Source: Thermodesulfobacteriota bacterium (lineage in GTDB: Bacteria; Desulfobacterota; Anaeroferrophillalia; Anaeroferrophillales; Tharpellaceae). Taken from it: a DNA stretch of 64,000 bases. The stretch is from NCBI GenBank assembly GCA_024763535.1, contig JANTFH010000001.1:7337-71336 (forward strand), in the 5' to 3' direction. Below the pieces are notes generated by a model. The model had not been told where the DNA came from. It searched no databases and worked only from the letters and a program-made list of their open reading frames with translations. Numbering within the stretch: position 1 is the first letter of the stretch; each line of letters begins with the position of its first letter. The translations under genes and the position numbers were made by a program. Shown here in pieces: positions 1 through 64,000 of this stretch.

Positions 1-60
1 GGGGAGAGCGCTACCTTGACACGGTAGAAGTCGGCGGTTCAAATCCGCCTGTGCCTACCA
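1..60 (+). tRNA. 3' portion of a tRNA gene truncated by the window edge. T-arm GGTTCAAATCC, acceptor end and CCA are present, and a long variable-arm-like stretch suggests a type II tRNA.
   Basis: GGCGGTTCAAATCCGCC T-stem/loop followed by TGTGCCTA-CCA at positions ~36-60. The 5' half is missing, so the anticodon cannot be read. Confidence 0.5.
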
Positions 61-270
61 TTAAAATCTGTTAGAGGTGTCACGGTCGGTGGGTTTTTAT
101 CTGCGGATGCCGGGTGATGCCTCTATTTTTATTTTGAGCTTCAGTTCCTGTTGTGGTCGTTGCGGCCTTAGCGTCAGGGCTGAATTTTATCATCGGCAGT
201 TACAATTTCACTTAAACACTCAGCTTTTAAGCCGGATGTTTGAGTAACCATATATTTTAAGGTTTACTCC

Positions 271-2214
271 ATGCTGACTCTGCATCTGTCAGATAAATCA
301 GCGCCCGTAGAGCTCGAAGCCGACGGTCGCAGCCTGCTTGACTTGATTCTTGAGCAGGATAAACCGCGCCTTAAGGATGTGGTCGCGGCCCGGGTGGGTG
401 ATGAACTGCTCGACTTAAAGAGCATCCCGGCCGATGGGGATGAGATTTTTCTGGTTGAGAAAGAGTCGGATACCGGTCTTGAAGTCTTGCGTCATAGCGC
501 CGCCCATATTATGGCGGAAGCCGTGCAGGAGCTCTTCCCGGAAGCCAAGGTTACCATCGGCCCTGCAATTCAAGATGGTTTCTATTACGATTTTGATATA
601 GAGAAACCCTTTACGCCCGAGGATCTGCGTGCTATCGAGAAGCAGATGAAGGCCAATATCAAAAAGGGTCGTACTTTCACCCGCCGCGAGGTTGAACGCC
701 GGGAGGCGCTTGATCTTTTTACCGGTATGGGGGAAAAATATAAGGTCGAGCTGATTGAAGATCTGCCTGAGGACGAGAAACTTTCGCTCTATCAGAGCGG
801 CGAGTTTGTTGATCTCTGCCGCGGGCCGCATCTGCCGAATGCCTCCTACCTCAAGGGTTCATTTAAGCTCTTGAGTGTGGCCGGGGCCTACTGGCGCGGC
901 AGTGAAAAAAACCAGATGCTGCAGCGGATTTACGGCACCGCGTTTGCCGATAAGGCGGCGTTGACGGCCCATCTCAATCTGCTCGAAGAAGCGAAAAAGC
1001 GGGATCACCGTAAACTGGGTCGTGAGCTTGATCTTTTCAGTATTCAGGACGAAGCCGGCGCCGGTTTTGTTATCTGGCACCCGAAAGGAGCCCTGCTGCG
1101 GACCTTGCTGGAAGATTTTGAGCGCCGTCAGCACCTGAAACGGGGCTATGACATTGTCATGGGGCCGCAGATGCTGAAGGCGGATCTCTGGAAACGTTCA
1201 GGTCATTTTGAAAACTACCGGGAGAATATGTATTTCACCCGGATCAAGGATGACGATGGTGCCGGTGAAGGGCAGGAGTACGGCATCAAGCCGATGAACT
1301 GTCTGGCCCATATGCTGATTTATAACTCCCGTCTGCGCAGCTACCGGGATCTGCCGTTAAGATATTTTGAACTCGGCACGGTGCACCGGCATGAACCCTC
1401 CGGGGTGCTGCACGGGCTTATGCGGGTGCGTTGCTTCACTCAGGATGACGCCCATATAATATGTACTCCGGAACAGTTGCAGACGGAAATCACCCGAATT
1501 CTCGAATTTGTGGCGGATGTCATGCAGCTTTTCGGCTTTTCCTACTCAATGGAGTTGAGTACGCGGCCGGAAGAGAAATCGATCGGCAGCGATGCCGACT
1601 GGGAGCGGGCGACCGCCGCCCTGATTCAGGCCTTGGAAGAGAATCATTTAGAGTATGAGATTAATGCCGGTGACGGTGCTTTCTACGGTCCCAAGATTGA
1701 TGTGAAATTGAAGGACGCTCTCGGCCGGGAGTGGCAGTGTGCCACGATTCAGTGTGATTTTACCCTGCCGGAGCGTTTTGACTTAAACTACATCGGGGCC
1801 GATGGTGAGAAACATCGTCCGGTTATGTTGCATCGGGTTATTTTAGGCTCGATTGAGCGCTTTATCGGGATTTTGATTGAGCATTATGCCGGAGCCTTCC
1901 CGCTCTGGCTGGCCCCGGAGCAGGTTCGGATCCTGACGGTTACCGAAGCTCATAACGAATATGCCGAACAGGTCGCGGCCGCCCTTAAAACGGCTGATAT
2001 TCGGGTAACAACCGATCTGCGGAATGAAAAACTGGGTAAAAAAATTCGTGAATCTCAGATCGATAAGATTCCGTATATGTTAGTTATAGGTGATCAGGAG
2101 GTGGCCTCGGAAACGGTTGCACCTCGTTTGCGCAAGCAGGGCGAAACCCTCGCATCGATGAGTGTTGATCACTTTATTTGTCACCTGCAGGATGAATTAA
2201 AAGAGATAGAGTAG
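271..2214 (+). CDS. thrS: Threonine--tRNA ligase (ThrRS)
   Basis: 647-aa ORF with an N-terminal TGS domain, class II aaRS motifs, and HxxxH/CxxxH zinc-site residues typical of ThrRS. It heads the conserved thrS-infC-rpmI-rplT-pheST order. Confidence 0.95.
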
Positions 2215-2223
2215 GAGGTTCCC

Positions 2224-2745
2224 ATAGCTGCTGATAAAGTAAGAGTCAATCGTCAAATAAGAGTCCCGCAGGTTCGTCTCATCGGTGATGGTGCGGAACA
2301 GATCGGGATTATATCTACGGATGAGGCGTTGACCTATGCTGAAGAGCGGGGGCTGGATCTGGTTGAGGTTTCACCTCATGCCAAGCCGCCGGTCTGCAAG
2401 GTGATGGATTACGGGAAATTTAAGTACCAGCAGAGTAAAAGGGCCCAGGAAGCCAAGAAAAAACAGACTGTAATTCAGGTTAAAGAGATCAAGATGCGGC
2501 CGCGTACTGATGTTCATGACCTGGATGTCAAGGTTCGCAGTATTGTTCGTTTTCTTGAGTCCGGTGATAAAGTTAAGGTGACGATTCGTTTTCGGGGCCG
2601 GGAGATGGCCTATACCGAACAGGGCCATGAACTGCTGGTCAAGGTGGCGGAACGGGTTAAAGAGTACGGTGTGGTGGAACAGCATGCCAAACGCGAGGGT
2701 CGCCAGTTGATGATGGTCCTCGGGCCGGTAAAAAAGGTCAAATAG
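2224..2745 (+). CDS. infC: Translation initiation factor IF-3. The true start is probably a non-AUG codon (AUA at 2224) 5 nt after a GGAGG Shine-Dalgarno. The ORF track's TTG at 2329 would cut off the conserved N-domain.
   Basis: In frame upstream of 2329 the sequence reads IAADKVRVNRQIRVPQVRLIGDGAEQIGIISTDEALTYAEE, which matches the IF-3 N-terminal domain. The frame is closed by the thrS TAG at 2212, so translation must begin at 2215-2224. No AUG/GUG/UUG is available there; ATA lies at 2224. Confidence 0.8.
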   Translation: MAADKVRVNRQIRVPQVRLIGDGAEQIGIISTDEALTYAEERGLDLVEVSPHAKPPVCKVMDYGKFKYQQSKRAQEAKKKQTVIQVKEIKMRPRTDVHDLDVKVRSIVRFLESGDKVKVTIRFRGREMAYTEQGHELLVKVAERVKEYGVVEQHAKREGRQLMMVLGPVKKVK

Positions 2746-2893
2746 AACTCCGGACTCATTTTATATATAGAACAGCTCTTACGTCAACGGCCGCAGGCGG
2801 TTGTCGGCGGGACTGTTATTTGCATTGATTATAAATTTTGACGGTCTGTCTGGAAATATCAGCAGAACCTAACTTAAAGGAGCAAAGAAGATT

Positions 2894-3091
2894 ATGCCGA
2901 AGATGAAATCGAACAGTGGAGCCAAAAAGCGCTTTAAGGTTACCGGTACCGGTAAAGTTGTGCGGCGCAAAGCTTATGCCAGCCATCTGCTGAATTGTAA
3001 GAGCCGCAAGCGCAAACGGAATCTGCGTAAGTCCACATTGCTGGACAGTGCCAACCAGGCCGGTATCAAACGGATGCTGCCTTACCTGTAG
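2894..3091 (+). CDS. rpmI: 50S ribosomal protein L35
   Basis: 65-aa basic protein MPKMKSNSGAKKRFKVTGTGKV..., positioned between infC and rplT. Confidence 0.95.
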   Translation: MPKMKSNSGAKKRFKVTGTGKVVRRKAYASHLLNCKSRKRKRNLRKSTLLDSANQAGIKRMLPYL

Positions 3092-3163
3092 ACTTTAAAT
3101 GACCGGGTTCGGCGGAAACCGGATGCCGGTATCAGCAACAATAATTTCAGGAGTTAAAGTAAA

Positions 3164-3523
3164 ATGCCTAGAGTAAAGGGTGGGTTTAAGTCCCACAGAA
3201 GACATAAAAAAGTATTGAAGATGGCCAAAGGCTATCGCGGTGGTCGCAGCAAGCTTTATCGCTCTGCCGCCGAGACGGTTGACCGGGCCTTGAATTATGC
3301 CTATCGTGACCGCCGGGTCCGGAAACGTGATTTTCGGCGTCTCTGGATTGTCCGCATTAATGCCGCGGCCCGTCTGCACGGTCTCTCCTACAGTCGCTTT
3401 ATCGCCGGTCTGACCAAGGCTCAGGTTGAAGTCGACCGCAAAATTCTGGCGGATATCGCAGTTACCGATCCGAGTGCGTTCGGGAAATATGCCGATATCG
3501 CCAGTGCGGCTCTGGCTAACTAG
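3164..3523 (+). CDS. rplT: 50S ribosomal protein L20
   Basis: 119 aa, [26 protein letters not shown]..., conserved L20 N-terminus. Confidence 0.95.
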
Positions 3524-3530
3524 ACAGTCC

Positions 3531-4547
3531 ATGAAAAACCGTTTACAGGGACTGCTGGCCGAAGCTCAAGATGCAATCAGCAAAGCCGTATCCCTTGAAG
3601 AGATTGAAAACCTGCGGGTCGATATTCTCGGCCGCAAAGGTAGTCTGACGGCGTTACTGAAGGGGCTGGCTGATCTGCCGCGGGAAGAGAAACCGGTAAT
3701 CGGTAAACTTGCCAATCAGATCAAGGAAGAGATTCAGAAAGCCCTGACCGCGGCCCACAACCTTCTTGATACGGCTGAGCGCGAACGTCAAATGGTTGCC
3801 GGGGCGGTGGATATCACCCTGCCCGGACGGCGTCAGCCGCGGGGTACGGTTCATCCGGTAACCCGGGTTACGGACGATGTCTGTGCGATTTTCAAAAGGC
3901 TCGGATTCAGTGTCGCCCAGGGTCCTGAAGTTGAGATTGACTACTACAACTTCGAAGCCTTGAATATTCCTAAAGATCACCCCGCCCGCCAGATGCAGGA
4001 CACCTTCTATGTTTCCGATGATGTGGTTTTACGAACGCATACGTCACCGGTTCAGGTGCGGGTTATGGAGGGTCAGGAGCCGCCGGTCAAGGTGATTGCT
4101 CCGGGCCGGGTCTACCGTTGTGATTCCGATCTTACGCACACTCCGATGTTTGATCAGATCGAGGGCCTGCTGGTTGATGAAAAGGTTACCTTCGCTGATC
4201 TTAAAGGGATTCTGGTTGCCTTTCTGCACGCCTTTTTCGGCCCCAAAGCCGGAGTCCGTTTCCGTCCCAGCTACTTTCCTTTTACCGAGCCCAGTGCCGA
4301 AGTCGATATTGAATGTGTGATGTGCAAGGGTAAGGGGTGCCGGGTCTGCGGGCAGACGGGCTGGCTTGAGATCTTAGGTTGCGGTATGGTCGATCCGGCT
4401 GTCTATAAATTTGTTGATTACGACCCTGAAAAATATAGCGGCTTTGCTTTCGGTATGGGAGTCGAACGCCTGGCGATGCTGCGTTACGGGATTGACGATC
4501 TACGGTTGTTTTTTGCTAATGATCTGCGTTTTTTAAGGCAGTTTTGA
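3531..4547 (+). CDS. pheS: Phenylalanine--tRNA ligase alpha subunit. Start moved to the ATG at 3531; the ORF-track start at 3426 overlaps rplT.
   Basis: [16 protein letters not shown]... N-terminus. Class II core motifs are present ([12 protein letters not shown], GxGxGxERL), as is the C-terminal zinc-ribbon-like CxxC..CxxC insertion. Confidence 0.9.
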
Positions 4548-4562
4548 AATTGTGGTAGATAA

Positions 4563-6971
4563 ATGCTCATAAGCTGGAACTGGATATCAGATTTTGTCGA
4601 CCTTAACGGGATCGACCCCGAAGCGGCGGCTGAACGTTTGACCATGGCCGGGCTTGAGGTGGCGGCAATCACTAAACTCTGCCCGGACGCTTTAAGCCGG
4701 GTGGTCAGTGCACAGATAACCGCAATGAAGCCCCACCCGGAAGCCGACAAACTCTCTCTCTGTCAGGTGACGGACGGGCAGGATGAGTTTACGATCGTTT
4801 GCGGGGCCAGCAATATGAAGGCCGGTGATTTTGTTGCCCTGGCACCGTTGAAAACCCGGCTGCCGAACGGCATGACGATTAAAAAAGCGAAAATTCGCGG
4901 AGTCGTTTCGATCGGGATGCTCTGTTCGGCCGCGGAAATGGGCCTGGAAGATGAATCCGCCGGAATTATGATTCTGCCGGAAAATTCTCCGCTTGGCAAA
5001 CCGGTGATCGATCTGCTCGCTCTGCAGGATACCATCCTTGAATTTGAGATTACCCCCAATCGCGGTGACTGCCTGAGTGTTATCGGTGTGGCCCGGGAGC
5101 TGGCGGCAATTTATAAACGAAAATTTACCCTGCCCGAAATTACCCTGTCGGAAAGTTCTCAGAAATCATCTGATATGGCGGCCATTACCATTTCCGATGC
5201 CGACCTCTGCCCCCGTTATGTTGGGCGGGTGGTTAAGGATGTAGTTTTAGGCGAATCGCCGTTATGGCTTAAAGCCCGTCTCAAGGCGGCCGGGGTACGG
5301 CCGATCAGCAATGTGGTTGATGTCAGTAACTATGTTATGCTTGAGACCGGCCAGCCGCTGCACGCTTTTGATCTGGATCTTTTGCAGGGGGCACGGATTG
5401 ATGTCCGGCGTGCCGGAGATAATCTTAAATTTGTTACCCTTGACGAGATCGAACGCACCATTGATCCCGATACTCTGATGATCTGTGACGGTAAGGAACC
5501 GGTGGCGATTGCCGGGATTATGGGCGGCTTAAATTCCGAGATCAATGCTGCCACCCGGAATGTTATGATTGAGAGCGCTTTTTTTCAGCCCGCTTCCATC
5601 CGGCGCTCAGCCCGGATTTTGAACCTTGGCACCGAAGCTTCATACCGTTTTGAACGCGGGGTCGATTCTCAGGCCACCGGTCGCGCCGCTGACCGGGCCG
5701 CGGAACTTCTGCAACAGCTGGCTCAGGGAAAAGTTGCCGCCGGGGCCATTGATATCTGTCCGCAGCCGCGGCAGATGCCGGAGATCAGCTTTCGCCCGGC
5801 TAAAGCCAACGCTCTGCTCGGTCTTGACCTCGATCTTGAGGCCATAAAAGATATTCTCCAGCGTCTGGAAATCAGCATTGTCAGCGAAACTGATGACGCT
5901 CTGGTGGTTACTCCTCCGGCCTGGCGTTTCGATATTGAACGTGAGGTTGATCTTATTGAAGAGGTGGCCCGGCTTTTCGGTTACGACCGGGTGCCGGTAA
6001 CTGCCGCCGTTCTCCGGTCCCCTGAGGTTCTGGATGCGCCTGAAGTAATCGCCCTGAACCGGGTGCGGGAGACGGTTCTGACGTTTGGTTACAGTGAAGC
6101 GGTCAACTACAGCTTTATCGATCCCAAGTCCGTGTCCGGGCTCAATTTTGCTGCAGAAAGCCGGTTTTTCGATTTTGTTCGGCTCAAAAATCCCATCAGT
6201 TCGGAGATGGCGGTGATGCGGACTTCGCTGCTGCCGGGCCTGCTGACCAATCTCAATGACAACCTCCGGGTCAATGTCAAGAACATCCGTCTCTTTGAGA
6301 TCGGCCGGACATTCTATGCCGAGGCCGGCCGGAAACAGCCGGCGGAAGAGCTTTTTCTCAGCGCGGTCGCCTGCGGCCGGCGCTATCGGGAACACTTCTC
6401 CTCTCCCGGGGATCTGATCGATTTTTTCGATCTTAAAGGAGTTCTGGAAGAGCTGGCGGCGACCCTTGGTCTTGCACTGGAATTTGCAGCCGCAGATTTT
6501 TATCCCTGCCTGACCCCGGGTCGGGCCGCCATGATTAAACTCGGCGACTTAAATCTCGGCAGTGTCGGACAACTGCATCATCAGGCCGCACAGGCTTACG
6601 ACCTCGATCAGGAGGTATATGTTTTTGAACTCTCGCTGACACCCCTGCTGGAACTTGCCGCGGAAACGTCGGTTACTTATCAGGGCCTGGCCCGTTTCCC
6701 GGCGGTCTATCGGGATCTGGCGTTTCTGGTTGACAGTTCCCTGGCGGCGGCGGATCTGCTTGATTATATGCGCCATCAGCATAAATTACTGACCGCGGTT
6801 GAGGTCTTCGATCTCTTTCAGGGTGATACCCTGCCGGCGGGGAAAAAGAGCCTGGCGTTCAGACTTACGTTCCAGGATATGAATAAAACCTTGACAGATA
6901 AAAAAGTTAATGCGATTATCGCCAAGTTGATTTCGGGAGTCGAAAGCACCTTTCAGGGCGAAGTACGCTGA
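4563..6971 (+). CDS. pheT: Phenylalanine--tRNA ligase beta subunit
   Basis: 802 aa. Has an N-terminal tRNA-binding (EMAP-like) domain, B3/B4 and B5 domains, and a C-terminal FDX-ACB-like domain. Lies directly downstream of pheS. Confidence 0.95.
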   Translation: MLISWNWISDFVDLNGIDPEAAAERLTMAGLEVAAITKLCPDALSRVVSAQITAMKPHPEADKLSLCQVTDGQDEFTIVCGASNMKAGDFVALAPLKTRLPNGMTIKKAKIRGVVSIGMLCSAAEMGLEDESAGIMILPENSPLGKPVIDLLALQDTILEFEITPNRGDCLSVIGVARELAAIYKRKFTLPEITLSESSQKSSDMAAITISDADLCPRYVGRVVKDVVLGESPLWLKARLKAAGVRPISNVVDVSNYVMLETGQPLHAFDLDLLQGARIDVRRAGDNLKFVTLDEIERTIDPDTLMICDGKEPVAIAGIMGGLNSEINAATRNVMIESAFFQPASIRRSARILNLGTEASYRFERGVDSQATGRAADRAAELLQQLAQGKVAAGAIDICPQPRQMPEISFRPAKANALLGLDLDLEAIKDILQRLEISIVSETDDALVVTPPAWRFDIEREVDLIEEVARLFGYDRVPVTAAVLRSPEVLDAPEVIALNRVRETVLTFGYSEAVNYSFIDPKSVSGLNFAAESRFFDFVRLKNPISSEMAVMRTSLLPGLLTNLNDNLRVNVKNIRLFEIGRTFYAEAGRKQPAEELFLSAVACGRRYREHFSSPGDLIDFFDLKGVLEELAATLGLALEFAAADFYPCLTPGRAAMIKLGDLNLGSVGQLHHQAAQAYDLDQEVYVFELSLTPLLELAAETSVTYQGLARFPAVYRDLAFLVDSSLAAADLLDYMRHQHKLLTAVEVFDLFQGDTLPAGKKSLAFRLTFQDMNKTLTDKKVNAIIAKLISGVESTFQGEVR

Positions 6972-7007
6972 TCTTTTTGAACAACCGTAAGGCACAGGTG
7001 GACGATT

Positions 7008-7283
7008 ATGACAAAAGCCGATATGGTCGAGCTGGTTTATGAGCGGATTGGAGTCTCGAAAAGAGAGGCGGCCAGTGTGGTTGAATCAATCTTTGATATT
7101 ATCAAGGAGAGCCTCGAGCGGGGCGAGAATGTCAAAATATCCGGTTTCGGAAGTTTTAATCTGCGGGAGAAAAAGCCCCGTCGCGGGCGGAATCCGCAGA
7201 CCGGGGAGGAGATCACTATCTCCGCCCGCCGGGTATTGAGTTTCAAATCAAGCAATGTCTTAAGAGATCAGCTCAACTCTTAA
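7008..7283 (+). CDS. ihfA: Integration host factor alpha subunit (HU/IHF family DNA-binding protein)
   Basis: 91 aa, MTKADMVELVYERIGVSKREAASVVESIFDII...GFGSFNLREKKPRRGRNPQTGEEI. The IHF-alpha signature arm is present, and it sits after pheT as in many proteobacteria. Confidence 0.9.
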   Translation: MTKADMVELVYERIGVSKREAASVVESIFDIIKESLERGENVKISGFGSFNLREKKPRRGRNPQTGEEITISARRVLSFKSSNVLRDQLNS

Positions 7284-7298
7284 AGGTTTAGTCAATAT

Positions 7299-7667
7299 TT
7301 GCTGAGAGAGGCGGATGTGGCCTCAGCCGAAAAAATTCCGGATAAACTCTATTTTCGTATAGGTGAAGCCAGCCGGCTGGTGGGGGTCAAGCCCTACGTC
7401 CTGCGTTACTGGGAAAAAGAGTTTACGGCGATCAAGCCGGAGAAAAGCAAATCCCAGCAGCGCCTCTACCGGCGGGCCGACGTTGTACTTTTCTGTCAGA
7501 TAAGACGTTTGTTGCATGAGGAGCGTTTTACGATTGAAGGCTGCCGCAAGAAGATTGCGGAACCCGTTGAAAAAGAACAGCCGGATAAATTAAATATCGA
7601 CTGTATCGCCCACTTAAAGAGCGAATTGCAGGCAGTCAGAAGTATGATCCAAAAACACAAGAATTGA
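7299..7667 (+). CDS. MerR-family transcriptional regulator. The start is uncertain: TTG at 7299 or GTG at 7317.
   Basis: N-terminal MerR HTH ([25 protein letters not shown]) followed by a coiled-coil-like tail. A MerR gene is commonly paired with ihfA. Confidence 0.75.
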
Positions 7668-7679
7668 AAACGGGACGTA

Positions 7680-7756
7680 GCGCAGCCTGGTAGCGTACCT
7701 GAATGGGGTTCAGGTGGTCGGAGGTTCAAATCCTCTCGTCCCGACCAATAAAACCA
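7680..7756 (+). tRNA. tRNA-Pro (anticodon GGG)
   Basis: 77-nt cloverleaf. Acceptor CGGGACG/CGTCCCG, D-arm AGCGCAGCCTGGTAGCGT, anticodon stem CCTGA/TCAGG with loop AUGGGGU (GGG), T-arm GGAGGTTCAAATCCTCT, discriminator A plus CCA. Confidence 0.85.
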
Positions 7757-7764
7757 AGCACCTA

Positions 7765-7798
7765 GCGTTAATTCGCTGGGTGCTTTTTTGGTTTGTGT
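7765..7798 (+). terminator. Rho-independent terminator after tRNA-Pro
   Basis: AAGCACC...GGGTGCT stem followed by TTTTTT. Confidence 0.7.
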
Positions 7799-8040
7799 TG
7801 CCTATTTGTTGCCTATGGGTTTTTTACTGATGTTTTTCCGCCAGTGAGAAGCGCCGAAGAGGTGGACGCCGGATAATCGGAGAAAGAGGCGTCCCAGGAC
7901 CAGGTCAGGCCGGTTTGCAAACTTGAAGGGATCAAAAAACAATACTCCAGGCAGAGTTGTATTTCTAACTTACCTGTGGAAGTATACGACGGTTTTTAAA
8001 AAAATTAAGAAACGGCGAAATAAGGGTCTTGACAAGGTTT

Positions 8041-8358
8041 TCAGCGGACCTTGCGGAGGCGGATTTTATCGAGCTGCCAGATTTGGCCGCGCCTGATCTT
8101 TAACTCGTAGCGCCAGGGGAAAAAATCATAAACCCACAACTCAACTTTGCATTGATGATAACCGTCGTCGGTTTCGCCGAGATCGACTTTCATATCCGGT
8201 TCACCGAATAAAGAGATTACATCGGCAACCGAATCGCCGACCTCGACCCGGCGGCCATCATGCCGCATCGAGTGCCGGGCAAAAACAGGGGCGGCCGTGA
8301 TCAGAATGAACAGGAAAGCGAGGAGCAGGGCGGTGGTTGAAATCTTAGTTTTCTTCAT
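8041..8358 (-). CDS. Small secreted hypothetical protein (signal peptide)
   Basis: 105 aa with an N-terminal MKKTKISTTALLLAFLFILITAAPVFA signal peptide. I did not recognise a domain. Confidence 0.55.
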   Translation of the reverse strand: MKKTKISTTALLLAFLFILITAAPVFARHSMRHDGRRVEVGDSVADVISLFGEPDMKVDLGETDDGYHQCKVELWVYDFFPWRYELKIRRGQIWQLDKIRLRKVR

Positions 8359-8359
8359 T

Positions 8360-8540
8360 TTTCAAGCTCCTTTTTTGGGGTGGGTTCGGATTTATCCGGG
8401 AGCCCGGCCAGGGCGTCCCAATAGCGCTGGCTCGGGGAGGTTGATAATTTTGAGAAAGCGCGGGGCGTGATGCCCCAGCGCTCGGCAACCTCTTTGCACG
8501 TCCAGCCCTATTGCCGGACGGCGGCAACGTAGGGTTTCAT
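8360..8540 (-). pseudogene. Short HTH-like ORF fragment interrupted by an in-frame amber codon. Possibly a remnant of an IS/phage DNA-binding gene.
   Basis: The minus strand reads MKPYVAAVRQ-TAG-GWTCKEVAERWGITPRAFSKLSTSPSQRYWDALAGLPDKSEP... The KEVAERWGITPRAF segment looks like a helix-turn-helix, and a stop follows codon 10. Confidence 0.3.
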
Positions 8541-8686
8541 TTAATCTCTCCCTTTTTCCCGGCCCGGCTTGATTGCAGCCGCCTTTATACTTATAAATGT
8601 AGTCTAAAAGTTCCGGTTTATCAAGGGGAATCAGTAGTTTCAATCCACGCTCCCATGAGGGAGCGACGAGTGGACATTGCCCTATT

Positions 8687-9505
8687 TCATAGATTCTGAG
8701 AGTAATAGACGATTGCATGATCATATCTGAAATCCGTGCTGCCGTCAGGGTCGCAGATGGAAATTGGTTCGCCATGATGGTCAAAACCGAAAACGGTTTC
8801 CGGGGGAAGCCTGGGTATCGGGTCGTCACCGTTGACGTAACGGAGGTGTCGTTTTGCTCGAAAAGCCCGGTCCAAGCGGCAACCGACCCTGGGCTCACCA
8901 AAGGTCACAACCTCTTCGAAGGGATAGCGCAGAGCCGAGATGGTCGCCATGGCGGCACCGAGGCTGTGACCTGTAACCCATACCGGTAGGCCGTGGGTTT
9001 CCTGCTGCAGCAGCGCCAGGATTCCCTCCCACAACTTATCCACCTCGCGCAGGAAGCCGCTATGTACTTTCACTCTGCCACTCTCATCTACAGCCTTTTT
9101 CCTGAAGTCTAAGTCGGCAAGTATATCATTGCCGAGAAGCAGCCAATGCTGCGGATCGAATCCGGGCTGAAGTAATCTGCCGAATAATTTATCAAATGAA
9201 TTGGCCCTTGAGTCGGAAAGGTTCTCTTTAAGCTGTGAACCTCTGAATGCCAGGATAGCTTTATCCGGCCAAACGGCGAGAAAGGCTTGAGCTCCGTGTT
9301 TGTCAAAGAGGTATAAACTTCGTACTCCCAAGCTGTTGATATGCTCCTTGAGTTCAGTCTCCTTGAGGTATGCGGCATGAGACATGTGCGCCAGTATTGC
9401 CGCCCGATTTTCAACCCATTTTTGATTGAAATCCTCCAGGTCACGGATCTTGGGCATCAGGGGGAATCTTTCGGGATGGAATACGGCGGCAAATGATTTA
9501 GACAT
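8687..9505 (-). CDS. Lipase class 3 family alpha/beta hydrolase
   Basis: 272 aa with a GHSLGAA nucleophile-elbow motif (VWVTGHSLGAAMATISAL) in Lipase_3-like context. Confidence 0.75.
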   Translation of the reverse strand: MSKSFAAVFHPERFPLMPKIRDLEDFNQKWVENRAAILAHMSHAAYLKETELKEHINSLGVRSLYLFDKHGAQAFLAVWPDKAILAFRGSQLKENLSDSRANSFDKLFGRLLQPGFDPQHWLLLGNDILADLDFRKKAVDESGRVKVHSGFLREVDKLWEGILALLQQETHGLPVWVTGHSLGAAMATISALRYPFEEVVTFGEPRVGCRLDRAFRAKRHLRYVNGDDPIPRLPPETVFGFDHHGEPISICDPDGSTDFRYDHAIVYYSQNL

Positions 9506-9587
9506 AGGCTTTTATATCAACCAATTTAACAGTTGCGGTAATACAATCGTTAAATTGGCTGCAATAGGGTTTGTTTTCTGTCGAAAA

Positions 9588-12500
9588 TTAACGCAGCGCC
9601 GGCAAACCGTCCAGAAGTACGCCGTCAGTGGTGCCATTGAGTTGAAATCCGACAAGTTTCCGGTCGGATCTGTAGGTTATGTAGGTCGCACGGCTGATAT
9701 CGCTGCTGAAAAGCTTTTCGGCAACCTTTACAACTTTTTCATATCCGTCCAGACTTATAGTTTGCGGCTTTCCCACCATATGGCCATCGTTGTCGTAGGC
9801 TGTCAGAGTGACCCGGCTGGCCTTTAGTGATGTAGCGTTAACCATGGCGATGCCGGTAAATCCATCTTTTTCAAGTTTTGGAAACACCCCTCTGGGTGCG
9901 CTTAAATTGACACTGGAATAGCCGCCCAGTTCCAGACCGTTACTGGTGCCGAACAACTCAAATCCGGTCATCGGCTGACTGGACTTGATTCTGAACCAGG
10001 CCGTTGCTTCCGGGAAGTCCAGAGCGGCAACAGAGCCTATAAATTTATCATGTCCGGTAAGGTCCAGGCTTACATTGGAGGTCAGGATTTTCCCCTCAGT
10101 ATTGAAAGTTGTAAAATTTAAGTGGCTGGTTGCAGTCGCACAGTTATAAGCTACAACCCCGGTCCACCATTCATCTGTAGAGGCAACATGGGGGTAGATG
10201 ATTTCGGTGGCACTGTCATCCTGCAGTAAGATGCCGGAGAGTTGCTTGCCGCTGCCGAAAAGTTCAAGCCCGATGATACCGGCACAATTTCTGATGACGG
10301 CCGACTGGATGCCGGTTTGGGGCTGGCCGGCAAACAGAGACCTGAGGCTCAGCGCCTTGTGTTCACCGGGATTAAGCTCCAGGGTTTGTTTCATACCATT
10401 ATCTGTTTCGATGAAAAGGGTGCGGGCGGAAGCGGTAACATTGACCAGACTCAAACCTGTAAACCAGTTGTCGTCCGAGGCAATGTGCGAGACGAAGATA
10501 TCTTTTTGATTGAGTTCCCTGACAGCCGGAATTGCGACCCGGTAGTTGCCGGCAACGTAAAACTTGGTATAGCCTGCCAGCGTATCGCCGGAGGCGGTGA
10601 AAATGATGTAGCCGATCCGGTCCGGATCGCTGAAGGTCGTGCCGACGGTAATCTCGCGTCGTCCCCGGGGCGGCAGCACAACATCATCTATTTCAGAAAC
10701 CGGGGTTCCGTCATCAGCGTAGGCTTTAAAAGTACCGGTTATGGTGGAATCGGCACTTAAATTGATAACGCAGATCTCAGTTTCCCAGTTATCCACCGTG
10801 GCAATATGGGGGTAGTAGAGGCAGTCGGGTTTACTGACCAGGTATTTACCGATTGCCTGGTTGCCGTAGTTGTCGGTTGCCTCGACCCGCACCAGATAGT
10901 TGCCGGGCCGGGCATAGGTGTGGGAACAGGCACTGTCACTGAAAGGGCCCTGCGGGCTGCTGCCGTCACCGAAATCCCAGCGGTAGTAACTGCCCCAGGA
11001 GTTAATGACCGGAGAATCCAGCAGAGCCTGAAAGCTCTTTTCGGTAACCGTGGAGTTGTTTCTCTCGACAATCGCAGCGGTCGGCTCATCCGCCATCCAG
11101 TTAAGAAAAATGCCGAGCAGTTTTGATCGGGAAGTACGGTGGGCCTGGTCGTTAATACCTTCAAGCCCAAAGCTGGCATAGATGGCGCGGATGGCAGAAG
11201 GCGGCTCGGGAATTCCCAGACTGGGCTGGAAGCGGTTTGCCTGAGCGACAATCCCGTATTGGTTATTGTTCTTATCCGGGTAACAGAGTAAGGCCGGCAA
11301 GTGAAGCCGCCGCAAATCCGCATCTTCGTACGTGCACATCTCATCGATAAAAAACTGGTTTCCGGCCCCGTCTCCACTGTCGCTTAAATCGAGATGGATA
11401 TTCTTAAAAGCTGAAGGCGCATCCGCAAAGGCAACAATATCATGTTCCGGCAGTTTTCCGTCGGTCAGTCCATGCTGCCATACAAGTCCGTTGAGGATGT
11501 TGTCCCAGAAGAATTTTTCACCTTCAAAGGCATCACCTTCAGAGAATATATTAGAAATGTTCTGTCCCATGGCAATTATATGACCGCCGCCATTGGCATA
11601 TTCAGTCAGTCTGTCGGTATACAGATTGTCCATGGGATTCCAGTTGTCTCCGGAGAAATAGACCATGGCCGGATAGCGGGCGAGTTTTGCCGCTTCCGGT
11701 ATGAGGTTGTCGGCCGGTTGGGCATCCACATCCCAGACATCATAACTTTTACCGAGTTTGTCAAGAGCCTCAGTGTAATATTTGCGATAATCTTTTTTCT
11801 CCTGATCGGCGCTGCTGCCGTCGTTGTCGACCAACAGTATCTCTCCCGAAGATGGTCTGACGATCCGGGCCCAGAAAGGGAGGTGGGCGTTGTGAGCTTT
11901 GCCACTGAGTACAATGAATCCCTGGAGGTCGCCACTGTTAACCCTGTCATTGGTCGTGTCAATTGTTAACGTCAGCGTGGTAGAGGTTTTCGGTTTTAAC
12001 GTCAGCTGCGCCGGGGAGAAACTTACACCCTCCATGCTTTTTTCATGGCCGTCCGCGGCCCGTGGGTTAAAAATGGAAACGGTGTAGGTTTCCGGATTGG
12101 GAGATATATTGGTAACGGTTACAGTGAGAGATTTGTTTTTCCCTTTAGCTACCCGGCCGAAACTGACTGAGGGCGGCTGACAGATGATGCCGGGGTCGAT
12201 CACCCGGGTCAGATCGAGGCGGCCGGCACCGATTTCCAGGGGCAGGGCGGGAAGATCATTATCTACCTTTATGCCCTTAAACCTGGAAGTCGTCATGATT
12301 GCCGATTTAATATAACTGTTGGGCCAGTCGGGATGAACCTGGAGAATCAGGGCTGCGGCCCCGGCCACATGCGGGGTCGCCATTGAGGTTCCTGAAGCAA
12401 TTCCAAAGCCTAAATGGCGATTCTCGCCGGCGGCATAGGGGTCATAGCCTTGCGAAAGGATCCGGACTCCGGGGGCAGTAATATCGGGTTTTAAGACTTC

Positions 12501-14255
12501 ACCGACTCCGGGTCCCCGACTACTAAAGTATGCAAGGTAATCGGGAGGGAAATCTGTCGGGTGGGATCGGTAATCCATTTCCAGCCGGGAAGCCGAACCG
12601 TAAGTATCGCACCAATCACGCAGGGCTTCGCCGTCACTGTGCTTGATGAATATTGAAGGGATGCTGATTTCGTCGGCATGGAATGAGGGGCCCATGGTCA
12701 TCAGGTTGTCGCCGCCCTCTGCGTGGTTGTGGTTGTAGATCACCACCAGGACGGCACCGGCTTTTTGGGCCATAAAGACCTTATCACAGAAATCACAGTC
12801 GCCGCGTTCGATCAGTACAGCTTTGTTTGCGAATGGGGTTCCCACCCAGGGGGAACAACCTTCGAAGTTATCAGCTTCAATCCCGGCGGCGGAAATCAGT
12901 TCGTAGGTTGTTACTCCAACCGGCAAGTACGGGCCGAAATCCGCCTCTTGGTAATCAATGTTGGTTAGAGCCTCGTCGGTTGCCCCCGGAGCATTCACTT
13001 TGAAGGGTGGTAAAGTCAGAATCGAAGATTTGCTGGAGGCCGCTACGTTGATGTAGTCGGCCGAAGGATGATCCATGGTTCCCAGGCCGGGACCGGAATT
13101 GCCATTTGCAGCAACAACAAAAATTCCGGATTTGGCGGCATTGATCAGGGTGCGATCGAGCAGGTCATAATAACCCCCTGAGGAATCAGGGGCACCTCCC
13201 ACTGAAAAATTGAGAACATCCGCCCCGTCGGCAACGATATCCTCCAGGGCGGCCAGGCCTTCGGTGGTGTTAACACCTCCCGAACCGCTCTGATGAGGGT
13301 AGAAGACACGGTAGCTCATCAGCCAGGCTGCCGGTGCGACCCCGCTGATTTTTGTTTGGAAGCCGAGATAGGCGGCGGTTACCGGGTTACCGGCGGCAAT
13401 ACCGGCGACGTGAACTCCGTGTGAAATACCGTGTTCACCGGGCCATACATTTGTATCGCCTTCAAGGGGCGGATCATCGGGGTTGAAATAGGCCCGGGAA
13501 ACGATGATTTTACCATTGTTATTGCGGGGGTCGCCCAGGCCCGGAGCCGGGATGTCCGGAGGAAAGTTGAACCCGGTGCCGCTGAACATCGGCGCCTGAT
13601 GATGGATACCGGCGTCCATGATGGCAATTTTAATGCCGCGTCCGGCGTCGGCAGCCGAGTGTATGGCGGGATTGTCCCAGAGAGCCTGAACGTTGATCAG
13701 GTTGCAGCTGGGATAGAGAGTCGGGTAATAAATTTTTTCCGGGTAAACCGCTTTTACTTCCGGCAAATTTCTAAGATTCTGCAAAAGGGTATTTCGATCC
13801 GAGTTCCCGGGATCAAGCGATACTCCATTGAAAAGTAGTTTGTAACGGTTTTCATGTAATCTACCCTGATAATCCAGACGGCGGGAAACCTGGACTCCGG
13901 GGCTTATTGTCTCTAATTTTCGAACAAAACTGTTCTGTTCCTGTTCAAGTCGCCGCAGATATTGTCTGGCGGCCCGATTGCCCGGGGACAGCCGCCGGCC
14001 GCCGGGAGAGCCGTATTTTTTCGGTGATTCGGCAAATCTACAAGCCAATGGTTCATTTTGAAGTTCAACAATCAGCCGACCGGATCTTTTCAGTTCAGGA
14101 TCAAGGGTGCCGGTTGAATTTCTTACTGCAGGGACAGTACCGGCTGCCGCCAGAGCGGTGCCGGCTATAATCATTGGGGCCGCTAGAGAGCTGAGGATGA
14201 GAATGAGAATTGCGGCTGCAGTTTTCCCTGTTCCTGTTATTATCCGGTTCTTCAC
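9588..14255 (-). CDS. Large secreted subtilisin-like serine protease (peptidase S8). Carries a signal peptide, pro-domain, PA-like insert, PKD-like domain and four C-terminal tandem ~100-aa repeats.
   Basis: 1555 aa. N-terminal signal peptide with a hydrophobic stretch. Asp/His/Ser catalytic motifs are IAIMDAGI, HGVHVAGIAAG and GTSMATPHVAGAAALI. A PKD-like segment reads WDFGDGSS...YLVRVEATDNYGN. The repeats carry the motif [YF]PH[IV]A(S/T)xDxW(W/F)TG. Confidence 0.9.
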   Translation of the reverse strand: MKNRIITGTGKTAAAILILILSSLAAPMIIAGTALAAAGTVPAVRNSTGTLDPELKRSGRLIVELQNEPLACRFAESPKKYGSPGGRRLSPGNRAARQYLRRLEQEQNSFVRKLETISPGVQVSRRLDYQGRLHENRYKLLFNGVSLDPGNSDRNTLLQNLRNLPEVKAVYPEKIYYPTLYPSCNLINVQALWDNPAIHSAADAGRGIKIAIMDAGIHHQAPMFSGTGFNFPPDIPAPGLGDPRNNNGKIIVSRAYFNPDDPPLEGDTNVWPGEHGISHGVHVAGIAAGNPVTAAYLGFQTKISGVAPAAWLMSYRVFYPHQSGSGGVNTTEGLAALEDIVADGADVLNFSVGGAPDSSGGYYDLLDRTLINAAKSGIFVVAANGNSGPGLGTMDHPSADYINVAASSKSSILTLPPFKVNAPGATDEALTNIDYQEADFGPYLPVGVTTYELISAAGIEADNFEGCSPWVGTPFANKAVLIERGDCDFCDKVFMAQKAGAVLVVIYNHNHAEGGDNLMTMGPSFHADEISIPSIFIKHSDGEALRDWCDTYGSASRLEMDYRSHPTDFPPDYLAYFSSRGPGVGEVLKPDITAPGVRILSQGYDPYAAGENRHLGFGIASGTSMATPHVAGAAALILQVHPDWPNSYIKSAIMTTSRFKGIKVDNDLPALPLEIGAGRLDLTRVIDPGIICQPPSVSFGRVAKGKNKSLTVTVTNISPNPETYTVSIFNPRAADGHEKSMEGVSFSPAQLTLKPKTSTTLTLTIDTTNDRVNSGDLQGFIVLSGKAHNAHLPFWARIVRPSSGEILLVDNDGSSADQEKKDYRKYYTEALDKLGKSYDVWDVDAQPADNLIPEAAKLARYPAMVYFSGDNWNPMDNLYTDRLTEYANGGGHIIAMGQNISNIFSEGDAFEGEKFFWDNILNGLVWQHGLTDGKLPEHDIVAFADAPSAFKNIHLDLSDSGDGAGNQFFIDEMCTYEDADLRRLHLPALLCYPDKNNNQYGIVAQANRFQPSLGIPEPPSAIRAIYASFGLEGINDQAHRTSRSKLLGIFLNWMADEPTAAIVERNNSTVTEKSFQALLDSPVINSWGSYYRWDFGDGSSPQGPFSDSACSHTYARPGNYLVRVEATDNYGNQAIGKYLVSKPDCLYYPHIATVDNWETEICVINLSADSTITGTFKAYADDGTPVSEIDDVVLPPRGRREITVGTTFSDPDRIGYIIFTASGDTLAGYTKFYVAGNYRVAIPAVRELNQKDIFVSHIASDDNWFTGLSLVNVTASARTLFIETDNGMKQTLELNPGEHKALSLRSLFAGQPQTGIQSAVIRNCAGIIGLELFGSGKQLSGILLQDDSATEIIYPHVASTDEWWTGVVAYNCATATSHLNFTTFNTEGKILTSNVSLDLTGHDKFIGSVAALDFPEATAWFRIKSSQPMTGFELFGTSNGLELGGYSSVNLSAPRGVFPKLEKDGFTGIAMVNATSLKASRVTLTAYDNDGHMVGKPQTISLDGYEKVVKVAEKLFSSDISRATYITYRSDRKLVGFQLNGTTDGVLLDGLPALR

Positions 14256-14724
14256 GATCGCTCTCCAGTTGTAAAAAAAATTAAGCTGAAATCTTCACTT
14301 AAATTTAAGTCAGAGCAAAGGGGGGATCCAACAACTAAAATCCATATCATTTAATACTGGACAAAAGCAATCTTTTAATGTTATATAGCGGTTCAGTTCA
14401 ACGATATAGTTGAATAGAGTAAGGGTTGTGATGGGGATGTTCTCCATAGATCAACCTTTTACTTTGAGGAAGATTAAAATAGCAAAGCGGTTGTTTTCGG
14501 CAACGGAGGCAAGCGCTTTTTTGTTTTTTGGGTCGGTTTTTTCCGATGGTCGATTTAGAACCTTAATCAATCAGGTTCATCTGCAAGATAGATTTACTAC
14601 AACACTATAATTTAAGCCCGTATCCGGAAAGATCGGAACTTTTTAATTTATAAGGTTTGCCGAAAAGCTAAATTTCGCCAGCCTTTTAAGAAAATGTCCG
14701 GCCGGGCTATTGAGAGATTTAGAT

Positions 14725-16017
14725 ATGTCATTTGAAAAATTGGGCCTGGTGCCCAGACTGCTTGAAACCGTAGCCGCACAGGGCTACACCATTCCCACCC
14801 CGATTCAGGCGCAGGCGATTCCCGTGATTCTGGAAGGCCGTGATGTTCTGGGCGGGGCCCAGACGGGAACCGGAAAAACCGCTGCCTTTGCCCTGCCGGT
14901 ATTGCAGAAACTGGATGCGGCCGGTCGTAAAGGTAAACATCCGCGCTGCCTGGTGCTGACGCCGACCCGTGAGCTTGCGGCGCAGGTGGGTGAGTCGATG
15001 GCGGTTTACGGAAAGAAAATGTCGTTGCGTTCGACGATTGTCTTCGGTGGTGTCGGCATTAACCCGCAGATTGATAAATTACGGCGCGGGATTGATATCC
15101 TGGTCGCCACCCCCGGCCGGCTACTGGACCATTGCGGTCAGAAAACCGTTGATCTTTCTCATGTCGAGATTTTGATTCTGGATGAGGCCGACCGGATGCT
15201 GGATATGGGTTTTATCCACGATATCAAGCGGGTGCTCAAATTGCTGCCGCAGAAACGTCAGAATCTGCTCTTTTCCGCGACCTATTCCAATGATATCCGG
15301 GGACTGGCTGACAACCTGTTGCGGGATCCGGTTATGGTTGAAGTCGCACCGCGGAACACCGCGGCCGAAAAGGTTGATCAGGTGGTGTATCCGGTGGCCT
15401 TAAAAGAGAAAAAAGTGCTGCTGGCGAAATTGATTAATGATGGTGACTGGCAGAAAGCTTTGGTTTTCACCCGCACTAAACACGGTGCCAATCGGCTCGC
15501 GACCTATCTGGAAAAAGGTGGTATCGGGGCGGCGGCGATTCACGGCAACAAGAGTCAGACCGCCCGAACCCGGGCTCTGGCTGAGTTTAAGCAGGGCAAA
15601 GTCAAAGTTCTGGTGGCGACCGATATTGCCGCCCGGGGTCTTGACATTGCGGCCCTGCCGCAGGTTGTCAATTTTGATTTGCCGAATGTGGCTGAAGATT
15701 ATGTCCATCGCATCGGCCGGACCGGCCGGGCCGGCAGTTCCGGTATGGCGATTTCACTGGTGAGTGCCGATGAGCAGAAACTCCTGCGGCCGATCGAGAG
15801 ACTGTTGGGGCGGGATATTCTCGTCGAAAATATCGACGGTTTTGCCCAGAATGAGGCCGATAAGGACGAAGAGACTTTCGTTAATTTCAACCGCCGCGGC
15901 AAAGGGCCGGGCCGGGGGCGTTACTCTAAACCGCGTCAATCCGGTGGCAGACCCGGCGGTAATTCCCGAAATTCCAGCCACTCGCGCGCCAGATCCGGCG
16001 GGGCCGGTAATCGTTAG
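14725..16017 (+). CDS. rhlE: ATP-dependent DEAD-box RNA helicase (RhlE-like) with an Arg/Gly-rich C-terminal tail
   Basis: Q-motif FEKLGL...GYTIPTPIQ, Walker [13 protein letters not shown] box ([13 protein letters not shown]), [13 protein letters not shown], and a C-terminal RGKGPGRGR...GGRPGGNSR tail. Start set at ATG 14725 (MSFEKLGL). Confidence 0.9.
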
Positions 16018-16063
16018 ATCGCGGTTGATAATTCAGCAAACAAAAATTCATATTGAAATGTTG

Positions 16064-16093
16064 ACTGAAGTCTGATAGCAATCAGACTTCAGT
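16064..16093. repeat. Perfect 13-bp inverted repeat (hairpin) downstream of rhlE
   Basis: ACTGAAGTCTGAT-agca-ATCAGACTTCAGT. It is not followed by a clean T-tract, so it may be a terminator or a regulatory hairpin. Confidence 0.5.
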
Positions 16094-16218
16094 TCAGAAA
16101 AAGAATTATGGCCTGCGACGTTATGCGGTTTTTCTCTGGATTTCATTGTGTGTCTTCCGGCAATGATGAATTCCTGAAGTTTTTTAGTTGACAGTTTTTA
16201 AGCAGAAGAGGTGAAAAT

Positions 16219-16998
16219 ATGAGTTTCGAAACGGTGTTGATGGAAATAGTTGCTGAAAATGTCGGCGAGATAACTCTGAACCGGCCCAAAAATTTAAATA
16301 CATTCAGTTTGCCGCTGGCTCAGGAACTGAATCAGGCTCTGCTTGATTTTGACGGTCGGAACGATGTGCGGGTAGTTATTGTCAAAGGTGCCGGCAGAGC
16401 CTTTTGTGCCGGCATTGACGTCAGCGATTTTTTCGGCAAGACGGCAATGGAGTATAAGCGTTGGATTGAGACCATGGAAACTCCGTTGGTTACTATCAGC
16501 CGGATGAGCAAACCGGTGATCGCCCAGGTGCATGGTGTGGCGGCGGCCAACGGTGCCGGTCTGGTAGCGGCGGCCGACCTGGCGGTTATGGCGGATTCAG
16601 CTCGTTATGGTCTGACCGCCATTAACGTCGGTTTGAATTGTATTGGTCCAATTGTGCCGGTGAGCAAGTCGATTGGTCGAAAAAGGGCTTTGGAACTGCT
16701 TTTCGACGGTCAACTGATTAAAGCGGATAAAGCTTTAAGTATGGGACTTGTCAACCGTGTAGTTTCTGATGATGAACTTGAGTCTGAAACCAGAAAGTGG
16801 GCTGCCAGTCTGGCCCAGAAGAGTCCGATCGCCTTACAGATCGCCAAGACCGCTTTTTATGGTGCCGCCGATCAGGATTATTTTAAGGCTTTCGAGTATA
16901 TGAATGAAGCTTTTGCCCGCATGTGTACAACTGAAGATGCGGCCGAAGGGATCAAGGCCTTCATGGATAAACGAGCTCCCAACTGGCAGGAGAAATAG
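16219..16998 (+). CDS. Enoyl-CoA hydratase/isomerase (crotonase) family protein
   Basis: 259 aa, crotonase fold: oxyanion-hole segments (VIVKGAGRAFCAGIDV, AQVHGVAAANGAGL) and the typical length. Confidence 0.85.
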   Translation: MSFETVLMEIVAENVGEITLNRPKNLNTFSLPLAQELNQALLDFDGRNDVRVVIVKGAGRAFCAGIDVSDFFGKTAMEYKRWIETMETPLVTISRMSKPVIAQVHGVAAANGAGLVAAADLAVMADSARYGLTAINVGLNCIGPIVPVSKSIGRKRALELLFDGQLIKADKALSMGLVNRVVSDDELESETRKWAASLAQKSPIALQIAKTAFYGAADQDYFKAFEYMNEAFARMCTTEDAAEGIKAFMDKRAPNWQEK

Positions 16999-17027
16999 GC
17001 GGAATTATATTAATAAATTGGCAAGTT

Positions 17028-17075
17028 AAAAGCCGGTTTTCTGAAAGAATTATTTTTCAGGAAACCGGCTTTTTG
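17028..17075. terminator. Bidirectional Rho-independent terminator between the convergent crotonase and rSAM-fusion genes
   Basis: AAAAGCCGGTTTTCTGAAA...TTTCAGGAAACCGGCTTTTT, a long perfect stem flanked by A- and T-tracts on both sides. Confidence 0.8.
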
Positions 17076-17151
17076 TCGTATTACGGGTTGGGGCCGGTCG
17101 AAATCGAGTCGGTCAACCTGCGGATAAATAAAATGAACTCCCCGTTTCTAA

Positions 17152-20100
17152 TCAACTCTTTTCCATGATAAAACATGGCGTCTGGCTGGATGAGGGGGGA
17201 CTTAACGGACACCTGGAGGCGATGCAGGTCGGGTTTATGCCCATCTGTTTACAGTTAAGTTCAGTATCGGCCTTGAGGCCTGTCGGCAGCATGGTCTGGG
17301 AGAGCTCCGCCGCCTTTTTCAAGGCCAGCCAGGAATCACGCTGGCAGCAGCGGGCGGCATCGAGTTCGGCAATATCAGCCAGACACATCTGGGTGGCCGT
17401 TTGAATCTTTTGGCGGGCGGAAGCCGCCATCGGGGTTGATTTAAGAATCAGGCCGAAAGCAATACCTACGCCCAAAGCGGCACCGCAGGCACCAAAAAAA
17501 CCGCAGAATCCGCCGGGTATCTGCGAGCCCCGGGAGATTCCGTTTTTTACGGTTTCACTGCTGATTCCACCACCAATATTTTTATAAGTTGCGAGAATAA
17601 TTCCCGGTACCAGAGCATGGTGCTCGGGGCCGTGCACCGGAATGCGCGGATGATTGCGTATCTGCCGCAACAGGGCAATCATGTCGGTTTCAGTGGTTGT
17701 CGTACACAGGTGCTCAATGACCTGCAGGGCATCCCGGGCATGACACTCATCACAGACGAAATGCCCATTTTCACAGAGAGCGTTGGTTTTTAAGCTCTGA
17801 TGACAAAAAGCGCAGCTTTTTTCCACCTCTGTCTGTTGATAGACCAGCGGGGCACCGCAAACCATACAGTCAACGCTTTTCCTGACATTACCATCATTTT
17901 TATCCTGAGTATCTACGGCCTTTGCTTTTGCCTCCGGCGGTGAAGCACAGCAGGAGTCGCCGAGCTCAATATTGCTGACAAAACCATGACCGTCCAAGAG
18001 AAAAATTTCTTCACCGCAGCCCTTTAAGCGGCTGTCCGGCAGCGTGTAAGTTGTGCCCGGCGTCAGCACTTGCCGGTCGGCCGTCAGCACCGCGGCAAAG
18101 GGGCCCCGGTAGATCATTTTGATCATCTTGCCGGGCCCCGGTTTCCAGGCGGCAAAGGTCAGGGAATAGAAGGGGTGGCCAGCTACCGTACGGTAGGGAT
18201 ATCTTTTAATGATTCTCGGATTTATAAAACCTGATTCACTCAGCAGAGCCATAAGGTTTTTCTGAGTCAAGGCTCCGGCAATACATTCGCCCCGCAGAAT
18301 TTCATCACTGCGGATGGCGGGATCGGGTTCGTCCTCGCAGACCACATCCGCGACTACGAGTCGGCCCCCGGGCCGTAATACACGCAGGATTTCAGCAAAA
18401 GTCCGCCTTTTGTTGGTGGATAAATTGAGAACGCAGTTGGAGATGATTACATCAGCTCCGTGATCGTCCAGCGGCAGATCTTCAAGCAGGCCTTTTTTGA
18501 ACCTCAAATTGTCATAACCGAGGTTCTTGCGGATGGAGATAGCTCCCTGTCGGGCCAGTTCCAGCATGGGATCAAGCATGTCGATGCCGGTTACCCGGCC
18601 GGAGTCGCCGACCAGGCGGGCCCCGATAAAACACTCCACTCCGCTGCCGCTGCCGAGATCAACCAGGCTTTCTCCGGTCTGCAACTCGGCGTCCAGAATC
18701 GGGCTTCCGCAGCCGTAACTGCGTACCCGGGAGGCGGTTGGAATATGGCTCAGCAGTTCAGCGGGATAATTCACCGGATTAAGGATATCGAGGTTGGGCT
18801 TTAAGGCGGCGCTGCCGTAAAATTTTCTGATAACGGTTCGGCTGTCATTCCGACTTAAAGAGAGCAGGCAGTTATTGTGAACCAGAGTCTCCCGGCCATG
18901 GGCGCCGCAGCTCTCCAGGATATCCCCCATTTTCAGGCGCAGTCCCGGCAGCTTACGCTCGGGCCGGGCCGGTAGATTACTGGTAATTTGCCATAAGGCG
19001 ATATCTTCGTAGAGGGGCCAGTAGGGGTCGTGGCCGCTGAATTCTCCGGAATGGATATAGCTGTGGTCGGGGTCACCGCCGCCGAGGATGAAGCGCAGCG
19101 GGTGGCTGATGGCCATGGCGTTGGCCCGGCGCAGGTGCTTAAACACCGGGTCGGAACGCCAGGTGGTGCCGAGGTCGGAGTTAATTTCCGCCCCCAGTCC
19201 TTTCATGCCGATCAGGGCCGGAGAGGGATAAAGTTTATGATCCGGTCCGATGGCAATCGATTCCCAACCGCTGGAGCCGGCCCAGTGAATGGTTCCCGGG
19301 GGCGCGAACACCTGGGTTTGCATGGTCTCAAGGTTATCGATACCGACTCCCAGCTGAGCCCCTTTTGCGGCCGCCTCCTGCAGTTTAGTGAAAATCTTCT
19401 GCGGCAGAACGAAGGCCTCCGCCGAGCCCCGGCCCCGGATAAAATACCACATAAAGTGGACCGTTGCGGCGCCAACCTCAGAAGCCAGTTCGATAATCTC
19501 CGGCATTTGCTGCACATTGCTCTCGGTGACACACATGGAAAGGGTGAAAGGCATGTTCTGCTGCCGCAGGAGATGAAATTCATGTCCCAATTTTTTGAAT
19601 GATCCTGCTCCCCGTAAATGGTCGTGTTCCTTTTCCAGGCCATCGATGCTGATCTGCAGATGTAAGTTATCTTTCGGCCAGGACTTAAGCTCCTTTGTAA
19701 AATTATGCCAGAGCATGCCGTTGGTCAGCACTGCCACGTGCCGCTCCGGGTCAGCCAGCAGATGGTCGATGATTGCGGCAAACTGCGGGTGCACCAGGGG
19801 CTCACCGCCGGTCAGGGCGAAGACGCGGCAGCCTAAGTTTGCGGCCTGATCTGTCAGTGAGATAATCTCCGCCAGTGACAGACTCTCCTTTTCTCCGGGG
19901 GAGCAGGCAAAGAGACAATGTCTGCAGGCCTGATTACAGTCATTGGTGATGTGCAGCCAGCACTCTTTAAGCTCCCGGGTTGACAGGGTTTCGGGCCGTC
20001 CGCTCAGCTTCGTCTCTGCGTAGGCCGGCAGGCGCTGTAAAAACAGTTGCTGTTGTAAATCACCAGGATACGCACCTCCGGCAGCCAGGTCGCTGAGCAG

Positions 20101-20244
20101 CTGGTCTCCGGCACGGTTGGGGATAAACCAGTCCGGATGGTCGCGGTTGACATAGACGGGGATGGTATTAAACTCAATCCGGCTCCATTGATGCGGGTCG
20201 TAAACTAACTTACAGTTTTCAGACGGGGGGCTGTTTTTCAGCAT
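17152..20244 (-). CDS. Three-module fusion protein: ArsS-like radical SAM domain + ArsM-like (arsenite methyltransferase-type) class I SAM methyltransferase + Cys-rich C-terminal module. Start probably at the second ATG (20244), which has an AAGGA SD; the ORF track's 20295 ATG has none.
   Basis: CX3CX2C radical-SAM motif in ITNDCNQACRHC, followed by a GGEP-like segment (ALTGGEPLV). MTase motifs YGCGSPILDAELQTGESLVDLGSGSGVECF and VIISNCVLNLS with RVLRPGGRLVVADVV, which line up with the ArsM family. C-terminal ~290 aa with CMVCG...CAFC...CENGHFVCDEC and GGFCGFFGACGAALG. Confidence 0.8.
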   Translation of the reverse strand: MLKNSPPSENCKLVYDPHQWSRIEFNTIPVYVNRDHPDWFIPNRAGDQLLSDLAAGGAYPGDLQQQLFLQRLPAYAETKLSGRPETLSTRELKECWLHITNDCNQACRHCLFACSPGEKESLSLAEIISLTDQAANLGCRVFALTGGEPLVHPQFAAIIDHLLADPERHVAVLTNGMLWHNFTKELKSWPKDNLHLQISIDGLEKEHDHLRGAGSFKKLGHEFHLLRQQNMPFTLSMCVTESNVQQMPEIIELASEVGAATVHFMWYFIRGRGSAEAFVLPQKIFTKLQEAAAKGAQLGVGIDNLETMQTQVFAPPGTIHWAGSSGWESIAIGPDHKLYPSPALIGMKGLGAEINSDLGTTWRSDPVFKHLRRANAMAISHPLRFILGGGDPDHSYIHSGEFSGHDPYWPLYEDIALWQITSNLPARPERKLPGLRLKMGDILESCGAHGRETLVHNNCLLSLSRNDSRTVIRKFYGSAALKPNLDILNPVNYPAELLSHIPTASRVRSYGCGSPILDAELQTGESLVDLGSGSGVECFIGARLVGDSGRVTGIDMLDPMLELARQGAISIRKNLGYDNLRFKKGLLEDLPLDDHGADVIISNCVLNLSTNKRRTFAEILRVLRPGGRLVVADVVCEDEPDPAIRSDEILRGECIAGALTQKNLMALLSESGFINPRIIKRYPYRTVAGHPFYSLTFAAWKPGPGKMIKMIYRGPFAAVLTADRQVLTPGTTYTLPDSRLKGCGEEIFLLDGHGFVSNIELGDSCCASPPEAKAKAVDTQDKNDGNVRKSVDCMVCGAPLVYQQTEVEKSCAFCHQSLKTNALCENGHFVCDECHARDALQVIEHLCTTTTETDMIALLRQIRNHPRIPVHGPEHHALVPGIILATYKNIGGGISSETVKNGISRGSQIPGGFCGFFGACGAALGVGIAFGLILKSTPMAASARQKIQTATQMCLADIAELDAARCCQRDSWLALKKAAELSQTMLPTGLKADTELNCKQMGINPTCIASRCPLSPPSSSQTPCFIMEKS

Positions 20245-20366
20245 CGGGAATGTCCTTTTTCGGTGCAACCGATCTTCGCAGGGCGAAATTTGCATAAATA
20301 TGATTGTTATGGTAGAGTATTGCCTGTCTTGTTATGATGTTTTTAGGTTGGATGTCAAGAGGTATT

Positions 20367-21080
20367 ATGAAGCGGGCTTCAAGCGGGAAAATTATTCTCC
20401 TGATCGCGATCATTCTGCTGCTGGTTGTTTTCAGGGCATTTGAGCTCAATCAGTACCTGACTCTTGACTATCTTAAAGCTTCCCGATCTCATTTCATCAG
20501 CCTCTATACTCTTCATCCTTTTGCCGTGATTGCCGTTTATACGGCCGGATATATTCTGGTTACGGCCCTCTCTTTACCCGGCGCCACGGTTTTAACCCTG
20601 GCCGGAGGGGCCCTGTTCGGTCTGGTCAAGGGTACCGTAATCATCTCTTTTGCCAGCACTATCGGAGCAACCCTGGCCTGTCTGGTCTCCCGCTATCTGC
20701 TTCGTGACTGGGTTCAGGACCGTTTTCGCGATACCCTGGCCGCGATTAATCAGGGGATGGCCCGGGAGGGCGGTTTCTACCTTTTCAGCCTGCGTCTGGT
20801 GCCGATTTTTCCCTTTTTCATGATCAATCTGGTGATGGGGCTTTCCCGGATGCGGCTGACCCAATTTTACTGGATATCCCAGCTCGGTATGCTGCCCGGA
20901 ACCCTGGTTTATGTCAATGCCGGCCGGGAACTGGGGAAGCTTGATAGTCTTTCCGGAATTCTTTCACCGGGATTGATCGGCTCTTTTGTGATTTTGGGAA
21001 TTTTCCCTTTCTTGGTTAAAAAACTTGTCGCCTGCTGGCGGCGGAGACGCTCTTTAGTGCCGCCTCCCGAGCACCATTAA
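20367..21080 (+). CDS. DedA/TVP38/TMEM64-family integral membrane protein
   Basis: Multi-pass membrane protein with the conserved DedA core (GxxxV..ALSLPGATVLTLAGGALFG). Start placed at ATG 20367 after an AGAGG SD. Confidence 0.75.
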   Translation: MKRASSGKIILLIAIILLLVVFRAFELNQYLTLDYLKASRSHFISLYTLHPFAVIAVYTAGYILVTALSLPGATVLTLAGGALFGLVKGTVIISFASTIGATLACLVSRYLLRDWVQDRFRDTLAAINQGMAREGGFYLFSLRLVPIFPFFMINLVMGLSRMRLTQFYWISQLGMLPGTLVYVNAGRELGKLDSLSGILSPGLIGSFVILGIFPFLVKKLVACWRRRRSLVPPPEHH

Positions 21081-21113
21081 CTTTAACGCATCTGTAATTT
21101 AAGGAGATTCGTA

Positions 21114-22571
21114 ATGGCAAACTATGATTATGATATGGGTATCATCGGCGGCGGGGCGGCCGGGCTTACGATTGCCTCGGGAGCGGCCCAGCTGGGGGCC
21201 AAAACCCTGTTGATAGAAAAGGAGGACAGGCTTGGCGGTGACTGCCTCCATTATGGCTGTGTTCCCAGTAAAACCCTGATTAAGAGTGCCCGGGTCTATC
21301 AGCAGATGAAAAATGCTCATGTTTTCGGCCTGCCGGACATAACTCCCGGCCCGGTTGACTTTAGCCGGGTGCGAGAAAGGATAGAGTCGGTTATCTCCGG
21401 GATCCAGAAACACGATTCCGAGGATCGTTTCTGCCGGTTGGGTGTCAAGGTTGAGTTCGGCCAGCCGGAATTTGTGGATGAATATCAGGTGCGTTTACCG
21501 GGTCAGACGGTGTCGGCGGCAAAATGGGTGATTGCCAGCGGCTCTTCTCCGGCGCCGCCGCCTTATGCCGGGCTGGAGAAAATCAACTATCTTACCAATA
21601 AGGAGTTGTTTTCACTTGAAAGCCTGCCGTCCTCCATGATTATTCTGGGAGCCGGCCCCATCGCCATGGAGATGGCCCAGGCCTTCAACAGCCTGGGCAC
21701 CCGGGTTGAGGTTATTCAGAGAAGCGGTCAGATTCTCAGCAAGGAAGATCAGGATATGGCCGATATGGTTATGCATAACCTGCAGCAGGAGGGGGTGATA
21801 ATACACCTGCACGCCTCGGTCATGGCAATTGAAGATGCCGGTAACCGTCGACCGCGGATAACGATCAGCACAAAAGGGGATGAAACACCGGTGCAGCTGG
21901 AAGCCGAGACTCTGCTGGTGGCTATGGGCCGTCGGGCCAATCTGGAAGGTTTGGGTCTGGAAAATATCGGGGTCGATTTCAGCCCTAAAGGTCTCACGGT
22001 TGATAAACGGCTGCGGACTCGGCATAAACATATTTACGCCGCCGGTGATGTCACCGGTACCTACCAGTTTACCCATGCGGCCGGATATGAAGGCGGGATT
22101 GTTTTAAGCAATGCGATTTTTCATCTGCCGAGAAAGGTTGATTACAGCACCATGCCCTGGTGTACCTATACTCACCCCGAGCTGGCCAGTATCGGTATGA
22201 ATGTCAAGGCAGCCCGGGCTGCCGGAATAGAGTATTCCGAGTGGAGCGAAAATTTTCAAAATAATGACCGGAGTCTGGCAGAAGGCAACCAGAGCGGCCT
22301 GATCAAGATGCTGCTTGATGCCGGCGGTAAGCCTTTGGGGGTGCAGATTGCCGGCCCCCAGGCGGGCGAATTGCTCAATGAGTGGGTGGCGGTAATGAAC
22401 GGCGGGGTGAAATTGACGAGCCTGGCGTCGGCGATTCATCCCTATCCGACGCTGGGAGAGATCAACAAGCGCGTGGCGGGAAAACCACTGGCGCAAAAAC
22501 TGTTCTCGCCGAAAATGAAAAAAGGGTTGAAATTTTTCTTCGGGTTTAAGGGCCGGGCCTGCGATGTTTAG
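21114..22571 (+). CDS. Class I pyridine nucleotide-disulfide oxidoreductase (dihydrolipoamide-dehydrogenase / mercuric-reductase-like FAD flavoprotein)
   Basis: FAD GxGxxG (GIIGGGAAG), redox-active disulfide GGDCLHYGCVPSK, NAD(P) GxGxxA motif (IILGAGPIAMEMA), C-terminal dimerisation HPYPTLGE. Confidence 0.85.
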   Translation: MANYDYDMGIIGGGAAGLTIASGAAQLGAKTLLIEKEDRLGGDCLHYGCVPSKTLIKSARVYQQMKNAHVFGLPDITPGPVDFSRVRERIESVISGIQKHDSEDRFCRLGVKVEFGQPEFVDEYQVRLPGQTVSAAKWVIASGSSPAPPPYAGLEKINYLTNKELFSLESLPSSMIILGAGPIAMEMAQAFNSLGTRVEVIQRSGQILSKEDQDMADMVMHNLQQEGVIIHLHASVMAIEDAGNRRPRITISTKGDETPVQLEAETLLVAMGRRANLEGLGLENIGVDFSPKGLTVDKRLRTRHKHIYAAGDVTGTYQFTHAAGYEGGIVLSNAIFHLPRKVDYSTMPWCTYTHPELASIGMNVKAARAAGIEYSEWSENFQNNDRSLAEGNQSGLIKMLLDAGGKPLGVQIAGPQAGELLNEWVAVMNGGVKLTSLASAIHPYPTLGEINKRVAGKPLAQKLFSPKMKKGLKFFFGFKGRACDV

Positions 22572-23283
22572 AAAACTATGTCTTGTTATTGTCCTGCTTA
22601 TTCTCATCTCGGCTTATGCCGCCGCCTCCGGTAGCGGCCGTAATTTTTTTCTGAATGAGCAGTTTGCATCGTTGGCTGACTGGAAGCCCTTCTATTTTCC
22701 TGAAATTAAAGAGCACAGCCGCTATGCTGTCATCCGGGAAAATGGTGCAAGCTGGTTGCAGACTTCAAGCTTAGCTTCGGCCTCCGCCATCGTTTATCAG
22801 CAAAGTTTTGATGTCTACCGCTTTTCGCACCTTAAATGGCGCTGGCGGGTTGACAATATCTATAAAAAGGGTAATGCTGAGAAAAAGTCCGGAGATGATT
22901 ATCCGATCAGGATTTATGTTATGTTTGAGTATAATCCTCAGTCGGCCGGTTTTTTCGAGAAGATAAAATACAACACCGCCCGGCTCTTATACGGCTCCTA
23001 TCCGCCCCACTCCTCGCTGAACTATATCTGGGCCAATCGTAAACAGCCGCAAAGAATAATGGACAATCCCTATACTGACCGAACCCGGATGATCATTATG
23101 GAAGCGGGGCGTAAAAATCTTGGAAAATGGCGGGAATATGAGGTTGATATCCTCAATGATTACCGTCAGGCTTTCGGTGAAGAACCGCCCGCCCGGGCCC
23201 GGATTGCGATCATGAACGATTCGGATAATACCGGCGAGGCCGGCAAATCCCAGGTTGATTATATTCAGGTTTATGGAGAATAG
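22564..23283 (+). CDS. Secreted DUF3047-like protein
   Basis: Signal peptide MFRKLCLVIVLLILISAYAAASG. ~230-aa domain containing WRWRVDNIYKKGNAEKKSGDDYPIRIYVMF. It partners with the two transferases downstream, the arrangement I know for DUF3047. Confidence 0.55.
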   Translation: MFRKLCLVIVLLILISAYAAASGSGRNFFLNEQFASLADWKPFYFPEIKEHSRYAVIRENGASWLQTSSLASASAIVYQQSFDVYRFSHLKWRWRVDNIYKKGNAEKKSGDDYPIRIYVMFEYNPQSAGFFEKIKYNTARLLYGSYPPHSSLNYIWANRKQPQRIMDNPYTDRTRMIIMEAGRKNLGKWREYEVDILNDYRQAFGEEPPARARIAIMNDSDNTGEAGKSQVDYIQVYGE

Positions 23284-23287
23284 AACG

Positions 23288-23932
23288 ATGCCCGTCGCCC
23301 GGGCCCTTATCATTATGACCCGCTACCCGGAGCCCGGCCGGGTCAAGACCCGTCTGATTCCGGCCCTGGGTGCAAACGGTGCCGCCCGTCTGCATCGGCA
23401 GATGGTTGAATATACGCTGGCAACCGTTAAGAATTTAAGCTCCGTTACCGCTGCCGGGATCTTTATCTTTTTTCAGGGCGGCAGCAGAGAGCTGATGGCT
23501 GAATGGCTGGGAGACGGGGTCGAATATCTGCCCCAGGTTGAGGGTGATCTTGGGGATAAAATGAGGGCGGCCCTGCAAACGGTTTTTAACCGGGGCTTTG
23601 AAGAGGTGATTATGATCGGCAGCGACTGTCCGGCAATCGATGCTGAAATTTTAGCGCAGGCTTTTTCCGGATTATCCCGGGCCGGGATGGTTATCGGCCC
23701 GGCCGCCGACGGCGGTTATTATCTGCTGGGCTTAAAACAGGTTTACGAGCCGCTCTTTGAAAAGATCGACTGGGGTAGCGGGGTCGTGCTGAGACAGACC
23801 CTTTCTGCCGCCCGCAAAGTTGGTCTCAGGGTGCAGAGCCTTTCCGAACTGAGAGATATTGACCGGCCTGAAGATCTTAAGCAGCTGCAAGCTCTGGCCG
23901 CTTTCTCCTCCTGGAGTGATATTTCGGCATGA
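23288..23932 (+). CDS. DUF2064 / TIGR04282-like nucleotide-diphospho-sugar transferase (the 'rSAM/selenodomain-associated transferase 1' type)
   Basis: N-terminus MPVARALIIMTRYPEPGRVKTRLIPALGANGAARLHRQM matches the DUF2064 signature (PxPGxVKTRL). Start placed at ATG 23288 with a GGAGA SD. Confidence 0.7.
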   Translation: MPVARALIIMTRYPEPGRVKTRLIPALGANGAARLHRQMVEYTLATVKNLSSVTAAGIFIFFQGGSRELMAEWLGDGVEYLPQVEGDLGDKMRAALQTVFNRGFEEVIMIGSDCPAIDAEILAQAFSGLSRAGMVIGPAADGGYYLLGLKQVYEPLFEKIDWGSGVVLRQTLSAARKVGLRVQSLSELRDIDRPEDLKQLQALAAFSSWSDISA

Positions 23933-24639
23933 GGCGTAGATCGCAAGAGCTTATCTCAATTATTATTCCGACCCTTAATGAAGAGTCATCCCTTCCGGCC
24001 GCTGTCAGTCGGGCGCGGTCGGGCGCAGAGATTGAAATAGTTGTGGCCGACGGCGGCAGTTCAGACCGGACCTTAGAACTGGCTGAGGAGCTGCGGGTAA
24101 AGGTTGTCTCCTCAAAGCCCGGTCGCGCGGTGCAGATGAATGCCGGGGCCCGGGAATCACGGGGTGATATCCTGCTCTTTCTGCATGCGGACACCCTGCT
24201 GCCGAGGGGTTACGATAAATGTGTCCGCCGGATATCCGGGGATCGGTCGGTTGCGATTGGCGCCTTTCGGCTGGGTATTAGGGACCCGGGAATAGCTTTA
24301 CGGATTATCGAGCTCGGGGCTAATCTCAGGTCAAAATACGGCCATCTTCCTTATGGTGATCAGGCGCTGTTTATGAGCCGGCGGCGGTTTGATGAATTAG
24401 GCGGATTTCCTGAAATCTCACTGATGGAAGATTTTGCTCTGGTTCAGCAGCTGAAGCGGCGGGGCCGGGTTGTTCTGGCTCCCCTTGCCGTATACACCTC
24501 GGCCCGGCGGTGGCGTGATCTGGGAATCTTAAGAACTACCGTCTTGAATCAACTGATTGTCGGAGCCTATATGATGGGGGTATCGCCCGTCCGGCTTGCG
24601 GCCTGGTACCGGCGGAGGAAAAACCGAGATGCAGAATGA
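23929..24639 (+). CDS. Family 2 glycosyltransferase (TIGR04283-like, the 'rSAM/selenodomain-associated transferase 2' type)
   Basis: ISIIIPTLNEESSLP...IEIVVADGGSSDRT GT-A fold N-terminus with a DxD-type motif. ATGA overlap with the upstream gene. Confidence 0.75.
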   Translation: MRRRSQELISIIIPTLNEESSLPAAVSRARSGAEIEIVVADGGSSDRTLELAEELRVKVVSSKPGRAVQMNAGARESRGDILLFLHADTLLPRGYDKCVRRISGDRSVAIGAFRLGIRDPGIALRIIELGANLRSKYGHLPYGDQALFMSRRRFDELGGFPEISLMEDFALVQQLKRRGRVVLAPLAVYTSARRWRDLGILRTTVLNQLIVGAYMMGVSPVRLAAWYRRRKNRDAE

Positions 24640-25468
24640 AGCAAAAATACGCCTGATCTCTTTTGTCGTGATATTCCTGGCGGTGGCTCTGGCGGAAATT
24701 ATCTTTCCCCGGCGCCGGTTGACGGATGCCAAAGGCCGGCGCTGGCGGCATAATCTGGGATTGATTTTTCTCGACAATTTGGTGGTCTGGCTGCTGCTCT
24801 CCGGTGCGACGATTGCCGTAGCGGTGGCGGCTGAACGGGCTCAGTGGGGACTGTTTAACCTTTATCATGTGCCTGAATTTCCGGCGATAATTCTCGGTGT
24901 TCTGGCTCTGGACTTAATTATCTACCTGCAGCATCTGATGTTTCATGCGGTGCCGCGATTATGGCGTCTGCATATGGTTCATCACACGGATTTGGATATT
25001 GACGTCTCCACCGGGCTGCGCTTTCATCCGCTGGAAATAATAATTTCCGTCTGGATCAAGCTGGCTGCAATTGTGGCTTTGGGAGTGCCGGCTGCCGGAG
25101 TGCTGCTTTTTGAGGTAGTGCTCAACGGCACCGCGCTGTTTAATCACGGAAATCTTCGGCTGCCTGAAGATAGCGATCGTTTTCTCAGGAAATTTCTCGT
25201 AACCCCGGATATGCACCGGGTGCATCATTCGGTGATTATCCGGGAGACCAACTCCAATTTCGGTTTTAATCTGTCCTGGTGGGATCGACTGTTCGGTACC
25301 TACCGGCCGCAGCCGGCCGCCGGTCATGAAGGGATGAGTATCGGCCTTGCGCCCTATCGGGAGGCCCGGGAGTTAACTTTTCTAACGCTTTTGCGGCTGC
25401 CCTTTTCCGGGGATCCCGGGAGATACTCCCTGGATCATAGCGGTCGCGAACCGTCGCTTAAGAAATGA
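24629..25468 (+). CDS. Fatty acid hydroxylase / sterol desaturase superfamily integral membrane protein
   Basis: His-box motifs HMVHHTDLDIDVSTGLRFHPLE, HRVHH and NFGFNLSWWDRLFGT are typical of the FA_hydroxylase family. Start placed at ATG 24629 (MQNEAKIRL). Confidence 0.8.
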   Translation: MQNEAKIRLISFVVIFLAVALAEIIFPRRRLTDAKGRRWRHNLGLIFLDNLVVWLLLSGATIAVAVAAERAQWGLFNLYHVPEFPAIILGVLALDLIIYLQHLMFHAVPRLWRLHMVHHTDLDIDVSTGLRFHPLEIIISVWIKLAAIVALGVPAAGVLLFEVVLNGTALFNHGNLRLPEDSDRFLRKFLVTPDMHRVHHSVIIRETNSNFGFNLSWWDRLFGTYRPQPAAGHEGMSIGLAPYREARELTFLTLLRLPFSGDPGRYSLDHSGREPSLKK

Positions 25469-25524
25469 TGGCAGTGAGGCTTAAGTCTATTTTTGTTTTT
25501 GCTGTGTCAGCCGTAAAATAGTTA

Positions 25525-27309
25525 CTACGCTTTATCCTTTTTACGTTTGCTCTTGCTACGGATCGGATGGGGTCTGGAGGGTCGGTTCGGGCGTTTTGAG
25601 CGGTCCGGGCGGGGCGTCATTTTTTCTTTGCTGTCAGCAATTTTGGCTCGGACTTTACGGCCGTTGATCATCAGGCTGGAGAAGGTGTTGATAATCTCTT
25701 TGGCGTAGCGGGTATCGGCCTCAATCAGGCTGCAGTTGGTTTGGATTTCGATGCGGCCGACATGGATGCGCGGGCCGCCGACACTGGCGTCGTTAATCTC
25801 GCCGATCAGCCGGCCCGGGTTGATGCCGTCCCGTTTGCCGACATTGACGTGGAAGCGGGTGAAGCGTTCCCGGTCACTGCCGCGGTCATTGGTATCACGG
25901 TTTTTATAGGTTTTGGATCTGCCGTCCCGCCGTTCGTAATCCCGGCTGCTGCCGGATTCCCGCCGGCCTTTGCCTACGGAGTCATTCTCATTCAGATCCG
26001 GGGCGTTGCGATAATAGCTTAAGAGTTGAGCAAATTCGGAGATGACAAAACGTTTGACCAGTTCTTCCCGTTCCAGCGGAGCGAGACTCTCCATAATCGC
26101 CGGCAGAAACGGTTCAATCTGGCGGCTGTCGATGGCGGTCATTTTCAGTTCATCCAGATAGTGCAGCATCCGTTGCCGGCAAATCTCCTGGCCGGTCGGG
26201 ATGCGGCCCGGTTCAAATTTCCTCTTGAGCCGTCTCTCAATCTGTTTAATCTTGTATTTTTCGCGCAGGTGGGCAATTGCAATCGAGATGCCCTCCTTGC
26301 CGGCCCGGCCGGTGCGGCCGCTGCGATGGGTGTAGGCGGCGACATCATCGGGCAGGTTGTAATTTATGACATGAGTTAAGTTTTTAACGTCAAGGCCGCG
26401 GGCGGCAACGTCGGTGGCCACCAGCAGTTTAATATTACGGCGCCGGAATTTCTGCATGACATGATCACGCTGAGCCTGAGCCAGTTCGCCATGCAGAGCA
26501 TCGGCATTGTAGCCGTCGTCAATCAGTTTGGCGGCGATATCGCGGGTCTCCTGGCGGGTACGGCAGAAGATAATGGCATAGATATCGGGGTTGCTGTCGG
26601 CAATGCGTTTCAGGGTCGGGTAGCGGTTTTTGGCGGCCACCATATAGTAAGTATGGCGGACATTTTCAATGCCCTGGTTGCGTTCGCCGATGGTAACTTC
26701 AATCGGATCCTTCATGTAGCTGTTGGCGATGGCGGTAACTTCCCGGGGCATCGTGGCCGAGAAAAGGACGGTTTTTTTACTCTCCGGGGTCGCTGCCAGA
26801 ATCTCGTTGAGATCGTCCTGAAAACCCATCTGCAGCATTTCGTCAGCTTCATCAAGAATGACGGCCCGGATGTTTTTGATATTAACATCGCCCTGCTGGA
26901 TAAAAGCTAAAAGCCTCCCCGGAGTGGCAACAATTATCTGGGCTCCGGCTTTAAGCTGCCGGCTTTGGCCGATGATACTGGCACCGCCGTAGACGGCGAC
27001 AATTCTGATTTTAGGGAGAAATCGGGAGAAGGCGGCAAGATCCTTGTGGACCTGGACGCAGAGTTCCCGGGTCGGACAGAGGATTAAGGCTTGAGTCTGC
27101 ATGTTGCTTTGATCCAGCATCTGGATCAGAGGCAGTCCGAAGGCCGCGGTTTTGCCGGTGCCGGTCTGGGAGAGTGCTACCAGATCGTCTTCAAGTTTGT
27201 TCAGGCGCGGGATTACCTCAGCCTGGACCGGAGTCGGGGTTTTGAAGCCGAGTTTGTTGATGCCTTCGAGAAGTTCTGAACTTAAGCCTAAATCGGCAAA
27301 CGTGGTCAT
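25525..27309 (-). CDS. deaD: Cold-shock DEAD-box RNA helicase DeaD/CsdA-like, with a DbpA-type RNA-binding domain and a basic C-terminal tail
   Basis: 594 aa: FADLGL...TPTPVQ, SQTGTGKT, LDEADEMLQMGF, SAT, HRSGRTGRAG, then a C-terminal DbpA-like domain and a KRPNRPSRPHPIRSKSKRKK tail. Confidence 0.9.
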   Translation of the reverse strand: MTTFADLGLSSELLEGINKLGFKTPTPVQAEVIPRLNKLEDDLVALSQTGTGKTAAFGLPLIQMLDQSNMQTQALILCPTRELCVQVHKDLAAFSRFLPKIRIVAVYGGASIIGQSRQLKAGAQIIVATPGRLLAFIQQGDVNIKNIRAVILDEADEMLQMGFQDDLNEILAATPESKKTVLFSATMPREVTAIANSYMKDPIEVTIGERNQGIENVRHTYYMVAAKNRYPTLKRIADSNPDIYAIIFCRTRQETRDIAAKLIDDGYNADALHGELAQAQRDHVMQKFRRRNIKLLVATDVAARGLDVKNLTHVINYNLPDDVAAYTHRSGRTGRAGKEGISIAIAHLREKYKIKQIERRLKRKFEPGRIPTGQEICRQRMLHYLDELKMTAIDSRQIEPFLPAIMESLAPLEREELVKRFVISEFAQLLSYYRNAPDLNENDSVGKGRRESGSSRDYERRDGRSKTYKNRDTNDRGSDRERFTRFHVNVGKRDGINPGRLIGEINDASVGGPRIHVGRIEIQTNCSLIEADTRYAKEIINTFSSLMINGRKVRAKIADSKEKMTPRPDRSKRPNRPSRPHPIRSKSKRKKDKA

Positions 27310-27453
27310 GATGCGGTTACTCCAGAGTCAGATTGAATTACTTGAATCCGGTATAATATCACATAATGGATAATTTTAGTAGGGAAATCTTGGATTTTGC
27401 CGGCAGGTTGCGGCCCCGGACCGGAGTTGAACCGGCTTAGGAGGGCGGGTTTA

Positions 27454-27897
27454 TTACGGCGCCTGATAGGGTACCAGTTTTATGCCGATTTTCGGCAGGT
27501 ATTGAACTCCGCCTTTAAGGTCGATGACCTTATAACCCTTCTGTGCCAGGAGTTGTGCCACCACCCGGGTACGGGCGCCGCTGCGGCAAATAATGGCGAA
27601 CTCCTCATTGCGATCAACCACCCGGTCAAGCTGCTGCAGGAATTTTTTTTCATCGTAGTTGCCGTTTTCGTCAAAGAAGGTGATTGTCTTGGCGCCGGCG
27701 ACAATTCCGGTCTGGCGCCACTCGGCTTCAGTTCTAATGTCGATGATGGTTATATCCTTCGAGAAAAATTCTGCCTCCGGGTAAGGCCCTCCGCCGGTTT
27801 CAGCACAAGCGGCTACAGAAATTACCAGGATTATTAAGAGGAAATTCAGGGTCAGGGGCAGGCTAATTTTTTTGTATTCGGAGGTGGTGCCGGGCAT
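27454..27897 (-). CDS. Single-domain rhodanese (sulfurtransferase) with an N-terminal signal/lipoprotein-like sequence
   Basis: 147 aa. Hydrophobic N-terminus with Cys (ISVAACAETGG). Rhodanese active-site loop CRSGARTR. Confidence 0.8.
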   Translation of the reverse strand: MPGTTSEYKKISLPLTLNFLLIILVISVAACAETGGGPYPEAEFFSKDITIIDIRTEAEWRQTGIVAGAKTITFFDENGNYDEKKFLQQLDRVVDRNEEFAIICRSGARTRVVAQLLAQKGYKVIDLKGGVQYLPKIGIKLVPYQAP

Positions 27898-28135
27898 GAT
27901 TTTTTCCTCATTGTCAGCTGGTTTTAACTTTTGGATGCGGGATCGTAAACCTTGAATTTATTCCCGGCCGCGGCTGAAACTGCGCTTGGTTCAGGGGTAC
28001 GTGTATTTGCGTAACCTTGGTTTGCTAGCACTTTGTTTTTTGTTTTGTCAAGGAAATTGGGTCGGAGCCGGTTTCGGTTTATACCGGCTCAACCACGCTG
28101 TTGCGCAGCAGATTTCCGATTTACTGATAAAACTC

Positions 28136-28163
28136 TTGACATAAGTATACAGTATATAATAGA
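28136..28163 (+). promoter_or_regulatory. Candidate sigma70-type promoter for nfnAB
   Basis: TTGACA at 28136-28141 followed by an AT-rich TATATAAT/TAATAG region 13-16 nt downstream. It lies ~60 nt upstream of the GTG start. Confidence 0.4.
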
Positions 28164-28224
28164 AGACTGACTCTTGTGTTTTTTTTATCAAGCGGAAGCT
28201 ATTTTAACTTTGAAGGAGCAGGTT

Positions 28225-29103
28225 GTGAACCGGATAGTTGCAAAAGAGGAGTTCTCACAGAACCCCGGCGTTAAAATGATGCAGATTGAAGCGCCGCGTA
28301 TCGCGAGAAAGGCAAAAGGTGGCCAGTTTGTAGTTTTTCGTCTGAATGAGACTGGAGAACGGGTGCCGCTGACGGTAGCGGATACCGACCCGGAAAAGGG
28401 TCTGGTGACGATTATTTTTCAGGAAGTCGGCAAAAGTACGATGGCTCTGGGTAAACTTGAAGTTGGTGATTGTCTTGCCGATTTTATCGGGCCTCTGGGA
28501 CAGCCGACCCACATGGGTGATTACGGAACGGTACTTTGTGTTGCCGGCGGTATCGGGATTGCCCCGACCCACAATATTGTTAAGGCGTTGAAGGCTCACG
28601 GCAACAAAGTTATCTCGATTATCGGCGCCCGGACCAAGGATCTTCTCTTTTGGGAAGATAAGATGCGGGATTTGAGTGACGAACTCTATGTCTGCACCGA
28701 TGACGGTTCCTACGGAATTCATGGTCTGGTGACCAAGGTCGAAGAGGAGTTGCTCGAAAAAAGCCGGGAAAGTGGTGAGATCGGTCTGGTTATCGGCATC
28801 GGTCCTCCGATTATGATGAAATTTGTCTGCAAGACCTCAGAGCCGTTCGGGGTCAAAACCCTGGTCTCACTTCCGACAATTATGGTTGATGCGACCGGGA
28901 TGTGCGGGGCTTGCCGGGTGACGGTTGGTGGCGAGACTAAATTTGTCTGTGTCGACGGGCCCGAATTTGACGGTCATAAAGTTGATTTTGACGAGATGCT
29001 GAAACGTCAGAGTATCTATCTTGAACAGGAGAAGGTAGCGGTCGAACGCTATCGGCACGGCGACGATTGTGGTTGCTGTGATGAATGCGGAGGTAACCAG
29101 TAA
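28225..29103 (+). CDS. nfnA: NfnA/SudB-type ferredoxin-NADP+ reductase subunit (FAD/NAD-binding, [2Fe-2S])
   Basis: Start moved to GTG 28225 after an AAGGAG SD (MNRIVAKEEF...). Has the FNR-like fold and a C-terminal CGACRV...C...C 2Fe-2S cluster. TAATG overlap with the next gene. Confidence 0.8.
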   Translation: MNRIVAKEEFSQNPGVKMMQIEAPRIARKAKGGQFVVFRLNETGERVPLTVADTDPEKGLVTIIFQEVGKSTMALGKLEVGDCLADFIGPLGQPTHMGDYGTVLCVAGGIGIAPTHNIVKALKAHGNKVISIIGARTKDLLFWEDKMRDLSDELYVCTDDGSYGIHGLVTKVEEELLEKSRESGEIGLVIGIGPPIMMKFVCKTSEPFGVKTLVSLPTIMVDATGMCGACRVTVGGETKFVCVDGPEFDGHKVDFDEMLKRQSIYLEQEKVAVERYRHGDDCGCCDECGGNQ

Positions 29104-30506
29104 TGGCTGAAGAAGTTAATAAAGCAAAAAAACTGCCCCGGCACCCGATGCCGGAACAAGAGGCCAAGGTTCGTGCCCGCAATTTTGATGAGGTGCCTTT
29201 CGGCTACTCCAATGAGACGGCCATGGCGGAAGCGAGCCGTTGTCTGCGCTGCAAGAAACCGAAATGTGTTGAGGGCTGCCCGGTCAATGTCAAGATTCCC
29301 GAATTTGTCGGCCTTATTGCTGACGGTGATTTTATCGGGGCCGCGCATAAACTCAAAGAAACCAATGCTCTGCCGGCGGTCTGCGGCCGGGTTTGTCCTC
29401 AGGAGAGTCAGTGTGAATCTCGCTGTGTGTTGGCGAAAAAGGGTGAGTCGGTGGCAATCGGCCGCCTCGAACGTTTTGCCGCGGACTATGAACGGAATCA
29501 GGGCAAAATGGAATTGCCGAAGATCGCTCCGGCAAGCGGTAAAAAAGTTGCGGTTATCGGTGGCGGGCCGGCCGGTTTAACCGTCGCCGGTGATCTTGTC
29601 AAACTTGGTCACGATGTGACAATCTTTGAGGCTCTGCATAAAACCGGCGGAGTTTTGGTCTATGGCATTCCTGAGTTTCGTCTGCCGAAAGCGATCGTTC
29701 AGGCTGAGGTCGACTATCTTAAGTCTCTGGGAGTCAAAATTATTGAAAGTTATGTTGTCGGCCGGATTGAGACGGTTGATGAACTTTTAGAGCGTTTTGA
29801 TGCCTGTTTTATCGGTACCGGGGCCGGTTTGCCGGTTTTTATGAAACTTGAAGGTGAAAACCTGAACGGGGTCTATTCCGCCAATGAGTATCTGACCCGT
29901 TCCAACCTGATGAAGGCCTATAAGTTCCCTGAATATGATACTCCGATTGTTAAAGGCAAAAGGGTGGCGACCTTCGGCGGCGGTAATGTCGCCATGGATT
30001 CGTCGCGGACGGCCCTGCGTCTCGGGGCGGAGAAATCCTATATTATCTACCGTCGTTCTATGGATGAGATGCCGGCCCGTGACGAAGAGATTCATCATGC
30101 CGGTGAAGAGGGCGTTGAGTTTCTCCTGCTGGCCAATCCTGAGCGTTTGATTGGTGATGAAAAAGGCTGGCTCACCGGGGTTGAATGTATCAAGATGGAG
30201 CTTGGTGAACCGGATGAGTCCGGGCGCCGGCGGCCGCAGCCGATTCCCGGTTCCAATTTTGTGGTTGAAGTTGATACCGTGGTCGTTGCTATCGGCAATG
30301 GGCCGAATCCGCTGGTACCGTCAACCACTCCCGATCTCAAAACCAATCGCTGGGGTAATATTGACGCTGATCTGGAAACCGGCAAAACCAGTATGCCGGG
30401 GGTCTATGCCGGGGGTGATATCGTCACCGGTGCGGCCACGGTTATTGAAGCTATGGGGGCCGGGAAAAAGGCGGCCGTGGCGATTCATGAATATCTTACC
30501 AGTTAG
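29103..30506 (+). CDS. nfnB: NfnB/SudA-type (glutamate synthase small-subunit-like) NADPH-dependent oxidoreductase, 2x[4Fe-4S] + FAD
   Basis: N-terminal Cys clusters CLRCKKPKCVEGCPV and CPQESQCESRCV. GltD-like FAD/NADPH GxGxxG motifs (VAVIGGGPAG; VATFGGGNVAMD). Confidence 0.85.
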   Translation: MAEEVNKAKKLPRHPMPEQEAKVRARNFDEVPFGYSNETAMAEASRCLRCKKPKCVEGCPVNVKIPEFVGLIADGDFIGAAHKLKETNALPAVCGRVCPQESQCESRCVLAKKGESVAIGRLERFAADYERNQGKMELPKIAPASGKKVAVIGGGPAGLTVAGDLVKLGHDVTIFEALHKTGGVLVYGIPEFRLPKAIVQAEVDYLKSLGVKIIESYVVGRIETVDELLERFDACFIGTGAGLPVFMKLEGENLNGVYSANEYLTRSNLMKAYKFPEYDTPIVKGKRVATFGGGNVAMDSSRTALRLGAEKSYIIYRRSMDEMPARDEEIHHAGEEGVEFLLLANPERLIGDEKGWLTGVECIKMELGEPDESGRRRPQPIPGSNFVVEVDTVVVAIGNGPNPLVPSTTPDLKTNRWGNIDADLETGKTSMPGVYAGGDIVTGAATVIEAMGAGKKAAVAIHEYLTS

Positions 30507-30560
30507 CAGCCTGGTTATGCAAATTCGGCTGCAATTAATGCCTCATTAAGTTCGACCAAT

Positions 30561-30598
30561 AAAGAGCAATCGGTTAATGCCGGTTGCTCTTTATTTTT
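30561..30598 (+). terminator. Rho-independent terminator after nfnB
   Basis: AAAGAGCAATCGG...CCGGTTGCTCTTT followed by ATTTTT. Confidence 0.75.
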
Positions 30599-30748
30599 GC
30601 TTTGCGGTAAAAGTGTAATACTGTTTTACTGGCGTTCCGATATTTTGTCGACAACCTTAAAAAGCGGGCAAATGGCAGTTATTGTTGTTCTTTTGCAATA
30701 AAGTGAAATTATTAACTATTTTCCCGATGAGGGAGGCTTAAAAAAATC

Positions 30749-30777
30749 TTGACAATGTCTTTTTTATGGACTATGAG
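30749..30777 (+). promoter_or_regulatory. Candidate sigma70-type promoter for the nuo operon
   Basis: TTGACA, then a 17-nt spacer, then TATGAG, ~150 nt upstream of nuoA. Confidence 0.35.
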
Positions 30778-30927
30778 TCTCGCGATTTTCCGGTCTGAGT
30801 TGTTTTAAAATTGAGTTGCGGAGGGGGTAAGGTTCTTTGCGCGGCTAATTTTCCGGTTTATTTGTTAAGTTTAATCCTTTTTTGTCGAGTTTAATTCTTT
30901 TTTAATGTTCGGTAACAGGGGGATTTG

Positions 30928-31320
30928 ATGCCTGCTCCGCACGTCCTTGATTTTGTCTATGTTATCGTGGTTCTGGCTGGTGGTATTATCGCCGGATTCG
31001 CGCCTTTCGTAATTTCCGATATCTTTCGTCCCCGGGTAGTTAATAAGAAGACCCTGCTCACCTATGAGTGCGGGATGGATCCTTACGGCTCCGCCTGGGA
31101 TATTCGTTTCGGAGCGGCATATTATCTGTATGCCCTGATTTTTCTGGCCTTTGATGTTGATATTCTCTATCTCTTCCCGGTAGCTGCAGCCTATGATCGT
31201 GTATCCAGCATGCAGGGGGTTTTGGAACTATTTCTTTTTGTCGGAATTTTGACCCTGGCTATCGCATATATCTGGGTTAAAGGAGTTTTTACGTGGGCGA
31301 TCAAGAGAGAGGAAAACTAG
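30928..31320 (+). CDS. nuoA: NADH-quinone oxidoreductase subunit A
   Basis: ~130-aa 3-TM protein with the conserved ND3 pattern ([33 protein letters not shown]). ATG 30928 follows an AGGGGG SD. Confidence 0.9.
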
Positions 31321-31892
31321 GGGTCCACTCCTATGCAGCCGAGCTTCAGGAGCGGCTGCAGAGAGGAGAACCGGGAAATCTTGTAGTCAGAGATCCGGGG
31401 CCGCTGGTTCAGAATAAAATAGCCGATCAGATCTTCGATATCTGCCGGGCCAACTCACTCTGGCCGATGACTTTCGGGCTGGCCTGCTGTGCGATCGAGA
31501 TGATGAGTCTGGGAATGGCCCGTTTTGATATCTCCCGTTTCGGCTCTGAAGTTTTCCGGCCTTCGCCGCGCCAGAGTGATCTGATGATTGTTGCCGGTAC
31601 GGTTAATAAGAAGATGGCCTCCGCGGTGATGACTCTTTATGATCAGATGCCTTCACCCAAGTGGGTTATTGCCATGGGTAACTGCGCGATTTCCGGCGGC
31701 CCTTTTGCCGTGGGTGAGAACTATAATGTGGTTGAAGGGGTCGATAAACTGATTCCGGTTGATGTCTATGTTCCCGGTTGCCCGCCGCGTCCGGAAGGAC
31801 TGCTCGAAGGCATCCTGAAACTCCAGGAGAAAATTACCGGGGTTCGCCATCCGTTCCCCCAGAGGAAGATGTCCGATGCACCCAGCTACTGA
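31293..31892 (+). CDS. nuoB: NADH-quinone oxidoreductase subunit B (N2 [4Fe-4S])
   Basis: GTG start 7 nt after an [17 protein letters not shown], the conserved GNCAISGG-type segment and CPPRPE cluster ligands. Confidence 0.9.
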
Positions 31893-32388
31893 GAAACTTG
31901 TCAGCCTCCTTAAGGAGAAATCCTTTGCGGTTGAGGCCTGTGATTACGCCCAGCGCGGCTACCACCTCGAGATAGATCTTGAAGCGGACCGGTTACGTGA
32001 ATTGGCTCAGTGTCTGTTGGCTGAGGAGATGTATCTGGTCTTCGTCGGCGGTCTTCATGTAGCCCCGGCCATTGAAGTTGTTTATCAGTTTGCAAGTTAC
32101 GACAGAGCCTGCCGGCTGGTCGTAAGGGTGGCGGCAGACGGCGATAATAAAGTGCCGACGATCTCCGATATCTATCACGGAGCCAACTGGCATGAGCGCG
32201 AGACCCGCGATTTCTTCGGAGTCGATTTTGTCGGTCATCCCAACTTGATCCCGCTGATTCTGGCCGAAGAGGATGTCGATTTAAAGCCTCTGTTGAAAGC
32301 AGATGATGACCTGAAAGAGTCAGCGGCGTTGCGCTGGGTTACTGTGGAAGAGCAACCTGAAACCGAAGAGAAGGCGGATAAGGACTGA
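31876..32388 (+). CDS. nuoC: NADH-quinone oxidoreductase subunit C
   Basis: 170 aa, NuoC/30-kDa-subunit core ([21 protein letters not shown]). Confidence 0.85.
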
Positions 32389-33524
32389 TGGAAACTGCAC
32401 AGCTAAATCTGGAGCCGGCAACTGATATCCCGCACGATAATCGCTACTATCTTAATATGGGGCCGCAGCATCCGAGTACGCACGGGGTACTGCGGGTTCT
32501 TCTGGAGATGGACGGTGAATATATCATCAATCCGCAGCCGGTCTTAGGTTATGGCCACCGGATGCATGAGAAGATGGCCGAGCATAAAAACTGGATGGCC
32601 TTCATGCCCAATACCGGGCGCATGGATTATGCCGCGGCCCTGCCCTATAATCATGGTTATGTCGCCCTGTATGAACGGCTCTGCGGCATTGAGGTTCCGG
32701 AGCGGGCCGAATATATCCGCGTCATTACTTCGGAGTTGAACCGACTGGTCAGCCATCATCTCTGGCTCGGGGCATTTCTGCTTGATCTCGGGGCCTTCAC
32801 CCCGATCCTCTATACCTTTATCGACCGGGAAAAGGTTCTCGATATTCTTGAAGACATTACCGGTTCGCGCCTGACTTACTGTTACTTCCGGGTCGGCGGC
32901 GTAAGTAAGGATATTGACGATAAATTTGTCGAACGCACCCGTGAATTCATCAAGTATCAGCGGCAGCGTTTTGATGTTTACAACAAACTGGTGACCGGTA
33001 ATATTATCTTCATCAAGCGGGCCGAAGGGGTCGGGGTCATCAGCAAGGATATGGCCTTGCGTTACGGGGTTACGGGGCCGGTGGCCCGGGGTTCCGGTAT
33101 CAATTACGACGTTCGTAAAAATGAGCCCTATTCGGTTTATTCCAAGTTTGATTTTGAGATTCCGTTAGGTCAGAACGGTGATTCGCTTGATCGTTACATG
33201 GTCAGGTTGAATGAGATGGAACAGAGCCTGAGGATTATTGAGCAGGCTCTGGATCAACTGCCGGAGGGCCCTTACCTGGCAAAGGCTCCGAAAAAGCTGA
33301 AAATGCCGGTTGGTGATTCCAGCTTCTCGGTTGAGGCGGCCCGCGGTGAGTTGACCTATTATATGATCAGCGGCGGCGGCGATATTCCCTATCGTCTTAA
33401 AATCCGGGTGCCCTCATATTCAAATCTAAGTGTCCTGCCCGAATTGGGTCAGGGAATCCTGCTTTCCGATCTGGTTACGGCAATGGGGAGTCTGGATCTG
33501 GTAATCCCCGAGATTGATCGATAG
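32388..33524 (+). CDS. nuoD: NADH-quinone oxidoreductase subunit D
   Basis: 378 aa, 49-kDa subunit motifs (GPQHPSTHGVLRV; RIIEQAL...; C-terminal VIPEIDR). ATGA overlap with nuoC. Confidence 0.9.
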   Translation: METAQLNLEPATDIPHDNRYYLNMGPQHPSTHGVLRVLLEMDGEYIINPQPVLGYGHRMHEKMAEHKNWMAFMPNTGRMDYAAALPYNHGYVALYERLCGIEVPERAEYIRVITSELNRLVSHHLWLGAFLLDLGAFTPILYTFIDREKVLDILEDITGSRLTYCYFRVGGVSKDIDDKFVERTREFIKYQRQRFDVYNKLVTGNIIFIKRAEGVGVISKDMALRYGVTGPVARGSGINYDVRKNEPYSVYSKFDFEIPLGQNGDSLDRYMVRLNEMEQSLRIIEQALDQLPEGPYLAKAPKKLKMPVGDSSFSVEAARGELTYYMISGGGDIPYRLKIRVPSYSNLSVLPELGQGILLSDLVTAMGSLDLVIPEIDR

Positions 33525-33634
33525 TTTGTGAACTGAGCCATTTGTAGTACTCTTTAGTAAAAGGTACTTATTTGCGGGCTGAAAAGGCCGTCTTAAGGTT
33601 GCGGGGTTGGTTCCCGCATTAGTGGAGTAGTGAT

Positions 33635-34603
33635 ATGCCCCCTGAGTTGTTACGTATGATCATCGCCGCCGTGCTGGTGGTGGCCTTTGTTTTCTTGAAC
33701 GCCATGATCTTAGGTTACATGGAGCGTAAGGTTTCGGCTCATATTCAGCGTCGTCCGGGATTGATGGAAGTCGGCCCGCACGGGGTACTGCAGTTGATTA
33801 TTGATGGCCTGAAACTGATCGGTAAACAGCTGGTCGTGCCTGAAGGCTCGAACCGCTTCCTGTTTCGTCTGGCCCCGCTGCTCTCTTTTGCTCCCTGTGT
33901 GTTGCCGTTTGTTGTAATTCCTTTCAGTAAGAAGTTGCAGATTGTTTCAATGGATATCAGCCTGATATTCATTCTCGCCATGACCTCAATCAATGTTATC
34001 GCCATTCTGGTTGCGGGCTGGGCCTCAAACAACAAATATTCACTCTTTGGTACCTTTCGTTCCGTCGCCCAGGCGGTCTCCTACGAGATTCCGATGCTGC
34101 TCTCTCTGCTCTCGATTATTTTGATGACCAGTACTTTCAGTCTGCAGGGGATTATCGCGGCCCAGAAATATTACTGGTTTATTCTGGTGCAGCCGCTGGC
34201 TTTTATCATCTACTTTGTCTCCGGTCTGGCCGAGACCAACCGGGCGCCTTTCGATATACCTGAAGCCGAGAGTGAGTTGACGGCCGGTTTTCATACCGAG
34301 TACAGCGGTATGGGTTTCAGCTTTTTCTTTCTTGCAGAATATGCCAACATGTTTACCGTCTGTTCCATCGCGACGGTGCTATTTTTGGGCGGCTGGAAGG
34401 GTATCCCGCTGCCGTTGGGTGATTTTACCGGTATTGTCTGGTTTCTGCTCAAGGTCTATGGCCTGCTTTTTGTCATGATCTGGGCTCGTTGGACTTATCC
34501 CCGGGTGCGTTTTGATCAATTGATGAGTTTCTGCTGGAAATATTTGATCCCCTTCGCCCTGGCTAACCTTCTCATTACAGCGGTAGTGGTTAAACTGATA
34601 TGA
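33635..34603 (+). CDS. nuoH: NADH-quinone oxidoreductase subunit H
   Basis: 322-aa 8-TM ND1 homolog (MERKVSAHIQRRPG...; AETNRAPFDIPEAESELTAGFHTEYSG). Confidence 0.9.
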   Translation: MPPELLRMIIAAVLVVAFVFLNAMILGYMERKVSAHIQRRPGLMEVGPHGVLQLIIDGLKLIGKQLVVPEGSNRFLFRLAPLLSFAPCVLPFVVIPFSKKLQIVSMDISLIFILAMTSINVIAILVAGWASNNKYSLFGTFRSVAQAVSYEIPMLLSLLSIILMTSTFSLQGIIAAQKYYWFILVQPLAFIIYFVSGLAETNRAPFDIPEAESELTAGFHTEYSGMGFSFFFLAEYANMFTVCSIATVLFLGGWKGIPLPLGDFTGIVWFLLKVYGLLFVMIWARWTYPRVRFDQLMSFCWKYLIPFALANLLITAVVVKLI

Positions 34604-35079
34604 GCAAACGAGGATATTTTGGTGAACTCTGGTTCGGCGCCAAGAGTTTGCTGATTGGTCTGAAAGTGACCATAGTCGAGATGTTTAAGCCGATTGTTAC
34701 GGTTCAGTACCCGCGCGAAGAGTGTGATATCACACCCAACTACCGCGGCCACATTGAGCTGGTTTTTAATTCGGAAACCGGTGGCAGCAACTGCATTGTC
34801 TGCGGTTTATGCGCCCGGGCCTGCCCTTCCGACTGCATTATTGTCGAAGGTGAGAAAAAAGAGGGTGAAAAACGAAAAACCTTAACCCGGTTTTCTCTTG
34901 ATTTTACTAAATGCAGTCTTTGTGGCAGTTGTGTTGAGGCTTGTAATAAATCGGCTATTGACTATTCACAGGATTACAATATCGCTGGATTCAGCCGCGA
35001 AGAGTTTCACTACGATCTCATCGAGCGGCTCAATCGCCGGCATATCCAACCCTTTGCTGCGGCCGCCGGAGGCAACTGA
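34600..35079 (+). CDS. nuoI: NADH-quinone oxidoreductase subunit I (2x[4Fe-4S] ferredoxin-like)
   Basis: CIVCGLCARACP and CSLCGSCVEAC motifs. Confidence 0.9.
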   Translation: MSKRGYFGELWFGAKSLLIGLKVTIVEMFKPIVTVQYPREECDITPNYRGHIELVFNSETGGSNCIVCGLCARACPSDCIIVEGEKKEGEKRKTLTRFSLDFTKCSLCGSCVEACNKSAIDYSQDYNIAGFSREEFHYDLIERLNRRHIQPFAAAAGGN

Positions 35080-35603
35080 TGGTTTACGGAACCTTTACTG
35101 AAGTTTTCTTCTATCTTTTTGTCACTCTGATTGCTTTTGGGGCCCTGGTGGCGGTGACTTCACCGATCCTGATGAAAGCGGTAATGGGGCTGGCAATGGC
35201 GATGTTCGGGGTTGCCGGACTCTACCTCTATCTTAACAGCCCGTTTCTGGCGCTGATGCAGATTCTTATCTATGTCGGAGCGGTTTGCATCATGATTGTT
35301 TTCGGGATTATGGTCGGCTATACGCCGAAACAGCTGGCTGAATATGCGATCGGGCCGAAAAATACGGTTCTGGCGATTGTGACCTCGCTCCTGACTGTCG
35401 GGGTGCTGGCCTTTGCTCTGGTTAAAACCCAATGGGTAGAGGTGGCCGGTGCGGGTGCCGGCGATTACAGCCTGGCGCATCTGGGTGAAACCCTGATGAC
35501 CCGTTACGGTCTGGCTTTTGAACTTATCTCGGTTGTTCTCATGATTGCTATGGTCGGTGCGGTAGCGATTACCTGGAACGGCAAACGTAGGGGGATCAAG
35601 TAA
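35079..35603 (+). CDS. nuoJ: NADH-quinone oxidoreductase subunit J
   Basis: 174-aa ND6-like hydrophobic protein between nuoI and nuoK. Confidence 0.8.
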   Translation: MVYGTFTEVFFYLFVTLIAFGALVAVTSPILMKAVMGLAMAMFGVAGLYLYLNSPFLALMQILIYVGAVCIMIVFGIMVGYTPKQLAEYAIGPKNTVLAIVTSLLTVGVLAFALVKTQWVEVAGAGAGDYSLAHLGETLMTRYGLAFELISVVLMIAMVGAVAITWNGKRRGIK

Positions 35604-35918
35604 GTGATTAGTTATACTCTTCATACCTATCTGTTAATTGCCGTCTTTTTGCTGGCTGCAGGTTTGTACGGCATGATGCAGCATCGTTCATTGATCGGCA
35701 TGCTGATCTCAATCGAGTTGATCTTAAATGGTGCCGGACTTAATTTCATGGCCTTTAACCGTTTTTTAGCTCCGGATCCGACTACCGGACAGATCTTTAC
35801 ACTTTTTATTATGGGCCTGGCCGCAGCGGAAGCAGCGATAGCTGTCAGTCTGATCTTTGCGGTCTACCGGAAATATAAAACATCCGATCCCGAGCAGATT
35901 TCCGATCTGCGCGGTTAG
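35604..35918 (+). CDS. nuoK: NADH-quinone oxidoreductase subunit K
   Basis: 104-aa ND4L-like 3-TM protein (GLYGMMQHRSLIGMLISIELILNG, conserved Glu). GTG start abuts the nuoJ stop. Confidence 0.85.
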   Translation: MISYTLHTYLLIAVFLLAAGLYGMMQHRSLIGMLISIELILNGAGLNFMAFNRFLAPDPTTGQIFTLFIMGLAAAEAAIAVSLIFAVYRKYKTSDPEQISDLRG

Positions 35919-35942
35919 CGGGGATAGAGGTTATAAATAGAT

Positions 35943-37436
35943 ATGGATACAATTATTACCAGTAAAGTCCTGCTGACCTCAGCCTTGCCGATGTTGACGG
36001 CCCTGCTTATCATGTTCTCCGGCAAGAGGCCGAATCTGCGGGAGTCGTGGTCGGTGATTGGTGCGATTCTGACCTTTCTCTCCGTCTTAAGTCTCTTGCC
36101 GCATATTCTGGCGGGCGGCTCTTACGAGTTCACTCTGGCGACTCTCTATCCCGGAGTCAATATCAAGTTTCACCTTGATGGTCTGGGAATTCTCTTTGCC
36201 GGGACCGCATCATTTCTCTGGATTCTGGCCGGTTTCTACTGTATCGGTTATATGCGGGGCCTGGATGAGCACGCGCAGACCCGGTTTTATGTCTGTTACG
36301 CGGTTGCGGTCGGGGCGGCGATGGGCGCCGCGTTTGCCGGCAGCCTCTTTACCCTCTATCTCTTTTATGAGATCGTTTCCATCTTTACCTATCCGCTGGT
36401 AGCCCATCATCAGGATGCCGAGGGCTATGCCGGGGCCAAGAAATATATTGTCTATCTGATGTTTACCTCAAAGGCGTTTCTGCTGCCGGCAATGGTAATC
36501 ATCTTTATGCAGTGCGGCACCCTCGATTTCTGCTACACCGGGATTCTCAACGGTATCTTTCCGGCCGGGGCTAATCACACGCTGGTGGTGGTCTCCTATC
36601 TGCTCTGTCTCTTCGGTTTTGCCAAAGCCGGGATCATGCCTCTGCATAACTGGCTGCCTTCAGCCATGGTGGCGCCGACTCCGGTCAGTGCCCTCCTGCA
36701 TGCAGTTGTCGTGGTAAAAGTCGGGGTCTTTTCAACCTGCCGGGTTATGCTGTCGGTATTCGGTGTGCAGATGTTGCAGAGTCTCAACCTAGGCATAATA
36801 ACCGCCTATTTTGTTTCGTTTACCATAATAACCGCTTCGATAATTGCTTTGAGTAAAAGCAACCTTAAAGCCCGGCTGGCATATTCGACTATCAGCCAAC
36901 TCTCCTATATCATTCTCGGTGTGGCGATGCTGACTCCGAGCGGGATTACCGGTGGTCTGGTTCATATTGCCAACCACGCTTTCTCCAAGATTACCCTCTT
37001 TTTCTGCGCTGGCGCCATCTTTGTCGCCACCGGCAAAAAGGATATCAAGGAGATGGGCGGTTTAGGTTACCGGATGCCGCTGACCATGATCGCTTTCGGG
37101 ATTGCTTCGTTGAGTATGATCGGGGTGCCGCCTTCATGCGGTTTTGTGACCAAATGGTTTCTCGCTTTGGGAGCGATGGAGCTGAAGAGTGTCGGTTTGC
37201 TGGTTGTTTTGCTGGCCAGTAGTTTGCTGAACGCCGGTTACTTTGTGCCGGTGTTCCTGAAAGCCTTTTTTGGTAAAGTTGCCCCGGCGGATGCGGAAAT
37301 GACCGGTTCGCTTGAGAATAAACCGTTGATCCTTTTTATGGTGGTGCCGCTGTTGATTACTGCGATTATTTCAATGGTTATCGGTATCTATCCGGATCTC
37401 TTTCTTAATATTATACATGTAATGGTGGGAGCATGA
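35943..37436 (+). CDS. Additional Mrp/NuoM-type antiporter-like subunit inserted between nuoK and nuoL
   Basis: 497-aa polytopic protein of the NuoL/M/N/MrpD superfamily (AYSTISQLSYIILGV; LHNWLPSAMVAPTPVSALLHA). It lacks the long C-terminal amphipathic helix of NuoL. Confidence 0.7.
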   Translation: MDTIITSKVLLTSALPMLTALLIMFSGKRPNLRESWSVIGAILTFLSVLSLLPHILAGGSYEFTLATLYPGVNIKFHLDGLGILFAGTASFLWILAGFYCIGYMRGLDEHAQTRFYVCYAVAVGAAMGAAFAGSLFTLYLFYEIVSIFTYPLVAHHQDAEGYAGAKKYIVYLMFTSKAFLLPAMVIIFMQCGTLDFCYTGILNGIFPAGANHTLVVVSYLLCLFGFAKAGIMPLHNWLPSAMVAPTPVSALLHAVVVVKVGVFSTCRVMLSVFGVQMLQSLNLGIITAYFVSFTIITASIIALSKSNLKARLAYSTISQLSYIILGVAMLTPSGITGGLVHIANHAFSKITLFFCAGAIFVATGKKDIKEMGGLGYRMPLTMIAFGIASLSMIGVPPSCGFVTKWFLALGAMELKSVGLLVVLLASSLLNAGYFVPVFLKAFFGKVAPADAEMTGSLENKPLILFMVVPLLITAIISMVIGIYPDLFLNIIHVMVGA

Positions 37437-37702
37437 TGGCTAAAGTTTTAGGTTATCTGCAGGCACATGCAAATGTCTTGAAATGGATATTTTTTGCTTT
37501 TCTGCTCGGGACTCTGGTGTTCGACTTTATGATCGAGAGACATCACGCGCATTTCTGGGGTGACTCTATAATCGGATTCTGGTCCCTGTTTACACTTTTC
37601 GGCTGTCTCGGCATGATAGTTTTTTGCAAGGGACTCTCGCACGTCTGGCTGGCCCAGCCTGAAGATTTCTACGATAGAGAGGATTCTGATAATGTTGAGT
37701 AA
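37433..37702 (+). CDS. Small 2-TM membrane protein embedded in the nuo operon
   Basis: 89 aa, two hydrophobic helices (WIFFAFLLGTLVFDFMI; IGFWSLFTLFGCLGMIVF) and an acidic tail. Start overlaps the upstream stop and the stop overlaps the nuoL start. Confidence 0.5.
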   Translation: MMAKVLGYLQAHANVLKWIFFAFLLGTLVFDFMIERHHAHFWGDSIIGFWSLFTLFGCLGMIVFCKGLSHVWLAQPEDFYDREDSDNVE

Positions 37703-39461
37703 TACGATTTTACTTCATCCCGCCTCCTATTTTATTATTGGAGCTTTTCTGCTGCCGTTGTTCAGCCGGGTCAGGATTGCCCAGAAGGTGATTCTGCTGG
37801 CAGTGCCGCTTCTGGCCTTCTGGCAGATTCATTATCTGCCGGAAAGTTTCGGTATCTGTCATTTCATGGGGTTTGAGTTGACCTTCGGTCGGGTCGATAA
37901 ATTGACCTATGTCTTTCTTCATGTCTTTACCCTGATGGCTTTGATCGGAGCGATCTACTGTCTTCATGTTAAAGAGACAGGGCATCATATAGCGGCTTTT
38001 CTTTATGTTGCCGGGTCTTTAGGAACAACTTTGGCCGGGGACTACCTGACAATTTTTATCTTTTGGGAACTGATGGCCTTTGCCTCGGTTTTCCTGATCT
38101 GGTACCGCAAGAAAAAACGCTCGATTGAGGCCGGTTATCGTTATCTTCTGGTCCATACCGTCGGCGGACTGATTCTTCTGGCCGGAATTTTCTTACGCTA
38201 TAAGAATTGTCACGATTTGACTTTTACGCGAATCCTGGCGGAGGGAGCGACGACAGCTGATTACCTGATTATGATCGGTTTTATGCTCAATGCTGCAGTA
38301 CCGCCGATTCACGCCTGGCTGCCTGATGCCTATCCCGAAGCCACTGTGGCCGGGGCCGTGTTTATGTGTGCCTTCACCACGAAAACGGCGGTTTATGTGC
38401 TCGCCCGGGGTTTCCCCGGATTTGAGATGCTGGCGATTTTGGGCGCGATTATGACTCTTTACGGGGTCGGCTACGCCGTTATCGAAAATGACGCCAGACG
38501 AATTCTGGCCTACCATATTGTCAGTCAGGTCGGATACATGGTCTGTGGTATAGGCATCGGTACGGCCATGGCAGTCAATGGTGCCTGTGCTCATGCCTAC
38601 GCCCATATTCTCTACAAAGCTCTGCTCTTTATGGGGGTCGGTGCGGTGCTGGAGATGACCGGCAAATCCAAACTCAATGAGCTTGGCGGACTCTATAAAA
38701 CCATGCCGGTAGCTCTTTTCTTTACCGTGATCGGCGGAATCGCGATTTCGGGATTCCCCCTGACCAGCGGATTCATCAGCAAATCGATGATTATTGCCGC
38801 TGCCGGGGTAGATCACCGGGTTATTATCATGCTGATGCTGAGTCTGGCAGCAGTCGGGACCTTCCTTTCGGTCGGCATCAAGCTGCCTTATTTTATCTGG
38901 TTCGGTAAAGATTCCGGAGTTAAAGGCAAAGAAGCCCCCTGGAATATGAACCTGGCGATGGCAATAGCCGCATTTATGTGCATCTTTTTGGGCGTCTATC
39001 CTGAATATCTTTATAAAATGTTGCCGTTTGCCTGTGATTATCATCCCTATTCAGCCTACCATATATCGGAAACCCTGCAGATTCTTGGCTTTACAGGTCT
39101 GGGTTTCTATCTGATGGTCAACTATCTTCATCCAGATCCGAAAAGCAATCTTGATGTCGACTGGTTTTATCGCAAAGGGGCCCTCGTTTTTATGTGGTGT
39201 GCCCGGAAACCGATCAGTATTGCCAACGACTGGGTCGGCGAGGTTTACCGGACGGTGGGTATGCGTTTTACCATGCTCGTGGCCAAAGCTCTCTCCTGGT
39301 TTGACTGGGAAGGGATCGACTGGGCTGTAGACGGTTCCGCCAAAGGCGTGGTTAAAGGTGGCGATCAGATACGGGCTCTGCAGACGGGTAAAATCCAGCA
39401 GTATGTCGGCGGCGCGGTGGCGGCGCTGATGATTGTTCTGCTGGTAATCGTCTTTCTCTAA
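37692..39461 (+). CDS. nuoL: NADH-quinone oxidoreductase subunit L
   Basis: 589-aa antiporter-like subunit. Has a C-terminal long amphipathic segment (DWVGEVYRTVGMRFTMLVAKALSWFDWEGIDWAVDGSAKGVV) followed by a terminal TM helix, i.e. the NuoL horizontal helix plus TM16 architecture. Confidence 0.8.
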   Translation: MLSNTILLHPASYFIIGAFLLPLFSRVRIAQKVILLAVPLLAFWQIHYLPESFGICHFMGFELTFGRVDKLTYVFLHVFTLMALIGAIYCLHVKETGHHIAAFLYVAGSLGTTLAGDYLTIFIFWELMAFASVFLIWYRKKKRSIEAGYRYLLVHTVGGLILLAGIFLRYKNCHDLTFTRILAEGATTADYLIMIGFMLNAAVPPIHAWLPDAYPEATVAGAVFMCAFTTKTAVYVLARGFPGFEMLAILGAIMTLYGVGYAVIENDARRILAYHIVSQVGYMVCGIGIGTAMAVNGACAHAYAHILYKALLFMGVGAVLEMTGKSKLNELGGLYKTMPVALFFTVIGGIAISGFPLTSGFISKSMIIAAAGVDHRVIIMLMLSLAAVGTFLSVGIKLPYFIWFGKDSGVKGKEAPWNMNLAMAIAAFMCIFLGVYPEYLYKMLPFACDYHPYSAYHISETLQILGFTGLGFYLMVNYLHPDPKSNLDVDWFYRKGALVFMWCARKPISIANDWVGEVYRTVGMRFTMLVAKALSWFDWEGIDWAVDGSAKGVVKGGDQIRALQTGKIQQYVGGAVAALMIVLLVIVFL

Positions 39462-39531
39462 GCCCTGGAGCTGAATATTTATTTGAATGATTGATTAATT
39501 CGTCGAGATGAAATCTTAAGAGACTTTGATT

Positions 39532-41136
39532 ATGCACATGGAAAAATATCTGATCTTAAATACCTTGAGCTACCCGGTTCTGTCGCTGATTATGCTGGTT
39601 CCGCTGGTGGGTGCGCTGCTGAGTCTTCTGATAAAAAATGAGACCTGGTTAAAGATCTTCGGACTTCTGGTGACGCTGGTTACTCTGGTGCTGTCGCTGC
39701 CGCTCTATACCTGCTTTGATCTGCATACGGCCAAATATCAGTTCGCCGAGCTTCGGCACTGGTTTCCCCTGCTTAAGCTGCATTACGTAGTCGGGGTTGA
39801 CGGTATCAGTGTGCTGCTGGTTCTTCTGACGACGATTATCATGCCTTTCTGCATTTTATGTTCCTGGAACTATATCAAAAAGCGGATGGGTGAGTTTATA
39901 TTTGTGACGCTGGTTATGGAGACTGCCATGATCGGGGTCTTTATCAGTCTGAATACGGTGCTCTTTTATATCTTCTGGGAAGCGATGTTGATTCCGATGT
40001 TCCTGCTGATCGCTGTCTGGGGCGGAGCCCGCAAGGATTATGCTTCAATCAAGTTTTTCCTCTACACTCTATGCGGCAGTATCTTCCTGCTGGTGGCAAT
40101 TGTCGCCCTCTATATTAAAACCGGAACCTTCTTTATCCCGGAGTTGATGGATCAGCCCTTCTCTTTTGCCTATCAGATGTGGATCTTTCTGGCCTGCGCT
40201 CTGGCTTTCGCCATCAAGATTCCCATGTATCCGCTCCATACCTGGCTACCGGCCGCTCACGTTGAAGCCCCGACCGCCGGCAGTGTTATTCTGGCAAGTA
40301 TCCTGTTGAAGATGGGCGGCTACGGTTTCTTGCGCTTTTGTCTGCCTATGGCGCCGGCGGCAACCCTCTACTGTATGCCGTATTTTATCGCTCTTTCACT
40401 TATCTCCATTATATTCGGCGGCTATCTGGCTTTAGGTCAGACCGACATCAAGAAGCTGATTGCTTACTCCAGTGTCGGTCACATGGGTTTCGTTACCCTC
40501 GGTATTTTCCTCTTAAATGATCAGGGTCTGAAAGGTGCGATCCTGCAGATGATCAACCATGGGATCACTACCGGCGGCCTCTTCATCATGGTCGGCATGA
40601 TTTACGAGAGAACCCACAGTCGTGAGATTGCCGACAACTCGGCATTGGGGATGATGATTCCGATTTACGTGACATTCCTGGGTATCTTCTGTCTCTCGTC
40701 ACTGGCTTTTCCGGGAACCAACAGTTTTGTTGGAGAATTCCTGGTGCTCTTCGGGGCTTTCAAGAAGAGTGTCGTGGTCGGTTTCCTGGCAATCCCCGGA
40801 GCGATTCTGGCTGCCGCCTACATGTTGCGTCTTCTGCAGCGGATGGTCTGGCACGATTCCGACGGGCATGCTCATCATGATTCCGCGGGTGATGATCACG
40901 GTCATAAGTTGACTGACCTCTGTTTTCGTGAGATCGTAATGGTGGTGGTTCTGGCAGTATTTGTCTTCTGGATCGGGCTCTATCCGACTCCGCTGCTGAA
41001 GGTGATGGATGCCAGTGTTACCCACCTGCTGCATCAGATTACAGCCGGAGGAACTCCGGCACCGGTTACCCCGCATGAAGGTCATCACGCTCTGCTTGAG
41101 ATCGGCAACTGGTTGAAACAGGTTGCAGCTTTTTAG
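39532..41136 (+). CDS. nuoM: NADH-quinone oxidoreductase subunit M
   Basis: ND4-like (WLPAAHVEAPTAGSVILASILLKMGGYG; AYSSVGHMGFVTLGI). Start ATG 39532 preferred over the upstream TTG. Confidence 0.85.
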   Translation: MHMEKYLILNTLSYPVLSLIMLVPLVGALLSLLIKNETWLKIFGLLVTLVTLVLSLPLYTCFDLHTAKYQFAELRHWFPLLKLHYVVGVDGISVLLVLLTTIIMPFCILCSWNYIKKRMGEFIFVTLVMETAMIGVFISLNTVLFYIFWEAMLIPMFLLIAVWGGARKDYASIKFFLYTLCGSIFLLVAIVALYIKTGTFFIPELMDQPFSFAYQMWIFLACALAFAIKIPMYPLHTWLPAAHVEAPTAGSVILASILLKMGGYGFLRFCLPMAPAATLYCMPYFIALSLISIIFGGYLALGQTDIKKLIAYSSVGHMGFVTLGIFLLNDQGLKGAILQMINHGITTGGLFIMVGMIYERTHSREIADNSALGMMIPIYVTFLGIFCLSSLAFPGTNSFVGEFLVLFGAFKKSVVVGFLAIPGAILAAAYMLRLLQRMVWHDSDGHAHHDSAGDDHGHKLTDLCFREIVMVVVLAVFVFWIGLYPTPLLKVMDASVTHLLHQITAGGTPAPVTPHEGHHALLEIGNWLKQVAAF

Positions 41137-41197
41137 ATAGTGATTCGTAACTGCTATTAAAACGAATTATCGATATTTTTAATTACAGGTAATTAAA

Positions 41198-42622
41198 ATG
41201 CAAGTAATGCTTATTCTTCCGGAGCTTGTCCTGATCCTTACGGTGCTGGTTCTTTTTGCGGCGTCTCTGAAAAAAATCAAGGGCGGCGGTTTAACCGGTA
41301 TTGCCCTGGTCGGATCGTTTTTAACCTTGGTCGCTACCGTACTTGGGGGGACGGCCTCCGGAAGTCTGTTTGCCGGAGCCTATCAGCTTGATGCGCTTTC
41401 ACAATTAATAAAATTTCTTCTGGGAGGCGGTCTTTTCCTGATATTCTTCATGTGCCGCAGCTTAAGCGGCATTGAAGAGGAGATGCAGAATGAGTTTTTT
41501 CTGTTTCTCAGTTTGAGTGCCCTGGGCCTGATGATGATGAGCAGCGCGGTCGAACTGCTGACGATTCTGGTCTCTCTGGAGATCTCATCTTATGCTCTCT
41601 ATATTGTTATCTCTTTCCGTAAAGGCGAAGGCCGGCGGACTGAGGTTGAGGCCGGGATTAAATATGTACTCTTCGGGGCAGCCGCAACCGGCATATCTCT
41701 TTTCGGCATCAGCTATATTTTCGGTTTGACTCATTCAACCTATCTGATTGACATAAGTGCGCAGCTGCCGAAACTTATTCATCATCAACCCCTGGCAGTA
41801 ATCGGGATGGTTTTGATGCTCTGTAGCTTTTTCTATAAGCTGGCGATGTTTCCGATGCACGCCTGGACACCGGATATCTATCAGGGGGCCTCGAATGAGA
41901 CAACCACCTTTATCGCGACCCTGCCCAAGGTTGGTGCGGCGGCTCTGTTGATTCGTCTGGTCAGCATGACCGGCACCGGGGTTACTGAATTTACCTGGGT
42001 GCTGGTAGTTCTTGCGGTACTTTCTATGAGTTTTGGTAATCTCGCAGCTCTGGTGCAGAATGATATCAAGCGCCTCCTGGCCTATTCGAGTATCGCGCAT
42101 GCCGGTTATATGATGATCGGCCTGTTGAGTGGTAATCAGCTGGGTATGGCAGCCGTGATCTACTATATTGCCGGTTACGTACTCATGAATCTGGCCTGCT
42201 TTGTGGTGATCTACTATATTGCTCCCCGGGGCGAGAATATTACTTTTGAGGATCTTAAAGGACTCTACCGGCGTTCGCCGATACTTGCCTTTACCCTGGC
42301 GGCCGGAGCCTTTGGTATGGCCGGGATTCCACCGACGGTTGGTTTTACAGGTAAATTCGTCATCTTTACGGCCGCCCTCGAAAAGGGGTTTTACGGTCTG
42401 GTTGTGATAGCCATGGTCAATGCCGCCGTTTCGGCTTTCTACTATTTGAAATTGGCCCGGGCCGTCTATTGTCAGGGTGAAGAGGGCGAACTCGAAAGTA
42501 TCAAACTGGGAATCGGCGCTAAGATATTCGGCATTTTCCTGATTGCTGCGATTGTGTTCGTGGGGATTATGCCCCAGGGATTACTGCAGATGGCCGATCA
42601 GGCGGTAGCGGCGCTTTTATAG
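41198..42622 (+). CDS. nuoN: NADH-quinone oxidoreductase subunit N
   Basis: 474-aa ND2-like last subunit (AYSSIAHAGYMMIGL). Followed by a strong terminator. Confidence 0.85.
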   Translation: MQVMLILPELVLILTVLVLFAASLKKIKGGGLTGIALVGSFLTLVATVLGGTASGSLFAGAYQLDALSQLIKFLLGGGLFLIFFMCRSLSGIEEEMQNEFFLFLSLSALGLMMMSSAVELLTILVSLEISSYALYIVISFRKGEGRRTEVEAGIKYVLFGAAATGISLFGISYIFGLTHSTYLIDISAQLPKLIHHQPLAVIGMVLMLCSFFYKLAMFPMHAWTPDIYQGASNETTTFIATLPKVGAAALLIRLVSMTGTGVTEFTWVLVVLAVLSMSFGNLAALVQNDIKRLLAYSSIAHAGYMMIGLLSGNQLGMAAVIYYIAGYVLMNLACFVVIYYIAPRGENITFEDLKGLYRRSPILAFTLAAGAFGMAGIPPTVGFTGKFVIFTAALEKGFYGLVVIAMVNAAVSAFYYLKLARAVYCQGEEGELESIKLGIGAKIFGIFLIAAIVFVGIMPQGLLQMADQAVAALL

Positions 42623-42650
42623 CCTGAATGTAGTCTGTTTGATTCGTGAT

Positions 42651-42688
42651 AAAAAAAAGGGCAGTTTCCACTGCCCTTTTTTTTATCC
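42651..42688 (+). terminator. Rho-independent terminator ending the nuo operon
   Basis: AAAAAAAAGGGCAGTTTCCACTGCCCTTTTTTTT. Confidence 0.85.
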
Positions 42689-42868
42689 GTAATTTTGTAA
42701 CAGAGGTTGAAAAGGCATTGCCTTTTATGATACTAGCTGTACAGCCGTGAAAGTGTAAAATCCCGGTTTATTAGTTGCCGGATAATTATTAATCTTATCT
42801 GTCGAAGCAAATTTTCCTTAAAATCCGATTTTTTTAAGGGGATGGTTTGAATCTAAGGGTAGAACAGC

Positions 42869-44644
42869 TTGTTACATAAACAACTCAGCGTAAAATTTCT
42901 GCTGATTGCGATAATTGTAATTCTTATCTCAGGGGTATCCGGTAGCGGTACTTCTCTACTGGCCGAATCCAGGGTTCCGGCAGAAAAGAGTTTCAAAGCG
43001 GCCAAAGATGAATATTCCCGATTTATGTCGAACTCCAGGGACTGGAATAAACGGCAGCATTGGGAAGCCCTGATTGAAAAATTTGATGCTTTAGTCCAAA
43101 AATACCCTCGCAGTAAAAGAGCTGATGATTCTCTCTATCTGGCTGCCGGACTCTACCTCTCTTTACACAACTATTCCGGTTGGTCGAGTGATCTCAAACA
43201 GTCGGAGAAACGCTATAAGCTCCTTCTTAAGAACTATCATGCTAGTCATCTGGCCGATGACGCCCTCTACAATCTCGGTCTGATAGACCAGAAGTTAGCG
43301 GATGAAAAGGGAGCGCAGGAATACTGGCGGAAACTTTTAAAAGAGTATCCCGACTCCGATATGCGGGAGCGAACTCTGGCTAAACTGGAGGAGTCGAGCC
43401 GAACTAAAACCTCCTCTAAGAAGAGCGTTGTCAGAAAAAAAGCCCGGATCAAAAAATCTCGCTTCCGAAAAACCAACAGCCATGCCGGCACCGCGGCCCG
43501 GCCGAAGAAGGGTAGCGGCTTCCACGGCAAAGCCCTGATAAAAGATCTGCGGCACTGGTCGTCACCGACCTATACCCGGGTGGTTATCGACTTAAGCCGT
43601 GAGGTTGAATTCAGCAAAGGCATTCTTAAGGACAAGCACAACAGTAAAAAAACCAAATCGATCTATCTTAATCTTAAGGATTCGGTGATTCCCGAGACCA
43701 AGCGGGAAATTATAATTAATGACGGTATTCTGCAACGGGTTAAAATCGCACAGTTTAATGCCAAAACCGTGCGCGCGGTTATCCATGTCGGCAACATTGA
43801 TCATTACAAAATTTTCGCCTTGAGCAATCCCCCGCGGATTGTGATTGATGTTATTGGCGGTAATTATAAAAAATCAAGCCGGAAACCGGAGAAACATCCG
43901 GTCAGCCATTCCCGTTCCGGGAAAACCGGCACTCTAAGTCTGGCCCGACAGCTGGGACTTGGGGTCGGAACCATCGTTATCGATGCCGGTCATGGCGGTA
44001 AGGATCCCGGAGCCTTGTCTCCGGGAGGGGCGCGGGAGAAGGATGTTGTTCTCGATATTGCCAAAAGGCTGAGAAAAATATTACAGGAGAGGTTGAAATT
44101 TCGCGTTATAACGACCCGGGATACAGACCGTTTTATCCCGCTTGAAGAGAGAACCGTAATCGCCAATACTAAAAAGGCGGATATGTTTATCTCGATTCAT
44201 GCCAATGCCAGCCGCAATCGTCGGGCTCACGGAATCGAGACTTACTTCCTTAATCTCTCTACAGATAAGGAAGCGATGGAGCTCGCGGCCCTGGAGAACT
44301 CGACTTCAACCAAAAATATCGGGCAATTACAGTCGATTCTCAATGACCTGATGCAAAATTCCAAAATCAAGGAATCCAGCCGTCTGGCCGGTTGCGTTCA
44401 GGCCGCACTGGTGGGCAGATTACGTAAATCCTATACTAAAGTAAATAATCTCGGGGTGAAACAGGCTCCGTTTTATGTTCTCATCGGAGCTCAGATGCCG
44501 AGTATTCTGGTTGAGGTATCTTTTATCTCAAATAAGATGGAATCCCAGCGCCTGGCATCATCGGCATACCGGCAGAAAATTGCCGAAGGCCTGGCCGACG
44601 GGGTACAGAGATATATCAGTGAGATTAAACTTGCCCGCAGATAA
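42869..44644 (+). CDS. N-acetylmuramoyl-L-alanine amidase (Amidase_3, AmiC-like) with an N-terminal TPR-like region and an AMIN-like domain
   Basis: Signal peptide, TPR-like repeats (YLAAGLYLSLHNY; ALYNLGLIDQ), then the catalytic region IVIDAGHGGKDPGA...ISIHANA. Confidence 0.85.
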   Translation: MLHKQLSVKFLLIAIIVILISGVSGSGTSLLAESRVPAEKSFKAAKDEYSRFMSNSRDWNKRQHWEALIEKFDALVQKYPRSKRADDSLYLAAGLYLSLHNYSGWSSDLKQSEKRYKLLLKNYHASHLADDALYNLGLIDQKLADEKGAQEYWRKLLKEYPDSDMRERTLAKLEESSRTKTSSKKSVVRKKARIKKSRFRKTNSHAGTAARPKKGSGFHGKALIKDLRHWSSPTYTRVVIDLSREVEFSKGILKDKHNSKKTKSIYLNLKDSVIPETKREIIINDGILQRVKIAQFNAKTVRAVIHVGNIDHYKIFALSNPPRIVIDVIGGNYKKSSRKPEKHPVSHSRSGKTGTLSLARQLGLGVGTIVIDAGHGGKDPGALSPGGAREKDVVLDIAKRLRKILQERLKFRVITTRDTDRFIPLEERTVIANTKKADMFISIHANASRNRRAHGIETYFLNLSTDKEAMELAALENSTSTKNIGQLQSILNDLMQNSKIKESSRLAGCVQAALVGRLRKSYTKVNNLGVKQAPFYVLIGAQMPSILVEVSFISNKMESQRLASSAYRQKIAEGLADGVQRYISEIKLARR

Positions 44645-44673
44645 GGCGGCCATAACCTAAGGAGGAGGTCAAG

Positions 44674-46068
44674 ATGATTGAACAAAAATTTGTTTTACGC
44701 GACGATGAGATTCCCCGGCAGTGGTACAATCTGGCAGCGGATCTGCCTTCACCGATGGAGCCGTTGCGGGCCCCGGATGGCAGCCTGGTTACCCCGGAGA
44801 TGATGGCTCCGATTTTTCCAATGAACCTGATTGAACAGGAGGTCAGTCAGGAGCGCTGGATCGATATCCCGGAGCCGCTTTTAGCGCTGTTGGCCGGTTA
44901 TCGGCCGGCCCCGCTGAAACGGGCGATTAAACTGGAAAAAGCTTTAGATACTCCGGCCAAAATCTACTATAAGGATGAGAGCACCTCTCCGGCGGGCAGT
45001 CACAAACCCAATTCAGCCCTGGCTCAGGCCTGGTATAATAAAGAGTTCGGAACTAAACGCCTGACTACGGAAACCGGGGCCGGACAGTGGGGCAGTGCCC
45101 TCAGTTATGCCTGCGCTCTGGTTGGTTTGGAGTGTAAAGTCTTTATGGTACGGATCAGTTTCGATCAAAAGCCGTATCGAAAAATTTTGATGGAGACCTG
45201 GGGTGGCACCTGTATCGCCAGTCCCAGTAACGAGACTGCGGCCGGGCGTAAATTTCTTGAAGAGTATCCGGATACTCCGGGTAGTCTCGGTATGGCCATC
45301 AGCGAAGCGGTTGAGGCCGCGGTCTGTGATAAGAGCGGTGAGACTAAATACGCCCTGGGCAGCGTCTTGAACCTGGTCATGCTGCATCAGACGATTATCG
45401 GTCTCGAAGCCAAAAAACAGCTGGCTCTGGCGGGGGTTAAAAAACCCGATATTGTCATCGGCTGCGCTGGCGGCGGCAGTAATTTTGCCGGGTTGTCATT
45501 CCCTTTTGTCAATGACAAAATTCATGGTGCCGATATCACCATTATTCCGGTTGAACCGCAATCCTGCCCGAGTTTGACCAAAGCTCCTTTCTCCTATGAT
45601 TTTGGCGATACTTCCGGGATGACTCCGTTGTTGCCAATGTATACTCTGGGGCACAACTTTGTTGCTCCGCCGCTGCACGCCGGTGGTCTGCGTTATCACG
45701 GCATGGCCCCGTTGGTAAGCCAGGCGGTAGTTGAGGGCTTGTTGGAACCGATGAGTATCCCGCAGCTGGAATGTTATGCCGCGGCCGTACAATGGGCGCG
45801 CACGGAAGGCACCGTCTGTGCCCCGGAAACCAGTCACGCGATTGCCGCGACTATCCGCCAGGCGAAACAGGCGAAAGAGGAAGGCAAGGAGAAGGTTATT
45901 CTCTTTAACTACAGTGGTCACGGTATGCTTGATCTGTCCGGTTACGACAGCTATCTGAGCGGTCGGCTGAAAGATTACGAAATCCCGCAGGAGGACTTTG
46001 ATGCGTCTATAGCCGAATCGCTTAAAGGGATGCCCGAAGCGCATGAGAAACGTACCGGTAAATGGTAG
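44674..46068 (+). CDS. TrpB-like PLP-dependent enzyme (TrpB2-type tryptophan synthase beta paralog)
   Basis: 464 aa, larger than TrpB1. PLP lysine context (KDESTSPAGSHKPNSA) and GAGQWGSAL glycine loop. Not adjacent to trpA. Confidence 0.8.
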   Translation: MIEQKFVLRDDEIPRQWYNLAADLPSPMEPLRAPDGSLVTPEMMAPIFPMNLIEQEVSQERWIDIPEPLLALLAGYRPAPLKRAIKLEKALDTPAKIYYKDESTSPAGSHKPNSALAQAWYNKEFGTKRLTTETGAGQWGSALSYACALVGLECKVFMVRISFDQKPYRKILMETWGGTCIASPSNETAAGRKFLEEYPDTPGSLGMAISEAVEAAVCDKSGETKYALGSVLNLVMLHQTIIGLEAKKQLALAGVKKPDIVIGCAGGGSNFAGLSFPFVNDKIHGADITIIPVEPQSCPSLTKAPFSYDFGDTSGMTPLLPMYTLGHNFVAPPLHAGGLRYHGMAPLVSQAVVEGLLEPMSIPQLECYAAAVQWARTEGTVCAPETSHAIAATIRQAKQAKEEGKEKVILFNYSGHGMLDLSGYDSYLSGRLKDYEIPQEDFDASIAESLKGMPEAHEKRTGKW

Positions 46069-46087
46069 TTTATTAAAATTTAAGACC

Positions 46088-46118
46088 AAAAAAGCGCCTT
46101 ATCCCGGGCGCTTTTTTG
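46088..46118 (+). terminator. Rho-independent terminator after trpB2
   Basis: AAAAAAGCGCC-ttatcc-GGGCGCTTTTTTGG. Confidence 0.8.
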
Positions 46119-46198
46119 GTTTTTACGACATAATCTTAAGACGTACTTGATCGGTCCGTGAGCATTGCGGGTTTGATTGACTGAGGTTTTCGCATTAA

Positions 46199-47545
46199 AT
46201 GATAAGACTTTTTTTTAAGAATAAAATACTACTGGCGGGGCTGCTTCTGGTACTATCCGGATGGCTGGTGGCCGGATTTCTTTTTTTTGCGGGCCGGCCG
46301 TCGGGCCCGGCTCGAGAGATTACGAGGGCCGATGCCGCGAGCCCGAATGTATTGCCCCATGATGTTTCTCAATCGAAAGTTCAGCTGCCGGCGGAAACCG
46401 CGCTGGCTGCAACTGTGAAAGTGCCGGAGATTAAAGAGTTCGCCGGTACAATTAAGCGGGGTGAAACCTTAAGCTCTCTGCTTGGAGACTATTTAAGCGG
46501 CCATGAAATATGCTGTCTGGCTGAACAGTGCGAGGATACCTTTTCGGTTAAAGATATCCGGGCCGGCCGGCCCTACTGTATGCTTTTTGAAGATGGCTCA
46601 TTCAAATGCTTCACTTATGAAATTGATGCTGATGAACAGCTGCTGATAAACTATGAGGGCGAAAAGTTTAAGATAAGCAGAGCGGCGATTGCTTACCAGG
46701 TTGAACGCTCGGTCATATCCGGAACCATCTCAAGCTCACTTTTTCTGACGATTGCTGAACTCGGAGAGAGAGCGGAACTGGCCTGCCGCCTGGCCGATAT
46801 ATTCGCCTGGGATATTGATTTTATGCGTGATTTACGGCCGGGCGATTCTTTTCGGGTGCTGGTTGAAAAGCGTTATCGTGCCGGTGAATTTGCCGGTTAT
46901 GGTACCCTCCTGGCAGCTGAATTTATTAATCGGGGTGAGACCTTCGAGGCAGTTTACTATAAAGATAAAGAGAAATCGGCCTACTATGATCGCAATGGCC
47001 GCAGCCTGAAAAAGGCTTTTCTTAAAGCCCCGCTTGTCTATAGCCGGATCTCTTCGACCTACAGCAACCGTCGTTATCATCCGGTGTTAAATATCTATCG
47101 ACCGCACCGGGCGATAGATTATGCAGCCCCGGTTGGAACTCCGGTTCGGGCGGTGGCCGGCGGGGTGGTTACGCAACGCAGTTATGACCGGCAAAATGGT
47201 AATAAAATCCGTTTGCGTCACCCTAATCGATATGAAACGACCTACATTCATCTAAGTCGTTTCGGTCGGGGAATTAAGGTCGGTAGCAAGGTTGAACAGG
47301 GCCGGGTTATCGGTTACGTCGGGGCCACCGGTCTGGCTACCGGACCCCATCTTGATTTCCGGGTTTTTAAGAACGGTCACGCGATTAACCCCTTAAAGAT
47401 GGAACGAATTCCGTCGGCGCCGCTCCCGAAAAAAGATTTGCCGGAATTTGCGCTCAAAGCTAAGGAGTATTTTGCCGCATTGGCCGGTGACTTACCGTTG
47501 AAACGGGCCCGGAAACAGATTTCAGATGCCGGCAAAGATAGCTGA
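46199..47545 (+). CDS. M23-family peptidoglycan metalloendopeptidase (OapA/LysM-less type)
   Basis: N-terminal TM/signal. C-terminal Peptidase_M23 motifs (HRAIDYAAPVGTPVRA; HLDFRVFKNGHAINP). Confidence 0.85.
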   Translation: MIRLFFKNKILLAGLLLVLSGWLVAGFLFFAGRPSGPAREITRADAASPNVLPHDVSQSKVQLPAETALAATVKVPEIKEFAGTIKRGETLSSLLGDYLSGHEICCLAEQCEDTFSVKDIRAGRPYCMLFEDGSFKCFTYEIDADEQLLINYEGEKFKISRAAIAYQVERSVISGTISSSLFLTIAELGERAELACRLADIFAWDIDFMRDLRPGDSFRVLVEKRYRAGEFAGYGTLLAAEFINRGETFEAVYYKDKEKSAYYDRNGRSLKKAFLKAPLVYSRISSTYSNRRYHPVLNIYRPHRAIDYAAPVGTPVRAVAGGVVTQRSYDRQNGNKIRLRHPNRYETTYIHLSRFGRGIKVGSKVEQGRVIGYVGATGLATGPHLDFRVFKNGHAINPLKMERIPSAPLPKKDLPEFALKAKEYFAALAGDLPLKRARKQISDAGKDS

Positions 47546-47566
47546 ATTAGAATAAAGGAGTTTTTA

Positions 47567-47986
47567 GTGATGAAACATTTTCGGCAGGAGTTATGGTTTT
47601 CAACTTCCGCCCGGCGGGAGTTTATCAATATTACCCCGGAAGTAGCAAAGTGTCTGCTGGAAAGCGGTATTCAGGAAGGTCTCTGCTTGGTCAATGCGAT
47701 GCATATTACAGCTTCCGTTTTTATCAACGATGATGAGTCCGGCCTGCATCATGATTTTGAGCTCTGGTTGGAAAAACTGGCACCGCACGCGCCGACTTCG
47801 CAATACCGGCATAACGGCTTTGAAGATAATGCCGACGGTCATCTCAAACGGCAGATTATGGGGCGGGAAGTCGTGGTCGCCGTCACCGGCGGTAAACTCG
47901 ATTTCGGCCCTTGGGAACAAATATTTTACGGTGAATTCGACGGCCGGCGCAAGAAACGGGTACTGGTTAAGATTATCGGCGAATAA
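47567..47986 (+). CDS. yjbQ: YjbQ/UPF0047-family protein (secondary thiamine-phosphate synthase-type)
   Basis: 139 aa with the conserved YjbQ core ([21 protein letters not shown]...). Confidence 0.75.
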
Positions 47987-48137
47987 TCATTTTGTCATTT
48001 CCCTCGGTTTACCGCTCTTGATCTGTCTATAGCTTGGTAAATCATGCCTACCTTTCAACGTTTCGCATCAGCGGCGCGGCATGTCCGCGGGCATATAGAT
48101 GTTAGACGGTGCCTTTCCGCATCGATTCAGTCTGACC

Positions 48138-49463
48138 TCATACGCATTTCGAAAGGAGGCGAAATATCACGAAAATGAGCCCTATTGACAGGTAAGCGGA
48201 CATTGCGAAATAGAACGCACCAATGTTATTAACCGCAAGGTAATACACGAGGAGAGAAGCGGTGATTGCCATTAATATGATGCCGAGAACAACTGGGGTT
48301 ATGGCTGTACGTGTATTCTCGCGCAACCGCAGATTGGCTATACAGACACCAATCGACACCAACAAGAACGTTAAGCTCGAGAATGATGCGATGACTTCAA
48401 GACTCCCCAGTGCCGTCAAAGCGACTGATATCGCCGTTATGACAACAGCAGCGGCAGCAGGTACGCCTGTCCTATTGCGAAAAGAAAATGCCTTCGGAGC
48501 GAGATTATCGTTGGAAATCTCGTAGGCGAGATGGCTCGCCCCAAAAATCGTGGCGTTAATTGCTGAGGCCGTTGCAAGCATAGCGGCTACATCGACCAAT
48601 ACAACACCGAATGTCCCCAAGATCGGCTTTGCGACGGCAGCAAGTGCGTATTCTTCGGCAGCATGAATCGCAGACACATCTAAATTGCCGACCGCAACCA
48701 AAGCAATGACAACATAGATTACCGAAGTTATTCCGATCGAACCGTACAGCCCCCTCGGGATATTGCGTTCCGGATCGCGTGTTTCACATACCGCATTCGT
48801 GATCAACTGAAAGCCCTCGAAAGCTACAAAGATGAGGGCTCCACCCAGGAAGACGGAACTGGCGCCATGGTCGAATAGAGGGCGGACCCGAGATGGGTCT
48901 ATTGTGTAGAAACCAACGGCCGCAAGCAGTGCCAACAGCGATATCTTTATATATACGGCAATATCCTCTGCTTTACCCATCGTACTGGCGCCGAGAAGAT
49001 TGATCCCCAGGAACATCAGCAGAATGCCACCAGAGAAAAACATTCGAAGGAGTGGTGAGTCAGTGAGGCCAAATAGGTGTGATGTATAGGCCCCAAACGT
49101 GAAAGCGTAGAGGGAAAGCGTGCCAATATAGCCAACGACAATGGTCCAGCCGGCAATGCCAGCAATCGCAAGCATTTTCGGGAATGCTTTTTCAAGATAT
49201 GTAAAGCTGGCACCATCGCTGTGGTAAGTAAGGGCAAGACGCACATAGCTGTAGCCAGCCACGACAGCAATAACGCTTCCAATCAGAAACGCAAACGGAG
49301 CAGCGTGCCCGCTGATATCGACGGCAAGTCCCAGAATTGAAAAAATTCCGCCGCCAATCATTCCACCTACGCCGATTGCGATCAACTCGACGAAGCCCAG
49401 GTTCTTCTTCTGTGAGCCACACGTTGGCGCATTGCTGGATTTTTGTATCTCACGTCCCTTCAT
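48138..49463 (-). CDS. APC-superfamily amino acid permease
   Basis: 441-aa 12-TM protein with a glycine-rich TM1 (IAIGVGGMIGGGIFSILG) typical of APC transporters. Confidence 0.8.
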   Translation of the reverse strand: MKGREIQKSSNAPTCGSQKKNLGFVELIAIGVGGMIGGGIFSILGLAVDISGHAAPFAFLIGSVIAVVAGYSYVRLALTYHSDGASFTYLEKAFPKMLAIAGIAGWTIVVGYIGTLSLYAFTFGAYTSHLFGLTDSPLLRMFFSGGILLMFLGINLLGASTMGKAEDIAVYIKISLLALLAAVGFYTIDPSRVRPLFDHGASSVFLGGALIFVAFEGFQLITNAVCETRDPERNIPRGLYGSIGITSVIYVVIALVAVGNLDVSAIHAAEEYALAAVAKPILGTFGVVLVDVAAMLATASAINATIFGASHLAYEISNDNLAPKAFSFRNRTGVPAAAAVVITAISVALTALGSLEVIASFSSLTFLLVSIGVCIANLRLRENTRTAITPVVLGIILMAITASLLVYYLAVNNIGAFYFAMSAYLSIGLIFVIFRLLSKCV

Positions 49464-49475
49464 TGCCCTACATCC

Positions 49476-49545
49476 GTCTAACGTTCAGGATCACGGGATG
49501 AGAAACGCGCGCGTTTCTCAGTACCGTGGGTCCTCTTGTTCGCCA
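49476..49545 (-). repeat. attC-like recombination site / hairpin overlapping the 3' end of the methylase gene
   Basis: Minus strand reads GGCGAAC-aagag-GGACCCACGGTACTGAGAAACGCG|CGCGTTTCTCATCCCGTGATCC-tgaac-GTTAGAC. This fits R''-5nt-L''/L'(imperfect, bulged)-5nt-R', with GTTAGAC matching the GTTRRRY core. The mate heptamer GTCTAAC recurs at 48101-48107 after the permease. Confidence 0.4.
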
Positions 49546-50351
49546 TTTTTTTTCAGGTAATTTGAAATTACTACCTCGGTAGTTCCTTTTCTGTGTTTTG
49601 ACGAAGACGCGAGCCGACTGAACCTACGTACCGTCATCTGTTGCCAATATTTGGCTTGATACAATTCGTGAATGCAGTGGTGGTCTGCATTGGATATGAA
49701 AATACTTACTCCGCGTCTGGCAGCTTTCGCAAGACAAGCTGCAAGGCGTTGTTGGTCAGCCCATGAGAAGATACGTTCATTATACTTGAGAAAGTTATTA
49801 TTGTTATGGCGTACGGTATAGGGAGGGTCTATATATAAGAAATCACCAGTATGGGCTTGATCTATTGTGTCTGCAAAATCGCATGAGGAAAGGTTTGTGT
49901 TTTGCAAAAGAGCGGACACTTCTTCAAAATTATCTGATGGTAGAACGACCTTCTCTTTTGTTCCTTTCGGAACATTAAAGACACCCTGCAAATTGACCCT
50001 GTAGAGGCCGTTAAAACATGTTCGATTCAAATATATGAACCTCGCGGCCTGCGTGGCTATCGACTGCGGAGATTGCTGCCGAATATGGTAATAGTAATCA
50101 TGGCAGTGCAATCGGTGATGTGTCAGGAGATGACGTTTCACCCTGCCAGGCACATCTCGCAATGCTTTGTAGGTAGATATTAATTCCTCATTAAGATCAG
50201 ACAGGATTGCAACCTTGGGTTGCAAGTGAAAGAATACCGCTCCACTGCCTAAAAATGGCTCAATATATCTTTTTGCATTCTGTCGTAGCCATGTGTCGTA
50301 CCCGGATACAAGCCAACGCTTGCCTCCTGCCCATTTTAAGAATGGTGTCAT
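49518..50351 (-). CDS. Dam-like N6-adenine DNA methyltransferase (D12 class)
   Basis: N-terminus FLKWAGGKRWLV...EPFLGSGAVF and catalytic DPPY (LYIDPPYTV), collinear with E. coli Dam. Confidence 0.85.
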   Translation of the reverse strand: MTPFLKWAGGKRWLVSGYDTWLRQNAKRYIEPFLGSGAVFFHLQPKVAILSDLNEELISTYKALRDVPGRVKRHLLTHHRLHCHDYYYHIRQQSPQSIATQAARFIYLNRTCFNGLYRVNLQGVFNVPKGTKEKVVLPSDNFEEVSALLQNTNLSSCDFADTIDQAHTGDFLYIDPPYTVRHNNNNFLKYNERIFSWADQQRLAACLAKAARRGVSIFISNADHHCIHELYQAKYWQQMTVRRFSRLASSSKHRKGTTEVVISNYLKKNGEQEDPRY

Positions 50352-52678
50352 TCTGCCACCTCTTGATTTGAGGCTGCGAGATCCTCTGGGTTAAGGCGTC
50401 CCATAAACTCCTCATAGATATAGTCAATATATTCAAAATCAATTGGTTTATAATGGCGTTTTTCAGTTGCGTGAGCAGGTATCCTCCTCAGTTCATTGAT
50501 CCGTTCCATCCATCGGACATTCTTTGAGTAACCCTTTTCTCCTGGTTCAGGAATGTCGAAAAGAGATTTGAATATATTCCAATGAACCTTGTTCTCAACG
50601 ATTTTTTTGTATTCGATGAAATCAAGGTAGTTTTCTAATGGGAGCCTATCCTCATCGTCATCATCAAGTGATTTTTCATAAGCACGCGTTTTGATTTTCT
50701 TGTCAATTACGCCTTTGTTCCAGTATGCATCACCATCTGTCCCATATTGTTGTTTGAATGTGGCGAATATTGTTTTTTGCACATGAATATTGAGTTCCTT
50801 AAGTTTCTTGTCGGCATCGTCAACAAGTTCCTCTGATTGTCCTTTTACCCATTCGTCCATACCTTCTGGAGAAAAATCAGAGAATGATTCACAAATCATT
50901 TGGCAAAGACGGTAATAGTATTCACGTGGACCACCCGATCCAAATTGAACCTTGAAGCGTTTCTCTATTTGGCTTGCGGTTGCTTCGCTGAGCCACAGCA
51001 GGATGGGATCCATGTACTCTTCGACCTCCGAGACTAGATCATTGGGCTCAAGCTCTCTCGCAGACAATCCTTTGTTGGATTCCATATAATCAACTAGTGA
51101 ACTAAACAGCTTTAAGTATGCCTGTAGCGCAACGTTTGTACATAGATAGCCTTGGCGACCAGATTCCCACTGGGTTACATTAGCGTTCGCCAGTAGTTGA
51201 AAGAAACTGTTCAAAGCCGATCGTGCACGATCGAGAGTCGCTGTGTCGTTCGTTCCGCAGAGCACTCCCGGGGCAAATTCTTTCTTCTTTAGTATAGCTT
51301 CACCAACCAAACCAGATCTACGAAGTCCATCTTTCAGAGCTGGTACTGTTAAACATGTTTTCTCTGTAGGAGAGATTCCCTGTTGAGTCACCCGACCATA
51401 GAGAGGTTCGCCTATATCGTTATTCAATAATCCAATGAGCCTGGCGCTTACAGCACCAATTCGTTCTGTCGGGCGATCTGACCCCCATTTCAATTCTCCT
51501 TCTAAATCATCCAACAAGGTTTTGGGTACGGATTTTTGCTCATGATTAATTGTAACAAAAAGGTTGGCCTCTTCTTCTTTCTTCAAGTTTTCGAAAGCGA
51601 CAACCATAATATTTTGATTCAGGTGTTTGTCTGATAACGGGGCGTATCCATAGAGTCTGTGCTGTCCGTCAATAATCCAAGCAGATCTGTATTGAGACGG
51701 CAAATATAGGTTCCCAAATATAACGTTCGTCTCTTCATCTTTGGCGACGTGTTCAAAGCGACATTTGCGAGAGAAATTCACAAGAATATTTGTAGGGAAG
51801 AATCCACCGCCATGAATAAAGCGAGAAACCTGGCGAAGCCGTGTTCTGCTAACAAGTCGCTGGTAGGATGGTGCTCCAGCAGGATCATTCAGGGATCGGT
51901 GGTTCACAAATGCAATTTTAAGCATTTGCTTGGGCGTTGAGACAAAAGAATAGAAAACTTTTCCTCCAAGTTTGCCCCTTACAGCGGGTACATGAATACC
52001 GTCCATCTCAGGTATCTTCTGGTCTTGCAGAAATTCAGCTAAGAACTGAAAGCGTGCTGCCGCTCTGAGGTGATCGGCAATTTGCACGTAATACCTCAAT
52101 TGCTTTTCCGTTATGATATTGATGCGTGCTCCAGCCGCACGTTGCCTATCCGGTTGAGACCATGCAATGTTGCTTGTTACAAATAGCCAGATAATCTTCG
52201 GCTTGTAATGAGGGCCATAATGCTTCTTTATCGCGTTTGCGATTGGGCTTTTAAGGTTTGCAAACTCCTCTATGTCTTTTTGTAAGCTTCGGCGAGTGAT
52301 GCGGGCGGAAGATTTACATTCGGTGACAACGACAGTTTCGTCGTCTTTTGCTAATACATCAATCTGCTTCGTATAAGGATCAGCACCTTTGCGCTTGATT
52401 GTAACCTGAAAGTTTCTTCCCTCGCTAATTTCAGGATAGCCAAGCAAATGAAAGAGGTACCATACTTTGTTTTCCAGTTTTTCGTCATGGGACCATGGTT
52501 TGCGTATGCGAGTTTTGATCTTCAGCTCTTTATCCACTTCCCATCCATCGTCAATATATTCTTGGACGCTAGATTTCAGAACAGAGAGTTCTTTATATGC
52601 TTTTCTTCGCTTGGCGGCCTCTCGCTTTAGCTTCTTGCTGTCTGTGTATATTGAATTTAGCCATTCTGTATCTGGCAT
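50348..52678 (-). CDS. Large DGQHR-domain protein with an N-terminal PD-(D/E)xK nuclease-like module, translationally coupled to the Dam-like methylase
   Basis: 776 aa. N-terminal D...E-x-K motif (IDVLAKDDETVVVTECKSS). DGQHR motif (WIIDGQHRLYGY) within a DndB/ParB-like segment (GGGFFPTNILVNF...FVTINHEQK). ~350-aa C-terminal region without a recognisable motif. Stop overlaps the methylase ATG (ATGA). Confidence 0.7.
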   Translation of the reverse strand: MPDTEWLNSIYTDSKKLKREAAKRRKAYKELSVLKSSVQEYIDDGWEVDKELKIKTRIRKPWSHDEKLENKVWYLFHLLGYPEISEGRNFQVTIKRKGADPYTKQIDVLAKDDETVVVTECKSSARITRRSLQKDIEEFANLKSPIANAIKKHYGPHYKPKIIWLFVTSNIAWSQPDRQRAAGARINIITEKQLRYYVQIADHLRAAARFQFLAEFLQDQKIPEMDGIHVPAVRGKLGGKVFYSFVSTPKQMLKIAFVNHRSLNDPAGAPSYQRLVSRTRLRQVSRFIHGGGFFPTNILVNFSRKCRFEHVAKDEETNVIFGNLYLPSQYRSAWIIDGQHRLYGYAPLSDKHLNQNIMVVAFENLKKEEEANLFVTINHEQKSVPKTLLDDLEGELKWGSDRPTERIGAVSARLIGLLNNDIGEPLYGRVTQQGISPTEKTCLTVPALKDGLRRSGLVGEAILKKKEFAPGVLCGTNDTATLDRARSALNSFFQLLANANVTQWESGRQGYLCTNVALQAYLKLFSSLVDYMESNKGLSARELEPNDLVSEVEEYMDPILLWLSEATASQIEKRFKVQFGSGGPREYYYRLCQMICESFSDFSPEGMDEWVKGQSEELVDDADKKLKELNIHVQKTIFATFKQQYGTDGDAYWNKGVIDKKIKTRAYEKSLDDDDEDRLPLENYLDFIEYKKIVENKVHWNIFKSLFDIPEPGEKGYSKNVRWMERINELRRIPAHATEKRHYKPIDFEYIDYIYEEFMGRLNPEDLAASNQEVAE

Positions 52679-52857
52679 GTCATTTATCTCCTCTATTTGT
52701 GGCGAACATTGTTAATAACTGGAAAAAGTATGTTATATTTTATAACTGTACGATTTTTCCATAAAATTCGATATCAAATTTAGAGACATGGAAGAATCTT
52801 TCCATGCTATCAATTTTCTCTAAGTCCATCTCTTTGTTGTAGTGCTACCACATACAT

Positions 52858-53135
52858 TATGGAAAATAAATCAAAATTTACGTCGAACCCTCAACTCAAA
52901 TTGATGGATCAGGTGCGGGAAACGTTGCGTTATCATCATTACGCTTATTCGACTGAAAAAACTTATTGTCAGTAGATTACACGCTATATCTGTTTTTTAC
53001 GATAAAAAACATCACCTCCGAGATATGGGCGCTATGGAGATCTAGCGTTATTTGTTGCATCCGGCATCACCTGAGCATGTTGTCGCTACGACTCAGCGGC
53101 AGGCATTGAATGCGCTGGTTTTTCTCTCTCCTCTC
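52858..53135 (+). pseudogene. Decayed N-terminal fragment of an integron-type (IntI/XerD-like) tyrosine recombinase
   Basis: Reads MENKSKFTSNPQLKLMDQVRETLRYHHYAYSTEKTYCQ-stop-ITRYICFLR-stop, then after frameshifts TQRQALNALVFL. This is collinear with the IntI N-terminal SAM-like domain (..[32 protein letters not shown]...QALAALLFLY). No catalytic domain follows. Confidence 0.55.
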
Positions 53136-53199
53136 AGGTTTTATCTCCCACCTTTTTATATAAGAAAATTCCGGCCGAAAATTTTTTTTATCACCTCTC

Positions 53200-53228
53200 T
53201 TGACATTCGAAAATGTCGTAATTAATTT
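53200..53228 (+). promoter_or_regulatory. Sigma70-like promoter with an embedded palindrome upstream of the hsp20 pair
   Basis: TTGACA, then a 17-nt spacer, then TAATTT. The perfect inverted repeat GACATTcgaaAATGTC overlaps the -35 and spacer. Confidence 0.4.
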
Positions 53229-53394
53229 TTTTTCCAGAAGGCGGAAAGAGGCCTTTATGGATTGTTATGAAAGATGAAATCACTTGGTCTTTCAGGTGGT
53301 TGAAGGATGTCCGGCCAGGAATTGAAAGTTTCCATCGGACGTGGGGCCGGATAAATTTTAACCCTAAAAATTTTTATTAAAGGAGGGAATGGTT

Positions 53395-53841
53395 ATGTGG
53401 ACAAGAGTTAGTGATATTGACCGGATGTACGGGGCTATGGATCTGCTGCGCTCGCACATGAATCGACTGTTCACCGATTACGACAGAGGCTTTGGTGATG
53501 AGTTCGGCTGGAGGGTTGCCGAAGCCGCGCCGCGGACAAATCTTTACGACAATGGAGATCAGTTTGAGGTTCGAGCGGAGGTCCCGGGTTTAAACAAGGA
53601 CGATCTGAAAATTATGATTCAGGGGAACTATCTCGAACTCAGCGGCAGCCGCAAGTCCGAGGCTCCTGAGGGCTATAAAGCCCATCGGGTGGAACGGGGT
53701 GATGCCAGCTTTACTCGCAGTTTTACTCTACCGTCCGATGTCGATGTGGATAAGGTTGAGGCCGGTTTGCAGAACGGTATCCTGACGCTCACCTTGCCGA
53801 AGGCCGAGGCGGCCAAACCGAAACAGATCGGTATTAAGTAA
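53395..53841 (+). CDS. Hsp20/alpha-crystallin family small heat-shock protein
   Basis: Alpha-crystallin domain (FEVRAEVPGLNKDDLKIMIQGNYLELSG...GILTLTLPK). ATG 53395 is 7 nt after a GGAGGG SD. Confidence 0.85.
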   Translation: MWTRVSDIDRMYGAMDLLRSHMNRLFTDYDRGFGDEFGWRVAEAAPRTNLYDNGDQFEVRAEVPGLNKDDLKIMIQGNYLELSGSRKSEAPEGYKAHRVERGDASFTRSFTLPSDVDVDKVEAGLQNGILTLTLPKAEAAKPKQIGIK

Positions 53842-53883
53842 TAATAATTTTAGGCGAAAACTTTATTAATGGAGGTTTGAGTC

Positions 53884-54270
53884 ATGAGTGAAAATAAAAA
53901 AATAGCGACCCGCAGTGAAACCCTGGCCGAGCGAAGCCGTGAGATTCCGGTTATCTCGCCTATGGTTGATATTTATGAAAATGATGATGAAATCCTGCTG
54001 CACGCGGATATGCCCGGAGTGGCCAAGGAAGATATTTCGGTAAATGTTGATAACGGCAAACTCCTGATCTCCGGGGTGCGCAGTCTCAAGATCTCCGGCG
54101 CCGCTAACTGGGAGGAGTTTGGTGATGTTGAGTACCGGCGTACCTTCTCGGTGCCTCAGAGTATTGATGTTGCCAAGGTCAATGCCGAACTTAAAGACGG
54201 GGTTTTGAAACTCCATCTTCCCAAATCAGAAGCGGCCAAACCGCGCATGGTTGAAATTAAAGCGGCTTAG
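53884..54270 (+). CDS. Hsp20/alpha-crystallin family small heat-shock protein (second copy)
   Basis: ILLHADMPGVAKEDISVNVDNGKLLISG...GVLKLHLPK. Confidence 0.85.
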   Translation: MSENKKIATRSETLAERSREIPVISPMVDIYENDDEILLHADMPGVAKEDISVNVDNGKLLISGVRSLKISGAANWEEFGDVEYRRTFSVPQSIDVAKVNAELKDGVLKLHLPKSEAAKPRMVEIKAA

Positions 54271-54307
54271 GGGAGGCGTGGTTAAGTGTTAAAATAACTT
54301 TGGATCG

Positions 54308-54390
54308 GTGGCGGAGCCCTTCTCCCCGCTTGATTGTCGCTCTGTCAGTCAGGCTCCGCCACCGGTCTTTTCTATACTCTTCTCTTTTTT
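54308..54390 (+). terminator. Terminator after the hsp20 pair. A long hairpin with 12-bp perfect arms is followed by a T-rich run.
   Basis: GGTGGCGGAGCC...(33 nt)...GGCTCCGCCACC, then GGTCTTTTCTATACTCTTCTCTTTTTTT. Confidence 0.6.
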
Positions 54391-54405
54391 TCGATAATTA
54401 CCAAC

Positions 54406-57400
54406 CTAGAGCATATCCTTTATTTTACCCCGTGAAAAAAACGGATAGAGGGCCGGCAGGACGAAGAGGGTGAGTAGCGTCGCACTGACGAGGCCGCCGA
54501 CGATGACGGTTGCCAGAGGTTTTTGAATCTCGGCGCCGATGCCGTTTGAAAGCAGCATCGGGATAAGACCCAGGGCCGAGGTTGCGGCCGTCATCAGCAC
54601 CGGCCTGAGGCGGGATGTGGCCCCGGCAAAGATTGCTTCCGGGAGTTTGAGGCCGCCGCTGAGGCGCAGGTTAATGCTCTCCACCATGACCACCCCGTTT
54701 AAGACGGCGACCCCGAAAAGGGTGATAAAACCGACCGAACTGGGCACCGAAAGATACTGCCCCGATACGTAGAGGGAAACCACGCCGCCGATTACAGCCA
54801 GGGGCACGTTCATCAGAATTAAAAGCGCCTGACCGATGGAGTTGAAGGCAAAATAGAGGAGCAGGGCGATTAAGGCGAGAGAGAAAGGCACCACCAGAGC
54901 CAGCCGTTTCTGGGCCCGCCGCTGATTTTCAAACTGGCCGCCGATAGCTACCGAATAGCCGGGTGGTAATGCAACCTGAGCCGCGATAGCCGTTTGAATA
55001 TCGCTGACCACACTTCCCATATCACGATTCTTTATATTGGCCTGGACCACCACCCGGCGCTGAACATCATCCCGGCGGATTTGGGGCGGGCCGGATTCGA
55101 TGGCGATGGCGGCAACATCACCGAGCCGAACCAGGGCCCCGGTGGGTGACTGCAGACGCAACTCGGCAATGGTTCGGGGATTGTCGCGGAAATCTTTTTC
55201 GAGGCGCACATAGATATCATAACGTTCATTACCGTTGATGATCTGGCCCGCGGCCCGGCCGCCGAGGACGTCCCGAACCAGGTTCATAACGTCGCCTACG
55301 GCCAGGCCGTAGCGTGAGAGGCGGCGGCGATCCGGGCGAATGACGAGCTGGGCTTCCCCGGCGATCTGCTCCATGGCGACATCACGGGTACCCTCGATAC
55401 TCTGTACAACTTTGGTTATCTCCCGGCCTTTGGCCGCGAGTACGTTCAGTTCCGGGCCGAATATTTTAATTGCGAGCTGCGCTTTGACCCCGGAAAGCAG
55501 TTCGTCAACCCGGGTGGCGATCGGTTGGGAGAAGTTCAGCAGAAGCCCGGGAAACTGTTCCAGTCTCATCTCCATCATCTCCTGTAACTTCTGCCGGTCT
55601 GGAGCACTGGTCCACTCTTTTGCCGGTTTTAGGCCGACAAAAATCTCAATATTATTGACGGGCTCAGGGTCGCCGCCGATCTCGGCCCGGCCGATCCGGC
55701 TGGAGGCGTAAGTGACTTCCGGAAATTCAAGAAGCATGGCTTCCAGTTTCGGAGCCACCGCCAGGGCGGTATCAAGGCTGGCCGACGGGGCCAGAGTGAC
55801 CCGCAGATTAAGTGTTCCCTCCTCCAGCTCCGGCACAAATTCGGTGCCCAGTTGTGGGATCAATCCCATAACCGCGATAAAAACTATAAGTGCGGCGCCG
55901 ATTACTGTTTTTCGATGGTGCATGGTCCAGTTAAGACCCCTTCGGTAGAGCCAGGCGAGGGGTTTTAAGAGCAGGCTTTCGCGTTCTCTGATACCGCTGC
56001 GGAAAAGATAGGTCGCCAGTGCCGGAACAATGATTAAGGCGACCATGACCGAGGCGATAATCGCGATAATAATACTGATTGCCAGCGGCTGGAAAAGTTT
56101 GGCTTCGACACCTTCAAAACTGAACAGCGGCATGAAAACGACAAGAATAATCGAGGCGGCAAAAAATATCGGCCGGGCCACCTCCTTGCCGGCCTCCTGC
56201 AGGCGCAGGGCGATCCCCCGCCGGTCCCGGGTTACGTCGTGGGGGTCGGAATCATCCCCGGCAGTATTGCCGGGGATGTCCTGCTTGTGAACCGGATCGG
56301 GGTGGGAGAGGTGTTTGAACATGTTCTCGACCATCACCACCGAGCCGTCGACGAGCATGCCGATAGCCACCGCCAGGCCGCCTAATGACATCAGGTTGGC
56401 GGAAAAACCGAATTGCGCCATCACCATCAGAGCGATGCCGATCGAGATGGGAACCGAAATCAGCACCAGCAGAGTGGCTCTTAAATTCATCAGGAAAAGG
56501 GCGAGAATAACAACGATAAAAATGAAAGCCAGAGCCAGGGTATGGACGACCGTGCGTACCGCTTTTTCGATCAGGTCGGCCTGATTGTACATAACCTTGA
56601 ACTCCACTCCCTGAGGCAGCGCCTGGCGGATCAGATCGATGCGTGAGTTGATACCGTCGATGGTGGCTTTGGTGTTGGCGCCCATGCGTTTCAAAACGAT
56701 TCCCGAGACCACTTCGCCCCGGGATTCCGCCTCACCGTCGGCGTTTCGGCCGGTTACGGTTACCGCCCCCTGACGGATTTCGCTGCCGAATTCGACCTTG
56801 GCTATATCGGCGATCCGGATAATTTTGCCGGCGATGGTTTTCAGCGGAATTTCGCGGATCTCCGTCAGGCCGGTGCGGCCGTGGCCAAGCCAGCCGACAC
56901 CCCGGATAACCAGCTGCTCCTGACCCCGGTTCAGATACCAGCCGCCGGCATTCCGGTTGTTGTTCTCCAGCGCCTGAAAAACATCGTCCTGGGTCAGTCC
57001 GTAGGCGAGCATCCGGTTGGGGTTAAGGTTTACCTGATATTGGCGCACACTGCCGCCGAAAGAGAGAACATCAGTGATGCCGTCAACCGGCATCAGCAGC
57101 AGTTTTACGACCCAGTCATTGAGACTGCGCAGTTTCATCGTATCATAATCAGAATCGGGCTCAGCGATCAGCAGATATTGGTAGATCTGGCCGAGACCCG
57201 AGGTGTTGGGCCCCATTTCCGGAATTCCGACCCCCTGCGGGATCAGCTCTTTGGCGCTCTGCAGACGTTCGAAGACCAGCTGTCGGGCAAAGAAAATATC
57301 GGTCTTCTCTTTGAAAACCACAGTGACTCCGGAGAGGCCGGTTTTAGAGATTGAACGGACCTCTTCAACATCCGGCAGGGCATACATCACCGACTCGATG

Positions 57401-57603
57401 GGGAAGGTAATCAGTTGTTCGACCTCGGCCGCCGCCAGGCCCGGAGCTTCGGTATTGATCGACACCTGAATATTGGTGACGTCGGGAAAAGCATCAAGAT
57501 TTAAGCGCGGAATCATGAAAAAAGCCGCGATAGTCAGTGTGAACAGAGAGATAACCACCAGCAGACGGTTGCTCACGGCCCAGTCAATTATTTTATTTAA
57601 CAT
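54406..57603 (-). CDS. czcA: Heavy-metal efflux RND transporter, CzcA/CusA family
   Basis: 1065 aa with 12 TM and two large periplasmic loops. HME-RND signature in TM4 region (ALGMLVDGSVVMVEN). Confidence 0.85.
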   Translation of the reverse strand: MLNKIIDWAVSNRLLVVISLFTLTIAAFFMIPRLNLDAFPDVTNIQVSINTEAPGLAAAEVEQLITFPIESVMYALPDVEEVRSISKTGLSGVTVVFKEKTDIFFARQLVFERLQSAKELIPQGVGIPEMGPNTSGLGQIYQYLLIAEPDSDYDTMKLRSLNDWVVKLLLMPVDGITDVLSFGGSVRQYQVNLNPNRMLAYGLTQDDVFQALENNNRNAGGWYLNRGQEQLVIRGVGWLGHGRTGLTEIREIPLKTIAGKIIRIADIAKVEFGSEIRQGAVTVTGRNADGEAESRGEVVSGIVLKRMGANTKATIDGINSRIDLIRQALPQGVEFKVMYNQADLIEKAVRTVVHTLALAFIFIVVILALFLMNLRATLLVLISVPISIGIALMVMAQFGFSANLMSLGGLAVAIGMLVDGSVVMVENMFKHLSHPDPVHKQDIPGNTAGDDSDPHDVTRDRRGIALRLQEAGKEVARPIFFAASIILVVFMPLFSFEGVEAKLFQPLAISIIIAIIASVMVALIIVPALATYLFRSGIRERESLLLKPLAWLYRRGLNWTMHHRKTVIGAALIVFIAVMGLIPQLGTEFVPELEEGTLNLRVTLAPSASLDTALAVAPKLEAMLLEFPEVTYASSRIGRAEIGGDPEPVNNIEIFVGLKPAKEWTSAPDRQKLQEMMEMRLEQFPGLLLNFSQPIATRVDELLSGVKAQLAIKIFGPELNVLAAKGREITKVVQSIEGTRDVAMEQIAGEAQLVIRPDRRRLSRYGLAVGDVMNLVRDVLGGRAAGQIINGNERYDIYVRLEKDFRDNPRTIAELRLQSPTGALVRLGDVAAIAIESGPPQIRRDDVQRRVVVQANIKNRDMGSVVSDIQTAIAAQVALPPGYSVAIGGQFENQRRAQKRLALVVPFSLALIALLLYFAFNSIGQALLILMNVPLAVIGGVVSLYVSGQYLSVPSSVGFITLFGVAVLNGVVMVESINLRLSGGLKLPEAIFAGATSRLRPVLMTAATSALGLIPMLLSNGIGAEIQKPLATVIVGGLVSATLLTLFVLPALYPFFSRGKIKDML

Positions 57604-57772
57604 ATTTTTTTTCTCCAGGAGATAATCATAAATTCGTAAAAAGTCACGTGACTACTAAGTAGAATATTCAGCTGCGAGGCTCCGAAAAGTTGATGAATGA
57701 GGCGTACATGGAAGTCCGCCGCAGTAACGAAGATTTTTCGAGAACAAAGCAGGTGGGCTTTTTACTTAGCCA

Positions 57773-59047
57773 TCAATGGTTGTGAGGGTCGAAGCCGCCT
57801 TTTGCAAGTTGCGAAGCGATAAAAAAAGCTCCTTCAACGACAACCCGGCTACCGGCGGCAACCCCGGTTATCTCCTGTAAGTTCCCGAAAGTCCGGCCCC
57901 GGTCGACTTCGTGGGCCTGGTATTCACCCGCTTTCTCTTCAATAAATATGGTCCAGTCGCCGTCGCCGCCGCGCATTAAAGCGGTTTCGGGAACGGCAAG
58001 AACGGGTTCAGAGGCCGGTAAAGAGAGATAGACATCGACAAACATGCCGGGGTGGAGCTTGTGTTTTTCATTGTCAACCAGCAGGCGCACGGTTCGGGTG
58101 CGGCTCAGCGAATTGATGGTGTGTTCCTGCTGACTGACGACGGCCGGGTAGGAACGGTTGTCAATCATGATCCGGGCTTTGGTGCCGGGAGCAAGGTCAA
58201 AGGTCAGGTTCGGGGTCAGATAAGCCTCGGCCCAGAGATTTCGTTCATCGGCCAGCTGTAGCAGCTCCTCCCCGGCGGCGACCCGTTGACCCTGTTGAAA
58301 ATCATCCCTTAAGACTGTACCGCTGATGACCGCTTTCAATGTGTATTCGCCCAAAGTTGTCGAGTTGGCGGCAGTATTTTTAATCGCGCCGGCATCCAGA
58401 CCGAAGATCTTCAGGCGGCTGTAGGCGGCTTTATAATCCATCTCGGCCCGGATATAACGTTTGGCTCCGACCGTTTTCCGGCCCATTTTTTGTACCCGCT
58501 GCCACTCCTCGCGGACAACCAAAAACTCGGCCTGCGCGGCGGCCACGGTTTCCGCAAACAGGGTTACTAAAGGCTGCCCTTCTTCGATATGATCGCCGAG
58601 TGCAACATGGCGTTTAAGCACCACGGAATCGGTGCGGGGCGATACCAGATAGCTGGTGTAATCGTTGGCTTTAAGCTCGCCGGGGGTATAGATTTCGGTG
58701 GAGAGATTGCGGTATTCTAAAACTTCAACTTTGATGGCGGCGGTTGCCAGCTGGGTCGGTGACAATTTAACCCCGGCTTCACCCTCCTCGTGTTCATGCT
58801 CATGCGAACCGGGTTTTGTTGCGGCCGCGTCGTGGTGGTCATCTTCATGCTCTCCGGCAGGCTCTTCAGGTTCGCTGTGATCGGCCGGGTGGTCGTGATC
58901 TTTGTGATCTTCGTGATCGCTATGGATTTTTTCGGCGGCCGAAAGTTTTTTGCCGGCTGAATGTTGATGCTCGTCAGCGCTCAGGCCGATTGTCGTCAGG
59001 CTGAAAATGAGAGAAAAAATTATTATTATCTGTAAACTCGGTTTCAT
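57773..59047 (-). CDS. czcB: RND efflux membrane fusion (periplasmic adaptor) protein with a His-rich metal-binding N-terminal extension
   Basis: Signal peptide, then HQHSAGKK...HSDHEDHKDHDHPADHSEPEEPAGEHEDDHHD...HEHEHEE, then HlyD-like beta-barrel/lipoyl regions. Confidence 0.8.
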   Translation of the reverse strand: MKPSLQIIIIFSLIFSLTTIGLSADEHQHSAGKKLSAAEKIHSDHEDHKDHDHPADHSEPEEPAGEHEDDHHDAAATKPGSHEHEHEEGEAGVKLSPTQLATAAIKVEVLEYRNLSTEIYTPGELKANDYTSYLVSPRTDSVVLKRHVALGDHIEEGQPLVTLFAETVAAAQAEFLVVREEWQRVQKMGRKTVGAKRYIRAEMDYKAAYSRLKIFGLDAGAIKNTAANSTTLGEYTLKAVISGTVLRDDFQQGQRVAAGEELLQLADERNLWAEAYLTPNLTFDLAPGTKARIMIDNRSYPAVVSQQEHTINSLSRTRTVRLLVDNEKHKLHPGMFVDVYLSLPASEPVLAVPETALMRGGDGDWTIFIEEKAGEYQAHEVDRGRTFGNLQEITGVAAGSRVVVEGAFFIASQLAKGGFDPHNH

Positions 59048-59062
59048 GGTTTCCCCTGTTGT

Positions 59063-60292
59063 TTAGAGTTGATTGAAGATAGTGCTAAGATGTCCGCTCT
59101 GCAGATAGAGGTCGATCAGGGCCGTGTGGTAGAGGGCCTCAAGTTCGATGCCGGTACGCAGATTTTCATTCTGCTGCTGGCGGATGCGCAGGTATCCGGT
59201 GGTGTCAAGATCGCCGCTCTGCCAGTGTTTTTCCAGTAACTGTCGGCTTTGCTCACCTCTTAAGCGCATAATCTCCTGCCATTGTTTGTAACTCTGTTGG
59301 TACTCTTTCATAGTTTCTGCCGCCGCTTCAGCGGCAATCAGCTGCCGGCGTTTAAGTGCCTGATAACGGGCCTGAGTTACCACGATATCCTGGTTGGCGG
59401 CATCGGTTTCGGCGCTGAACGAGTTGAGTATATTTAAGGGGATGGAGAATGTCAGGGCGAAAACATTTTCCTCACCGTCTTCACCGGCGTTAAAACCTAT
59501 GGTTGGATCCGGTTTCGCCTGCTGCCGGGTCAGTTCGGCCGTATGTTTCCGGGCTTCCCAGTTGAGGCGGGCCAGAGCTACCCGGGGATGGTTGTCAATC
59601 AGTTTTTGCAGGTCGTAATTGGCGGCGGCAGACCAAAACTCTTCCGGAATCGGAGCCGCCGCTACCGACCACTCCGGCAGCTCTTCTTTGAGACGGGCCT
59701 CCGTCCGGCGCACCCGGATCCGGGCCGCAACCGTATTCTTCAGATTCTCGGAGAGATTGAGAAAGGCCAGTTCGCTGTCGATGAGACCGGCATCACCGGC
59801 CATCTGCCGCTGTTTTACCTGCTCCGCCAGGGCGGTCATGGCATCTTTCTGCTGCAAAGAGAGAGCCGCGGCCTTTCCGGCGGCCTGCCACTCGGCTAGA
59901 AGTTTCAGAATTTCTGCCGTTTTTTCTAAGGTTTTAAGTTTGAATTCGGTTTCGGCGGCCGTCAGCTCTGCCTGACTCTGCTGAGTGCGAATCCCGCGTT
60001 TACCCCAGATATCAAGGGTCTGGCTCAGGCCGATCCGGTAGTTGTTGTCATCGCCGTTGCGTTCATATTCGGTTTCAAATTCCGGATTATAGAGCGGTTG
60101 CTGCCGGCCCGCGGCGGTTAATCTCAGGTGCTCCAGATTCTTCCGGGCGACCACGATTTCCGGGTTCTGGTCGATCTGAGAGATAAGTCTGGAAGTCCAG
60201 CTTTCCGTTGTCTGGGCCAGGATCTGTCCGGGATTGCTAAAGATCAGTAAAAACAGAATGATTACAAGACCTTTTATTGTTTTTTTAGACAT
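59063..60292 (-). CDS. czcC: Outer-membrane efflux protein (TolC/CzcC family)
   Basis: 409 aa, signal peptide, two OEP-type repeats. Sits upstream of czcB and czcA in the same orientation. Confidence 0.75.
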   Translation of the reverse strand: MSKKTIKGLVIILFLLIFSNPGQILAQTTESWTSRLISQIDQNPEIVVARKNLEHLRLTAAGRQQPLYNPEFETEYERNGDDNNYRIGLSQTLDIWGKRGIRTQQSQAELTAAETEFKLKTLEKTAEILKLLAEWQAAGKAAALSLQQKDAMTALAEQVKQRQMAGDAGLIDSELAFLNLSENLKNTVAARIRVRRTEARLKEELPEWSVAAAPIPEEFWSAAANYDLQKLIDNHPRVALARLNWEARKHTAELTRQQAKPDPTIGFNAGEDGEENVFALTFSIPLNILNSFSAETDAANQDIVVTQARYQALKRRQLIAAEAAAETMKEYQQSYKQWQEIMRLRGEQSRQLLEKHWQSGDLDTTGYLRIRQQQNENLRTGIELEALYHTALIDLYLQSGHLSTIFNQL

Positions 60293-60470
60293 AGAAATTC
60301 CTTGTTATAGAGGTGCGGCGGCCCGGGGCATCCCGGATGCCGCAGCGGAATCATTGGTGGTTACTATCGATTACGGGTAGTGGCTTGTGTAAATTGCCGG
60401 AGATGCACTGCTGCAGTTGTAGAAGGCTTTTTGTGACTTTTGTTTTAAGGCAATTTACAGGGAATGGAAC

Positions 60471-60941
60471 TCAAATCAGGAGGACTATGCTTTGCAGATG
60501 GGTAAGGGCTGGGTCAATTGTTGCCGGGTTGTATGAAATAGTAGAGAAGGTGTTGCTAAGCTTTACTACCGGCTCTTTTAACTGTCCGGTTGTCAACTGT
60601 GGGTCGGCAATGAATGTGATGAGATGGTTGATGGTTTCATTACGCTGAGCAAAGAGTTGAAAAGAGACCTCGAAATCTTTGCAGGTAGCCCGGGTGTTAC
60701 AGCTTGACATGGTGGTGTTCAGGGTTTTGGTTCGAACCGTATGACCGGCCTGTTTCGCCCGGTGCAGATGATTATCGATACAGCGATGGGGTCTGTTCTT
60801 AGGCCCCAGCTCCAGGGTTGCCTCACCATTTTGTTCGAGACAGATCACGGCCCGGGCGGAGCCGCTGCCGATAGATAAAAAGCAGGCTATGACCAGAAAC
60901 CAGATGATGATATTTCTGGTGTATGAGTTTGCGTGGGACAA
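60471..60941 (-). CDS. Hypothetical membrane-anchored small protein upstream of czcC
   Basis: 156 aa with an N-terminal hydrophobic anchor (IIIWFLVIACFLSIGSG). No domain recognised. Could be a CzcI-like periplasmic accessory protein, but I cannot support this from motifs. Confidence 0.35.
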   Translation of the reverse strand: MSHANSYTRNIIIWFLVIACFLSIGSGSARAVICLEQNGEATLELGPKNRPHRCIDNHLHRAKQAGHTVRTKTLNTTMSSCNTRATCKDFEVSFQLFAQRNETINHLITFIADPQLTTGQLKEPVVKLSNTFSTISYNPATIDPALTHLQSIVLLI

Positions 60942-61287
60942 GGTGTCGGCTTCCAGTAATGAAGGTTAAGTCAGGCAGATTTTCAGTTCACAATTTATCA
61001 GATTGACCGGTCTCATTAATAAACCTATCCATTTTTGTCAAGTAATTTTGTGTTTCCGGCGGCTGCCATAATGCTGTGTGACGGCTCTGATGATAGTGCG
61101 GGTGTAGGTAAATTACCTAAAGAGTTTTCAGCTTTTAACCTATGCCGGATTACCTTATTCACCGATTTACATGTTGTCCATAATTGGCTAAAGTTAATTT
61201 GTCTCAGACTCGGTTCAGGCAATGGCTGGAGGCGCAAACTGCAAGACATTATGAAAATTCAAGACGTTTTTTTGATTTTGTAAATTT

Positions 61288-62067
61288 ATGGCACTTCTGG
61301 AAGTAAATAATCTTCATCTCTCCTTTGGCGGCCTGCAGGTTCTGCATGATGTCAGCTTCGCGGTTGAGCCCGGTCAGATCTACGCGATTATCGGGCCGAA
61401 CGGGGCCGGTAAAACCTCTATCTTAAATTGTCTCGGCGGTTTTTATCAGCAGCAGCAGGGAAAAATTATCTTTGCCGAAAATGATATTTCACATCAATCC
61501 CCGGACCGGCGGGCGGCTGCCGGACTGGCCCGGACGTTTCAGAATATCGCGCTGTTTAAGGGGATGACGGTGCTTGATAATATCAAGCTGGGAAGTCATG
61601 CTCACTTAAAGACCGGCCTTTTGGGGGCCGCACTCTACTGGGGCGCGGCTCATCGTGAAGAGATGCGGCTGCGGGAGGAGATCGAGAATGACATTATTGA
61701 TTTTCTCGAGATCGAATCTATCCGCAAACAGCCGGTCAGTACCCTGGCTTACGGCCTGCAGAAGCGGGTCGAACTGGCCCGGGCTCTGGCGATGCAGCCG
61801 CGTATCCTGCTGCTGGATGAGCCGGTGGCCGGGATGAATGCCGAAGAGACCGAGGACATGGTGCGTTTTATCCTCGATATTCAGGAAGAGCGGGATTTGA
61901 CGATTATCATTATTGAACACGATATGCGGATGATCATGGATATCTCCGATCGGATTATGGTGCTCAATTTCGGTCGCAAGATTGCCGACGGCACGCCTCT
62001 GGAAGTGCAGCAGCATCCCGAGGTTATCAAAGCCTATCTCGGCAGCGAAAAGCGGAGGACGGGCTGA
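61288..62067 (+). CDS. livG: Branched-chain amino acid ABC transporter ATP-binding protein (LivG-like)
   Basis: Walker A GPNGAGKT, signature LAYGLQKRVELARAL, Walker B LLLDEP, and the LivG-type insertion. Confidence 0.85.
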   Translation: MALLEVNNLHLSFGGLQVLHDVSFAVEPGQIYAIIGPNGAGKTSILNCLGGFYQQQQGKIIFAENDISHQSPDRRAAAGLARTFQNIALFKGMTVLDNIKLGSHAHLKTGLLGAALYWGAAHREEMRLREEIENDIIDFLEIESIRKQPVSTLAYGLQKRVELARALAMQPRILLLDEPVAGMNAEETEDMVRFILDIQEERDLTIIIIEHDMRMIMDISDRIMVLNFGRKIADGTPLEVQQHPEVIKAYLGSEKRRTG

Positions 62068-62952
62068 ATGGATTTCTTTCTTCTGCTTTTGACCAGCGGG
62101 ATTGCCGTGGGCGGTATCTACGCCCTGATCGCTCTGGGTTTTGTTCTTATCTATAAAGCGACCAGTATCATCAATTTCGCTACCGGGGAATTCATGATGA
62201 TCGGGGCCTATATCTTTTACACCTGTTCGGTGCTGATCGGCTGGCCGGCAATTCCCTCTTTTCTGGTGGTCATGGCCGGGGCCGGTCTGCTCGGCCTGAT
62301 GGTGGAAAAAACCATTTTACGTCATATGCTCGGGCAGCCGACGATCAGTATCGTCATGGTGACCATCGGTTTAAGCTCAATCCTGACGGGTCTGGCCGAG
62401 ATGATCTGGTCATCCGATTTCAAGAGTTTTCCCCCGCTTTTCCCCCGGGCCCCGATAATTATCGGTGATCTGATTATCCGATCCAATCTTTTCTGGGGAT
62501 TTGTCGTGGCTATGGGTACGGTGGCGGTTTTCGCCCTGATTTTCAAATATGCCAAAGTCGGGGTCGCCATGCGGGCTACGGCCGGGGATCAGATGGCCGC
62601 ATTTTCAATGGGTATCAATGTCCGCAGCATGTTTACTCTGGCCTGGATTTTCGGGGCCATTGCCGCATCCATCGGAGGTTTGATCATCGGTAATATCGGC
62701 GGGGTTCAGCCTAATCTCGGCGGGATCGGCTTAAAAATCTTTCCGGTGGTGATTCTCGGCGGACTCGATTCGATCGGCGGCGCGGTTTTAGGCGGCCTGA
62801 TTGTCGGAATTATCGAGAATCTGGCCGGCGGTTATCTCGATCCGATGATCGGCGGCGGGGTCAAAAATATTGCACCGTTTGTCGTTTTGGTCTTGATTCT
62901 GATGGTTCGCCCCTACGGTCTTTTCGGCCGCAAAGAGATTGAGAGATTGTAG
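62068..62952 (+). CDS. livH: Branched-chain amino acid ABC transporter permease (LivH-like)
   Basis: 294-aa polytopic protein, LivH-family pattern (IYALIALGFVLIYKATSIINFATGEFMMIGAY). Confidence 0.85.
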   Translation: MDFFLLLLTSGIAVGGIYALIALGFVLIYKATSIINFATGEFMMIGAYIFYTCSVLIGWPAIPSFLVVMAGAGLLGLMVEKTILRHMLGQPTISIVMVTIGLSSILTGLAEMIWSSDFKSFPPLFPRAPIIIGDLIIRSNLFWGFVVAMGTVAVFALIFKYAKVGVAMRATAGDQMAAFSMGINVRSMFTLAWIFGAIAASIGGLIIGNIGGVQPNLGGIGLKIFPVVILGGLDSIGGAVLGGLIVGIIENLAGGYLDPMIGGGVKNIAPFVVLVLILMVRPYGLFGRKEIERL

Positions 62953-62958
62953 AAACTT

Positions 62959-64000
62959 ATGCGTATCGGTGACTATAAAGAGAGCTATTCCGCCGATGAA
63001 GCGGTTTTCGTGACGCCGACCAGCCGTTTCTGGCTGGGAGTGCTGTTCGTCTGTCTGGCACTGTTTCCCTTTTTTGCGGGAGAATATCTGCTCTATATGG
63101 CCAATATCACCGGTATCGCCGTCGTCGCGGCCTTAGGTCTGAATATCCTGACCGGGGCCACCGGGCAGATCTCTTTAGGGCATGCCGCCTTTGTCGGAAT
63201 CGGTGCCTATACTTCAGCCGTATTAACTAACCGGCTGGGTCTGCCGCTGCTTTTGTGTCTGCCCCTGGCGGGTCTGGCGTCAGCCTTTTTCGGGGTTTTG
63301 GTCGGGGCGCCCTCAATGCGGATGAAAGGGCTCTATCTCTGTATCACGACCCTGGCGGCTCAGGTTATCTTTGAGTTCTTTTTCGTCCACTGGGAGTCTT
63401 TGACCGGCGGCATTCGCGGCCTTAATGTGCCCTCCCCGTCGATCTTCGGCCTCGATGTCGGCAGTGAGTTCGGTTTCTACTGGGTGACGCTTATCGTAGT
63501 GATCCTGGCGGCCACCATGAGCCGCAATCTCTTTCGCACCCGGATCGGCCGGGCTTTTATCGCGATTCGCGACCGGGATATCTCGGCGGAATTGATGGGA
63601 ATCAATCTTTTTCGTTACAAACTTTACTCTTTTGCCGTGAGTTCTTTTCTTGCCGGAGTGGCCGGCTGTCTCTGGGTTAATCATCTCAAATCGATTACCC
63701 CGGAACACTTTCCCCTGCATGAGAGTATCCGCTATCTGGCAATGATTATTGTCGGCGGTCTCGGCAATATCCTGGGGGCGATTTACGGGGCCGTCTTTAT
63801 GACCCTGATCCCGGAAGCTCTTTCCGCCGTACTGAAATTTTTCGAAGGTTATTTCCCTCAGGCGATGGCCTATCTCTACCCTCTGCAGACCGTGGTCTTC
63901 GGTTTTCTGATAGTGCTTTTTCTGGTTTTTGAACCCCACGGACTGGCAGAGATGTGGTGCCGGGTTAAGGCCTATTTTCGTCTCTGGCCCTTTAAACACT
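62959..64000 (+). CDS. livM: Branched-chain amino acid ABC transporter permease (LivM-like), 3'-truncated by the window end
   Basis: Open frame from ATG 62959 to the window edge. MRIGDYKESY...ITGIAVVAALGLNILTGATGQISLGHAAFVGIGAY is the LivM signature. The ORF track missed it because no stop falls inside the window. Confidence 0.8.
   Translation, partial: MRIGDYKESYSADEAVFVTPTSRFWLGVLFVCLALFPFFAGEYLLYMANITGIAVVAALGLNILTGATGQISLGHAAFVGIGAYTSAVLTNRLGLPLLLCLPLAGLASAFFGVLVGAPSMRMKGLYLCITTLAAQVIFEFFFVHWESLTGGIRGLNVPSPSIFGLDVGSEFGFYWVTLIVVILAATMSRNLFRTRIGRAFIAIRDRDISAELMGINLFRYKLYSFAVSSFLAGVAGCLWVNHLKSITPEHFPLHESIRYLAMIIVGGLGNILGAIYGAVFMTLIPEALSAVLKFFEGYFPQAMAYLYPLQTVVFGFLIVLFLVFEPHGLAEMWCRVKAYFRLWPFKH

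Follow-up and report, generated by a model that had tools for sequence, protein, structure and literature searches.

The 64-kb stretch of DNA analysed here (the window; 64,000 nucleotides) carries a six-gene operon that is the usual accessory module of ArsS loci. What is new in the locus is the enzyme occupying the place of ArsS and ArsM, a large fusion protein that is not orthologous to ArsS and is encoded divergently from the operon. We give about an even chance to the reading that the seven genes form one unit of a Desulfobacterota-type anaerobe, in which a tri-functional enzyme, non-orthologous to ArsS, replaces the ArsS and ArsM pair. The evidence consists of the domain identities of the fusion, its conserved residues and the substitution seen in its gene neighbourhood.

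Architecture of the fusion gene and the divergent operon

All seven ORFs of the original prediction are present at the coordinates given there, and the features of the locus are as follows.

17152–20244, minus strand: fusion gene (ORF; 1030 aa from M18)
19966–20244, minus strand: RRE-like N-terminal subdomain, three beta-strands followed by helices (aa 1–93)
19345–19965, minus strand: radical SAM core with CX3CX2C and GGE (aa 94–300; Pfam PF04055, 70 bits)
18850–19344, minus strand: SPASM-like C-terminal extension of the radical SAM domain, auxiliary-cluster cysteines missing (aa 301–465)
17935–18849, minus strand: ArsM-like SAM methyltransferase including the ArsM C-terminal domain (aa 466–770; PRK11873, 202 bits)
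17155–17934, minus strand: Cys/His-rich DUF5714 domain (aa 771–1030, the C-terminal 260 aa; 196 bits)
20245–20366, no strand: spacer between the divergent genes (shared promoter region), also conserved in locus L087
20334–21080, plus strand: DedA/TVP38 (VTT domain) membrane protein (PF09335, 84.7 bits)
21114–22571, plus strand: class I FAD pyridine-nucleotide disulfide oxidoreductase of the PRK06370.1-3 type (NF004991, 451 bits)
22564–23283, plus strand: DUF3047 protein with a signal-peptide-like N-terminus (PF11249, 239 bits)
23288–23932, plus strand: TIGR04282/DUF2064 protein (224.7 bits, cutoff 134)
23929–24639, plus strand: TIGR04283 GT2 glycosyltransferase (257.5 bits, cutoff 182)
24629–25468, plus strand: membrane FA_hydroxylase, di-iron His-box (PF04116, 94.6 bits)

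The fusion thus joins, in order, an RRE-like subdomain, a radical SAM core, a Cys-less SPASM-like extension, an ArsM-like methyltransferase and DUF5714. Starting from the upstream ATG (20295), the protein would have 1047 aa, but M18 (20244) is the likely start, matching the identical database protein P0001 (1030 aa), so the shorter end of the 1030–1047 aa first given for this ORF is the likelier length. The same architecture is found in more than 868 homologues with lengths near 1000 aa, and the family is spread over 278 species genomes, with no description found in the literature searched. No selenocysteine occurs in the family.

The DedA gene probably starts at 20367, judged by the 237-aa database copy and by the same start (MKR..) in loci L087 and L083. 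With this start the divergent spacer would measure about 120 bp, rather than the ~70 bp originally assigned to the shared promoter region. One weak sigma-70-like match lies in it (20275–20304), and no inverted repeat was found there. Database copies likewise suggest that the TIGR04282 and hydroxylase genes probably start at 23288 and 24629; an alternative TTG start for the hydroxylase lies at 24596, and its orthologues in L083 and L087 have 279 aa.

The operon is tightly packed, as predicted, with overlaps of 8 nt between the DUF3047 gene and the reductase stop and of 4 nt between the TIGR04283 and TIGR04282 genes, and model scores agree with all six family assignments (DedA, FAD disulfide reductase, DUF3047, DUF2064, GT2 and FA hydroxylase). 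The reductase carries Pyr_redox_2 and the CxxxxC motif CLHYGC. The TIGR04282 family profile matches PDB 3cgx and the FbiD/CofC guanylyltransferases, indicating a CofC/FbiD-like nucleotidyltransferase fold. No solved relative of the DUF3047 protein was found, and the hydroxylase reaches just 85 bits with OlsE (cutoff 475).

Gene neighbourhoods of the fusion and of canonical ArsS

Two sets of loci were compared, one centred on the fusion (80 species) and one on TIGR04282 in metagenomes (80 loci). Around the fusion we found TIGR04282 in 16/80 loci, DedA in 10/80, TIGR04283 in 8/80, DUF3047 in 5/80 and the FAD reductase in 4/80, usually less than 500 bp away and in the same direction, and canonical ArsS in 0/80. 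The TIGR04282-centred loci hold ArsS (16/80), DedA (10/80), the FAD reductase (9/80), an ArsM-like gene (4/80) and an FA hydroxylase (4/80), and the fusion in none of the 80. The two radical SAM types never occur together in the 160 loci. The canonical order is ArsS-DedA-FAD reductase-TIGR04282-TIGR04283 (± ArsM, ± FA hydroxylase), and locus L053 reads DedA-FAD reductase-fusion-TIGR04282-TIGR04283. Because the gene orders correspond and the radical SAM types exclude each other in these loci, the operon is recognised as the ordinary ArsS module, with the fusion holding the position of ArsS (± ArsM). The entire seven-gene unit recurs in L087 between different flanks.

On a Burkholderia glumae plasmid, an annotated arsS stands with TIGR04283, TIGR04282, an MTA phosphorylase and a fused DedA-FAD reductase, whose reductase half belongs to the same subfamily as the window reductase (519 bits). 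DedA, disulfide reductase and FA hydroxylase had been taken to mark a special variant with a lipid-linked product; since this set accompanies canonical ArsS as well, in metagenomes and on B. glumae plasmids, it is no marker of such a variant, and the lipid-linked product gains no direct support.

The fusion could instead be a self-sufficient metalloid-methylating/detoxifying enzyme, with the operon an independent module for envelope glycoconjugate/lipid modification and redox functions that lies beside it by chance in this clade. Module genes are missing within 10 kb of the fusion in about 70–85% of its loci; where both sides extend for at least 5 kb, any module gene is present in only 5/35 loci and TIGR04282 in 2/35. 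In L083, from a close relative, the fusion gene is destroyed by a ~740-codon internal deletion and the six-gene operon is intact, so the operon can persist without the fusion. Cyanobacterial TIGR04282/TIGR04283 copies (50% identity) lie in hormogonium-polysaccharide (hps) loci without radical SAM or ArsM genes, which also makes these names weak evidence for the arsenosugar partnership claimed for them. However, adjacency of the fusion to module genes recurs in no fewer than five phyla, with examples from Desulfobacterota, Myxococcota, Victivallales, Anaerolineales and Bacteroidota, often with gaps of 3–150 bp and on the same strand, whereas a single-copy pair would fall within 10 kb by chance in ~0.5% of loci (4-Mb genome). 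No fusion neighbours other than the module recur across phyla, and in L053 the fusion sits inside the module. We therefore consider chance adjacency unlikely.

Domains of the fusion and its substrate

ArsM gives the best NCBIfam models and the best PDB matches for the methyltransferase part, including NF040538 (164 bits, reaching aa ~784 of the 1047-aa form) and the solved structures 5evj/4fr0 (122–125 bits), although the domain scores under every curated ArsM cutoff. The ArsM-collinear class I motifs of the original prediction hold: YGCGS, SNCV.NLS and GEC..GAL align with Cys72/174/224 of CmArsM, and the three As(III)-binding triad positions (C512, C604 and C654) are invariant in 120 fusion homologues. 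The first ArsM Cys position is occupied by Asn492 in the window clade. Together with the system-level neighbourhood, the triad sustains the idea of an organoarsenical locus; the part that fell is the identification of the fusion as ArsS.

The DUF5714 domain is a third fusion domain that the original prediction had overlooked. About 16 Cys/His residues are invariant in it, and its motifs comprise two CxxC pairs, C..H..CxxCH, C914/C920, C998/C1007/C1012 and the vicinal pair C966-C967 in an invariant RCC.R. No solved homologue was found.

Instead of arsenic, the substrate might be selenium or a different soft metalloid (Te, Sb), both cluster types then making organo-selenium/metalloid sugars or lipids. 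DUF5714 corresponds to the N-terminal half of the double selenoprotein MbdU, TIGR04167 counts among the listed selenoprotein families, and ArsS has Sec variants, with an in-frame TGA in L115. Furthermore, genes for a TIGR03169 'N-terminal-to-SelD' oxidoreductase, a thioredoxin and CcdA lie in the B. glumae arsS locus, where ArsM could not be recognised, and the 64-kb window contains no ars resistance or regulator genes. Yet Sec in an enzyme is uninformative about its substrate, solved ArsMs bind As(III) at the conserved Cys triad, and ArsS adenosylates DMAs(III) in a redox-neutral reaction in vitro (PMC13598754). A selenium-type substrate is, in our judgement, quite unlikely.

The predicted CX3CX2C motif of the radical SAM core is CNQACRHC (C103/C107/C110), and the cysteine triad and motifs are invariant among the 120 homologues. 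The fold is nearest to peptide-modifying SPASM enzymes, with SkfB as the best solved sequence match and Rv1681, ScmF, MftC, AhbD and NirJ as the top NCBIfam matches (StsB is also among the best). None of the SPASM auxiliary [4Fe-4S] cysteines is conserved in the 120 homologues, and the SPASM-like extension closes with invariant C446/H449/H456/C459. The matches to ScmF, MftC and StsB would suit an enzyme whose RRE-like, radical SAM and SPASM-like parts modify a peptide or protein, with the methyltransferase and DUF5714 acting on the same macromolecule. This is very improbable: no conserved small ORF was found beside the fusion in 80 loci, the auxiliary cysteines are all missing, the methyltransferase is specifically ArsM-like with its As-binding triad, and the enzymes encoded nearby act on small molecules and glycosyl groups.

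The 'ArsS' label fails, the radical SAM domain scoring best with SPASM-type families: TIGR04167 lies outside the best 25 NCBIfam families (all 25 at 55–85 bits), while true ArsS reaches 450 bits with it; a Pfam search found no DUF3641 in the fusion; BLASTP aligns only 70 residues with ArsS, around the cluster motif; and hhalign matches the generic radical SAM core alone. These results refute orthology with ArsS plus ArsM and leave hardly any probability that such a fusion channels DMAs(III) into 5'-deoxyadenosylation towards a novel lipid-linked arsenosugar, for all that radical SAM and ArsM-like domains share a single polypeptide and TIGR04282, TIGR04283 and DUF3047 adjoin it.

Proposed reactions and closest known systems

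Because it stands in the ArsS/ArsM slot, the fusion is a promising candidate for a new route to arsenic-carbon bonds, and for the tri-functional enzyme we infer the following scheme. The metalloid, trivalent and thiophilic and most probably As(III), would be bound by C512/C604/C654 and/or by DUF5714 cysteines, for which C966-C967 is a candidate site. The methyltransferase domain would place methyl group(s) from SAM onto the metalloid, and the radical SAM domain may use a SAM-derived radical to form the C-As bond; a single [4Fe-4S] cluster under a SPASM-like lid without auxiliary clusters fits a redox-neutral reaction. Methylation could precede C-As bond formation or follow it. As the window clade lacks the first ArsM Cys, like three-Cys ArsMs such as BgArsM, the radical SAM-first order is as plausible as ArsM-then-ArsS. 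Downstream, the putative nucleotidyltransferase (TIGR04282) and the GT2 enzyme (TIGR04283) would activate and then transfer a sugar-type intermediate, and DedA with the FAD disulfide reductase, the predicted periplasmic DUF3047 protein and the membrane hydroxylase may serve membrane, redox or export steps.

The pairing of a radical SAM enzyme with an ArsM-type methyltransferase is shared with ArsS (TIGR04167, radical SAM plus DUF3641) and ArsM of arsenosugar biosynthesis in Synechocystis (Xue et al. 2019, as related in PMC8552651; ArsS mechanism summarised in PMC13598754), and ArsS loci resemble the window in TIGR04282, TIGR04283, DedA and the FAD disulfide reductase, sometimes with DUF3047 and the FA hydroxylase. 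In contrast to that system, the radical SAM part of the fusion belongs to another branch, with a SPASM-type fold, an RRE-like N-domain and no DUF3641, and the fusion has its methyltransferase in cis and an extra DUF5714.

A second likeness is to ArsL and ArsM of arsinothricin biosynthesis (Burkholderia gladioli arsQML; PMC8552651, PMC13598754), where the radical SAM enzyme that forms the C-As bond is partnered by an ArsM with three cysteines, which methylates an organoarsenical. The fusion order, radical SAM then methyltransferase, parallels the ArsL-then-ArsM reactions, and the Cys motif through which ArsL holds As(III), RCCLKC (PMC8552651), has vicinal cysteines as does the RCC.R of DUF5714. 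Compared by description, the ArsL cluster motif (residues 194–201 of 428 aa) is placed unlike that of the fusion; no ArsL model is among the top NCBIfam radical SAM matches, and the window has neither the arsQ permease nor an ars operon context.

From the SPASM/twitch enzymes (CteB, anSME, SuiB, SkfB, PqqE) the fusion differs in that it conserves none of the auxiliary [4Fe-4S] cysteines, has no precursor peptide gene beside it and is joined to ArsM-like and DUF5714 domains. Similar in composition are ArsM fusion (seleno)proteins of anaerobes in NCBIfam (ArsM_AhpD_UU NF041537, ArsM_DUF2284_UU NF041536, MTase_UXPK_star NF047649; also MbdU NF045648), which combine an ArsM-like domain with a Cys/Sec-rich, putatively redox or metal-binding one; the window protein scores far under their cutoffs, has no Sec and adds an N-terminal radical SAM domain. 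Finally, the window DedA and FAD reductase (NF004991) are the split, two-gene form of what is one gene in the bifunctional TVP38/TMEM64 (DedA)-FAD-dependent oxidoreductase (RefSeq name; e.g. WP_012732781, B. glumae plasmids).

Genes of the locus and their surroundings

The locus consists of one large minus-strand gene, encoding a fusion of radical SAM (rSAM), ArsM-like and DUF5714 parts, and a six-gene operon on the plus strand.

Genes of the locus: coordinates in the window, strand, product and family score.
17152-20295, minus: fusion gene, 1047-aa ORF
17152-20244, minus: database form of the fusion, 1030 aa, starting at Met18, identical to a database protein
20334-21080 (conserved start probably 20367), plus: DedA/VTT protein, PF09335, 84.7 bits
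21114-22571, plus: class I FAD disulfide reductase with CLHYGC, NF004991, 451 bits
22564-23283, plus: DUF3047 protein with a signal-peptide-like N-terminus, PF11249, 239.1 bits
23288-23932, plus: TIGR04282/DUF2064 protein, 224.7 bits (curated cutoff 134)
23929-24639, plus: TIGR04283 GT2 protein, 257.5 bits (curated cutoff 182)
24629-25468, plus: FA_hydroxylase protein, PF04116, 94.6 bits

The seven ORFs of the original prediction and their tight packing were both recovered, the starts and stops of the operon genes abutting or overlapping. Its reading of the large protein had to be revised, as one domain (DUF5714) had been missed and another mislabeled as ArsS. The family assignments of the operon genes were borne out: TIGR04282 and TIGR04283 score above their curated cutoffs, and DUF3047 (PF11249), VTT/DedA (PF09335) and FA_hydroxylase (PF04116) exceed the Pfam gathering thresholds, as does DUF5714 (PF18978) in the fusion. 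The alignment of fusion homologues starts just past Met18, and residue numbers below refer to the 1030-aa form. The TIGR04282 family profile matches PDB 3cgx and the FbiD/CofC guanylyltransferases. No solved relative of DUF3047 was found. An identity of the hydroxylase with the ornithine-lipid hydroxylase OlsE was rejected (84.9 bits to NF052566 against a cutoff of 475), and judged from its family matches the protein is only a generic FA_hydroxylase member. Likewise, the reductase is not the mercuric reductase MerA (347 bits to TIGR02053 against a cutoff of 454); its C-terminus, ..KGRACDV, holds one Cys, and the vicinal Cys pair of MerA-type C-termini is absent.

No operator-like inverted repeat was found in the divergent spacer, and promoter and terminator scans gave no signal usefully above background. 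Within the 64-kb window there is no second rSAM/ArsS gene, nor arsR, arsC, acr3/arsB or any other ars resistance or regulator gene. The sole metal-related feature of the window besides the fusion locus is at 54406-60292 (minus), where genes for an AcrB/CzcA-type RND efflux transporter (914 bits) and a CusB/HlyD-type membrane fusion protein, with a 409-aa ORF upstream, resemble a tripartite efflux system of the heavy-metal type. DEAD-box helicase genes lie on both sides of the locus (14710-16017, plus; 25525-27309, minus); such a gene also adjoins the fusion in two comparison loci (L064 and L066), probably by coincidence. Further away, a class 3 lipase gene (8687-9505, minus) adjoins the gene of a secreted subtilase of 1555 aa (9588-14255, minus), which has PA, Fn3-like and PKD domains and a long uncharacterised C-terminal region. 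Two overlapping ORFs in a low-GC island (49518-52678, minus; GC 0.43 versus about 0.51), one of 277 aa for a Dam-like DNA methyltransferase and one of 776 aa, are probably a restriction-modification pair gained by horizontal transfer, judging solely by composition and N-terminal sequence.

Anatomy of the fusion and its relation to ArsS and ArsM

The fusion is built from five structural parts.

Parts of the fusion protein.
aa ~20-93: N-terminal subdomain, small beta-beta-beta-alpha-alpha
aa 94-300: radical SAM core, C103/C107/C110 and GGE motif
aa 301-465: C-terminal extension of the rSAM domain, SPASM-type fold
aa 466-770: ArsM-like methyltransferase, by NCBIfam and PDB matches
aa 771-1030: DUF5714, PF18978, 196.2 bits

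The motifs CNQACRHC (CX3CX2C) and LTGGEP are invariant across 120 fusion homologues. The best NCBIfam families for the rSAM region are Rv1681, ScmF, MftC, AhbD, NirJ, StsB and others like them, the top 25 scoring 55-85 bits, and the best PDB sequence match of this part is SkfB. Between aa 239 and 445, no conserved Cys was found in the 120 homologues; LYPSPAL and GGGD.DH stand at the SPASM cluster-ligand positions. The presence of a SPASM-type fold and the absence of auxiliary-cluster cysteines therefore point to a scaffold with the SAM cluster alone.

These matches do not bear out the assignment of the rSAM part to ArsS. A B. glumae plasmid protein annotated arsS, used as the control, carries DUF3641 and scores 450 bits to TIGR04167 (curated cutoff 300 bits). 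For the fusion, TIGR04167 is outside the 25 best families, of which the lowest scores 55 bits, PF12345 gives no match, and DUF3641 (..CDFN.., HC..CTAG.GSSC/U) is absent. The BLASTP alignment of the fusion with the control is confined to 70 residues (31% identity) that surround the cluster and GGE motifs. A profile of ten ArsS proteins matched the full-length fusion profile solely in the generic rSAM core (columns 15-163; 146 columns, 23% identity), and hhalign found no match of the ArsS DUF3641 to the SPASM-like part or to DUF5714. Because the rSAM domain scores best to unrelated families of the SPASM type, we reject orthology with ArsS. Among ArsS proteins themselves, a metagenomic one (L115:6677-7579) has an in-frame stop within its C-terminal ..CTAG.G..C.G.. 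motif, as would be expected of a TIGR04167 variant with selenocysteine.

The methyltransferase part, of class I, has ArsMs as its nearest relatives. Its top NCBIfam matches are all ArsM models (PRK11873, 202 bits; NF040538, 164 bits; NF038099, 109 bits), none reaching its cutoff (263, 500 and 400 bits), and stand-alone ArsMs from canonical ArsS loci also fall below these three cutoffs (164-184, 312-334 and 99-134 bits). The NF040538 match extends into the ArsM C-terminal domain, and the five best PDB matches are ArsM structures (108-125 bits). In phmmer alignments to 5evj/4kw7, YGCGS, SNCV.NLS and GEC..GAL align with Cys72, Cys174 and Cys224, the As(III)-binding cysteines of CmArsM; the corresponding C512, C604 and C654 are kept in 120/120 homologues. 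The first ArsM Cys (equivalent to CmArsM C44) is replaced by Asn492 in the window protein. This position, set by alignment to canonical partner ArsMs (CCP.EY) and not by structure, is Cys in 78 of the 120 family members and Asn/Asp in the window clade. DUF5714 holds about 16 invariant Cys/His, arranged as two CxxC pairs, C..H..CxxCH, C914/C920, a vicinal RCC.R and three C-terminal Cys, and matches the N-terminal half of the MbdU 'metal-binding double selenoprotein' model (133 bits).

Gene neighborhoods and distribution

The fusion architecture was found in >868 proteins of about 1000 aa with 50-80% identity, named in databases only as 'DUF5714 domain-containing' or 'methyltransferase domain-containing'. 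Relatives are encoded in 278 GTDB species genomes, for the most part of anaerobes and mostly Desulfobacterota, with others in Planctomycetota, Victivallales, Chlorobium, Anaerolineales, Myxococcota and further groups. Carriers in culture include Desulfacinum hydrothermale DSM 13146, Malonomonas rubra DSM 5091, Desulfuromonas sp. AOP6 and Syntrophotalea acetylenivorans; the nearest kin of the window proteins come from Desulfarculaceae and 'Deltaproteobacteria' MAGs.

Gene occurrence in 80 TIGR04282-centred metagenome loci (many short) and in 80 fusion-centred loci (±10 kb).
TIGR04282: 16/80 fusion loci
TIGR04283: 60/80 TIGR04282 loci; 8/80 fusion loci (sometimes fused to TIGR04282)
ArsS: 16/80 TIGR04282 loci; 0/80 fusion loci (canonical ArsS)
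DedA: 10/80 TIGR04282 loci; 10/80 fusion loci
FAD reductase: 9/80 TIGR04282 loci; 4/80 fusion loci
ArsM-like: 4/80 TIGR04282 loci
FA hydroxylase: 4/80 TIGR04282 loci; 1/80 fusion loci
DUF3047: 1/80 TIGR04282 loci; 5/80 fusion loci
Fusion: 0/80 TIGR04282 loci
Any of the six accessory (module) genes: 26/80 fusion loci

Gene orders in comparison loci (FADred, FAD disulfide reductase; FAhyd, FA hydroxylase).
L102, L159, L142: ArsS-DedA-FADred-TIGR04282-TIGR04283
L106: ArsM ... ArsS-DedA-FADred-TIGR04282-TIGR04283
L141: ArsM-ArsS-TIGR04282-TIGR04283
L157: ArsM-TIGR04282-TIGR04283-ArsS-DedA-FADred
L136: FAhyd-DedA-TIGR04282-TIGR04283-ArsS
L053 (fusion locus): DedA-FADred-FUSION-TIGR04282-TIGR04283

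The six-gene operon of the window is thus the usual set of accessory genes found in ArsS-type clusters. DedA, the disulfide reductase and the FA hydroxylase had been put forward as marks of a lipid-linked variant, yet the same genes accompany canonical ArsS. A further canonical example is the B. glumae locus on plasmid NZ_CP100267 (L088, 46350-65039), whose arsS locus occurs on 49 Burkholderia plasmids. There, arsS is found with genes for MTA phosphorylase, TIGR04283, TIGR04282, DUF6969, a TIGR03169 (SelD-associated) oxidoreductase, thioredoxin, CcdA, an ECF sigma/anti-sigma pair and a single-gene DedA-FAD reductase fusion, the reductase part of which belongs to the same NF004991 subfamily as the window reductase. 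No ArsM is recognisable in this locus, and two adjoining 'hypothetical' proteins (339 and 318 aa) match no family.

The fusion sits in the ArsS (+ArsM) slot, and ArsS and the fusion are mutually exclusive in the loci sampled, which is the pattern expected of non-orthologous replacement. We give even chances to the fusion being a functional replacement of ArsS/ArsM. The original interpretation holds in part: the system is the one it named, the enzyme family is a different one, and the supposedly variant features are ordinary.

The module genes near the fusion mostly lie <500 bp away on the same strand. By no means all fusion loci show this association: of those with 5 kb or more of sequence on each side, only 5/35 carry any module gene and 2/35 TIGR04282. 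Unbiased clustering of neighboring ORFs gave no further family common across phyla, and the Desulfuromonadales neighbors (aldolase, GAPDH, DnaJ-like and others) were rejected as partners, representing lineage-specific housekeeping synteny only. A related MAG (L087) has the whole seven-gene arrangement within different flanking genes. In another relative (L083), the fusion is reduced to a pseudogene remnant at 6030-7050 (minus), comprising the rSAM part to about aa 265 and then the last ~35 codons, and the DedA-reductase-DUF3047-TIGR04282-TIGR04283-hydroxylase operon beside it (7101-12203) is intact, so the operon can persist without the fusion. In Desulfuromusa and relatives, a TIGR04282-TIGR04283 fused protein of ~440 aa (L033:14611-15939, minus, and six other loci) adjoins DUF3047 and the fusion gene; the joining of both transferases in one protein supports their joint action.

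Possible chemistry and comparison with known systems

Organoarsenic cycling in anoxic sediments is poorly understood. To our knowledge, ArsS (arsenosugars) and ArsL (arsinothricin) are the only rSAM families known to form carbon-arsenic bonds, and we know of no enzymes assigned to the steps downstream of ArsS. The literature searched gave no mention of DUF5714, no description of an rSAM-ArsM fusion and a single paper that names DUF3047. The new element here is a widespread, undescribed family of rSAM (SPASM-like, Cys-less)-ArsM-DUF5714 proteins in place of ArsS/ArsM. We tentatively suggest, at rather less than even confidence, that it is a third, independently evolved C-As-forming rSAM family. 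Its SPASM-type ancestor would have lost the auxiliary clusters, and capture (by DUF5714), methylation and radical alkylation would take place on one polypeptide, yielding an organoarsenical so far unreported from anoxic environments that in the window clade passes to the TIGR04282/TIGR04283 module.

ArsS catalyses a redox-neutral adenosylation of DMAs(III), and ArsL adds a 3-amino-3-carboxypropyl radical to As(III) held by a C-terminal RCCLKC; BgArsM, which lacks the first ArsM Cys, methylates an organoarsenical (PMC13598754, PMC8552651 for ArsS and ArsL; PMC8552651 for BgArsM). By analogy, a trivalent metalloid may be bound on cysteines of the fusion (the ArsM triad, possibly the RCC site of DUF5714) and then be methylated by the ArsM-like domain, and the rSAM domain may make the C-As bond from a SAM-derived radical. 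The lack of auxiliary clusters in the SPASM scaffold suits chemistry without extra electron transfer. An rSAM-first, methylation-second order (ArsL-ArsM-like) would be as plausible as the ArsM-then-ArsS order of the original prediction, since proteins of the window clade, like BgArsM, have no Cys at the first ArsM position. TIGR04282 may nucleotidyl-activate a phosphorylated intermediate, a role proposed from its guanylyltransferase profile matches, and the GT2 protein would transfer the activated intermediate. The MTA phosphorylase of the Burkholderia locus would fit the removal of adenine from an adenosyl-arsenical; the window has no such gene.

Several observations call for caution with the arsenic reading, among them the absence of ars genes from the window. 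In Fischerella and further cyanobacteria, TIGR04282 homologues of 50% identity, named 'arsenosugar biosynthesis glycosyltransferase' in RefSeq, belong to hormogonium polysaccharide (hps) loci, where pseudopilins, HpsJ and several GT2 proteins are encoded but neither an rSAM protein nor ArsM. The 'arsenosugar' name thus looks over-specific, and for TIGR04282/TIGR04283 it is not independent evidence. Cyanobacterial TIGR04282 (+TIGR04283) loci were seen at L082:3854-13026, L084:938-12654 and L085:10001-14525. The substrate may also be a metalloid other than arsenic, as the selenium-associated and thiol-redox genes of the ArsM-less B. glumae locus and the existence of Sec variants of ArsS allow. 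The fusion may even act on a peptide, given that its rSAM fold resembles that of peptide maturases, but no precursor-like ORF is conserved beside its gene, the conserved small ORFs there being antisense artefacts inside conserved gene ends.

The fusion is a concrete candidate for such a third family and is widespread among sulfate and metal reducers and among the Planctomycetota and Victivallales of anoxic sediments. The gene neighborhoods indicate that DedA, the FAD reductase and TIGR04282/TIGR04283, sometimes with DUF3047 and the FA hydroxylase, form one module serving either rSAM type; the arsenosugar steps still missing can accordingly be sought within a smaller set of genes. Compared with known systems, the fusion has the fold of SPASM/twitch enzymes in its rSAM part but not their auxiliary [4Fe-4S] cysteines. 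The 25 best NCBIfam matches of the rSAM region include no model of ArsL; ArsL carries RCCLKC at its C-terminus, whereas the RCC.R of the fusion lies within DUF5714. With ArsS, the fusion has in common the CX3CX2C cluster, the GGE motif and a TIGR04282/TIGR04283 neighborhood, with or without the DedA-FAD reductase pair and ArsM.

What the first reader, a model, noticed from the sequence alone, without database searches (positions are those of the whole stretch)
17152..18020. Uncharacterised ~290-aa Cys-rich C-terminal module appended to the rSAM-methyltransferase fusion
After the methyltransferase domain the ORF continues with CCASPP, a zinc-ribbon-like CMVCGAPLV...CAFCHQ...CENGHFVCDECH cluster, a Gly-rich hydrophobic segment GGFCGFFGACGAALGVGIAFG, and terminal CC and C...C...C residues. 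ArsM enzymes bind As(III) through conserved cysteines, so additional Cys-rich modules on this fusion may bind or relay arsenic, metal or disulfide. The Gly/Cys segment loosely resembles putative redox-active C_GCAxxG_C_C-type proteins; I am not certain of this. Seen in sequence; function is inference.
Basis: inference. Interest (0 to 1): 0.55.

Follow-up and report, generated by a model that had tools for sequence, protein, structure and literature searches.

The report
Conserved cysteine-rich DUF5714 tail on arsenic enzyme
The cysteine-rich tail is real but belongs to a catalogued family of unknown function (a double zinc ribbon plus Pfam domain DUF5714), and it is a conserved, flexibly tethered third part of a radical-SAM/arsenite-methyltransferase enzyme that sits next to arsenosugar-pathway genes in many anaerobic bacteria.

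Summary

The tail is not unclassified. It breaks down as follows:
- the end of the ArsM C-domain, with a CC pair (C782-C783)
- a ~20-residue disordered linker
- a double zinc ribbon (eight Cys/His ligands)
- a full-length DUF5714 domain (PF18978, E=4e-58)

The Cys/His pattern is 83-100% conserved across family representatives clustered at 50% identity. In 75 of 80 species-level loci the same three-part protein (radical SAM, then ArsM-like methyltransferase, then DUF5714) is one ORF, so the tail is integral and was not appended.

In the window the gene faces a divergent cassette with both arsenosugar glycosyltransferases (TIGR04282, TIGR04283), DUF3047, a VTT membrane protein and a flavoprotein disulfide reductase.

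No solved structure resembles the domain. A remote link to C_GCAxxG_C_C proteins is supported (44 of 87 members give weak hits).

Function is untested. My preferred reading is a thiol-based arsenic/redox relay serving the two catalytic domains. An Fe-S electron-transfer role is a close rival.

An "ArsSM fusion protein" was published in 2024; I know it by title only. Interest is moderate.

The parts
17152..20295 (-). Whole ORF, 1047 aa: radical SAM, then ArsM-like methyltransferase, then zinc ribbon, then DUF5714. The true start may be M18 at 20244.
   Evidence: A 100%-identical public protein, P0121, is called at 1030 aa. Residues 1-27 have pLDDT<50.
19483..19950 (-). Radical SAM core (residues 116-271) with the CxxxCxxC motif C120/C124/C127. 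The post-core region 291-480 has no SPASM/twitch cysteines.
   Evidence: PF04055 E=3e-19. No curated NCBIfam family reaches its cut-off. The closest solved relative is SkfB, E=7e-20. The three Cys are invariant. Residues 290-490 gave no NCBIfam hit.
17944..18795 (-). ArsM-type As(III) SAM-methyltransferase domain plus its C-terminal domain (residues 501-784). The YGC529G, SNC621V and GEC671 cysteines are conserved.
   Evidence: NF008823 E=1e-59, and NF040538 aligned up to residue 784. The best PDB hits are arsenite methyltransferases 5evj and 4fr0, E~1e-36, with all three Cys motifs aligned. The three Cys are invariant in A4.
17947..17952 (-). Vicinal cysteine pair C782-C783 (SCCASPP) at the junction of the ArsM C-domain and the flexible linker.
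   Evidence: C783 is conserved in >=90% of full-length homologues. The model becomes disordered from residue 783.
17875..17943 (-). Variable, disordered linker (residues 785-807).
   Evidence: Mean identity 18% against 50-61% for the domains. pLDDT<50 at 783-802.
17731..17874 (-). Double zinc-ribbon / treble-clef-like module (residues 808-855). Putative site 1 is C810, C813, C828, C831. Putative site 2 is C841, H845, C848, C851.
   Evidence: The ligands are 98-100% conserved. The model shows two beta-hairpins at 817-828 and 834-841. Pfam zinc-ribbon and RING hits are all sub-threshold, and PDB HypA and RING hits have E~0.1. Metal binding is inferred.
17203..17718 (-). DUF5714 all-alpha domain (residues 860-1031).
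17617..17634 (-). HGPEHH motif (residues 888-893).
   Evidence: H888 86%, H892 83%, H893 97%, G889 96%, P890 93% conserved.
17470..17505 (-). CGFFGACGAALG (C931...C937-GAxxG), at helix N-termini. This is the stretch shared with C_GCAxxG_C_C proteins.
   Evidence: C931 99% and C937 96% conserved. The PF09719 alignment covers tail residues 166-228. 44 of 87 members hit PF09719.
17338..17352 (-). RCCQR motif (R982-C983-C984-Q985-R986), just before the last long helix.
   Evidence: C983 and C984 98%, R982 95%, R986 94% conserved. It resembles in form the As(III)-binding RCCLKC motif of ArsL.
17209..17253 (-). C-terminal loop C1015-x8-C1024-x4-C1029-P.
   Evidence: 97-100% conserved. The model shows no regular secondary structure here.
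20334..21080 (+). Divergent neighbour: VTT/DedA-family membrane protein.
   Evidence: PF09335 E=9e-24. The same family neighbours the fusion gene in 19-24 of 80 loci and in L007 and L008.
21114..22571 (+). FAD-dependent pyridine-nucleotide disulfide oxidoreductase (Lpd/MerA-like, with a CxxxxC motif).
   Evidence: NF004991 E=5e-135, below its cut-off. A homologue is adjacent in 9 of 80 loci, at a median distance of 69 bp.
22564..23283 (+). DUF3047 protein.
   Evidence: PF11249 E=4e-71. Present in 6 of 80 loci.
23255..23932 (+). TIGR04282-family arsenosugar biosynthesis glycosyltransferase (DUF2064).
   Evidence: 224.7 bits against a cut-off of 134. Present in 15 of 80 loci.
23929..24639 (+). 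TIGR04283-family arsenosugar biosynthesis glycosyltransferase (GT2).
   Evidence: 257.5 bits against a cut-off of 182. Present in 12-15 of 80 loci.
24596..25468 (+). Fatty-acid-hydroxylase-family membrane protein (OlsE-like), the last gene of the divergent cassette.
   Evidence: PF04116 E=9e-27. Present in 3 of 80 loci.

Best explanation
Identity (well supported): the tail is an independently folding two-part module. A double zinc ribbon is followed by the all-alpha DUF5714 domain, which carries 7 invariant Cys, an HGPEHH motif and several invariant Arg. A ~20-residue disordered linker tethers the module to an ArsM-type arsenite methyltransferase, which is itself fused to a radical-SAM domain. 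The whole protein is the radical-SAM/methyltransferase component of an arsenosugar-type organoarsenical gene cluster in strict anaerobes.

Mechanism (inferred): the module is a thiolate-based arsenic and redox relay. Its reactive cysteines are the Arg-flanked vicinal pair C983-C984, C931/C937 at helix N-termini, and the C1015/C1024/C1029 loop. I propose that they bind trivalent arsenic species and exchange thiols or disulfides with the As-binding cysteines of ArsM. This would keep arsenic reduced and protein-bound while As(III) is methylated, and while the toxic DMAs(III) intermediate is passed to the radical-SAM site for As-C bond formation. The neighbouring NAD(P)H disulfide reductase is a plausible source of reducing equivalents. 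The zinc ribbon is a structural or docking element.
For: Identity:
- PF18978 match at E=4e-58.
- Confident models, with the only internal disorder at 783-802.
- The tail is as conserved as the catalytic domains, while the linker is not.
- The same architecture is one ORF in 75 of 80 species loci across Thermodesulfobacteriota, Planctomycetota, Sulfurospirillum, Nitrospiraceae and Clostridia.

Arsenic context:
- The methyltransferase aligns best to solved ArsM structures and keeps all three As(III)-binding Cys.
- The divergent cassette in the window contains TIGR04282 and TIGR04283 arsenosugar glycosyltransferases above their curated cut-offs, plus DUF3047, a VTT protein and a disulfide reductase.
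- The same genes recur beside the fusion in 29 of 80 loci.

Soft-metal(loid) link independent of this protein:
- DUF5714 is also fused to ArsM alone.
- It is fused to an arsenate-reductase-like LMWP domain that sits directly upstream of an HMA chaperone and a P-type ATPase.
- It forms the N-terminal half of NCBI's 'metal-binding double selenoprotein MbdU' model.

Precedent:
- The R-C-C motif parallels ArsL's C-terminal RCCLKC. That motif does not bind an auxiliary cluster and is proposed to bind As(III).
- ArsS uses DMAs(III) as its substrate, so a fused enzyme needs an internal hand-off.
Against: - No binding or activity was tested, and I could not inspect model coordinates to see whether the cysteines cluster.
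- Seven invariant Cys plus three His are more than As(III) needs (three thiolates), which suggests a metal cluster.
- DUF5714 is also fused to radical SAM enzymes with no known arsenic link: TrsS and a SPASM maturase-like protein.
- Of five genuinely standalone genes examined, only one lies next to an ArsM-like gene.
- The remote relatives (C_GCAxxG_C_C) are annotated as putatively redox-active, not metal-carrying.
Confidence: 0.4

Rival explanations
1. Fe-S electron-transfer module. DUF5714 binds an iron-sulfur cluster through its helix-N-terminal and C-terminal-loop cysteines. It would act as a built-in ferredoxin-like donor that reduces the radical-SAM [4Fe-4S] cluster (and perhaps ArsM's catalytic disulfide) without touching arsenic itself.
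For: - Remote homology to the 'putative redox-active' C_GCAxxG_C_C family, with a shared CGAxxG motif.
- There are seven invariant Cys.
- DUF5714 is fused C-terminally to at least three different radical SAM families.
- The rSAM domain here has lost all SPASM/twitch cysteines.
- The family is confined to anaerobes.
- Other ArsM proteins carry redox accessory domains such as AhpD.
Against: - No Fe-S family profile is matched.
- The ArsS-type adenosylation is redox-neutral after priming.
- An ArsC-like fusion beside HMA and a P-type ATPase points to metal handling.
- In ArsL a similar RCC motif was shown not to bind a cluster.
Confidence: 0.3
2. Separate catalytic domain. DUF5714 would be an enzyme performing another step of the pathway, for example reducing pentavalent methylarsenicals to the trivalent substrates, using the HGPEHH, Arg and Cys constellation as an active site.
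For: - The domain has many invariant polar residues: H888/H892/H893, E891, R922, R961, R982, R986, N906, N1021 and Q1017. That looks more like an active site than a carrier.
- It is fused to an arsenate-reductase-like domain in P0319.
- Standalone forms are common.
Against: There is no similarity to any characterised enzyme by sequence or fold. Fusion partners are diverse.
Confidence: 0.12
3. Structural or regulatory module. The zinc ribbon plus helical domain would mediate oligomerisation, partner docking or metal(loid) sensing that gates activity, with no role in chemistry.
For: - Zinc ribbons often mediate interactions.
- The module sits on a flexible tether.
- The family occurs fused to a solute-binding-protein/kinase and to a PLP enzyme.
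Against: Near-invariance of seven non-zinc-ribbon cysteines at <50% overall identity is unusual for a purely structural role. The existence of a selenoprotein relative, MbdU, implies reactive chalcogen chemistry.
Confidence: 0.1

Closest known systems
Pfam PF18978 (DUF5714)
   Same: Full-length match (profile 1-172 of 173, E=4e-58). The conserved Cys/His pattern is the same. Close homologues are already labelled 'DUF5714 domain-containing protein' by NCBI.
   Different: Nothing differs structurally; it is a member. The family has no assigned function, and none of the 8 million searchable papers mentions it.
'ArsSM fusion protein' of a paddy-soil sulfate reducer (Yang et al. 2024, Environ Sci Technol 58:19266; known here by title only)
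   Same: A radical-SAM (ArsS-type role) and ArsM joined in one polypeptide in a sulfate-reducing bacterium.
   Different: The paper is not held, so I could not check whether that protein belongs to this family or carries the DUF5714 tail, or whether the tail was discussed.
Two-protein arsenosugar route: ArsM plus ArsS (TIGR04167 radical SAM with a Cys/Sec-rich DUF3641 C-domain), with TIGR04282 and TIGR04283 transferases
   Same: The same cassette partners (TIGR04282, TIGR04283, DUF3047, VTT, disulfide reductase) flank the gene. There is an ArsM-type methyltransferase plus a radical SAM enzyme. Both radical SAM enzymes carry a Cys-rich C-terminal accessory region. (ArsS's domain make-up is from TIGRFAM/NCBIfam descriptions, i.e. 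my own knowledge. Its reaction is.)
   Different: The radical SAM domain here is a SkfB/SPASM-like core without auxiliary-cluster cysteines. TIGR04167 is not among the listed best matches, and the post-core region gave no match at all. The Cys-rich accessory domain is DUF5714 rather than DUF3641, and it follows ArsM rather than the radical SAM core.
C_GCAxxG_C_C family (PF09719 / TIGR01909, 'putative redox-active protein')
   Same: The CGAxxG motif lies at a helix N-terminus, followed by further conserved Cys. 44 of 87 DUF5714 proteins hit the model, best E=1.3e-5.
   Different: This tail scores 14.6 bits against a cut-off of 27. DUF5714 adds a zinc ribbon, HGPEHH, a vicinal CC and a three-Cys C-terminal loop. 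The function of PF09719 is itself unknown.
NCBIfam NF045648, metal-binding double selenoprotein MbdU (Haft & Tolstoy 2025; paper not held)
   Same: The zinc ribbon plus DUF5714 aligns to profile positions ~35-270. The curators infer metal binding. A 'CU' motif is listed and may correspond to C983-C984; I could not verify this.
   Different: The score is 134 bits against a cut-off of 600. This protein has no selenocysteine and lacks MbdU's C-terminal ~200 residues.
ArsL C-terminal RCCLKC motif (arsinothricin biosynthesis)
   Same: An Arg-Cys-Cys motif lies near the C-terminus of an enzyme that forms an As-C bond by radical SAM chemistry. Removing it did not change Fe/S content, and it is proposed to bind As(III).
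   Different: It is a six-residue motif, not a 230-residue domain, and there is no homology. The resemblance is functional analogy only.
ArsM fusions with other accessory domains (NF041537 ArsM/AhpD; NF041536 ArsM/DUF2284)
   Same: An ArsM-type methyltransferase is followed by a Cys/Sec-bearing redox or metal-binding domain.
   Different: The accessory folds are different, and there is no radical SAM domain.

Membership tests
DUF5714 (PF18978) | Score above Pfam's gathering threshold over the whole model | tested here: met
   196-200 bits against 26.2; profile 1-172 of 173.
DUF5714 (PF18978) | Family-wide conserved Cys/His constellation: HGPEHH, C-x5-CGAxxG, RCC, C-x8-C-x4-CP | tested here: met
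   All are present in the window protein and 83-100% conserved in family representatives clustered at 50% identity.
C_GCAxxG_C_C (PF09719 / TIGR01909) | Score above the gathering threshold (27 bits) | tested here: not met
   14.6 bits, E=0.035. However, 44 of 87 relatives hit at E<=1, best 1.3e-5. This makes it a remote relative, not a member.
C_GCAxxG_C_C (PF09719 / TIGR01909) | CGAxxG motif with flanking conserved cysteines | tested here: met
   C931-x5-C937-GAALG, then C983/C984.
MbdU (NF045648) | Curated cut-off of 600 bits, two selenocysteines, ~468-aa architecture | tested here: not met
   134 bits; only profile positions 4-266 aligned; no in-frame UGA; no C-terminal extension.
Zinc ribbon / treble clef | Two pairs of CxxC-type knuckles on beta-hairpins, giving four ligands per site | tested here: inconclusive
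   The C810/C813/C828/C831 and C841/H845/C848/C851 ligands are conserved and beta-hairpins are predicted. All Pfam and PDB zinc-finger hits are sub-threshold, and metal content cannot be tested here.
[quoted passage not shown] | Three As(III)-binding cysteines (CmArsM C72, C174, C224 equivalents) in a class I SAM-methyltransferase fold | tested here: met
   YGC529G, SNC621V and GEC671 align to 5evj and are invariant. Whole-protein NF008823 scores 202 bits, below the 263 cut-off.
ArsS (TIGR04167 arsenosugar radical SAM) | Match to TIGR04167, including its Cys/Sec-rich C-terminal domain (DUF3641) | tested here: not met
   It is not among the 25 best NCBIfam hits for the N-terminal 500 aa. The post-core region 290-490 has no hit at E<=10. 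Pfam reports no DUF3641.
Arsenosugar-type gene cluster | TIGR04282 and TIGR04283 transferases beside a radical SAM enzyme and an ArsM | tested here: met
   224.7 bits against 134 and 257.5 bits against 182, 3-4.3 kb from the fusion gene. The arrangement recurs in 16 of 80 related loci. The product of the cluster was not tested.
ArsSM fusion (Yang et al. 2024) | Radical SAM and ArsM in one polypeptide that methylates arsenic | not testable with these tools
   The architecture matches by title only. The paper and its sequence are not held.

The most novel reading that the evidence does not exclude
DUF5714 would be a previously unrecognised arsenic-carrier domain, a kind of 'swinging arm' for trivalent methylarsenicals. 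It would make the three-domain protein a single-polypeptide assembly line in anaerobes: As(III) is captured, methylated twice and adenosylated without releasing toxic DMAs(III). The same domain would serve as a general soft-metal(loid) hand-off module for other radical SAM, ArsC-like and selenoprotein partners.
Probability: 0.25. Interest if true: 0.7.

Novelty: new member of a known kind. Interest (0 to 1): 0.42.

Why it matters
Anaerobic arsenic methylation by sulfate reducers drives dimethylarsenic accumulation and straighthead disease in rice (background), and how anaerobes make complex organoarsenicals is barely known.

This gene shows three things:
- A large family of anaerobes carries a radical-SAM/ArsM enzyme wired to arsenosugar-pathway genes. 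Relatives of the tail were found in more than 570 stretches of species-representative genomes.
- That enzyme always carries a DUF5714 module.
- DUF5714 is a catalogued domain with about 1,400 sequence clusters and no function, no structure and no literature.

Linking DUF5714 to arsenic or soft-metal chemistry gives the domain its first testable functional hypothesis. It also points to a defined construct (residues ~806-1035) for metal-binding, spectroscopic and deletion experiments.

Tried and rejected
- PDB by sequence, with the single tail and with a family profile: only sub-threshold zinc-finger and ATP-synthase-c noise.
- Model coordinates are not exposed, so Cys-Cys distances and metal-site geometry could not be measured.
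- Literature: 'DUF5714' returns 0 papers. The two Haft selenoprotein papers and the ArsSM paper are not held.
- Profile-profile test against C_GCAxxG_C_C: no member of that family was found in 1.16 Mb of fetched loci to build a profile. I relied instead on the Pfam scan of 87 members.
- Selenocysteine variants: I looked for homologues truncated at the RC|C position and found none among the 384 held proteins. The idea that MbdU's 'CU' motif equals C983-C984 is therefore unverified.
- I first thought the linker CC (782-783) belonged to the MbdU-like unit, because the MbdU alignment began at residue 778. The linker alone gives no NCBIfam hit, so I dropped that.
Only five true standalone contexts were seen.
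- One apparent standalone gene (P0111) turned out to be a frameshift-fragmented three-domain gene. Standalone counts are therefore upper bounds.
- Considered and rejected: that the tail is a fused neighbouring gene or an assembly artefact, because 75 of 80 loci have one ORF.
Full report
**Observation**

The window holds a 1047-aa ORF on the minus strand at 17152-20295.
- SCCASPP
- the CxxC...CxxC...C-x3-H-x2-C-x2-CH cluster
- GGFCGFFGACGAALGVG
- ARCCQR
- a terminal C-x8-C-x4-C

The given end coordinate is one base out of frame; 18021 starts a codon.

**What the tail is**

Pfam places residues 860-1031 in DUF5714 (PF18978) with a complete, end-to-end match (E=4e-58, 196 bits against a threshold of 26.2). 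The remaining domains of the protein are:
- a radical SAM core at residues 116-271, with C120/C124/C127
- an ArsM-like methyltransferase at residues ~501-784

The methyltransferase's best solved relatives are arsenite methyltransferases (5evj, 4fr0; E~1e-36). The three As(III)-binding cysteine motifs YGCG, SNCV and GEC all align.

The arsinothricin-ArsM model aligns up to residue 784. The added module proper has these parts:

| Part | Residues | Notes |
|---|---|---|
| Vicinal CC at the domain edge | 782-783 | C783 conserved in >=90% of homologues |
| Variable linker | 785-807 | 18% mean identity; pLDDT<50 at 783-802 |
| Double zinc-ribbon-like element | 808-855 | eight conserved ligands |
| DUF5714 | 860-1031 | full-length Pfam match |

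Supporting calls: 44, 87, 98, 99.

**Conservation**

A whole-library HMMER search with a family profile found 1,427 clusters at 50% identity with E<=1e-3. Across those representatives:
- The eight zinc-ribbon ligands and C931, C937, C983, C984, C1015, C1024 and C1029 are 96-100% conserved.
- H888, H892 and H893 are 83-97% conserved.

Standalone homologues only 26-54% identical to one another keep the same pattern. Within full-length homologues the zinc ribbon (53% identity) and DUF5714 (56%) are as conserved as the radical SAM (50%) and methyltransferase (61%) domains.

**Structure**

- AlphaFold2 models the tail confidently (pLDDT 88.5, pTM 0.83).
- It also models the whole protein confidently (pLDDT 89.5, pTM 0.73).
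- The tail consists of two beta-hairpins followed by an eight-helix bundle.
- The conserved cysteines lie at helix N-termini (C931, C937, C983/C984) and in a C-terminal loop.
- Foldseek found nothing at E<=1e-3, and sequence searches of the PDB found nothing.
- Model coordinates are not exposed, so I could not test whether the cysteines converge on one site.

**Relationship to C_GCAxxG_C_C**

This tail hits PF09719 only weakly (E=0.035). When all 87 aligned family members were scanned, PF09719 was the second most frequent family: 44 of 87 members, best E=1.3e-5. The match lies over the CGAxxG...RCC stretch.

**Is the tail "appended"?**

No. All 120 best full-length homologues have the same Radical_SAM + methyltransferase + DUF5714 make-up. 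In species-representative genomes at least 572 stretches encode a relative. Of the best 80 loci, 75 carry the three domains in a single ORF, and the rest are cut by contig ends or broken.

The hosts are anaerobes: Desulfobacterales, Desulfobulbales, Desulfuromonadales, Desulfovibrionales, Planctomycetota, Sulfurospirillum, Nitrospiraceae and Clostridia.

The domain also occurs in other arrangements:
- alone, at about 240 aa
- fused to ArsM only
- fused to other radical SAM enzymes: TrsS above its curated cut-off, and a SPASM maturase-like enzyme
- fused to an arsenate-reductase-like LMWP domain
- fused to a PLP enzyme, and to a solute-binding-protein/kinase

One apparent standalone gene was a frameshift-fragmented fusion, so standalone counts are upper bounds.

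**Genomic context**

This was the most informative result. Divergently transcribed from the fusion gene is a tightly packed cassette at 20334-25468:

| Gene | Coordinates | Evidence |
|---|---|---|
| VTT/DedA membrane protein | 20334-21080 | PF09335, E=9e-24 |
| Lpd/MerA-like flavoprotein disulfide reductase | 21114-22571 | NF004991, E=5e-135 (below cut-off) |
| DUF3047 | 22564-23283 | PF11249, E=4e-71 |
| TIGR04282 arsenosugar glycosyltransferase | 23255-23932 | 224.7 bits against cut-off 134 |
| TIGR04283 arsenosugar glycosyltransferase | 23929-24639 | 257.5 bits against cut-off 182 |
| Fatty-acid-hydroxylase-family protein | 24596-25468 | PF04116, E=9e-27 |

Supporting calls: 51, 57, 58.

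The same partners recur beside the fusion gene in related loci: VTT in 19-24 of 80, TIGR04282 in 15, TIGR04283 in 12-15, the disulfide reductase in 9, and DUF3047 in 6. At least one partner is present in 29 of 80 loci. Sulfurospirillum loci add a methylthioribose-kinase-like gene, and one locus adds a GalT-like gene. No other radical SAM or ArsM gene lies in these cassettes.

In the known pathway ArsM makes DMAs(III), and the radical SAM enzyme ArsS adenosylates it to 5'-deoxy-5'-dimethylarsinoyl-adenosine. The three-domain protein therefore most likely supplies both activities in these anaerobes. Its radical SAM domain is not of the ArsS family: the closest curated and solved relatives are SPASM/twitch enzymes such as SkfB, it has no auxiliary-cluster cysteines, and no family matches the post-core region.

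**Literature**

- No searchable paper mentions DUF5714.
- An "ArsSM fusion protein" from a paddy-soil sulfate reducer was published in 2024. I know it only from reference lists and could not read it. Whether it has this tail is unknown.
- NCBI's model for "metal-binding double selenoprotein MbdU" shares the zinc-ribbon plus DUF5714 region.
- ArsL, the radical SAM enzyme of arsinothricin biosynthesis, has a C-terminal RCCLKC motif. That motif does not hold an Fe-S cluster and is proposed to bind As(III). This is a formal parallel to the RCCQR motif here.

**Mechanism**

Shown:
- the identity, conservation, tethering and arsenic-pathway context of the module

Inferred:
- The module is a thiolate-based arsenic and redox relay.
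- Arg-flanked vicinal cysteines and the neighbouring Cys would bind trivalent arsenicals and exchange thiols or disulfides with ArsM's cysteines.
- This would keep arsenic reduced and protein-bound, and would pass DMAs(III) to the radical SAM site.
- The adjacent NAD(P)H disulfide reductase is a possible electron source.

Independent soft-metal links for DUF5714 support this. It is fused to ArsM alone, and to an ArsC-like domain that sits directly upstream of an HMA chaperone and a P-type ATPase. NCBI's curators also infer metal binding for MbdU.

The main rival is an Fe-S electron-transfer domain. In its favour:
- seven Cys is more than As(III) needs
- the remote relatives are called redox-active
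- the weak fold hits include Fe-S proteins
- the domain is fused to radical SAM enzymes with no known arsenic link
- only one of five true standalone genes lies next to an ArsM-like gene

I put the relay at about 0.4 and the Fe-S donor at about 0.3. A separate catalytic role or a structural/regulatory role is less likely. The two leading readings are not mutually exclusive.

**Verdict**

The tail is a member of a catalogued but uncharacterised family, embedded in an enzyme type that has been named in the literature. What this analysis adds is the link between DUF5714 and an arsenosugar-type cluster, and a defined, testable hypothesis for the domain. Interest is moderate.

Noticed in passing
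window 20334-25468 (+): An arsenosugar-type cassette is divergent from the fusion gene. It contains VTT/DedA, an Lpd/MerA-like disulfide reductase, DUF3047, TIGR04282, TIGR04283 and a fatty-acid-hydroxylase-like protein. Gene ends overlap by 4-44 bp, which suggests a single operon.
   Followed up: yes
window 18856-20295 (-), residues 1-480: The radical SAM half is not an ArsS (TIGR04167) family member. Its closest solved relative is SkfB, there are no cysteines between residues 290 and 462 (so no SPASM/twitch cluster), and the N-terminal 110 aa and residues 290-490 match no NCBIfam model. Two further invariant cysteines (C463, C476) lie between the radical SAM and ArsM parts and may replace ArsM's fourth N-terminal cysteine.
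   Followed up: partly
window 20244-20367: The start codons are ambiguous. The longest ORFs leave only 38 bp between the divergent genes. The public 100%-identical protein starts at M18 (1030 aa) and the VTT homologue at M12, giving a ~120-bp shared promoter region. Residues 1-27 are disordered in the model.
   Followed up: partly
L087 3388-4455 (-), L088 3601-4632 (-), L082 3642-4712 (+): In Sulfurospirillum loci a methylthioribose-kinase-like gene (178 bits, below the 275 cut-off) lies in the cluster. In L082 a GalT-like nucleotidyltransferase lies there. Both hint at salvage-like processing of a 5-deoxy-5-arsinoyl-ribose intermediate.
   Followed up: partly
L094 and L095, 7001-10400: A widespread 358-aa protein (P0319) fuses DUF5714 to an arsenate-reductase-like LMWP domain. 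It sits immediately upstream of an HMA metallochaperone and a P-type ATPase.
   Followed up: partly
L093 4577-7678: A 'standalone' DUF5714 protein (P0111) is really the last fragment of a three-domain gene split into four ORFs, probably by long-read frameshift errors. Architecture counts taken from protein databases overstate standalone forms.
   Followed up: yes
P0022 (309-kb contig), P0024 (136-kb contig), L003 6899-7241: Several methyltransferase+DUF5714 proteins on long contigs begin just after an ArsM active-site cysteine motif. This could reflect in-frame UGA (selenocysteine) at that cysteine, as in known ArsM selenoproteins, or mis-called starts.
   Followed up: no
P0256 residues ~383-392: The TrsS-DUF5714 fusion has a GGCCVAPEE motif that resembles the DSCCASPPE at the ArsM/linker junction here. 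It may be a shared CC(U)-x2-P-E element in different partner enzymes.
   Followed up: no
window 9588-14255 (-): A very large (1555 aa) secreted subtilisin-like protease ORF with C-terminal repeat or PKD-like regions. It appears unrelated to the finding.
   Followed up: no
window 14710-16017 (+) and 25525-27309 (-): Two DEAD-box RNA helicase genes flank the arsenic locus on either side.
   Followed up: no

Follow-up and report, generated by a model that had tools for sequence, protein, structure and literature searches.

The locus analysed here raises the question of what enzyme is formed when the genes of complex I occur without those of its NADH-input module and with an additional antiporter-like subunit, and which electron donor would feed it. 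The window, that is, the whole 64-kb stretch of DNA analysed, contains a genuine 13-gene respiratory complex I operon without an NADH-input module, located at 30925-42622 on the forward strand, on which all the features described below also lie. Its order is nuoA-B-C-D-H-I-J-K-D1-small-D2-nuoM-nuoN, D1 and D2 being antiporter-like subunits of 497 and 589 aa, and "small" an 89-aa ORF. With the exception of this ORF, all the genes were assigned by Pfam, confirming the complex I operon and the gene order given in a preliminary description of this DNA. The operon is bracketed on both sides by terminator-like hairpins, one separating it from the upstream nfnAB genes (30558-30595; 17-bp stem, 4-nt loop and T-run) and the other marking its end 3' of nuoN (42648-42687; 18-bp stem and T-rich tail). 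The former had been recognised previously, although at 30561-30598.

Core subunits and the Q-module

The operon begins with nuoA (30925-31320, with a probable ATG start at 30928; Pfam Oxidored_q4, 1.1e-26), nuoB, which carries cluster N2 (31293-31892; Oxidored_q6), nuoC (31876-32388; Complex1_30kDa) and nuoD, encoding the quinone-site subunit (32388-33524; Complex1_49kDa, 3.7e-94; NCBIfam NF004739, 437 bits, cut-off 360). These are followed by nuoH (33635-34603; NADHdh, 1e-118), nuoI, with two 4Fe-4S clusters (34600-35079; Fer4 families), nuoJ (35079-35603; Oxidored_q3) and nuoK (35604-35918; Oxidored_q2), and the last two genes are nuoM (39526-41136; NCBIfam TIGR01972, 583.9 bits) and nuoN (41198-42622; TIGR01770, 354 bits, cut-off 332.6). 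NuoM is 37% identical to its E. coli counterpart and has Glu404 in TM12, as in NuoM, while NuoN is 28% identical to E. coli NuoN.

When aligned with the E. coli proteins, C65, C66, C131 and C163 of NuoB correspond to C63, C64, C129 and C158, all four cysteines being kept, and H32 and Y81 of NuoD to H224 and Y273 of NuoCD. To judge from these alignments, the N2 ligands and the quinone-site His/Tyr are intact. Both CxxCxxCxxxCP motifs are visible in NuoI, whose best NCBIfam matches are NuoI models, slightly under cut-off (TIGR01971, 110.1 vs 113.05 bits), and this subunit is likely the electron entry point when the N-module is absent.

Antiporter-like subunits and the small membrane protein

The usual NuoL is replaced in this operon by the pair D1 and D2, between whose genes lies that of a small conserved membrane protein. 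Together with NuoM and NuoN they make four antiporter-like subunits, and the charged axes are near-complete in all four. Thus, the one extra subunit reported earlier is present, but the total is four and not five, a figure that fits only the proton paths when the NuoH/A/J/K channel is included.

D1 (35943-37436; Pfam Proton_antipo_M) matches the NCBIfam equivalog NF006236 from end to end (744 bits, cut-off 663), has a complete charged axis (E143, K228, K259, H341, H345, K349 and K404) and lacks a lateral helix; its best PDB sequence matches are MbhH (6cfw_H), MrpA and NuoL. D1 and D2 show 22% identity to each other and 20% to NuoM. Taking into account this last value and its membership of a separate family, D1 was ruled out as a duplicated NuoM, and the earlier suggestion of a duplicated antiporter subunit gives way to a joint replacement of NuoL by D1 and D2.

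D2 (37692-39461; Proton_antipo_M) had been described as a nuoL product with a horizontal helix. Its C-terminus is indeed of the NuoL type, with TM15 at ~457-478, the lateral helix at ~479-566 and the last helix at 567-589, and the IDGxVNG...LRxLQTG motif is common to D2 and NuoL in the C-terminal comparison. However, it was rejected as a canonical NuoL, as a member of the separate equivalog family NF009310 (741 bits, cut-off 564). From the TM12 Lys, D2 extends 225 aa to its C-terminus, a length ordinary for NuoL (214 aa in the E. coli protein, 257 in the canonical NuoL from locus L025), and thus it lacks the insertion of ~26 aa reported for the 2M complexes discussed below. The best PDB sequence match of D2 is MbsH' (6u8y_X), and its single-chain structure model was poor (pLDDT 52).

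The charged residues of D2, E126 (TM5), K231 (TM8), H301/H305/K309 and K364 (TM12), are all invariant in 37 homologs. The TM7 Lys position is occupied by Asn200, invariant in the same homologs, and Asn also replaces this Lys in D2 of S. meliloti and D. thiophila. Since Asn200 stands for the TM7 Lys, the proton path of D2 may be altered. It could even be proposed that the two jobs of NuoL were split with no pumping site gained, D1 providing the proton path and D2 serving mainly as a lateral-helix scaffold, for 4 H+ per 2e-; the core of D1 is in fact closer to E. coli NuoL than that of D2 (27-29% vs 24% identity; tblastn 114 vs 109 bits), yet it is D1 that has no lateral helix. We consider such a split unlikely: the invariant charged residues of D2 are hard to square with a pure scaffold, and MbsH, a functional subunit regarded as a proton path, likewise has no Lys at this position, but Glu (E219) (PMC8165549).

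The gene of the small two-helix membrane protein (37433-37702) overlaps the D1 stop by 4 nt (ATGA), an overlap found in 55 loci, and its last 11 nt are shared with the start of D2; its position is unchanged in all the complete genome loci (n=49) and in S. meliloti. Substitutions at codon positions 1, 2 and 3 number 146, 62 and 466, and this concentration at third positions indicates a genuine gene under purifying selection. In the AF2 model (pLDDT 71), helices are predicted at residues 2-11, 13-33 and 49-74. The protein had been put forward as a novel peptide whose conservation and coding signal should be checked, and it proves to be real, conserved in orthologous operons and without matches in Pfam, NCBIfam or PDB, but it is not unique to the window. 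Homologs form 25 clusters at 55-90% identity, a profile search recovered 653 clusters, and the family comprises 588 clusters at 50% identity. In five distant representatives, a D2 ortholog lies downstream in every case, and D1 upstream wherever sequence exists. It is an unnamed but widespread family that co-occurs strictly with D1 and D2 and always adjoins D2.

Known relatives of the membrane arm

Among the 79 genome loci compared, the 13-gene order is identical in all 49 that are complete. The form lacking the N-module has at least 49 representatives among Desulfobacterota/Tharpellota genome loci, and D. thiophila shares the operon. The membrane-arm design itself is already known and is not new: it is that of the "green complex I" of rhizobia, which, in the summary given in PMC9040806, has two MrpD-like subunits in place of NuoL (Degli Esposti & Martinez-Romero 2016). 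The combination of features highlighted in the preliminary description thus loses its novelty, since the block nuoK-D1-small-D2-nuoM-nuoN is also found on S. meliloti pSymA (NZ_CP021819.1 577886-592313). There, D1, D2 (over its full length) and NuoM are 54%, 52% and 50% identical to those of the window, the small protein (84 aa) is 30% identical (E=3e-10), and the small-gene start overlaps the D1 stop by the same 4 nt, all of which marks the two blocks as orthologous. The core is far more divergent than the D1-small-D2 module (NuoD 39%, NuoJ 29% and NuoK 33% identity), and NuoN shows 31% identity by MAFFT alignment or 33% by BLASTP. The rhizobial cluster has the order J-K-D1-small-D2-M-N-A-B-C-D-E-F-G, whereas that of the window is A-B-C-D-H-I-J-K-D1-small-D2-M-N; moreover, the quinone is probably ubiquinone in the rhizobial hosts and menaquinone in the host of the window. 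The rhizobial version has nuoEFG in the same cluster, and a D1-small-D2 arm can thus work with NADH. Given that the arm design is known in rhizobia and frequent among public genomes of Desulfobacterota, what seems undescribed is the small protein alone.

Other relatives share part of this architecture. The eleven-subunit complexes without an N-module (Nuo of sulfate reducers, NUO11 of green sulfur bacteria, Fpo without FpoF and cyanobacterial NDH-1) are alike in missing NuoEFG, in their intact Q-module and N2, and in a presumed ferredoxin-type donor, but they have one canonical NuoL/NdhF/FpoL and three antiporter-like subunits, where the window has D1, the small protein and D2 for NuoL, and four. 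The 2M complex I of Nitrospira and others, as Chadwick et al. 2018 is cited in PMC9040806 and PMC7419157, also has a fourth antiporter-like subunit, for which a fifth proton per cycle has been proposed. According to the same citations, the extra subunit is in that case a second NuoM and the lateral helix of NuoL gains the ~26-aa insertion, whereas in the window it is not NuoM-like, is accompanied by a dedicated small protein, and the lateral helix of D2 is of ordinary length. Manganitrophus Complex_I_3 resembles the window in using a pair of MrpD-like subunits, relatives of those of green complex I, although this pair is part of a set of five pump subunits, the others being two NuoM and one NuoN (vs one NuoM here), and its MrpD2 has a 26-aa insert that the window lacks (PMC9040806). 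Finally, the top solved-structure scores of D1 and D2 fall on MBH/MBS of Pyrococcus and Mrp (MbhH, MbsH' and MrpA/MrpD), and MbsH' also has helix HL and TM15-16 (PMC8165549). Unlike these systems, the operon encodes no homologs of MrpB/E/F/G, the Mrp-type Na+ module, and its catalytic subunit is a quinone-type NuoD instead of the NiFe or sulfane-reducing subunit of MBH/MBS.

Electron donor, proton stoichiometry and the neighbouring nfnAB genes

As previously noted, NuoE, NuoF and NuoG are absent from the 64-kb window, both by Pfam/NCBIfam assignment of the large ORFs and by tblastn with the E. coli and S. meliloti proteins (E<=0.01), and the search for nuoEFG within 10 kb of the 79 related loci gave no matches. 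The established redox potentials of ferredoxin (~-420 to -450 mV), NADH (-320 mV) and menaquinone (-74 mV) leave ~0.7-0.75 eV per 2e- between ferredoxin and menaquinone, which suffices for ~5 H+ against a gradient of 140-150 mV, and ~0.49 eV between NADH and menaquinone, enough for ~3 H+. A donor other than NADH, of the ferredoxin type, and an increased H+/e- ratio are reasonable for an operon that has no N-module within reach, one additional antiporter-like subunit and a conserved small membrane protein. Sulfate reducers as a rule have Nuo without the NuoEFG subunits, which most of their genomes lack altogether (PMC4046663), and in Desulfurivibrio dismutans an EFG-less 13-gene cluster is upregulated (PMC12142623).

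An ordinary NADH:quinone oxidoreductase, whose extra subunit only raises H+/e-, as has been suggested for the green complex I of rhizobia, would require NuoEFG to be encoded elsewhere in the genome, of which 64 kb were examined. Such a separate nuoEFG operon is held by some bacteria, Desulfurobacterium among them (PMC12724263), S. meliloti pSymA unites this arm with nuoE, F and G, and "NADH dehydrogenase (complex I)" is the name given to the enzyme in the Tharpellota paper (PMC9213671). However, the absence of NuoE/F/G from the window and from the surroundings of the related loci, their scarcity in sulfate reducers, and an energy span from NADH to menaquinone that would be too small to move five protons against a normal gradient make this alternative improbable.

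The best explanation, which we regard as probable on the basis of the sequence features, would be a complex-I-type quinone-reducing proton pump, with the 11-subunit core minus NuoL plus a D1-small-D2 module, that is, a green-complex-I arm without N-module and with low-potential input. It likely functions as a ferredoxin-type donor:menaquinone oxidoreductase, possibly reversible. Reduced ferredoxin, the most likely low-potential carrier, would deliver electrons through NuoI and N2 to menaquinone, and the four antiporter-like paths together with that of NuoH/A/J/K would translocate ~5 H+ per 2e-. D2 would occupy the place of NuoL beside NuoM, its lateral helix clamping M and N as usual, and D1 would be added at the far end of the arm, past the reach of this helix, held in place by the small protein, a stoichiometric subunit located where D1 and D2 meet or close to that point. 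With D1 distal and D2 at the NuoL place, the gene order D1-small-D2-M-N would mirror the distal-to-proximal order of L-M-N in ordinary operons. In reverse, the proton gradient could drive ferredoxin reduction from menaquinol.

Upstream of the operon, the preliminary description had correctly identified NfnA and NfnB. The nfnA-type gene (28174-29103; Pfam DHODB_Fe-S_bind and NAD_binding_1; NCBIfam NF004862, 401.6 bits, cut-off 220) encodes the FAD/NAD-binding, 2Fe-2S subunit, and the nfnB-type gene (29103-30506; Fer4_20 and Pyr_redox_2; TIGR01316, 601.7 bits, cut-off 471.75) a GltD-like protein with two 4Fe-4S clusters and FAD. The characterised NfnAB enzymes are soluble transhydrogenases that depend on ferredoxin. 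It has been suggested that the pump could be Nfn-coupled, and docking of NfnAB as an electron-input module might be imagined from the position of its genes, directly upstream and in the same orientation both in the window and in 7 related loci, and from the GltD-type flavoproteins that stand in for NuoI in some mbx-like operons (PMC4758237). Such docking is highly improbable, taking into account the 330-bp gap and strong terminator-like hairpin between the two units, the presence of an intact NuoI, the soluble nature of the family, and a linkage that is restricted to the window's own clade (7 of the 44 orthologous loci with enough upstream sequence) and missing in the other 37. In other clades, the operon is preceded by aminotransferase/transketolase genes or hgcAB. 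Thus, of the earlier proposal of a ferredoxin- or Nfn-coupled high-stoichiometry pump, the ferredoxin-type donor is retained and the Nfn coupling is not: nfnAB is a separate transcription unit, and common use of a ferredoxin/NAD(P)H pool is a likelier reason for its linkage than physical partnership.

This neighbourhood also bears on the direction of the reaction. In an enzyme running mainly in reverse, the gradient would push menaquinol electrons to ferredoxin, the fourth antiporter-like subunit would add driving force and NfnAB would pass reducing power to NADPH. Reverse operation has been proposed for the Nitrospira 2M and Manganitrophus complexes with extra pump subunits (PMC9040806), and degradation of benzoyl-CoA and of fatty acids has been predicted for Tharpellota (PMC9213671), processes for which low-potential ferredoxin can be needed; the adjoining nfnAB of the window's clade would fit as well. 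Nevertheless, the sequence holds no sign of direction, and the same operon occurs without nfnAB nearby in Desulfuromonas and Desulfobacterales, whose lifestyles are quite different, so that a mainly reverse operation, which would be another direction of the same mechanism and not a different machine, appears rather unlikely. With ferredoxin-driven reduction of menaquinone as the preferred reading, NfnAB would be a separately transcribed soluble enzyme acting on the same ferredoxin/NAD(P)H pools. As regards the limits of nfnA, the alignment to NF004862 starts at residue 19, orthologs upstream of the operon in loci L005-L007 and L015 measure 292-300 aa, and translation probably begins in fact ~17 codons after the TTG.

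Gene content of the operon and its relation to green complex I

The nuo operon that the preliminary description had placed at 30928-42622 was recovered by the ORF listing and by Pfam and NCBIfam scans as a tightly packed cluster on the forward strand (30925-42622), with the gene order nuoA-B-C-D-H-I-J-K, D1, small ORF, D2, nuoM, nuoN. None of the 13 genes falls outside the set of Nuo subunits, D1, D2 and the small protein; this one cluster supplies NuoA, B, C, D, H, I, J, K, M and N, and the position of NuoL is taken by two Proton_antipo_M proteins (Pfam), D1 (497 aa, 35943-37436, forward strand) and D2 (589 aa, 37692-39461, forward strand). Between them lies a small ORF of 89 aa (37433-37702, forward strand), whose start sits within the stop codon of D1 (ATGA) and whose final 11 nt overlap the start of D2. 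A terminator-like hairpin follows the operon (42648-42687), and another one, with a 17-bp stem and a T-run (30558-30595), closes the upstream gene pair nfnAB, which had indeed been credited with a terminator of its own and is a transcription unit separate from the nuo operon. No RNA element was found in the operon leader with Rfam. A possible nuo promoter (TTGACA-17 nt-TATGAG, 30750-30778) precedes nuoA by about 150 bp, and was left unreported by the consensus scan because its -10 hexamer ends in G.

The absence of an N-module (NuoE/F/G, the NADH input) from the window, already pointed out, is confirmed across the 64 kb both by scanning every large ORF for domains and by tblastn searches using the proteins of E. 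coli and S. meliloti as queries, and it extends to 79 related loci, with 0 matches within 10 kb. Thus, the three subunits that distinguish a 14-subunit NADH:quinone oxidoreductase (NuoE, NuoF and NuoG) are lacking within these limits.

This combination of genes had been implied to be new; however, the same D1-small-D2 block is present on S. meliloti pSymA, in an enzyme described as green complex I. A tblastn search of plasmids with D1 gave genes about 54% identical on Sinorhizobium and Rhizobium megaplasmids, and the order on pSymA is nuoJ-nuoK-'antiporter subunit D family' (487 aa)-hypothetical (84 aa)-'Na+/H+ antiporter subunit D' (586 aa)-nuoM-nuoN-nuoA-B-C-D-E-F-G. D1 and D2 are 54% and 52% identical, over their full length, to the pSymA proteins, and the 84-aa hypothetical protein (WP_003526961) is homologous to the small protein of the window (30% identity, E=3e-10 in a two-sequence comparison). 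As in green complex I, where NuoL is replaced by two MrpD-like subunits, two antiporter-like subunits that are neither NuoM nor NuoN lie between nuoK and nuoM, and there is no canonical NuoL. By sequence, the window operon is thus assigned to green complex I, a type described before, as a member without N-module, and represents one more case of a common, already catalogued design.

The rhizobial enzyme is described by Yu et al. 2022, citing Degli Esposti & Martinez-Romero 2016 (PMC9040806), and the latter work and Chadwick 2018 are used here as summarised in PMC9040806 and PMC7419157. The pSymA cluster includes nuoEFG, whereas the window operon does not. The 2M complex I of Nitrospira carries, according to the same summary, an extra NuoM and a lateral-helix insertion of about 26 aa (Chadwick 2018, via PMC9040806), in contrast to the single NuoM of the window and to its D2, which has no such insertion. 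Mrp, MBH and MBS differ in containing a Na+ module (MrpB/E/F/G homologs) or a NiFe/sulfane-reducing subunit, both missing from the window, where NuoD is of the quinone type.

The distribution of the N-module-less form was studied in one genome per GTDB species, which gave 80 loci, 79 of them tallied, annotated by BLAST against the window proteins. The order A-B-C-D-H-I-J-K-D1-small-D2-M-N was found in 49 of the 49 loci long enough to hold the whole operon, and shorter loci contain the matching portion of it. Carriers belong to Desulfuromonadales, Desulfobacterales, Geoalkalibacter, Desulfobotulus, Pelovirga, Desulfuromusa and relatives of Candidatus Tharpella, and the 13-gene operon of Desulfuromonas thiophila is identical in arrangement. 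Judged by the small protein, the closest genome is the MAG S015_14 (WFRP01000252, 97%), followed by a Ca. Tharpella sp. (89%), which places the window in a Tharpellota-like lineage. The N-module-less operon is common in public Desulfobacterota and Tharpellota genomes. Nuo complexes without NuoEFG are the norm in sulfate reducers (PMC4046663), and in Desulfurivibrio dismutans an EFG-less cluster, of 13 genes by its locus-tag range, is upregulated during sulfur disproportionation (PMC12142623). In a Desulfobacterales MAG (locus L025) a second, canonical nuo cluster with NuoL, NuoM and NuoN types (15221-20243, reverse strand) lies convergently about 5 kb downstream of the D1-small-D2 operon, indicating that at least some carriers have two versions of complex I.

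Antiporter-like subunits and the small protein

The membrane arm had been credited with five pumping-type subunits, but the count is four (D1, D2, NuoM and NuoN). NuoM and NuoN are ordinary (TIGR01972, 584 bits; TIGR01770, 354 bits), NuoM being the sole protein that passes the NuoM model. The 497-aa subunit, proposed to be NuoM/MrpD-like, belongs to a family of its own, matching the NCBIfam equivalog NF006236 end to end (744 bits, above cut-off); the 589-aa product, called NuoL, is not a canonical NuoL and matches NF009310 end to end (741 bits, above cut-off). The NCBIfam NuoL models reach only 170-192 bits on D1 and D2 versus cut-offs of 407-556, and the NuoL, NuoM, MrpA and MrpD models as a whole merely 140-200 bits. 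MAFFT alignment gives 22% identity between D1 and D2, and 20% between either of them and NuoM. The possibility that D1 is a recent duplicate of NuoM was rejected in view of this low identity and of the family scores. By sequence, the closest solved structures are MbhH, MrpA and NuoL for D1, and MbsH', MbhH and MrpD for D2.

D1 conserves the complete set of axis residues (TM5 E143, TM7 K228, TM8 K259, H341/H345/K349 and TM12 K404). Those of D2 are E126, K231, H301/H305/K309 and K364, with Asn200 at the TM7 position where NuoL, NuoM, NuoN and D1 have a conserved lysine. All 37 homologs compared carry this asparagine, as do S. meliloti and D. thiophila. It alone does not mean inactivity, since a Glu occupies the same position in Pyrococcus MbsH, which is regarded as a proton path (PMC8165549).

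The C-terminus of D2 aligns with TM15, the lateral helix and TM16 of NuoL, including the motif IDGxVNG...LRxLQTG. From the TM12 Lys to the C-terminus D2 has 225 aa, compared with 214 in E. coli NuoL and 257 in the canonical NuoL of the second L025 operon, which gives a lateral helix of the usual length, lacking the 26-aa insertion that marks the 2M type. The AlphaFold2 model of D2 (37 homologs at >=75% identity, that is, at least 75%) was poor, with a pLDDT of 52 that fell below 50 at the C-terminus, and only its secondary structure was used.

The reading of the 89-aa ORF as a membrane peptide holds, as neither a lack of conservation nor a poor coding signal was found. In gap-free alignments with 13 relatives, the differences at codon positions 1, 2 and 3 number 146, 62 and 466, the last one marking a third-position bias, and 351 synonymous codon changes stand against 210 non-synonymous ones. 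Overlap with D1 by ATGA was counted in 55 loci, and overlap by a single nucleotide in another 16. Homologs form 25 clusters at 55-90% identity; a profile search gave 653 clusters, and 588 clusters at 50% identity came from an exhaustive profile search over 1.84 billion representatives, the best 150 of these 588 being 49-201 aa long. In the same best 150 of 588 representative clusters no fusion to D1 or D2 was found that could give a clue to its contacts. Five distant members, on short metagenome contigs, are each directly followed by a D2 ortholog (38-55% identity) and preceded by D1 wherever upstream sequence exists. The small ORF is, therefore, a real gene, strictly conserved and under purifying selection. 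In a distant metagenome relative (L085, 73-3641), a small protein of 118 aa and D2 are followed by a protein nearer to NuoN (35%) than to NuoM (26%), where the contig ends; the arm may here exist in a version that lacks NuoM.

AlphaFold2 predicts for the small protein (42 homologs, pLDDT 71) a helix at residues 2-11 and two TM helices (13-33 and 49-74), joined by a loop with a conserved RHxxHFWGD and followed by an acidic tail ending in a conserved EDYYD; D31, R36, H40, F41, D44, K66, G67, H70 and Y80 are among its invariant or near-invariant residues. It has no match to PDB sequences, Foldseek folds, Pfam or NCBIfam, and, lacking a named family, seems to be the sole element of the operon undescribed so far. 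As far as we know, a small ORF between the MrpD-like genes is not part of the published definition of green complex I.

Electron input and proposed working of the complex

In alignments with E. coli, the N2 ligands of NuoB are complete (C65, C66, C131 and C163, corresponding to C63, C64, C129 and C158, with the tandem CC included), H32 and Y81 of NuoD correspond to the quinone-site residues H224 and Y273 of NuoCD, and NuoI keeps both 4Fe-4S motifs. The window enzyme is thus predicted from these residues to be a quinone reductase and not a hydrogenase. A hydrogenase, MBH or Mrp identity, raised by the best PDB matches, was rejected in view of the quinone-type Q-module and the lack of a Na+ module. 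NuoB (31293-31892) has an N-terminal extension of about 25-30 residues in the window and in D. thiophila, facing a gap in the aligned S. meliloti protein, and this extension may possibly help the donor to dock when the N-module is missing.

The upstream pair shows adjacent NfnA and NfnB architectures, a small subunit with FAD/NAD-binding and 2Fe-2S domains and a large GltD-like subunit with two 4Fe-4S clusters and FAD, and scores above cut-off with both NF004862 and TIGR01316. This architecture is also common to SudAB-type and glutamate-synthase-like enzymes, and the assignment as NfnAB, an NADH-dependent reduced ferredoxin:NADP+ oxidoreductase with electron-bifurcating transhydrogenase activity, is putative. 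Coupling to Nfn had been suggested from this proximity. A shared ferredoxin/NAD(P)H pool linking nfnAB and the nuo complex is plausible, but a physical Nfn-Nuo complex is unsupported, given the separate transcription unit and the fact that nfnB lies upstream of nuoA in just 7 of the 44 orthologous loci whose upstream sequence reaches 3 kb or more. All seven (L004-L007, L015, L018 and L020) belong to the window's own clade. A close relative, L008, has no upstream nfnB. In Desulfuromonadales an aminotransferase and a transketolase lie upstream of the operon. The neighbours vary by clade, and none is universally conserved as a possible electron-input partner.

In 11 Desulfobacterales loci the mercury methylation genes hgcA and hgcB lie directly upstream of the 13-gene operon on the same strand. 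They were identified as hgcA (NF040863, 463 bits) and hgcB (NF040864, 115 bits), at L033:1512-2576 and L040:2847-3191, and in nine more loci among L025-L075, with a median distance from hgcB to nuoA of about 260 bp. HgcB is a ferredoxin-like protein, and its place beside a complex presumed to depend on ferredoxin may be either significant or fortuitous.

For a complex I whose arm holds four antiporter-like subunits, we know of no solved structure and no measured stoichiometry. With its compact set of 13 genes, this operon family lends itself to studying the mechanism by which a fourth pump is fastened and coupled. With its normal length, the lateral helix would span D2, NuoM and NuoN but no fourth subunit, and the simplest arm order would be NuoN-NuoM-D2-D1, in which D1 lies past the point where the helix originates. 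The genes, in the order D1-small-D2-M-N, would then run from distal to proximal, like L-M-N in ordinary operons. Alternatively, the order could be N-M-D1-D2, given that the canonical Glu/Lys pair, which in general faces the TM12 Glu of NuoM, is present in D1. Under the order N-M-D2-D1, the small protein would be the obvious candidate for holding D1 on, since it is always encoded between D1 and D2 and is translationally coupled to both.

Four antiporter-like paths, together with the NuoH/A/J/K path, would be expected to move about 5 H+ per 2e-. With menaquinone as the acceptor, reduced ferredoxin gives about 0.7-0.75 eV per 2e-, and NADH about 0.49 eV; about 5 H+ would be affordable from the former and not from the latter. 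These energetics fit the lack of NuoEFG in the window operon as well as its occurrence in the rhizobia, which probably use ubiquinone. Reverse operation would be equally possible, the enzyme then making reduced ferredoxin. Taken jointly, it is tentatively proposed, as something possible rather than probable, that an obligatory small subunit attaches D1 at the far end of the arm, past the lateral helix, as a second route of lengthening besides helix insertion, and that the N-module-less form is a ferredoxin:menaquinone pump translocating 5 H+ per 2e-. If so, this pump would be the anaerobic entry point into the menaquinone chain with the highest ratio.

The operon family is widespread, including the cultured Desulfuromonas thiophila, Desulfobotulus and Geoalkalibacter, and its dedicated small protein has been left 'hypothetical' by current annotation and overlooked in genome papers. 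The Tharpellota paper lists the enzyme simply as NADH dehydrogenase (PMC9213671). For metabolic models of such anaerobes, it has to be considered that the enzyme is probably not oxidising NADH, and that more energy per ferredoxin may be conserved than assumed.

Other genes in the window

Three further regions, all on the reverse strand, have to be mentioned. At 49518-52678 a Dam-type N6-adenine methyltransferase (PF02086) adjoins a 776-aa DGQHR-domain protein (DndB/DpdB-like, TIGR03187), and the stretch at about 50000-54000 has a GC content of about 43%, versus about 51% elsewhere; the region resembles an islet for DNA modification or defence that has been acquired. A fusion protein of 1047 aa (17152-20295) combines, in an unusual architecture, radical SAM, ArsM-like methyltransferase (NF008823, 202 bits, under cut-off) and DUF5714/MbdU-like metal-binding domains, and could be linked to organoarsenic or metal(loid) methylation. 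Finally, a very large subtilase of 1555 aa with PA, Fn3-like and PKD domains (9588-14255) is probably a secreted or cell-surface protease.
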